A DNA stretch of 24,472 nt, taken from NCBI GenBank assembly GCA_041288095.1, contig JBGGMJ010000142.1:1-24472 (forward strand), in the 5' to 3' direction. Below, one piece after another: positions 1 to 24,472 of this stretch (its first letter is position 1; each line of letters opens with the position of its first letter). Source of the stretch: Myxococcota bacterium (lineage in GTDB: Bacteria; Myxococcota; XYA12-FULL-58-9; JALHOP01). Below the pieces are notes generated by a model. That model was not told the origin of the DNA. It searched no databases and saw only the letters and a list, made by a program, of their open reading frames with translations. The position numbers and the translations under genes are program-made.

Positions 1-1
1 C

Positions 2-1846
2 CCCGAGAAGGCTCTGGCGCGACGCAAATACGTCTTGCGCCGCATGCTCGAGGACGGCGCCATCAACCAGGCACAACACGACCAGGCCGTCGCCGAGGTG
101 CTCGTCACCTATCCGCGCGAGGAGCTCTATCTCGCGGTCGCCCCGTACTACACCGAGCAGGTTCGCCGCGACATCATCGAGCGCTATGGCGAGCGCGAGG
201 TCCTCGAGGAAGGTCTCGAGGTGTACACGGCGGTGAGCCTCGAGCTGCAGGCCAGCGGACAGAACGCGCTCGACCACGGCTTGCGCGATCTCGACAAGCG
301 CCAAGGCTTCCGCGGCCCGCTCGGCAACATCGAGAAGGGCAAACGCGATCTCTTCAAGAGCAAGTACCGCGCGTACTTGAGTCTGAAGGACAACGCGAAG
401 CTGCAAATCAAAGAGGCCAAGACGTACGTCGGCCTCGTCACCAAGGTCGAGACGCATTTCGCGACGCTCGACGTCGCTGGCACTCCCGTCTACATGCCGC
501 TCGCCGCGGTACGGTGGGCGCGCAAACCCAATCCGCTAACGCGGATGGATAGCTACCTCGTCACCGACGTGAAGAACGTCGTCCAGGTCGGCGACATCGT
601 TCAGGTGCGGCTCACGAACCGCGAGTGGCTCTCGGAGTGGAAATACGGGAGCGACGTGAACGATTCGGTGCCTTCGGATGCGCCGATCGTCCGCCTGGAG
701 CAGGAGCCGCTCGCACAAGGCGCGTTGTTCTCGACCGAGCCGCGCTCGGGTTACGTGCTCTCACAGATCGGCGGCTACAACTTCGTCGACTCGAGCTACA
801 ACCGCGCGGTGCAGGCCTGCCGCGAGCCGGGTAGCGCCTTCAAGCCCATCGTCTACTCGGCGGCCATCGACAAGCTCGACATGGGGCCGGGCACGATGAT
901 CGACGACAAGCCGATCGTCTTCGACGATGTCGACGCCGGCACGCGCTGGAAGCCCGACAACTTCGAGGAAGATTTCCGCGGTCAGATTCTCCTGCGCGCG
1001 GCGCTGCGTGACTCGATCAACTCGGTCGCGGTGCGGCTCGCCGACATGGTCGGCATCCACGACGTCAACAGGAACGCGCGGCGCCTCGGCATCACGACGC
1101 CTTTGAAGGCCGAGCTCGGCACCGCTCTCGGATCGTCGTGCACCACGCTTTACGATCTCATGAACGTGTACATCGCGTTCAACCAGCTCGGTGAGCGACG
1201 CGACATGACCTTCGTGCGCCGCGTCGTCGATCGCTACGGCAATGTCCTCGAGGATCACACCGTGGCGTGGGACCCGACGCTCGATCTGAGCTCACGTCTT
1301 TCCCGTGCTTACAGCCGCATCGTCACGCCGCCGCGCATGGCGCTCGATCGCCAGACGGCCTTCCTCATCACCAACATGCTCAAGGGCGTCGTCGAGGGCG
1401 GCACCGGCGCCGCCGCATCGCGGCTCGGCGTTCCGACGGCGGGCAAGACCGGCACGACCAACGACTCCTACGACGCCTGGTTCATGGCCTTCACCAAGAA
1501 CTTCGTCACCGGTGTTTGGGTCGGTCACGACAAGAAGGAGCGCCCACTCGGCCCGAACGAGCAGGGTGGCCGCACCGCCTTGCCTATCTGGCTCGAGTTC
1601 ATGACGCATGCGCTGACCGACTATACGACCGACCCGCCGAGCAAGAAGCCCTCGGGTCCGTTCAACATGCCCTCGGGCATCGTGCAGGTGTCGATCGATC
1701 CCGAAAGCGGCATGCGTGCCCGCCCCGGCGGACGCGCCTATTCGGAGTACTTCCGCTCGGGCAGCGAGCCCAGCGAGGTCGCCCCGGACAAGAACGTCGT
1801 CAACGCCGGCCAAGACAGCATTTTCTCCGCCGACACTCCGTTATAA
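2..1846 (+). CDS. mrcA: Class A penicillin-binding protein 1A family (end of transglycosylase domain, OB-like insert, transpeptidase domain); 5'-truncated by window edge
   Basis: Frame is open from position 2 (PEKALARRKYVLRRMLEDG, typical end of the transglycosylase domain). Transpeptidase motifs SxxK (PGSAFKP), SxN (DSINS) and KTG (GKTGTTND) are present, plus DAWFMAF. Confidence 0.92.
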   Translation, partial: PEKALARRKYVLRRMLEDGAINQAQHDQAVAEVLVTYPREELYLAVAPYYTEQVRRDIIERYGEREVLEEGLEVYTAVSLELQASGQNALDHGLRDLDKRQGFRGPLGNIEKGKRDLFKSKYRAYLSLKDNAKLQIKEAKTYVGLVTKVETHFATLDVAGTPVYMPLAAVRWARKPNPLTRMDSYLVTDVKNVVQVGDIVQVRLTNREWLSEWKYGSDVNDSVPSDAPIVRLEQEPLAQGALFSTEPRSGYVLSQIGGYNFVDSSYNRAVQACREPGSAFKPIVYSAAIDKLDMGPGTMIDDKPIVFDDVDAGTRWKPDNFEEDFRGQILLRAALRDSINSVAVRLADMVGIHDVNRNARRLGITTPLKAELGTALGSSCTTLYDLMNVYIAFNQLGERRDMTFVRRVVDRYGNVLEDHTVAWDPTLDLSSRLSRAYSRIVTPPRMALDRQTAFLITNMLKGVVEGGTGAAASRLGVPTAGKTGTTNDSYDAWFMAFTKNFVTGVWVGHDKKERPLGPNEQGGRTALPIWLEFMTHALTDYTTDPPSKKPSGPFNMPSGIVQVSIDPESGMRARPGGRAYSEYFRSGSEPSEVAPDKNVVNAGQDSIFSADTPL

Positions 1847-1890
1847 CGTGCGTGGCACCGACCCCAACTCACGGCTACATTAGTGACGGC

Positions 1891-2844
1891 GTGAGCACGA
1901 CGGTCCTCATCATCGACGATTCCGAAACGGTACGGCAACGTGTGCAGCAGGTGCTGCTCGACGGCCATGTGGCCACGACTGTCCTCTTCGCCAAGGACGG
2001 CCTCGAGGGCTTCAAGATGCTCTTGAACAACCGGATCGACCTCGTGCTCTGCGACGTCGTCATGCCCGGTATCGACGGCTTCAAGTTTTTGTCGTTGAAG
2101 AAGGCTCGCAGTGAGCTCCTGGAGGTCCCGGTGATCATGCTCGCCGGCACCGCCGGTGACGTGCACGCCAAGGTCAAAGGTCTCGAGTCGGGCGCATCTG
2201 ACTACCTCACGAAGCCGTTCGACGACGAAGAGCTGGTGGCGCGCGTCAAGGTGCACCTCAAGATCAAGGGGCTTCAAGACGAGCTGCGCGAGAAGAATCA
2301 GCGCCTCGAAGAGCTCTCGAACACCGATGGGCTAACCCGCGTCGTCAATCGTCGCCACTTGATGGAGCTGCTCGACCTCGAGTTCACCCGCGCGCGGCGC
2401 TACAACAACAGCTTGTCGTTCGTCATGGTCGATATCGATCACTTCAAGGCGATCAACGATCGTTATGGCCACCAGGTTGGCGATGAAGCCCTCACGGCGG
2501 TGGCGAGCGTGCTGCGTCAAGACTTACGGCGCAATGACGTCATTGGCCGCTATGGCGGAGAAGAGTTCTCGCTCCTCCTCCCCGAGACCATCGGAGACGG
2601 TGCGCGTGTCGTCGCCGAGCGCTACCGCAAACGCATCGAGGAGTATCAGCTCCAGACCAACGGCGAGCTCATCAAGCTGACGGCGAGCTTCGGTGTCGCC
2701 GAGCTCGCGCCGGGTCTGTCTGACATCGACGCGCTGGTGCGCCGTGCCGACGCCGCCATGTACCAGGCCAAGCACGAAGGCCGTAATCGCGTGGTGATTG
2801 CCGCCACGGACGGCTCGACGGAGCGCGACGTCGTTGGTGGCTGA
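1891..2844 (+). CDS. Response-regulator diguanylate cyclase (REC-coiled coil-GGDEF, WspR/PleD-like)
   Basis: REC domain (VLIIDD, DLVLCDVVMPGIDG, DYLTKPF), then TDGLT, DIDHFKAINDRYGHQVGD, active site RYGGEEF and intact RxxD I-site (RRND). Start chosen at GTG 1891; the ORF-track start at 1267 overlaps PBP1A. Confidence 0.93.
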   Translation: MSTTVLIIDDSETVRQRVQQVLLDGHVATTVLFAKDGLEGFKMLLNNRIDLVLCDVVMPGIDGFKFLSLKKARSELLEVPVIMLAGTAGDVHAKVKGLESGASDYLTKPFDDEELVARVKVHLKIKGLQDELREKNQRLEELSNTDGLTRVVNRRHLMELLDLEFTRARRYNNSLSFVMVDIDHFKAINDRYGHQVGDEALTAVASVLRQDLRRNDVIGRYGGEEFSLLLPETIGDGARVVAERYRKRIEEYQLQTNGELIKLTASFGVAELAPGLSDIDALVRRADAAMYQAKHEGRNRVVIAATDGSTERDVVGG

Positions 2845-3656
2845 TGGCCCGCTCGTTCTATCCACGACGTATCGTTTGTCTGACCGAAGAGACCACCGAG
2901 ACGCTCTATCTGCTCGGTGAGGAAGAACGAATCGTCGGCATCTCCGGCTTCACCGTGCGGCCGCCGCGGGCGCGGAAGGAAAAGCCCAAGGTCAGTGTTT
3001 TTCTCGAGGCCGACATTCCAGCGATCGAAGAGCTCGCTCCCGATCTGGTGATCGCGTTTTCGGACCTCCAGGCCGACATCGCGCGAGCTTTGATTCAGAA
3101 GGGCATCGAGGTGCTGACGTTGAACCACCGCAGCATCGACGAGATCCTGCGCATGGTGGTGATGGTCGGCAGCATCGTCGGCAAGCAGCTCGCCGCCGAG
3201 GAGCTCGCGGGCTCGCTAGCAGCGCGGGTCGACGCGGCGCGCGAGCGGGCAAAGAGTCTGCCGTTGCGGCCGCGCGTCTTCTTCGAGGAGTGGCCGGACC
3301 CTCTCATCTCGGGCATTCGCTGGGTGAGCGAGCTCATCGAGGCCGCCGGGGGCGAGGATCTCTTCGCGGAGCTTCGTGCAGGTAAGCTCGCCAAGGATCG
3401 CATCGTCACGCCGGCCGAAGTGGTGCGGCGCGATCCGCAGCTCATCCTCGGCTCCTGGTGCGGCAAGAAGATGAAGAAAGAGGTCGTGCTCGCCCGCGAG
3501 GGTTTTTCGGGCACCACCGCGGTTCGTCACGATCTGGTGCACGAGATCAAAAGCCCAATCATTTTGCAGCCTGGGCCAGCCGCCTTGACCGACGGCCTCG
3601 ACGCGCTCGAGAAACACATCGGCTCTGCCGCGCGGGTGCTCAGCGGCGAGTCTTGA
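2844..3656 (+). CDS. BtuF/TroA-like cobalamin or Fe-siderophore substrate-binding family protein, no signal peptide
   Basis: PRRIVCLTEETTETLYLLG, PDLVIAFSDLQ, PRVFFEEWPDPLISG, ILQPGP motifs. Start overlaps the upstream stop (TGATG). Confidence 0.85.
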   Translation: MARSFYPRRIVCLTEETTETLYLLGEEERIVGISGFTVRPPRARKEKPKVSVFLEADIPAIEELAPDLVIAFSDLQADIARALIQKGIEVLTLNHRSIDEILRMVVMVGSIVGKQLAAEELAGSLAARVDAARERAKSLPLRPRVFFEEWPDPLISGIRWVSELIEAAGGEDLFAELRAGKLAKDRIVTPAEVVRRDPQLILGSWCGKKMKKEVVLAREGFSGTTAVRHDLVHEIKSPIILQPGPAALTDGLDALEKHIGSAARVLSGES

Positions 3657-3688
3657 CAGTGTCTAGACCGGGGTCGAAGGTTACTCAC

Positions 3689-4999
3689 ATGGCAAAGCCG
3701 GGCTTCAATCATGTCGGGCCGCGCGGACGTGCGGCGATCGTTCACGGCATCCGCACCCCGTTCGTGAAGTCGGGGACCGTGTTCAAACATCTCTCGGCGC
3801 TCGAGCTGGGTAAAGCCGCGGTCGCCGAGCTGGTGCAGCGGGCCGCCATCGATCCCGTGCACATCGACCGCCTGGTCTTCGGCGCGGTCATTCCCGATCC
3901 CCAAGCTCCGAACATCGCGCGCGAAATCGTCCTCGCGGCCGGCTTACCGCGCGGCATCGACGCCTATTCGGTGTCGCGTGCCTGCGCCACGAGCACGCAA
4001 GCCTTGGTCGAGGCCGCGCAGGGGATCATCGCGGGTGACATCGACGTCGCGGTGGTTGGCGGCGCCGAGTCCTTGTCGCGCGTGCCGATCACCGTGAGCG
4101 ACAACCTCGCGGACGCCCTGATGGCGGCAAACTCCGCCAAGGATGCACTCGGCAAGGCGAAGCCCTTCCTCGAGCTCGGTGCCCGTGACCTGTTGCCGAA
4201 GGCGCCCGCCATCAAGGAAGTGTCGACTGGCATGTCGATGGGCGACTCCGCCGAGAAGATGGCCAAGGAGAACCGCATCACCCGCGCCGCTCAGGACGCT
4301 TTTGCGTACAACTCGCACAAGAAAGCGGCCGCCGCTTGGGAGAAGGGCATCTACGACGCCGAGGTCATGCACATGCTGCTTGGCCGCGATTACGGACAAG
4401 CCGTGGTGAAAGACGGCATCGTCCGACCCGATAGCTCGCTCGAGAAGCTCGCGAGCTTGCCACCGGTATTCGACCGCAACTACGGTAGCGTCACCGCGGG
4501 CTCGAGCTCACCACTCACCGACGGCGCCGCGGCTCTCCTGGTGATGAGCGAAGAGCGCGCCCAGGAGCTCGGTCTCGTGCCGCTCGCGTTCGTACGCTCG
4601 TGGGCGTTCACCGCGCTCGACCCGTCGTGGCAGCTCTTGCAAGGCCCGGTCTTCGCCGCGCCCAAGGCGTTGGAGCGGGCAGGGCTCACACTCGAGGATC
4701 TTACCTTGGTCGACATGCACGAAGCGTTCGCGGCGCAGGTGCTGTCGAATCTCTATGGCTTCGAATCGAAGGAATTCAACGACCGCTATCGCGGAGGAGC
4801 GAAGCCGCTTGGCAAGGTGCCCGAGGACAAGCTGAATATTCATGGCGGCTCGGTGAGCCTGGGCCACCCGTTCGGCGCCACCGGCGCCCGTCAAGCTCTG
4901 ACGATGTCGCGCGAGCTGTCGCGTCGCGGGGAGGGCTTCGCCCTCATCACACAATGTGCCGCGGGTGGTTTGGGCGCGGCCCTGGTCTTGGAACGGTGA
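3689..4999 (+). CDS. fadI: Acetyl-CoA C-acyltransferase (3-ketoacyl-CoA thiolase) FadI
   Basis: GIRTPF, PNIAREIVL, catalytic Cys in SRACATS, DMHEAFAAQ, GHPFGATG, second Cys in CAAGGLG. Directly upstream of fadJ. Confidence 0.93.
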   Translation: MAKPGFNHVGPRGRAAIVHGIRTPFVKSGTVFKHLSALELGKAAVAELVQRAAIDPVHIDRLVFGAVIPDPQAPNIAREIVLAAGLPRGIDAYSVSRACATSTQALVEAAQGIIAGDIDVAVVGGAESLSRVPITVSDNLADALMAANSAKDALGKAKPFLELGARDLLPKAPAIKEVSTGMSMGDSAEKMAKENRITRAAQDAFAYNSHKKAAAAWEKGIYDAEVMHMLLGRDYGQAVVKDGIVRPDSSLEKLASLPPVFDRNYGSVTAGSSSPLTDGAAALLVMSEERAQELGLVPLAFVRSWAFTALDPSWQLLQGPVFAAPKALERAGLTLEDLTLVDMHEAFAAQVLSNLYGFESKEFNDRYRGGAKPLGKVPEDKLNIHGGSVSLGHPFGATGARQALTMSRELSRRGEGFALITQCAAGGLGAALVLER

Positions 5000-5005
5000 A
5001 AATGC

Positions 5006-5041
5006 ATTTCGCTTCGCTAGTTGGCCGCCACTTGAGGCGGC
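5006..5041. repeat. 36-bp REP-like dispersed palindromic repeat, copy 1 (fadI-fadJ spacer)
   Basis: ATTTCGCTTCGCTAGTTGGCCGCCACTTGAGGCGGC is 35/36 identical to the reverse complement of 19174-19209 and contains the hairpin GCCGCC-ACTTGA-GGCGGC. Confidence 0.85.
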
Positions 5042-5045
5042 CCCG

Positions 5046-7265
5046 ATGAGCAACATGTTCGCGCATCTCAACCTGTCGCATTTCAGAGTCAGCGTCGAAG
5101 AGGGCATCGCTCTCGTCACCTTCGACCGAGACGGTGACAAGGTGAACTCCCTAGGCACGCCGATCATCCGCGAGATGGAGGCGGTGGTCGACGTCATCGA
5201 GCGCGAGGCGAGCATCGTCGCCGCCATCATCGTGTCCGGCAAAGAGGACACGTTCATCGCCGGCGCCGACGTTACCGAGCTCGCGGCCTATACCACCGCG
5301 GCGCAGGCGCAAGAGCTGTCGACGCGCGCTCACAAAGGGTTCGCGCGGCTCGAGGCGCTCGGCCGCGAGAAGCCGATCATCGCGGCGATTCACGGCGCTG
5401 CCCTCGGCGGCGGTCTCGAGCTGGCGCTCGCTTGCTCGGGACGCGTTGCATCGGACGCCGATGTCACCAAGCTCGGTCTGCCCGAGGTGAAGCTCGGTCT
5501 GCTCCCGGGCGCCGGCGGCACCCAGCGGCTGCCACGGCTCGTCGGCCTCACCAACGCCCTCGATCTCATCCTCTCGGGCAAGGACGTGCGCGCGAAGAAG
5601 GCGCTGAAGCTCGGTCTCGTCGACGAGGTGGTGCCGCGGCCGGTCCTGCTCGAGGCGGCCAAGCGGGCTGTAAACAAGGCCCTGCAAGGTAAGCCCTTGC
5701 GACCCGCGCGCGGGTTCACGCGCCTGCGCTCACCGCTCGCCAAGGTGCTCCGCGACATCGCGGACCCCGAGTTCCTCCAGGAAGTCGCGCTCGAGGAGAA
5801 CCCGGTCGGCCAGCGCCTGCTCTTCAAGAAAGCCAAGGAACGTCTGCTGGAGCGGACACACGGCCTGTATCCGGCACCCGAGGCGGCGCTCGACGCCATG
5901 CGGACGGGCATTCTCGAAGGCAGCGAGGCGGGCTACGCCGCGGAGGCCGAGCACTTCGGCAAGCTCGTCGTCAGTCCGGAAGCGCGCGCCTTGATCTCCA
6001 TCTTCTTCGCGCAACAGGCGACGAAGAAGGACACCGGCACCACCGCCAAGGTGGAGCCACGCGAGGTCAAGAAGCTCGGCGTGCTGGGCGGCGGCCTCAT
6101 GGGCGGAGGCATCGCCTACGTCTCCGCCACGAAGCTGCACATCCCGGTGCGCATCAACGAGGTCGACGACGCCGCCATTGGCCGAGGCCTCGCGCACGTC
6201 CGCCAGCTCATCGACAAGGACGTCGAGCGCCGCCGCACCACCCGCTTCGAAGCCGAGCGCATCCTGAGCCGGGTCACCGGCACCTCGAGCTACGACGGGT
6301 TCGCCAACGCCGACCTGGTCGTCGAAGCGGTCTTCGAGGATCTGGAGCTGAAGCGGCGTGTCCTGCTCGATGTCGAGAAGCGCGTGCCGCCGACCTGCGT
6401 CTTTGCATCGAACACGTCGTCCATTCCCATCGCAAGCATCGCGGAGGTCTCGAGCCGTCCCGAGGCCGTGCTCGGCATGCACTACTTCTCGCCGGTCGAG
6501 AAGATGCCGCTCCTCGAGGTGGTGACGACCGCCAAGACCGCGGATTGGGCGGTCGCGACAGCGGTCAAGGTCGGTAAGGCGCAGGGCAAGACGGTGATCG
6601 TGGTCCGCGATGGACCGGGGTTCTACACCTCGCGCATCCTCGCCCCTTACATGAACGAGGCCGCGTGGCTGCTCGTCGAGGGCGCATCCATCGAGGACAT
6701 CGACGCCGCGCTCGTCGAGATGGGCTTCCCCGTCGGACCACTGACCTTGCTGGACGAGGTCGGCATCGACGTCGGCAACAAGGTCGCGCACATCATGGCC
6801 AAGGCTTTCGGCAGCCGCATGAACGCGCCGGAGGCGATGGACAGCCTCATCCGCGACGGCAGGCAGGGTCGCAAAAACGGACGCGGCCTGTACGTCTACG
6901 AGAAGGGCAAGAAGCGCGGCCCCGATGCCAGCGTCTACGACCTCTTGGGCGGCAAGTCGCGGGGGCGCAGCCGCATCCCGCGGGACGAGATCCGCGAGCG
7001 TGTGTCGCTGCAGATGGTGAACGAGGCTGTTCGCTGTCTGGACGACGGCATCTTACGCTCGGCGCGCGACGGCGATATCGGCGCGGTGTTCGGCCTTGGC
7101 TTCCCACCATTCCTTGGAGGCCCGTTCCGTCATGTCGACCGCCAAGGGGCGCGGGCCGTGCTCGAACGGTTGAAGCACTACACCGCCTCGTTTGGTGAAC
7201 GCTTCCGGCCCGCCGAGGGGCTCGAGCGCCACGCCGCGGCAGGCACGACGTTCCATCCGATGTGA
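5046..7265 (+). CDS. fadJ: Fatty acid oxidation complex alpha subunit FadJ (enoyl-CoA hydratase / 3-hydroxyacyl-CoA dehydrogenase)
   Basis: Hydratase motifs FIAGAD, GGGLELALAC, LGLPEVKLGLLPGAGGTQRLPR. Dehydrogenase motifs GGGLMGGGIA, EAVFED, ASNTS, GMHYFSPVEKMPLLE, GFPPFLGGPF. Start set at ATG 5046. Confidence 0.94.
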   Translation: MSNMFAHLNLSHFRVSVEEGIALVTFDRDGDKVNSLGTPIIREMEAVVDVIEREASIVAAIIVSGKEDTFIAGADVTELAAYTTAAQAQELSTRAHKGFARLEALGREKPIIAAIHGAALGGGLELALACSGRVASDADVTKLGLPEVKLGLLPGAGGTQRLPRLVGLTNALDLILSGKDVRAKKALKLGLVDEVVPRPVLLEAAKRAVNKALQGKPLRPARGFTRLRSPLAKVLRDIADPEFLQEVALEENPVGQRLLFKKAKERLLERTHGLYPAPEAALDAMRTGILEGSEAGYAAEAEHFGKLVVSPEARALISIFFAQQATKKDTGTTAKVEPREVKKLGVLGGGLMGGGIAYVSATKLHIPVRINEVDDAAIGRGLAHVRQLIDKDVERRRTTRFEAERILSRVTGTSSYDGFANADLVVEAVFEDLELKRRVLLDVEKRVPPTCVFASNTSSIPIASIAEVSSRPEAVLGMHYFSPVEKMPLLEVVTTAKTADWAVATAVKVGKAQGKTVIVVRDGPGFYTSRILAPYMNEAAWLLVEGASIEDIDAALVEMGFPVGPLTLLDEVGIDVGNKVAHIMAKAFGSRMNAPEAMDSLIRDGRQGRKNGRGLYVYEKGKKRGPDASVYDLLGGKSRGRSRIPRDEIRERVSLQMVNEAVRCLDDGILRSARDGDIGAVFGLGFPPFLGGPFRHVDRQGARAVLERLKHYTASFGERFRPAEGLERHAAAGTTFHPM

Positions 7266-7373
7266 GCCTGTGTCACTGGGTCACCAGGACGTCGGCGGCA
7301 ACCAGGGCGAGCTATTTGCCGAGTATCGCTGGAGGACCTAGGTTGTGGGGATGTCCTCGGCGGCTGCCAATCG

Positions 7374-8156
7374 ATGAATGACGACCAACAGGCTCGGCGT
7401 GACCTGCGTCGCGACCCCCGGCGGTTGCTGATGTTGCGGGTCGACGTTCGCGAGGGCGGCGACGACCGCGCTCTCGCATCGGCGTGGACCGCCGATGTTT
7501 CGGCCGGTGGTGTATCGCTGCGCGGCGCGAAGTCTCTCGCCCGCGGCCAGATCGTCCGCATGTCGCTGTCGTTCCCCGGTTTGCTTGAGCCCATGGACGT
7601 GCTCGGGGACGTCGTCTGGGCTCAAAGCACGTTGTCGGTCGCTGGTGGAGTAGGCGTTCGCGTCTGGTCGTCGCTCGATCGCGAGCGACTCGCGCACCTG
7701 GCGCAGCTGGCCGGCCGCCCGCAAACCCGGAGAGTCCGGCCGTATCGCGTCGTCATCATGGAGACCGACCCGCTAGCGGCGCTCACCTATCGCATCGCTC
7801 TCGACGAGCTGCACCCCGTGAGCAGCGCTCACCTCGAGCTGACGCTGACCCGCGGCTGGGACGAGACGCGCGAGCAGCTCGAAGCCGCTCCAGCGGACAT
7901 GATCATCCTCGGTCTGCATCCGAAGTATCGTGACAGCAAGGAAGCACTGTCCTTCGTGCGCGGCAACGCCGCCATCGGCAACAAGAGCATCGTGGTCGCG
8001 CTCGCCGGTGGAGACGACCCCGATCTACTGCGGCATGCGAGCTTGGTCGCGGACGCGACCTTCGTGAAGCCGGTTCCGCTCGCCCGTATCGTGGACACCA
8101 TCGGGCATCTGCTGAACCGGCGGGCTGAGAAGCACGCGAACGTCGCGTACATCTGA
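7374..8156 (+). CDS. PilZ domain plus C-terminal receiver-like (probably pseudo-receiver) domain protein
   Basis: RxxxR (RRDPR) and DxSxxG (DVSAGG) PilZ motifs, GDVVW and GVGVR strands. The C-terminal half follows a REC pattern (VVIMETD, DMIILGL, FVKPV). Confidence 0.8.
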   Translation: MNDDQQARRDLRRDPRRLLMLRVDVREGGDDRALASAWTADVSAGGVSLRGAKSLARGQIVRMSLSFPGLLEPMDVLGDVVWAQSTLSVAGGVGVRVWSSLDRERLAHLAQLAGRPQTRRVRPYRVVIMETDPLAALTYRIALDELHPVSSAHLELTLTRGWDETREQLEAAPADMIILGLHPKYRDSKEALSFVRGNAAIGNKSIVVALAGGDDPDLLRHASLVADATFVKPVPLARIVDTIGHLLNRRAEKHANVAYI

Positions 8157-8189
8157 GTTATTCGGGCTTCGAGCCGTTATCGCCCTTTT

Positions 8190-8564
8190 CTACAGCTTCG
8201 CGAAGAACCTCTGCGCCGACATCGAAAGCTCCTCGGCCCTCATCCGCGCCCGTTCCCCTCCAGGCAGCCACGGCCGAACGACGTCGTACAAATCATGCGA
8301 CAAGGGCGCACCTGTCGCGGCAAGGGATACAGCCTCGTCGAGTGTCCTCTTCGCGGTAGCGTCGTCACCGCTTTGATCGGCGCACACCGCGAGCCCCAGG
8401 AGCACCTCTTGGCTACACACACCCAAGCCGCGCAGGTGCGCGAACAGTTGACGGCCACGCGTGAACTCACCGGCGAGCATTGCGTCGAGCGCGCCCTGCA
8501 TCAGCGCGTCCTCGAGCGAGCGTGGCGCCGGTGTGACCTCGTCGTGGTGGCCGAAGTTGCTCAT
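8190..8564 (-). CDS. Small TPR protein resembling SycD/LcrH (class II type III secretion) chaperones
   Basis: 124 aa with TPR-pattern helices ALMQGALDAMLAGEFTRGRQLFAHL and EVLLGLAVCADQSGDDATAKRTLDEAVSL. ATGA overlap with the upstream gene stop at 8561-8564. Confidence 0.65.
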   Translation of the reverse strand: MSNFGHHDEVTPAPRSLEDALMQGALDAMLAGEFTRGRQLFAHLRGLGVCSQEVLLGLAVCADQSGDDATAKRTLDEAVSLAATGAPLSHDLYDVVRPWLPGGERARMRAEELSMSAQRFFAKL

Positions 8565-10585
8565 GGACGCGGCGTCTCGCCGGTCAGAGCGCGAAGGAGA
8601 TTCTTCACCGGATCGAGTGGCTTCGGCACGCCGGGCCGCATGTCGCTCGCGAGCTCACGGTCGGTGGAGAGCTTGGCGCGGACATCCGCGGGCAAGTTGT
8701 CGAAGAGCTTGGGCACGCTGCGTTTCTTCAGGCTTCCCAGCACCTCGTCGAGCGTCGGCTGGCGCGCGTCCGAGAGCTGACTGACGCTGGGGCGCTCACC
8801 GTCACCCGACGGGCCCATGCGCATGACGTAGTGCCGCAGGTTCAAGTTGGCCGAGTGGCCGGCTGAGCCGAGCGCACTCGATGAGCCCTCGAGGAAGAGC
8901 TCCCAAACGCGGCGCATGGGCTCGTTGTAGAACGCCGGGTCGGTTGGCGCGAGCTTGTCCCACGCGGCGGCGAAGCTCTCCGCCCAGCGATCGAGCGTGA
9001 GCGCGTAGTCGTCACGCATCTCCGCTTCCCAAACCAGCTCGAAGCCATACTTGCGCGCGCAGACCGCGAGGTCGCCTTCCGCGGGCATGGTGCCACCGGG
9101 GAAGAAGTGCTTGCCGGTCACGGCCTCGACGAAGACGGCGTCACGCAGCGGATAGGTCATGTTCGACATGACGAGGTAGCCGCCGGGCTTCACCGCGTTC
9201 GCCATGCCCTTGAACCAGGCGTCGAGCTCGAACGGACCGGCGTGCTCGAGGACACCAGCTTGGTGGACGATATCGTACTGATGCCGATGCTCGGGCTTCA
9301 CATAATCGCGGGCGTCACCTTCGATGATGCGCACTCGATCGGACAGGCCGTTCGCTTCGATGAGCGCTGCAGCGACGCGGTTCTGCGACTCGGTACGGCC
9401 GATATTCGTGTAGTCGACGTTCGGGAAGTTGAGCGCGGTGTAGAGGCCCTGCGGCATCCAGCCGCCGCCAAACTCCGCCCATTTCACGGTCTCGCCGCGC
9501 GCCGTCTTGTCGGCGACGAGATCCATGCCCGCGCGCGCGAAGTACTCGAGCGACCGCACCTGTGCCTCGTCGAGCGAGATGCCCTTGTCTGGTCCGAACA
9601 GCCCCTCGGTGTACTTCATCACGGCGCCGAGCTGCTCGCGGAAGAGACCGGTGGGATTGCCGTAGTGATAGAGCGCGTTGTCGTGCGCTTGTTCGTAATA
9701 GCCGTTGTTGGTCGCGAAGACCTCGCGGAACCACTGCTCGGCGATGCCCAAGGGCCGAAGCTTCGAGCCCTCCTTGCCGAGCGAGGTCATGTGCATGAGC
9801 TTGCGCAGGGCTCGGTTGCCGACGATGTCGATGTCTCCCTTGACCCAGGCATCGATCAGGCCGGCATAGCCCTTGGTCGCGAGCGAGAGCTCAGCGCCCT
9901 TCTTGATGACGAAGGTGATCTCCGTCTCGCGTCCGTGGTGACTGCTATAGCGGCTGCCGTCCGCGAATTCGACGGCGATGGGATAGCGCACTGGACCGTC
10001 GACGACCTTGCGCAGCTCGTTCGCGATCTGGTTGCGGACGAGCTTCATCGGTCCAGCTTTGGACAAGGTCACCGGCGCCGGCGGCGACAGCTCGAACGGC
10101 TCGCGCAACTTTGCGACGGCGTCGCGGATCTGCCGCAGCGTATCGTCCGCCAAGGCGTACGGTGTGCCGGCGAGATCGGCCGCGGCCGCCTCGAGCTTGG
10201 CCGCGAAGGTGTCGACGTCGGCGCGGGTGAGGGCGGAACGCGTGAGCTGCACGACATTGGTGCCCAAGGCGCGAACCGCGTCGAGCTGACCATCATTGCG
10301 ATGTTGCAAGGCCCGCGTTGTCGCGGCTTGAGCGATGTCGAGCCCGCGCTGTCGGGCGAGGGCTTTGACGAGCGCGCGCACCTCGGGCGAAGCCGTGCGC
10401 ACGGCTTCGCGAGGCGCCGCGAACGGATTGACCGCGGCCACCGCCGCGAGCACGTCGTGGTCGGCGCCGAGCTTGGCTCGTGACGTCGCGAGGTAGGGAG
10501 TCGACTTGAGCCCCTCGAGGAACTTCAGCGCCGCGTCGCGGTTTGCGAATGTGTTTGCTGCGTCGACTGCGGGGAACGAAGCCAC
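8561..10585 (-). CDS. Divergent cyclopropane-fatty-acyl-phospholipid synthase-like class I SAM methyltransferase with ~180-aa N-terminal extension
   Basis: Cfa/CmaS landmarks: AGLIDAWVKGD, NALYHYG, MKY, SLDEAQ, EFGGGW, GLSDRV, DARD, LEHAG, VKPGG, FFPGG, DYALTLDRW, RRVWELFL. Start placed at GTG 10585, 6 nt after GGAGG; alternative starts are 10603 and 10591. Confidence 0.8.
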   Translation of the reverse strand: MASFPAVDAANTFANRDAALKFLEGLKSTPYLATSRAKLGADHDVLAAVAAVNPFAAPREAVRTASPEVRALVKALARQRGLDIAQAATTRALQHRNDGQLDAVRALGTNVVQLTRSALTRADVDTFAAKLEAAAADLAGTPYALADDTLRQIRDAVAKLREPFELSPPAPVTLSKAGPMKLVRNQIANELRKVVDGPVRYPIAVEFADGSRYSSHHGRETEITFVIKKGAELSLATKGYAGLIDAWVKGDIDIVGNRALRKLMHMTSLGKEGSKLRPLGIAEQWFREVFATNNGYYEQAHDNALYHYGNPTGLFREQLGAVMKYTEGLFGPDKGISLDEAQVRSLEYFARAGMDLVADKTARGETVKWAEFGGGWMPQGLYTALNFPNVDYTNIGRTESQNRVAAALIEANGLSDRVRIIEGDARDYVKPEHRHQYDIVHQAGVLEHAGPFELDAWFKGMANAVKPGGYLVMSNMTYPLRDAVFVEAVTGKHFFPGGTMPAEGDLAVCARKYGFELVWEAEMRDDYALTLDRWAESFAAAWDKLAPTDPAFYNEPMRRVWELFLEGSSSALGSAGHSANLNLRHYVMRMGPSGDGERPSVSQLSDARQPTLDEVLGSLKKRSVPKLFDNLPADVRAKLSTDRELASDMRPGVPKPLDPVKNLLRALTGETPRP

Positions 10586-10690
10586 TGACACCCTCCACGG
10601 CACTGTGATCGTGTCGACATCTTCGGCGCCTGGATGTCAGGCGTTCTCAGGTCGAGCCTGACGAGGTGACAGGGACGAAGCAGCTCCCCG

Positions 10691-11629
10691 CTACAAGCGG
10701 ATGCCGTCGCGAAGCGGCTGGGAGTAGGCCGCTTTAGCGGACTTCAGCGCTTCCGAGAGAGCGTCGTTCGCTTTGTCGGGCAGGCGCGCGTCGAGCTCGA
10801 CGTAGAGGTCGCCACGCTCGGTGCCGCGTTGGATTCCCTTGCCGCGCAATCGCAACTTGTCGCCTTGTTGACTCCGTGGCGGAACGCGCAAGGTGACGTT
10901 GCCGTCGGGTGTCGGCACTTCGATCGATGCGCCGTTGTAGGCTTCGTCGATGCTCACCGGGAGCTTGAGCTGCAAGTCGAGGCCTTGGCGCTGGAAGTGG
11001 GGGTGGGGGCGAACGCGCGTCTCGATCATCAGGTCGCCGTTACCGGCCGCGCCCGGACTGCCTTGACCGGGCACCTTCAGCTTCGAGCCGTCATCGGCGC
11101 CCGGCGGGATGCGCACGGTGACCGGCTCGGTCCGGCCTGGAATGCGCAGTTGAACCTCGGTGCCGCGAATCGCTTGCAGGAGATCGATGTCGACGGTGGC
11201 GACGACGTCGCGACCTTTTTGCGGGCCGCGGCTGCGGCGACTGCCGCGCTCGAACAGGTCGCCGAAGATGTCTCCGAACTCGAACTCGACGCCGCCACCC
11301 GGCGAAGCACCGCCGCCGAACGGAGACGCGCGGTGTGCGCCCCCGCCCATGCCGCCGGCCCAGCGCTGGTAGTTGCGCGCTTGATCCGCGTCGAAACCGC
11401 TGCGCAGGGCGGCGTCGCCGAACTCGTCGTACAGTTTGCGCTTCTCTGGGTCCGAAAGAATGTCGTTGGCGGAGGAGACTTCCTTGAAGCGTTCCTCGGC
11501 CTGCGTGTTCCCGGCGTTGACGTCAGGATGGAACTTGCGGGCAAGCTTCCGGTACGCCTTGCGGATCTCGTCTTCGCTCGCGGTGCGAGGGACGCCCAGG
11601 ACTGCGTATGGATCTTTGGCGTCGGCCAT
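10691..11629 (-). CDS. cbpA: Class B DnaJ protein (CbpA-like: J domain, G/F-rich region, C-terminal domain, no zinc finger)
   Basis: DPYAVLGV, AYRKLARKFHPDVN, EERFKE, KRKLYDEFG, G/F-rich linker, C-terminal VRIPPG, HPHFQRQGLDL, LRLRGKG, GDLYV. No CxxCxGxG repeats. Confidence 0.88.
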   Translation of the reverse strand: MADAKDPYAVLGVPRTASEDEIRKAYRKLARKFHPDVNAGNTQAEERFKEVSSANDILSDPEKRKLYDEFGDAALRSGFDADQARNYQRWAGGMGGGAHRASPFGGGASPGGGVEFEFGDIFGDLFERGSRRSRGPQKGRDVVATVDIDLLQAIRGTEVQLRIPGRTEPVTVRIPPGADDGSKLKVPGQGSPGAAGNGDLMIETRVRPHPHFQRQGLDLQLKLPVSIDEAYNGASIEVPTPDGNVTLRVPPRSQQGDKLRLRGKGIQRGTERGDLYVELDARLPDKANDALSEALKSAKAAYSQPLRDGIRL

Positions 11630-11636
11630 TACATCA

Positions 11637-11642
11637 ATTATA
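11637..11642 (-). promoter_or_regulatory. Candidate sigma70 -10 box (TATAAT) for a leaderless cbpA-like transcript
   Basis: Minus strand reads TATAAT-TGATGTA-ATG. AT-rich island in GC-rich DNA, no Shine-Dalgarno before the ATG. Confidence 0.5.
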
Positions 11643-11684
11643 AGCAGCGCTTCGTTTTTTGCTACTTAGCCGCTTGGGCCCGCG

Positions 11685-12914
11685 CTAATCGTGCTCGCGC
11701 AGGTACCTTTCGGCAAGTTGGCGCTGGCGATTGTCGAGCGCCATGGGATTTCCCTCGATCCAGACACGCTCGACCTGGGTCGACAGCTCGAAGGGGTCGC
11801 CCGACCAAAGGACCAGGTCGGCGCGCTTCCCGGCGGTGATGGAACCATAGGCGACGCCACGGTCGAAGACTTCGGCGGGCGTCGTGGTGATGGCGCGCAG
11901 CGCACCTTCGCGACTCATGCCGTTCGCGACCGCGATGCCGGCTTCGTAGCGGAGGCGGCGCGCGTTTTGATCGTCCGCGATGCCGGTCGTGAGGATGACG
12001 GTGACCCCGGCGCGCTCGAGCAAGGCCGGGAGGTCGTCACGCGCATTCAGCAGATCGAAGCCGTAGGGAAGCTGCTCGGACGGCTGGATGATGACGGGGA
12101 CGCGTGCTTCCTTGAGCTGCTTGGCGACGAGCCAAGCTTCACTCGCGCCCGCGAGCACGAGCCTTACCTTCTCCGCCTTGGCGAGATCGAGGGCGGTGAG
12201 GATATCGCTCGCGCGGTGCGCGGTCAGCACCAGCGGCAGCTTGCCGTCGAGGACAGGGTAGAGCGCTTCGAGGTGTTGTGATGACAACGAGAGCTCGCGC
12301 TCGCTCGGACGATTGGCGCTGCGGCGATGCAGGCGCGCGTCGTCGAAGGCCTGGCGAAGGGCGAGCCAGATGCCGCCGCGGCTGCCGCCGCCGCCCGCGA
12401 AATGTTTCGCGTCTTGCGACGTGATGCTGCCGAACATGGCGAGCGGCCGCGTCGGATCGGGACGGCCGGCGAGCGTACCCGTGAGATCGGCCCAGCAACC
12501 CGTGCCGCTGAGGACTTCGCCCTGCGGACTGACGACGATGCTGGTGATGCCGGCGGCGCGGGTGATGGGAATGCGGATCGACATGGGATTGTAGCCGTCG
12601 CAAACGCGGAACCCGGGAGCCAAGGCTTGCTCCTTCATGCGGTCGTCGACGGTCTCGCCCTCGAGCAACACCTCGGCGACGCCGATTTGCGAGCGCGTCT
12701 CGATGAGACCGGCGGTGAGCACCTTGCCGGTGCCGTCTACCTGCGTTGCCTGAGGCACCGGGGTAGCGAGCTTGCCTGGAGTCACGGAGACGATGCGACC
12801 CTGGTCGATGACCACGGTAGCCGATTCGATGGGCGCCGAGCCGCTCTCGATGCGAACGTTCTCGATGACCGTTGGAGCGGACAGGGTGGCCGCTAGGAGC
12901 AGGGCAATGTTCAT
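11685..12914 (-). CDS. Amidohydrolase-family protein, degenerate (probably non-catalytic) partner, exported
   Basis: Short signal-like N-terminus MNIALLLAATLSA; VDGTGKVLTAGLI, AHRASDI, ALRAITTTPAEVF, GSITAGKRADLVLWSGDPF. HxH replaced by ETRSQ. SD GGAGGTG and ATGA overlap with the upstream stop. Confidence 0.85.
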   Translation of the reverse strand: MNIALLLAATLSAPTVIENVRIESGSAPIESATVVIDQGRIVSVTPGKLATPVPQATQVDGTGKVLTAGLIETRSQIGVAEVLLEGETVDDRMKEQALAPGFRVCDGYNPMSIRIPITRAAGITSIVVSPQGEVLSGTGCWADLTGTLAGRPDPTRPLAMFGSITSQDAKHFAGGGGSRGGIWLALRQAFDDARLHRRSANRPSERELSLSSQHLEALYPVLDGKLPLVLTAHRASDILTALDLAKAEKVRLVLAGASEAWLVAKQLKEARVPVIIQPSEQLPYGFDLLNARDDLPALLERAGVTVILTTGIADDQNARRLRYEAGIAVANGMSREGALRAITTTPAEVFDRGVAYGSITAGKRADLVLWSGDPFELSTQVERVWIEGNPMALDNRQRQLAERYLREHD

Positions 12915-14365
12915 AGCTTCACCTCCGCTTCGCGGCGCGAGCCGCCGCGGTCGACCGCCGAAGTGCCGAGCTCGAAGTCGGTGGGACGCATGGGCTTGCC
13001 GTCCTCGAAGATCACCTCGCCGTCGATGAGCACGAGCTTGGTGCGCGCATAGACGCTGAAGGGACTCGCGCTCCATACGACGACGTCACCCATCTTGCCG
13101 ACCTCCAAGGTGCCCGTCTTCTCGTCGATGCCGAGTGCCCAGGCGGGATTCGCGGTCACCCAACGCAGGACCTCGTCGTCGGAGAACTTGAGACCGATCT
13201 GCTCACCCGCGGCGCGCGCCTTGGCGGCCTGTTGGTTCAAGTAGCGGACCTCGGTCGAAGAGTCGCTGTGCATGAGCGGGCGTCCCTTGGCGGCCGCGAG
13301 CAGGGCGACGTTCTGGGGGATGCCGTCGAAAGCTTCCATCTTGAAGCCCCACCAGTCCGCCCAAGTGGACACGGCGACGCCGGCTTCGGCGAAGCGGTGC
13401 GCCAGCTTGTAAGCCTCGACGGCGTGGTGGAAGGAGCGGATGCGGAACCCGAACTCCTGCGCCACGTCGAGCATGGTTTGCATGTCGTCGGCGCGGTAGC
13501 AGTGGACGTGCAAGAGAATCTTGCCGTCCATCATAGCGGTCAGAGTGTCGAGCGCGAGGTCACGCTCGGGCGCCTCGGGTGGGTCCTCTTGGTCGTCTTT
13601 CTTCTCGTTGTAGAGCTTGAGGTCGCGCTCGTAGACCTGCCACTTGCGGCGATATTCCGTGGCGCTTTGAAAGGCGACACGGAAGCCGGCGATGTCACCC
13701 ATACGGGTCGCGGGGGCGCGCCCCTTCTCGCCGTAGACGCGCTTGGGGTTCTCGCCGCATGCCATCTTCAGGCCCTGCGGCGCGCCGGGGAAACGCATGG
13801 CACGGGCATTGGTGGCGGGCTTGAGCTTGATGATCGCCGAGCGGCCGCCGATGAGGTTGGCGGAGCCGGGGAGGATTTGCACCGTGGTGACGCCGTAGCT
13901 CGCGGCGCGCGCGATGGCCGGATCTTGTGGCCAGACGGCATGCTCGGCCCAGACCTCCGCCGTCGTCGGCGAGGTCATCTCGTTTCCGTCCTGGTGGGCG
14001 TCCATGTAAGGCAGCGCGTAGACGCCCATGTGCGAGTGCGTATCGATGATGCCGGGCGTGACGAACATGCCTTTGCCGTCGACGACGCGGGCGCCAGCGG
14101 GGGCGGGGAGATCACCGGCCCCGACGGCGGCGATGAGGCCGTCCCGCACCAAGACATGGCCGGGCGAGTGCATCACGCCGGCGGCGGTCATGACGGTGGC
14201 GTTCTTGATGAGCACGGGCGGGGCGGCCGGCTTCTTGGATTCCATGTCGCCGGGTGGGGTCGGGGTGGCGGCCGGGGGGAGCGCGGTCTTTTTCGGCCCG
14301 TTGTTGGCGTTCGAGCCTGCGCAGGCGAACGTGCAGAGGAGGGCCAAGCTGAGGTAAGAGCGCAT
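12911..14365 (-). CDS. Metal-dependent amidohydrolase family protein, probable lipoprotein
   Basis: Signal peptide with Cys (MRSYLSLALLCTFAC); PGIIDTHSH, LKMACGENPKRVYG, HVHCYRADD, HHAVEAY, HSD, TANPAWALG, GTLEVGKMGDVVVWS. Confidence 0.9.
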   Translation of the reverse strand: MRSYLSLALLCTFACAGSNANNGPKKTALPPAATPTPPGDMESKKPAAPPVLIKNATVMTAAGVMHSPGHVLVRDGLIAAVGAGDLPAPAGARVVDGKGMFVTPGIIDTHSHMGVYALPYMDAHQDGNEMTSPTTAEVWAEHAVWPQDPAIARAASYGVTTVQILPGSANLIGGRSAIIKLKPATNARAMRFPGAPQGLKMACGENPKRVYGEKGRAPATRMGDIAGFRVAFQSATEYRRKWQVYERDLKLYNEKKDDQEDPPEAPERDLALDTLTAMMDGKILLHVHCYRADDMQTMLDVAQEFGFRIRSFHHAVEAYKLAHRFAEAGVAVSTWADWWGFKMEAFDGIPQNVALLAAAKGRPLMHSDSSTEVRYLNQQAAKARAAGEQIGLKFSDDEVLRWVTANPAWALGIDEKTGTLEVGKMGDVVVWSASPFSVYARTKLVLIDGEVIFEDGKPMRPTDFELGTSAVDRGGSRREAEVKL

Positions 14366-14405
14366 GGGCGAACGCCGTAGCACGGCGCCCCCGATCAAAT
14401 CACGC

Positions 14406-15569
14406 GTGAAGATCCGACCGTTCATGGCGCAATGCCTCTGGGCCTTCGGCGTGCTCGCCCCCCTCGCGGAGGTGCGCGCGGCCCCCGTGCCGGCGGCGGT
14501 CACTCTGGTCGGCCAGCGGGTAGCTCTCGACGAGACCAAGGGCGAGCTTACGGTGGAGGTCACGGTCCAGAATCATCTGGACGCGGCGCTCACCTCGGTC
14601 GAGGTTGGTTGGCTCTTGGCCGCGAGCGCCGACGCGCTGGCCGCCGTCACCGACCCGGGTGCGCTCTACCTCGCGGCGGACGACCCGAAGCTCGTGAAGC
14701 CACCGCCGGGGGTCGTAGTGCTGCGCAGGACCGTGGACGTCGCGGTCAAGGCGCGGGCCAGCGCTCCCGCGAGCTTCAAGATCCCCCTGGCGGGGCCGAT
14801 CCCCGAGGTCTACCGAACCCATATCTTGGGATACGCTTTAGCGGACGCCCGCTTGCCGCTCTTGCTGCGCTTGCTGGGCGGTAGCGCCGCCGCCGATGAA
14901 CGCGCCGCAGTGGGCTTCTTCGCCCTCGCCGGCACGGCACGAGAGCGCCTCGCCGCGCGCGCCCGGCTCGACGTCCAGCGCTGGCTCGACGAGCTGGAGC
15001 CACGCCTCGCGGCCGCCGTGCCCGAGCGCCCCGCCGCGACCGAGCTTCATGAGCGGTTGTTCGACGTGCGCGCGGTGGGAGTGCTGGGAGGTGAGCGGGC
15101 GGAGCAGCTGCTCACGAGCCTGCGCGATAGAGGCGACATCGCGGCGTTCGATGAGCTGCTCAGGGTAGTGTTGATCGACAGGTTGAGAGGGACGCGCCTG
15201 GAGACGCCGCTTGCGTTCGCGGTACCGCCGACGGCGCGGAGCTTTCGCGACGTGGTGGATGCGGCGCTGGAGGATGCGAGGCGGTTGGCGGAGCTGGCTA
15301 CGGCCGAGAGTAGAGAGCCGATGGCCGATGACCGGGTGGCGAAGGCCGATATCGCATTGCCGAAAGTCGAGAACCGCGAGCCGATCGCCGAAATCCGATT
15401 GCCGAGCGCCGATAGCGGATTACCGCTTGCCGAGAACCGGGTGCCAATTCCCGGTGACGCGCTGCCCCCGGCGGTGCGTCCTTTCGACCTGCGAGAGCAG
15501 CTCCTCGGCCTCGCGGTGGTTGTCGCGGCCGCCGTGATTACCTTATGGCTCTTGCGGAGAAACAAATGA
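14406..15569 (+). CDS. Hypothetical exported protein with C-terminal membrane anchor and a repeat-derived linker
   Basis: Signal-like N-terminus (AQCLWAFGVLAPLAEVRA), beta-rich segment (LTVEVTVQNH), helical middle, C-terminal TM plus basic tail (LLGLAVVVAAAVITLWLLRRNK). Stop overlaps the ygfZ start (ATGA). Start uncertain: GTG 14406 or ATG 14424. Confidence 0.7.
   Translation: MKIRPFMAQCLWAFGVLAPLAEVRAAPVPAAVTLVGQRVALDETKGELTVEVTVQNHLDAALTSVEVGWLLAASADALAAVTDPGALYLAADDPKLVKPPPGVVVLRRTVDVAVKARASAPASFKIPLAGPIPEVYRTHILGYALADARLPLLLRLLGGSAAADERAAVGFFALAGTARERLAARARLDVQRWLDELEPRLAAAVPERPAATELHERLFDVRAVGVLGGERAEQLLTSLRDRGDIAAFDELLRVVLIDRLRGTRLETPLAFAVPPTARSFRDVVDAALEDARRLAELATAESREPMADDRVAKADIALPKVENREPIAEIRLPSADSGLPLAENRVPIPGDALPPAVRPFDLREQLLGLAVVVAAAVITLWLLRRNK
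15300..15453 (+). repeat. Degenerate 7-bp tandem repeat array (22 units, consensus NNNNCCG) inside a CDS
   Basis: Units read ACGGCCG AGAGTAG AGAGCCG ATGGCCG ATGACCG GGTGGCG AAGGCCG ATATCGC ATTGCCG AAAGTCG AGAACCG CGAGCCG ATCGCCG AAATCCG ATTGCCG AGCGCCG ATAGCGG ATTACCG CTTGCCG AGAACCG GGTGCCA ATTCCCG; 16 of 22 end in CCG. Confidence 0.85.
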
Positions 15570-16504
15570 CCCCCCGAAAGACCTTCGCTGGCCTGCTCCA
15601 GAACGACATCGTCCAGGTCGGCGGCAAGGACCGCGTCGACCTCCTGCATCGCCTGTCGACCAACGATCTCGAACCGCTGGCGACCACCGGGCAGGTGCGC
15701 TCGACGTTGTTCACGACCTCCCAAGGGCGGCTCATCGATTGGGTGACCGTGGTCGCCGCGCCCGAAGTATTGTTGCTGGTCGCGTCGCCGGGCCGGGGTC
15801 AGCGCATCGCGGACTGGGTCGACACCTACACCATCATGGAAGACGTCCAGAGCAAACTGGTGTCCTCCGCTAAAGCGCACATCGTCGTCGATGGCCCGAA
15901 CGCCGAGCAAGTGGTCAGCACTGTCTTCGGGGACGTCGGGACCCTCTCGGCCGAGAGTGCACGCCAAGCGAACGACGGCTGGATCTGGCGCGGGCTCGCG
16001 GCCTACGGGCCTCGCTTCGAGCTCCTGGTCGACGCGGCGCAAGCGCAAGCGACGCTGCAGCGCTTGCGGGCCGTCGGCGCGCTGGCCGCCGATCAGAGCA
16101 TCTTCGAGCGACTGCGCGTCGACGCCGGCGTGCCCGGGCCAGCGACCGAGTACCCCGACGACGTCAACCCACTCGAGCTGCGTCTCGGGCCGGTGGCCGT
16201 GAGCTTCCGCAAGGGCTGCTATATCGGACAAGAGGTCATCTCGCGCCTCGACAGCTACGACAAAGTCGCCCGGCTCCTCGTGGGCTTCTCGGTGGAGGAG
16301 CGGGCTGCCGCGCGGGTGGCGGCGTTGCCCGACGGCGAGCGCAAGCTGACACGGGACAACAAGCCTTTTGGGCGCGTGACCTCGCTCGTGGGCGGCAAGG
16401 GACTCGCGGTGGTGAAGCGCGAGGGCAGCGAAGGTGGCCCCGCCGAGCTCGTGGCCGGCGACATGCGCCTGCCGGTCCAGCTCGAGCCTCGTCCGTTTTT
16501 CTGA
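15566..16504 (+). CDS. ygfZ: YgfZ/GcvT-family folate-binding protein
   Basis: GKDRVDLLHRLSTND, TSQGRLID, LRVDAGVP, NPLE and the family signature KGCYIGQEVISR. ATGA coupling gives start 15566. Confidence 0.9.
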   Translation: MTPRKTFAGLLQNDIVQVGGKDRVDLLHRLSTNDLEPLATTGQVRSTLFTTSQGRLIDWVTVVAAPEVLLLVASPGRGQRIADWVDTYTIMEDVQSKLVSSAKAHIVVDGPNAEQVVSTVFGDVGTLSAESARQANDGWIWRGLAAYGPRFELLVDAAQAQATLQRLRAVGALAADQSIFERLRVDAGVPGPATEYPDDVNPLELRLGPVAVSFRKGCYIGQEVISRLDSYDKVARLLVGFSVEERAAARVAALPDGERKLTRDNKPFGRVTSLVGGKGLAVVKREGSEGGPAELVAGDMRLPVQLEPRPFF

Positions 16505-16509
16505 CGCGG

Positions 16510-17970
16510 TCATGCTTTGCGCCTCGCCTGATTGGCGCGGACCAAGCGATGCACGGTGCGCCGCGCGAGACCTAGCTCCTGCGCCGTACGCGCGGTGTTC
16601 TGTCCGCTCGCCGAATACGTGCTCATCACCGCGTCGGTGATGAGGTGATCGATGCTCGAGACCGCGGCGCGTGGCGTAATGAGCAAATCGGTCGCGGTCA
16701 GCTCACGCGCATCGCTCATCACACAGGCTCGAGTCAGCGTGTTGATGAGCTCACGAACGTTTCCCGGCCAGCCATGCAGCCGCAGCTTCTCCCATGCCGC
16801 GGGGGTGAGAGTCCGCGGCGGCTGTTGTGAGCGCAGGAAGCGCTCGCTGATCTCGAGCAGGTCCTCCTGACGCTCGCGCAAAGGCGGCACCTTGAGGGTG
16901 ATGACGCTGAGGCGATGGAATAGGTCCTCACGAAAGCGGCTGGCGCGGACCATCTCCGCCAAGTTGCGGTGGCTCGCGACCACCAAGCGCACGTCGACGG
17001 GCCTCTCCACGTTCTCGCCGATGCGGCGGATGACCCGCAGCTCGACCGCCCGCAAGAGCTCGGCCTGGACGCCGGGTGACAGCTCCGCGACTTCGTCCAA
17101 GAACAAGGTCCCACCGTCCGCCGCTGCGAACGCACCGATGCGGTCGCTGTCGGCACCGGTGAACGCGCCGCGAGTGTGACCGAAGAGCTCGCTGCTCGCG
17201 AGCGTCGACGACAAGACGGCGGCGTTGATGGCGACGAACGCGCCGCCGCGGCCGCTCAATTGGTGAAGCTGGCGCGCCACGATCTCCTTGCCCGCGCCGC
17301 TCTCACCTTCGATGGTGACCGTCGCGCTGCTGGGGGCGATGCGCGCCACCTGGCTCTCGACCAGGCGCATGGCCGGCGACCGCGCCGGAGTCGGGCCGCC
17401 GTCAGGCAGGGTCGCGCGCACCTCGAGTCGCTTGCGCCCGACGCGTAACGCCGCGTGCCGCGCGAGCGTCGCCTCACCCACGCGTGTACCGTCCACGTAG
17501 GTGCCGTTGCGGCTACCGAGATCGACGACGCGGATTGCTTCGCCGGACCGCAATAGCGCGCAGTGAAAGAGCGACACGCGGCGATCGACCGTGGGGATGT
17601 CGCACGATGGGTGCCGTCCGACGAGAATGGGCCGGCCGTCGACCGGATGCTCGCGTCCCTCTGGATCGAAGACGGTCACCACCGCGCCACAGGGCAACCC
17701 CTCGTCGCTCCGCGTGCGTTCGCCCATCATGGCGCTGGGCCGGAGCAGGGGCTCGCGCATCCAGGTGAGCGACCAACCGTCGCCGGCGAAGGGCAAATCG
17801 GACGGCACCTCACGCAGTCCATCGTCGAACGCCAGGTATGCGAAGCCCTCGACGAGGACGATGGCGTGGGCGTGCGTCGCCGCGGCGATGGGCTCGGGTA
17901 AGACGTGCGCGCCGTTGGGATAGAGCAGGGCAAGGGACTGCGGACCCATGCTCCAGGTCACACGATGCAT
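16510..17970 (-). CDS. FHA-domain sigma54-dependent enhancer-binding protein (FHA-AAA+-Fis HTH)
   Basis: FHA (VGRHPSCD, VSLFHC, DLGSRNGTYVDG), Walker A GESGAGKE, SELFGHTRGAFTGA, GGTLFLDEV, FREDLFHRL, WPGNVREL, HTH TAQELGLARRTVHR. SD GGAGGAGG upstream. Confidence 0.93.
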   Translation of the reverse strand: MHRVTWSMGPQSLALLYPNGAHVLPEPIAAATHAHAIVLVEGFAYLAFDDGLREVPSDLPFAGDGWSLTWMREPLLRPSAMMGERTRSDEGLPCGAVVTVFDPEGREHPVDGRPILVGRHPSCDIPTVDRRVSLFHCALLRSGEAIRVVDLGSRNGTYVDGTRVGEATLARHAALRVGRKRLEVRATLPDGGPTPARSPAMRLVESQVARIAPSSATVTIEGESGAGKEIVARQLHQLSGRGGAFVAINAAVLSSTLASSELFGHTRGAFTGADSDRIGAFAAADGGTLFLDEVAELSPGVQAELLRAVELRVIRRIGENVERPVDVRLVVASHRNLAEMVRASRFREDLFHRLSVITLKVPPLRERQEDLLEISERFLRSQQPPRTLTPAAWEKLRLHGWPGNVRELINTLTRACVMSDARELTATDLLITPRAAVSSIDHLITDAVMSTYSASGQNTARTAQELGLARRTVHRLVRANQARRKA

Positions 17971-18027
17971 CTGAGGTGGCTCCTCCTCCGCGCAACCGCG
18001 AAGGGATGTGGTTACCTAGAGCTTGTT

Positions 18028-18043
18028 TACAAACAGCGTGCCG
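18028..18043 (-). promoter_or_regulatory. Candidate sigma54 (-24/-12) promoter upstream of the FHA activator gene
   Basis: Minus strand CGGCACGCTGTTTGTA versus consensus TGGCACGNNNNTTGCW, with correct spacing; the -12 GC is GT. Confidence 0.45.
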
Positions 18044-18176
18044 CGCCGGGAGCCTCGCAAACCGCTCCCGTGATGCGGATCACGCGAGGTGGGTGCACCA
18101 CGCGTCTCAAACTGCGACACGCATTTGCGAGCGACGCTTGTCTTGCCGGGGAGCAACCTGATTTAGGTGGCGCCCC

Positions 18177-19172
18177 ATGACGTCCATGCTCGCAGGCGAC
18201 CAAGGTCTCGCCGAAGTCGAAGCCCTGATGCAGCGCCTCGCGGTCGGCGGCTCTCACGACCATGCGGCGACCATCGTTCTCGACCACTTGGCGAGCGGCG
18301 GCAAGCGCTTGCGCGCCCGTCTTGGCCTCGCCGCCGCCGAAGCTCTCGGCAAGAAGACCAGCGACGCCATCGGTTGGGCCGCGGCCTGCGAGATCCTGCA
18401 CAACGCGACCCTCGTCCATGATGACTTGCAGGATGGCGACCGTGTTCGACGCGGGCGCCCAACCACCTGGGTGACCTTCGGCTCGGCGCAAGCGATCAAC
18501 GGCGGCGACCTTCTCTTTCAGATGCCGTATGCCGCCATCAGCACGCTCGCGGCGGACGACGCCGTCAAATGGCGCCTCGCGAACATCCTCTGCCGTCAGG
18601 CGTCCCAGGTCATCCGCGGCCAGATTGACGAGCTCGAGATGACGACCCGGATGGACACGACCTGGCCGATCTACGACCAGGCCATCATCGGTAAGACGAG
18701 CGCGCTCTTCGAGCTGCCGGTCGAGGGTGCCGCGGTGCTGTGCGGCGCGACCGACGCCGAAGCCGCGAAGCTCGTGAGCCCCTTCCGCGTCCTCGGCATG
18801 CTCTTTCAGATGCAAGATGACGTGCTCGATCTCTTTGCCGACAAGGGCCGCGAGAGCCGCGGCTCCGACGTTCGCGAAGGCAAGGTCAGCGCTTTGGTCG
18901 TCGAGCACGTGACGCGTTACCCGAACGAGCGTGACTGGCTCGTCGGCATCTTGAAAACGCCGCGTGACCAGACGACCCAAGCGATGGTCGACGAGGTCAT
19001 CGAGCGCTTCGCGAAGGGTGGGGCGCTGCGTGGCGTCTGCGAGCGCATCGACAAGGAATCGAGCCGTGCGGTCAGCGCGCCCGAGCTCGAGGGAACGCCG
19101 AAGCTCGCGCGTCTCATGAGCGAGTTGGTCAAGGTCATCGTCGAGCCCATCGCGGCCGTGATGAAGGGCTAG
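18177..19172 (+). CDS. Trans-isoprenyl diphosphate (polyprenyl) synthase
   Basis: GGKRLR, first Asp-rich motif HDDLQDGD, RRGRPT, AINGGD, GQ, GKTSALF, second motif FQMQDDVLD, DVREGK. Confidence 0.92.
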   Translation: MTSMLAGDQGLAEVEALMQRLAVGGSHDHAATIVLDHLASGGKRLRARLGLAAAEALGKKTSDAIGWAAACEILHNATLVHDDLQDGDRVRRGRPTTWVTFGSAQAINGGDLLFQMPYAAISTLAADDAVKWRLANILCRQASQVIRGQIDELEMTTRMDTTWPIYDQAIIGKTSALFELPVEGAAVLCGATDAEAAKLVSPFRVLGMLFQMQDDVLDLFADKGRESRGSDVREGKVSALVVEHVTRYPNERDWLVGILKTPRDQTTQAMVDEVIERFAKGGALRGVCERIDKESSRAVSAPELEGTPKLARLMSELVKVIVEPIAAVMKG

Positions 19173-19173
19173 T

Positions 19174-19209
19174 GCCGCCTCAAGTGGCGGCCAGCTAGCG
19201 AAGCGAAAT
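19174..19209. repeat. 36-bp REP-like dispersed palindromic repeat, copy 2 (inverted relative to copy 1)
   Basis: GCCGCCTCAAGTGGCGGCCAGCTAGCGAAGCGAAAT; reverse complement matches 5006-5041 with one mismatch. Begins 1 nt after the polyprenyl synthase stop. Confidence 0.85.
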
Positions 19210-19223
19210 ACCCGCCGAAGGCG

Positions 19224-19287
19224 ACAGCGCAGCTCATAACCCGCCGACGCGGCGAATCACCTCAACGCGGGTTATGAGATGCGCTGT
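19224..19287. repeat. Long inverted repeat (21-bp arms, 1 mismatch, 22-nt loop)
   Basis: ACAGCGCAGCTCATAACCCGC (19224-19244) pairs with GCGGGTTATGAGATGCGCTGT (19267-19287). Confidence 0.8.
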
Positions 19288-19316
19288 AGAACCTCGCGCC
19301 AGCTCGGCATGTTCTC

Positions 19317-19336
19317 GCTGACAACAGGTTGTCAGC
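19317..19336. promoter_or_regulatory. Operator-like palindrome GCTGACAAC-AG-GTTGTCAGC
   Basis: Perfect 9-bp arms with a 2-nt spacer, 50 nt upstream of the ATG at 19387. Confidence 0.5.
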
Positions 19337-19386
19337 CAACGCGATAACCCCGACGACCCATACGCACGACAGGGCGGGGACTATCC

Positions 19387-20562
19387 ATGGTTTCGGTTGT
19401 TGGAATTCCAGGCTCGAGCTCCGTCGCCAATCGACAGGGCGACGCCCTCACGAGCGACCAGAGTCGCCGCCTCGATGCAGCCAGAAAAGATCTGGAATAT
19501 CAGGGTTCTATGGTGACGCCAGGGGCCTTGGCTGCGTCCTCGGGGCTGAGCGTCGACCTCGCGACCGAGTACCTGCGCGGGAAGGGCGCGGCGACGGGCG
19601 AGCTGCCGACGACTCAGATCATGCTCGATTTCATCGCTGCCCGTGCCGCCCGCGCCACCATCGACCATGCCATAGCCAAAGCTCAGGAGTCGCTGCCGGC
19701 GCTCTACGCACCGCCGCCGAAGCCCGCGACCGATCTGCTCGAGCAGCGCCCCCCGCACCTGCGGCGCCGCTACCCCGATCTCGTGGCGTGGGACCGCGGC
19801 ATCTACAAGGCTTTCCCCATCGGCGTCGTCCTCGGACTCGCCCCTTACTTCTATCTCTCGACGCACGACCACAAGCCCGCGATAGCGCTCGCCGCGAGCG
19901 CGCTCGTTGCCGGTGTCGTCACCGCGCTCCCGGCGCTGCGCAACGCCGTCGCCAACTTCTTCGAGCGTCGGGCGATCGCGAAGGCCAACACGCAGATCAG
20001 CCTCGACGAGGAGAAGCAGGTCGAGGCCTTCAAGGTCTCACGCGAGGCCAACGCCGACCGCATCAAACAGCAGCAAGACGAGCTCGACGCCTGGGTCGCC
20101 GGCAATGCCGCGGCGGCCGACAAGCGCGCTCACAGCATCACCAGCGTCCACCTCGAGCCCGTCCGCAACGCTCTCGAGGCCGTGAAGGACACCCAGCTGC
20201 GCAAGCACATCGCAGACGTAGCCAAGCCCCTCCTCGAGCAGCTCTTGCACACGCGGCGTTCCGAGCTCAGCGTCGGCGTGGCGGCGGACGCCGAGTCGTG
20301 GATTGCGCTGGCTCACAGCGCCGGCTCTCCCTCGGCGGGAACCCTGCTCGGCTTTGCCATCGACCATTTCAATCCGTCCGATCCCAAGGAACGCTACTGG
20401 GCCGAGGTGAACCTCGCCGCGATCAAGGATGAGTCATCGGCTGCTATCGCGGATGCATACCGAGCGCGCCTGTATGAACGTGACGCGGCGCGGTCTCCGG
20501 GTCACGCGGGCGAGCAGGTCCGCACTCTAGTCATGCTCAAGCGCTACGGGAGCACGGTCTAG
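19387..20562 (+). CDS. Hypothetical membrane protein (Ser/Gly-rich N-terminus, central hydrophobic hairpin, coiled coil)
   Basis: 391-aa ORF with GC3-rich codons and SD GGGGA. Hydrophobic segments AFPIGVVLGLAPYFYL and AIALAASALVAGVVTALPAL are followed by a charged helical region. No family recognised. Confidence 0.7.
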   Translation: MVSVVGIPGSSSVANRQGDALTSDQSRRLDAARKDLEYQGSMVTPGALAASSGLSVDLATEYLRGKGAATGELPTTQIMLDFIAARAARATIDHAIAKAQESLPALYAPPPKPATDLLEQRPPHLRRRYPDLVAWDRGIYKAFPIGVVLGLAPYFYLSTHDHKPAIALAASALVAGVVTALPALRNAVANFFERRAIAKANTQISLDEEKQVEAFKVSREANADRIKQQQDELDAWVAGNAAAADKRAHSITSVHLEPVRNALEAVKDTQLRKHIADVAKPLLEQLLHTRRSELSVGVAADAESWIALAHSAGSPSAGTLLGFAIDHFNPSDPKERYWAEVNLAAIKDESSAAIADAYRARLYERDAARSPGHAGEQVRTLVMLKRYGSTV

Positions 20563-22409
20563 CGGCACTCGTTGTGCTTGCTCTTCGCCGCCAAGTGGAC
20601 GCTGCTGTCCGGCCTGGTGATCGACATCGCCGTCTGCAATCGCGAACACGACGCCGGGTCGCTGCCGTCGGCGCGCGCCAACATCTCGGCGGCTTGGGTC
20701 TCGAGCTTGTTCAAGGCGCGGAGGATGGTCTCGTTGTCCGGCGCGAAGCTCTGCGCCTTGTACCAGTGGACGAAAGCTTCCTGGTTGTCGCCGCGGAGCT
20801 GGGCGTTTTCGCCGAGGTCGAAGAGCTCGCTCGCGATCTTGCGCTGCAGGTTACTGCTGACGGTGCTGCTCTGCGACGCGGGCATGATGGTCGCGTCGAT
20901 CGCCAACGCGTGCTCGAGCAAGCGCACGACGCGCTGTGACTCGTCCGCCGAAGCGGCTTGCTCAGCGGCATCGCGGGTGCGCTGAATCTCGACCAGCGAC
21001 GACAATAGGCGCGACACGGCTTCGCGCCCGGATTGCGAACGCGCCTTCTCGATGGCGGTGCTGACGTCGCCGCTCATGTACGCGAGAACGATCTCGCGGA
21101 CCTCGGCGTCGGGGTAGCGCGCCTGCAGCGCCAGCTCTTCGGGCGTCTGTGGCGGCTGCCAAGGCGAGAAGCGCATTTTGGCGACACGCATCGACTCCTC
21201 GACCTCGCCGAGTAACGCCTTGCCGCTCACCGATTCCGGCTTGTAGCGCAGGTGCTCGATGACCTTGTCGCGGCAGCGGACCCATTGCCGGTCGCGGCAG
21301 AGCGCTTGCGCGGCGTTGTACGCGTCGGTCGCGAGCAAGGTGCGGGCGCTCGCCGCGACACCCGCGGCCTCCTTGCCGATGGCCGAGCGCAAGGGGATCG
21401 AGTCCGCGAGGTCCAAGGCCAGACGTGGTCGATTCTGGTTGAGCGCGGTTCGGGCCTGCTCCAAGGCGCGACTCGATTCGCGCCCTTGGTCGACCGTCGA
21501 TAGGCCGTCGTGCGCCGCCAGATTGACCGGGTCGCTGTCGAGGACTTGCGCGAACGCTTTCGTCGCTTCTTCCCAGTGGGCGCGGTCGAGCTCTTCGCGA
21601 CCACGCAAGAGGCCGTCTTCGACCATGCGACCGTAGGCTGCTTCGGCGGGACTCATGCCCTCGGGCGCGCGCGGCCCGGCATGCGACGCCGCGATCACCA
21701 CCACGATGACCAGCAGCACCACCGACAGACCACCGATGCCGGCGGCGAGCTTCACGGTGCTGTCGCTGTGCGCGAAACCCATCCACACTTGCTTGGCGCG
21801 GTTGAGAGAGACCCGGCCGGCGCGGCCGAACTTGAAGTCGATGTTGCCAAAGCGGACAGTGTCGCCCGCCTTGAGCTCGCGGCGGCCGACTTTGACACCG
21901 TTGACGAAGGTGCCGTTGCTGCTCGAGAGGTCCTCGACGATGACCGAGCCGGGCTCCACCGTGAGCACCGCGTGCGTGCGCGACACCGAGACGTCGGGGA
22001 TGACGATGGCGGCGCCCTCGACGCGGCCGACCTCGAGCTCGCCGACCGGCAGCATGAAGACCTGATCGCGTACCGGCGGCACGCGGCCGGTGAGGGTGAA
22101 GGTCACTTGCTCGCGCGCGTTGTCGGAGAGCAGCTTCACCGCGAAGCCGCCGACGTCGAGCTCGACGCCGGGATTCATCTTGCGCGCGCCGCTGAGCGGT
22201 TGTCCGCCCAAGAGGACGCCGTTCACGCTCCCGAGGTCTTCGATGTAATACGAGCCCCCGCGTCGAAACACGCGGGCGTGGCGTCGCGAGACCTTGCGGT
22301 CGCGCAGCGGAATCGCAACCTGTGGATCACGCCCGAGCACGTACTCGTCGTCGACGAGGTCGACGCGTCGCTCCTCGTGGCTCGGATGCGTGATGACCAG
22401 CTGCGGCAT
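20559..22409 (-). CDS. FHA-FHA-TM-TPR/helical protein, positional analogue of the Myxococcus KilD FHA protein
   Basis: Two FHA domains (LGRDP, VSRRH, GSVNG; VGRVE, VSRTH, SSSNGT), one TM helix (AAGIGGLSVVLLVIVVVIAA), TPR-like helices (WEEATKAFAQVLDSDPVN; AFVHWYKAQSFAPDN). Starts 7 nt after the ATPase stop. Confidence 0.85.
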   Translation of the reverse strand: MPQLVITHPSHEERRVDLVDDEYVLGRDPQVAIPLRDRKVSRRHARVFRRGGSYYIEDLGSVNGVLLGGQPLSGARKMNPGVELDVGGFAVKLLSDNAREQVTFTLTGRVPPVRDQVFMLPVGELEVGRVEGAAIVIPDVSVSRTHAVLTVEPGSVIVEDLSSSNGTFVNGVKVGRRELKAGDTVRFGNIDFKFGRAGRVSLNRAKQVWMGFAHSDSTVKLAAGIGGLSVVLLVIVVVIAASHAGPRAPEGMSPAEAAYGRMVEDGLLRGREELDRAHWEEATKAFAQVLDSDPVNLAAHDGLSTVDQGRESSRALEQARTALNQNRPRLALDLADSIPLRSAIGKEAAGVAASARTLLATDAYNAAQALCRDRQWVRCRDKVIEHLRYKPESVSGKALLGEVEESMRVAKMRFSPWQPPQTPEELALQARYPDAEVREIVLAYMSGDVSTAIEKARSQSGREAVSRLLSSLVEIQRTRDAAEQAASADESQRVVRLLEHALAIDATIMPASQSSTVSSNLQRKIASELFDLGENAQLRGDNQEAFVHWYKAQSFAPDNETILRALNKLETQAAEMLARADGSDPASCSRLQTAMSITRPDSSVHLAAKSKHNECR

Positions 22410-22416
22410 CGCCTAC

Positions 22417-24468
22417 CTAGGTTTGGAAGATCTCGAAATCCGTCTTGATGCCGCGTGCCGGGAGCTCTTCGTAGAACTTCGGTACGAAGCCCGTCGGCTT
22501 GGACACGCCCATGACCCGGCCGTCCGCTGACAAGCCTTGCTGCTCGAACATGAAGATGTCGTGCATGCTGATGACGTCGGACTCCATGCCCGTCACCTCG
22601 GAGATATGGGTGATGCGTCGCGAGCCGTCCGACAGGCGTGCTTGCTGCACGATGATGTCCACCGAGCTGGCGATCTGCTCGCGGATCGCGCGCACCGGCA
22701 GGTCCATGCCACTCATGAGCACCATCGTCTCGAGGCGCGATAGCGCATCGCGGGGCGAGTTGGAGTGTACCGTCGTCAGCGCGCCTTCGTGGCCGGTGTT
22801 CATGGCCTGGAGCATGTCGAGCGCCTCTCCACCGCGGCACTCACCGACGATGATGCGCTGCGGGAACATACGCAGAGAGTTGCGCACGAGATCACGGATG
22901 GTGACCGCGCCGCGCCCCTCGATGTTCGGCGGCCGCGCCTCGAGGCGTACGACGTGGCCCTCGAGCTTGAGCTCGGCGGCGTCTTCGATGGTGACGATGC
23001 GTTCGCCCTCGGGAATGAAGGAAGAGAGGACGTTGAGCGTCGTCGTCTTACCCGAGCCGGTGCCGCCGCTGATGATGACGTTCTTGCGCGCCTTCACGCA
23101 GGTCTCGAGGAAGCTCGCCATCGCCGCGGTGAGCGTGCCGTACGCCACCAGGTCGTCGATGAGGAGCGGCTCCTTGCTGAACTTGCGGATGGTGAGGGTA
23201 GGGCCATTCAGCGCCAGCGGCGGGATGATGGCGTTGACGCGCGATCCGTTTTTCAAGCGCGCGTCCACCATGGGCGACGACTCGTCGATGCGACGGCCGA
23301 GGGGCGCCACGATGCGCTCGATGACGCCGAGCACGGCTTGGTCGCTCGAGAAGCTACGGTCGACGCGGCCGATCTTGCCGTCACGCTCGACGAAGATCTG
23401 CGAGGCACCGTTCACCATGATCTCGTTGACCGACTCGTCGTGGAGCAGATCCTCCAACGGCCCCAGCCCGAGCGCCTCGTCGAGCACGTCGTCGATGAGC
23501 GCACGAGGCTCGACAGAGGGCGGCAGCTCGCCCGACTCCTGCATGGTGCTGACGATCTCTTCGACCGATGTGCGGGTGCGCGTGCGCAGCTCTTCCTCGT
23601 CCATACTCTCGACGCCGAGGCGGCGCAGGTCGAGCGAGCGCAACAGGCGCTCGTGAACGGCGCGTAGCGCCTGCGACGCGTCGTCGCCCATGGCGCCGGC
23701 CGTGCTGGTCTCGCGGTCGTGTCGCTTCTGCGCGGGCGGGGGCTCGCGGCGCGGTTCTTCGCGCTTCGGCGCCGGCTTTGGTTCCTCGCGCCTTACCTTG
23801 GCCTTGTCCTCGATAGCGGATTCCTCGCGGCGCTTCGGCTTTTCCTGACGCCGGCTCTCCTCGCGGGACGAAGGCTTCGCCTTGCTCTGGCTCGCGTCCC
23901 AATCGTCGGCCCAGTCGGCGTCGAGACCTTCGTTCGCGTCCCAGTCTTCGTCATCGAGGACGTCGTCGCGCTTCTTCTCCTTGTCCCGGTCCTTGTCCTT
24001 CTCTTTGCCCTTGGCCTTCGGCGGCTCGGCGCGGCCATTCGATTCGTCTCGCGACTTGGCTTCTCGTCGCTCTTCGCGGCGCTTCGGTGGCGGCGGCGCG
24101 TCTTCCTCTTCTTCTTCCTCCTCGTCGCGTCCGCGTCCGCGCCCGCGAGCGTTCGAGACACTCGCTTCGTCCTCTTCTTCGTCGAGCTCGATCTCGATGG
24201 TGAAGTCACCGACGAAGATCTTGTCCCCGGCCTGCAGGTCGTATGGGGCGTCGATGCGCTTGCCGTTGATGTACGTGCCGTTGGTGCTCTTGCTGTCGAT
24301 GATGACGAAGCCGTCACCATTTTGAATGATGCGCGCGTGCCGCTTCGAGATGTTGCTCTTGGGCAGGACGATGTCGTTGCCCTGAATGCGGCCGATGGTG
24401 ATCTCGGGCTTGTCGAACTCCCGAGTCGCGGCTTTGCCACCCTTTTCGGTGATCGTCATCGTGACCAT
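22417..24468 (-). CDS. cpaF: FHA-fused Tad pilus assembly ATPase CpaF/TadA (KilF-like)
   Basis: N-terminal FHA (TIGRIQGND, ISKRH, STNGT), long charged linker, then GLGPLEDLL, EIMVNG, RRIDESSPMVDARL, GSRVN, TIRKF, Walker A GGTGSGKTT, TIEDAAEL, IIVGECRGGEA, AMNTGH, TVHSN. The start lies at the window edge and might extend upstream. Confidence 0.92.
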   Translation of the reverse strand: MVTMTITEKGGKAATREFDKPEITIGRIQGNDIVLPKSNISKRHARIIQNGDGFVIIDSKSTNGTYINGKRIDAPYDLQAGDKIFVGDFTIEIELDEEEDEASVSNARGRGRGRDEEEEEEEDAPPPPKRREERREAKSRDESNGRAEPPKAKGKEKDKDRDKEKKRDDVLDDEDWDANEGLDADWADDWDASQSKAKPSSREESRRQEKPKRREESAIEDKAKVRREEPKPAPKREEPRREPPPAQKRHDRETSTAGAMGDDASQALRAVHERLLRSLDLRRLGVESMDEEELRTRTRTSVEEIVSTMQESGELPPSVEPRALIDDVLDEALGLGPLEDLLHDESVNEIMVNGASQIFVERDGKIGRVDRSFSSDQAVLGVIERIVAPLGRRIDESSPMVDARLKNGSRVNAIIPPLALNGPTLTIRKFSKEPLLIDDLVAYGTLTAAMASFLETCVKARKNVIISGGTGSGKTTTLNVLSSFIPEGERIVTIEDAAELKLEGHVVRLEARPPNIEGRGAVTIRDLVRNSLRMFPQRIIVGECRGGEALDMLQAMNTGHEGALTTVHSNSPRDALSRLETMVLMSGMDLPVRAIREQIASSVDIIVQQARLSDGSRRITHISEVTGMESDVISMHDIFMFEQQGLSADGRVMGVSKPTGFVPKFYEELPARGIKTDFEIFQT

Positions 24469-24472
24469 AGCA

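Follow-up and report, generated by a model that had tools for sequence, protein, structure and literature searches.

An extended Cfa-family methyltransferase gene overlaps a gene for a predicted TPR-like protein in a Myxococcota bacterium

We have analysed a stretch of 24,472 nucleotides from a Myxococcota bacterium (contig JBGGMJ010000142.1; hereafter the window), in which two genes on the minus strand form a compact unit. Gene 1 (8561..10585, minus strand; GTG start at 10585, TGA stop at 8561-8563) encodes an extended SAM-dependent methyltransferase of the Cfa/CMAS family with 674 residues. Gene 2 (8190..8564, minus strand) encodes an acidic (pI 5.25) TPR-like protein of 124 residues that belongs to an orphan family. 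The stop codon of gene 1 and the start codon of gene 2 meet in an ATGA overlap (8561..8564, minus strand), as a preliminary description of this DNA had reported, and the same 4-nucleotide overlap is found in a sister locus, L001, at 12034-12037. Judged from its sequence, this overlap is one of translational coupling. The pair lies, again as first described, between housekeeping-type genes (for a thiolase, a FadB-like protein, a PilZ protein, a DnaJ/CbpA-like protein and two amidohydrolases), and its GC content matches that of its neighbours, with no compositional anomaly. A search of 7200-11900 detected no sigma-70-like promoter, and terminator-like sites in the same interval were not above expectation anywhere useful. 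Neither the 115-nucleotide stretch across the intergenic leader (10586-10700, z 0.44) nor the region after gene 2 (8100-8200, z -0.56) folds better than shuffled sequences, and Rfam returned 0 matches in the window.

The open reading frame of gene 1 extends over 8561..10603 on the minus strand, a 680-residue reading, and the start that is common to the window and L001 is the GTG at 10585; L001 has no start codon at the positions of the two GTGs further upstream, 10603 and 10591. A GGAGG ribosome-binding site, read from the sequence at 10592..10596 (minus strand) and kept in L001, is placed 6 nucleotides upstream of GTG 10585. The resulting length of 674 residues is also that of the homologs P0001, P0020 and P0021, and homologs P0001, P0003 and P0004 are full length. 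Both genes are real genes, as seen in their GC3 (0.78-0.86) and in their substitution rates against L001: dN/dS is 0.17 for the N-terminal extension of gene 1, 0.06 (0.064) for the Cfa-type N-domain, 0.03 (0.031) for the methyltransferase body, 0.17 (0.166) for the C-terminal tail and 0.19 for gene 2, at dS values of 0.56-0.90 over these parts (0.90 for the N-terminal extension). The dN/dS of the extension, its conservation in homologs of 76% and 51% identity, and the common GTG and GGAGG together indicate that it is translated. The preliminary description had named a translation start at position 10048 as one of the outcomes that would undo its reading, and because the extension is translated this objection falls away. 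As a separate point of annotation, the public record of a near-identical protein begins at an internal TTG and thereby drops 173 conserved residues.

The core of the gene 1 protein is, by homology, a full two-domain Cfa/CMAS-family methyltransferase. Its Cfa-type N-terminal domain, of the lipid-binding type (9716..10048, minus strand, residues about 180-290), begins at the Met codon 10048-10046, where the Cfa-like body had been placed by the preliminary description and from where both E. coli Cfa and the L. acidophilus Cfa 5z9o align. A class I SAM methyltransferase catalytic domain (CMAS; 8873..9688, minus strand, residues about 300-571) follows, as defined by Pfam and by alignments with E. 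coli K-12 Cfa and 6bqc. The Pfam CMAS match (PF02353) is strong, at E 2.3e-25 and 89.9 bits against a cutoff of 27, and covers residues 306-577 of the 680-residue reading, and residues 17-380 of 5z9o align to residues 207-601 of gene 1 (E 5.8e-16). The solved Cfa enzymes 7qos and 6bqc align end to end as well, and E. coli Cfa does so from its own N-terminus, N-domain included, at ~25% identity. Within the N-domain Pfam DUF7884 is matched below threshold (E 0.013). The one PADLOC match, to mad2 (E 5e-7 over 71 residues), reflects the methyltransferase fold, and we rejected it as a defence assignment.

Like the bacterial Cfa enzymes (E. coli b1661, PDB 6bqc; L. acidophilus 5z9o), gene 1 has the two-domain core, the SAM motif, which is kept as E-F-G-G-G-W, and the residues equivalent to E239 and Y317. 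It differs from them in its low identity, in falling under the equivalog cutoffs (the best NCBIfam match is NF053839, at 92.7 bits against 600, and PRK11705 scores 70.8 against 400), in carrying internal insertions and a coupled partner gene, and in possessing an additional N-terminal domain of ~179 residues and a C-terminal tail of ~84 residues. Five positions are given as bicarbonate ligands of cyclopropane synthases in PMC3132707, namely C139, E239, H266, I268 and Y317 in E. coli numbering. Three of the five differ in gene 1 (C139 to Glu, H266 to Ser and I268 to Met), and the residues found there, E, E, S, M and Y in order, are invariant in the rows of the family alignment. The change at I268 affects a residue that presumably binds bicarbonate through its backbone. 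Plant cyclopropane synthases provide a precedent for substitutions at two of these positions, since in these enzymes the H266 and C139 positions are replaced by Q and S with activity kept (PMC3132707). As active plant enzymes vary at these two positions, the altered ligands of gene 1 do not exclude cyclopropanation, and the changes of C139 to Glu and of H266 to Ser may signify a product other than a cyclopropane ring. With equivalog scores far under their cutoffs and two ligand positions changed, the lipid substrate and the reaction are assumptions on our part: for this divergent Cfa/CMAS-family enzyme, restricted to few lineages, the most likely activity is the transfer of a one-carbon unit onto double bonds in phospholipid acyl chains.

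The core is flanked by two appendages. The N-terminal extension (10049..10585, minus strand, residues 1-179) is an orphan sequence, Ala-rich, basic (pI 9.45) and helical, and ends with the linker LSPPAPV (10070-10090, minus strand, read from the sequence), in agreement with the Ala-rich helical extension of about 180 residues and the linker that had been noted earlier. The C-terminal tail, also noted earlier, comprises ~84 residues beyond the end of Cfa homology (8564..8815, minus strand, residues about 591-674) and is basic (pI 9.3) and rich in Pro and charged residues. P0001 and P0003 conserve the extension, as P0004 does starting at roughly residue 110, and the tail motifs PK..D.LP.D and R.G.P.P are kept down to this last, 51% identical homolog. 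Neither appendage has a significant match in Pfam, among PDB sequences or in the Atlas (Atlas structure TM scores <=0.40); at E<=1, Pfam offers nothing in them apart from DUF5798 (E 0.019). An AF2 model of full-length gene 1, built from a 5-row alignment, has a mean pLDDT of 51 and is too poor for a fold search, and within this otherwise poor model helices are predicted at residues 36-171 of the extension with pLDDT 63-83. From this organization it would appear that a complete Cfa core has acquired two basic additions, a helical domain at its N-terminus and a largely unstructured tail at its C-terminus. Cotton GhCPS and Sterculia CPS resemble gene 1 in having the catalytic Cfa domain behind a long N-terminal extension, as implied by the I739/E710/Y794 numbering in PMC3132707. 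These plant proteins differ from gene 1 in being eukaryotic microsomal enzymes with no TPR partner. Their extension is, we take it, a different and larger domain than that of gene 1.

Gene 2 has a TPR-like fold according to structure prediction, so that its earlier designation as a 124-residue TPR protein holds at that level. Its AF2 model is all-helical, with 7 helices and a pLDDT of 76, and the Foldseek matches of this model are TPR proteins, with 0 matches at E<=0.001; the Pfam TPR matches are sub-threshold (TPR_19, E 0.022; TPR_6, E 0.043). Homologs share 48-83% identity and the invariant motifs C-A-D-Q (61-64) and W-L-P-G-G (99-103), and 6 members of the family are acidic (pI 4.8-5.7). 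When the gene 2 profile was compared with 1.84 billion representatives, 8 matches were obtained at E<=0.001, 3 of which are true small homologs. The other 5 are long repeat or multi-domain proteins (TPR, PPR, Hcp/cadherin, and a repeat protein assigned to neither a TPR nor a PPR family), which we set aside as spurious or generic.

The preliminary description went further and suggested that gene 2 might be a SycD/LcrH-like class II T3SS chaperone. Gene 2 is not a member of that family by its own model, TIGR02552, whose cutoff of 104.8 bits is far above the 17.4 bits that gene 2 obtains (E 0.0028). The similarity is weak and in register, residues 23-81 matching model positions 23-81 over two TPR motifs, and all nine of the nine gene 2 family members examined match the model weakly (best E 2.1e-4); this non-specific match is the only trace of the class II residue pattern that had been read in the sequence. 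In a control, the unrelated TPR proteins P0016 and P0017 reached 66.2 and 30.5 bits, so that unrelated proteins outscore gene 2 and the model evidently responds to TPRs of any kind. When the PDB was searched with a profile at E<=10, 5 matches were obtained, none of them to SycD, IpgC, PcrH or another T3SS chaperone. Foldseek ranks IpgC variants (E 0.1, TMq 0.52) in among Hip, Sgt2, designed TPRs and APC subunits (TMq 0.50-0.61), and SycD (2vgy) reaches a TMq of 0.38. Since gene 2 lies under the TIGR02552 cutoff and Foldseek draws no line between IpgC and generic TPRs, we rejected its membership of the SycD/LcrH family; gene 2 matches generic TPRs, the result that the preliminary description itself had said would count against it.

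Gene 2 does share with the class II chaperones (SycD/LcrH, IpgC, PcrH, CesD) that it is small, acidic, all-helical, of TPR type and adjoins its presumed client gene. It differs in size, with about 2 TPR pairs in 124 residues against 3 in about 150-170 residues, and in its surroundings, which hold no T3SS genes, and its presumed client is an enzyme lacking TM segments. The clients of class II chaperones are hydrophobic translocators that have TM helices and carry a P/VxLxxP motif for chaperone binding; to our knowledge these chaperones serve such membrane-inserting translocators and not enzymes. Gene 1 has neither trait: its top 19-residue hydropathy is 1.05, with no TM-like segment either in it or in P0001 and P0003, and no PxLxxP-type ([PV]xLxxP) motif occurs in gene 1, P0001 or P0003, the single instance in P0004 falling within the catalytic body.

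These results bear directly on the effector-chaperone pair originally proposed, according to which gene 1 would act as an effector inside prey or host cells, where SAM is available, after export by a T3SS or another contact-dependent machine, with the N-terminal extension as secretion signal and chaperone-binding region and gene 2 as the secretion chaperone. The small, acidic, TPR-like partner adjoining its presumed client and the orphan nature of both appendages would suit such a system, as would an Atlas feature search in which two small TPR clusters auto-named 'Type III secretion protein' appear at ranks 5 and 13, amid generic TPR clusters. A KilF-like FHA-Tad ATPase, 12 kb from the gene pair, is encoded with FHA proteins at 16.5-24.5 kb of the window, and from these the organism may carry a contact-killing apparatus. 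Against the proposal stand the family and structure searches with gene 2, the absence of client features in gene 1 and the housekeeping-type context of uniform composition, and T3SS export genes are absent from the 24.5-kb window. Furthermore, the T3SS* of M. xanthus is described in PMC10849154 as having no needle and translocon homologs and as co-occurring with Tad only in the Cystobacterineae. Pfam 'Yop-YscD_cpl' matches do occur in the window and were discarded; these are FHA-fold matches on FHA domains and not T3SS genes. We consider export of gene 1 with gene 2 as its secretion chaperone decidedly improbable, and none of our tests showed gene 1 to be secreted as an effector with the help of a type III secretion chaperone. 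The anatomy given in the preliminary description, an extended Cfa-like enzyme coupled to a TPR-like protein, is thus retained and its functional reading is not.

One member of the family complicates a uniformly cytoplasmic picture. P0004, the most distant gene 1 homolog, begins with 26 extra residues that by inspection and hydropathy look like a cleavable Sec signal peptide (MKK, a hydrophobic core of 14 residues, and small residues at the cleavage site; hydropathy 2.45 over 12 residues), placed ahead of the same N-terminal extension and with the SAM motif intact. By the same means no signal peptide was found in the window protein, P0001 or P0003, which counts against export of the window protein itself. 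A signal-like peptide on a SAM-dependent enzyme argues against a purely cytoplasmic role in the P0004 lineage, and at least one family member would thus appear to leave the cytoplasm. Together with the KilF-like ATPase, this peptide keeps an export reading alive.

The peptide could also be accommodated if gene 1 were an exported lipid-modifying toxin and gene 2 an immunity protein that inhibits it inside the producing cell. The layout, in which the end of a large enzyme gene is overlapped by a small orphan gene, is typical of toxin-immunity pairs, and sequence divergence is much more rapid in gene 2 than in the enzyme, at 48% against 76% identity in the lineage of an 8907-nucleotide contig. 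Set against these points, the strong purifying selection on the core (dN/dS 0.03) resembles that on a housekeeping enzyme, the window protein carries no export signal, Pfam reveals no known toxin-trafficking or polymorphic-toxin domain in the N-terminal extension, and apart from the generic methyltransferase-fold match to mad2 there is no PADLOC or toxin family match. We also know of no case in which a Cfa-type reaction is toxic. On balance we judge a toxin-immunity pair very unlikely.

How tightly gene 2 is tied to gene 1 can be judged from their distribution. Out of 8000 scored candidates, a word-based search with gene 1 and a second with its alignment each retrieved 6 proteins, identical in both, comprising 4 members of the gene 1 family and 2 ordinary CMAS proteins at 25-27% identity; the gene 1 architecture is confined to 4 protein clusters among 5.8 billion proteins. 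A scan of genome contigs yielded 1 locus, L001, among 90 pattern matches. The pairing is seen directly in the window and in L001; as these two loci are collinear and share 83-86% nucleotide identity, the synteny of L001 adds little. Homologs of the two genes occur on equal-sized contigs in two more cases (P0001 and P0011, 3179 nucleotides; P0003 and P0024, 8907 nucleotides), and the equal sizes suggest pairing there too, so the gene pair probably recurs in four lineages.

It is conceivable that co-transcription is all that connects gene 2 with gene 1, the two being unrelated in function, and that the extensions serve oligomerisation or membrane targeting of an otherwise ordinary Cfa paralogue. 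TPR proteins are common and varied, no interaction between the two proteins has been predicted or measured, and among the 1.84 billion representatives no gene 2 homolog fitting the organism of P0004 was found. A complex prediction with full-length gene 1 (5 rows) and gene 2 (9 rows) scored 0.00 in both runs, which, the runs having been made with no controls, speaks neither for nor against binding. Chance neighbourhood is nonetheless difficult to reconcile with the retention of the pairing and of the 4-nucleotide overlap in the lineages that could be examined, and with the extreme rarity of two families that are found together (4 clusters for gene 1 in 5.8 billion proteins, 3 small representatives for gene 2 in 1.84 billion). 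We therefore regard simple co-transcription as unlikely. Two further observations count for a partnership: the acidic gene 2 protein contrasts in charge with the basic N-terminal extension and tail, and the relaxed evolutionary rate of gene 2 is shared by the extension and the tail (dN/dS 0.17-0.19, compared with 0.03-0.06 in the core).

The reading that we favour, with a probability of roughly one half, is that the locus encodes a cytoplasmic, membrane-acting lipid methyltransferase and its dedicated TPR partner. We infer for gene 1 a cytoplasmic location, from which it would act on the cytoplasmic face of the membrane, and for gene 2 a physical interaction with it. Gene 2 would be made in a fixed ratio with gene 1 through the ATGA overlap and would most likely bind one of the basic appendages, as a stabilising chaperone, an adaptor or a regulatory subunit. 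Models of this kind of binding are offered by the TPR domains of the co-chaperones Hip, Sgt2/SGT and Hop (TPR2A), which match the predicted structure of gene 2 as well as or better than IpgC does (TMq 0.55-0.56) and which bind short, extended, charged client tails, by analogy the mode that we propose for the C-terminal tail or the N-terminal extension of gene 1. These domains differ from gene 2 in being eukaryotic, in having no sequence relationship to it and in recognizing other ligands.

Enzymes of the Cfa family are viewed as acting alone, in housekeeping or in stress, and here a complete core is joined to two orphan appendages and a coupled TPR partner. Our search of the literature, at the level of titles and abstract openings, found no lipid-methylating or Cfa-type effectors and no Cfa-TPR pairs. 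A bolder proposal, which we hold to be improbable, is that the family comprises SAM-dependent lipid methyltransferases that work outside the producer cytoplasm, being delivered into prey or host cells and remodelling the membrane lipids of the target with the target's own SAM; the route would be Sec in the P0004 lineage and a contact-dependent machine, such as the Kil/Tad-like neighbour, in the Myxococcota lineage, where gene 2 would bind the basic extensions in the role of a secretion chaperone or of an immunity factor. Should P0004 have a genuine signal peptide, the family would include an exported SAM-dependent lipid modifier, which is an unusual idea. If the partner binds the appendages, as our favoured reading has it, the pair would represent a new way to control or target a membrane-lipid methyltransferase.

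The interval from 8190 to 10585 of the window is occupied by two overlapping minus-strand open reading frames, an extended Cfa-like methyltransferase gene (gene 1) and a gene for a small TPR-like protein (gene 2; 8190-8564, ATG start, 124 residues). As listed, the gene 1 frame opens at GTG 10603. The sole related genome locus found, L001 (contig CAZAER010000006.1), is collinear with the window and shares 83-86% nucleotide identity with it. Sequence comparison shows that in L001 GTGs 10603 and 10591 are replaced by non-start codons, whereas GTG 10585 is kept together with the GGAGG lying six bases upstream. We therefore place the gene 1 start at 10585, giving an 8561-10585 minus-strand gene of 674 residues, consistent with the coordinates in the preliminary description and with the length of homologs P0001, P0020 and P0021. 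The ATGA overlap of the gene 2 ATG with the gene 1 TGA, also described previously, is identical in L001.

Both genes and the 179-residue N-extension ahead of the Cfa core are real. Nei-Gojobori comparison of the window with L001 gives a dN/dS of 0.17 (dS 0.90) for residues 2-179 of the N-extension, 0.064 (0.60) for the Cfa N-domain, 0.031 (0.69) for the methyltransferase body, 0.166 (0.56) for the C-terminal tail and 0.188 (0.58) for gene 2, and GC3 lies between 0.78 and 0.86 across all regions of both genes. The N-extension is conserved as protein in the homologs P0001 (90% identity) and P0003 (76%) from other lineages, and its second half also in the more distant lineage of P0004 (51%). This purifying selection and protein-level conservation exclude a translation start at 10048, which had been set beforehand as an outcome that would refute the proposed effector-chaperone pair. 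The public record of a 99%-identical protein (P0002, 501 residues, 'class I SAM-dependent methyltransferase') opens at internal TTG 10066 (10064-10066) rather than at GTG 10583-10585; since purifying selection acts on the 173 residues thereby omitted, which relatives also conserve, that start is probably a miscall.

From Met 10048 onward, where the preliminary description had the Cfa-like body begin, gene 1 encodes a complete Cfa-type enzyme. It matches Pfam CMAS at 89.9 bits (cutoff 27), aligns among PDB sequences over residues 17-380 of Lactobacillus acidophilus Cfa (5z9o; E 5.8e-16) as well as with the further solved enzymes 7qos and 6bqc, and is alignable with Escherichia coli K-12 Cfa from the N-terminus of the latter, to which it is only 25% identical. 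The best NCBIfam match, at 92.7 bits, falls far short of the curated equivalog level (cutoff 600). The SAM motif reads E-F-G-G-G-W. At the five active-site bicarbonate-holding positions of cyclopropane synthases, as set out in PMC3132707, E239 and Y317 (E. coli numbering) are retained, C139 is replaced by Glu, H266 by Ser and I268 by Met, and all five residues are invariant within the gene 1 family. These changes suggest a modified chemistry but fall short of proof, because cotton cyclopropane enzymes likewise substituted at two of the positions, with Gln and Ser, are described in the same source as still active.

The N-extension is basic (pI 9.45) and predicted to be helical (AF2 pLDDT 63-83, within a poor whole-protein model of mean pLDDT 51). 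It has no significant match in Pfam (DUF5798 at E 0.019 only) or among PDB sequences (best E 0.44), and no feature match in the Atlas (structure TM ≤ 0.40). The 84-residue tail is also basic (pI 9.3) and Pro- and charge-rich, with some motifs conserved as far as P0004. Hydropathy and inspection reveal neither a signal peptide nor a TM-like segment in the gene 1 protein of the window. The gene 2 product, by comparison, is an acidic 13.4 kDa protein (pI 5.25; 4.8-5.7 in five relatives), modeled by AF2 as seven helices forming roughly two TPR pairs and a C-terminal cap (pLDDT 76), with family invariants that include C-A-D-Q (61-64) and W-L-P-G-G (99-103). The most likely mechanism, to which we assign a probability of about 0.5, is that gene 1 is a cytoplasmic, membrane-acting lipid methyltransferase whose basic appendages would be bound by its acidic TPR partner. 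Translational coupling would supply gene 2 in a fixed ratio with gene 1, and gene 2 may serve as stabiliser, adaptor or regulator.

The preliminary description instead saw in gene 2 a SycD/LcrH-like class II type III secretion chaperone. Its TPR character stands, and its membership of that family does not. The sole NCBIfam match of gene 2 is TIGR02552 (LcrH_SycD), where it scores 17.4 bits and the cutoff stands at 104.8, and this weak match recurs in nine of nine family members (best E 2.1e-4), representing about three independent lineages. As controls we took two unrelated TPR proteins from the gene 2 profile search, and both outscore gene 2: P0016, a capsule-synthesis domain with TPRs, reaches 66.2 bits (its second-best NCBIfam match) and P0017 30.5 bits (its best). 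Within NCBIfam, TIGR02552 thus draws any TPR protein and is not specific for type III chaperones. Sub-threshold TIGR02552 matches are, in general, no evidence for a type III chaperone. No T3SS chaperone is among the five PDB chains matched by the gene 2 profile (all PDB sequences, E ≤ 10), and Foldseek finds no PDB match to the gene 2 model at E ≤ 0.001. At E ~0.1-0.3, IpgC variants (TMq 0.50-0.55) are mixed among other TPR proteins; Hip, Sgt2, Hop, MamA, APC subunits and designed TPRs score 0.50-0.61, and SycD 0.38. The Atlas returns small TPR clusters, two auto-named 'Type III secretion protein' and many others generic. Gene 2 resembles these chaperones no more than any short TPR protein would.

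The clients of class II chaperones are hydrophobic translocators, which are bound at a P/VxLxxP motif, and gene 1 differs from such clients in having neither the motif nor TM segments. Nor is there any T3SS gene in the 24,472-nt window; the 'Yop-YscD_cpl' matches that Pfam gives at 16.5-24.5 kb coincide with FHA domains and were rejected as such genes. These findings make it improbable that gene 1 is an exported effector with gene 2 as its secretion chaperone, and a toxin-immunity pair is slightly less probable. Two features could fit export. P0004, which is 51% identical and less Ala-rich, carries ahead of its N-extension 26 additional residues (MKK, a hydrophobic core with a 12-residue hydropathy of 2.45, and a small-residue cleavage site) that inspection and hydropathy predict to be a cleavable Sec signal peptide, and its SAM motif is intact; an exported SAM-dependent enzyme would have to act where SAM exists, in another cell. 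At the window end, a 683-residue Tad/CpaF-type secretion ATPase (22417-24468, minus; TIGR03819 317 bits, below the cutoff of 373) bears an FHA domain at its N-terminus, the architecture reported for KilF of the Myxococcus xanthus contact-killing apparatus (Seef et al., PMC8460266). Both are leads and no evidence that gene 1 is exported. The ATPase frame comes as close as 4 bases to the window end, and any remaining cluster lies beyond that end; a 616-residue double-FHA protein (20559-22409, minus) adjoins it and an FHA-sigma-54 activator (16510-17970, minus) lies nearby. The background invoked earlier, a Tad (Kil) system and an atypical T3SS in M. xanthus contact killing, agrees with the account in PMC12075869; PMC10849154 describes this T3SS* as devoid of needle and translocon homologs and its co-occurrence with Tad as limited to Cystobacterineae. 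The secretion reading is unsupported by any test performed.

Upstream of gene 1 by 105 nt, on the same strand, is a gene for a 312-residue CbpA-like J-protein (10691-11629, minus) with J- and DnaJ C-terminal domains and no DnaJ zinc finger among its Pfam matches, and ahead of it lie two genes for amidohydrolases (11685-13076 and 12911-14563). Neither a promoter nor a terminator was detected between these genes, gene 1 and gene 2, and all five could form one operon. A PilZ-domain gene of the TIGR02266 paralogous family (7374-8156, plus), a family expanded in myxobacteria, is convergent with gene 2 and only 33 nt away from it, and 1267-2844 encodes a GGDEF response regulator. Two long plus-strand frames of 401 (14364-15569) and 391 residues (19387-20562) match neither Pfam nor NCBIfam; each overlaps alternative frames on the opposite strand or in another frame and is a putative gene model.

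Both the window and L001 show the pair directly. The pair would also be present in two further lineages, since gene 1 and gene 2 homologs sit on contigs of equal size (P0001 and P0011, 3179 nt; P0003 and P0024, 8907 nt). The enzyme of the 8907-nt lineage has 76% identity to gene 1 and its partner only 48% to gene 2, and no gene 2-like partner could be assigned to the P0004 lineage by HMMER among 1.84 billion representatives. That gene 2 is a mere operon neighbor of gene 1 we consider unlikely. Both families are small: that of gene 1 is very rare, 5.8 billion proteins having yielded four clusters, and that of gene 2 is tiny, with five other clusters (73-83% identity) in a word-based search and just three small homologs (P0010, P0013 and P0014) in the HMMER search, from which five long repeat or multi-domain proteins were discarded. 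Judged by titles and abstract openings, literature searches turned up neither a Cfa-type effector nor a Cfa-TPR pair. The anatomy of this enzyme and its partner is both unusual and testable.
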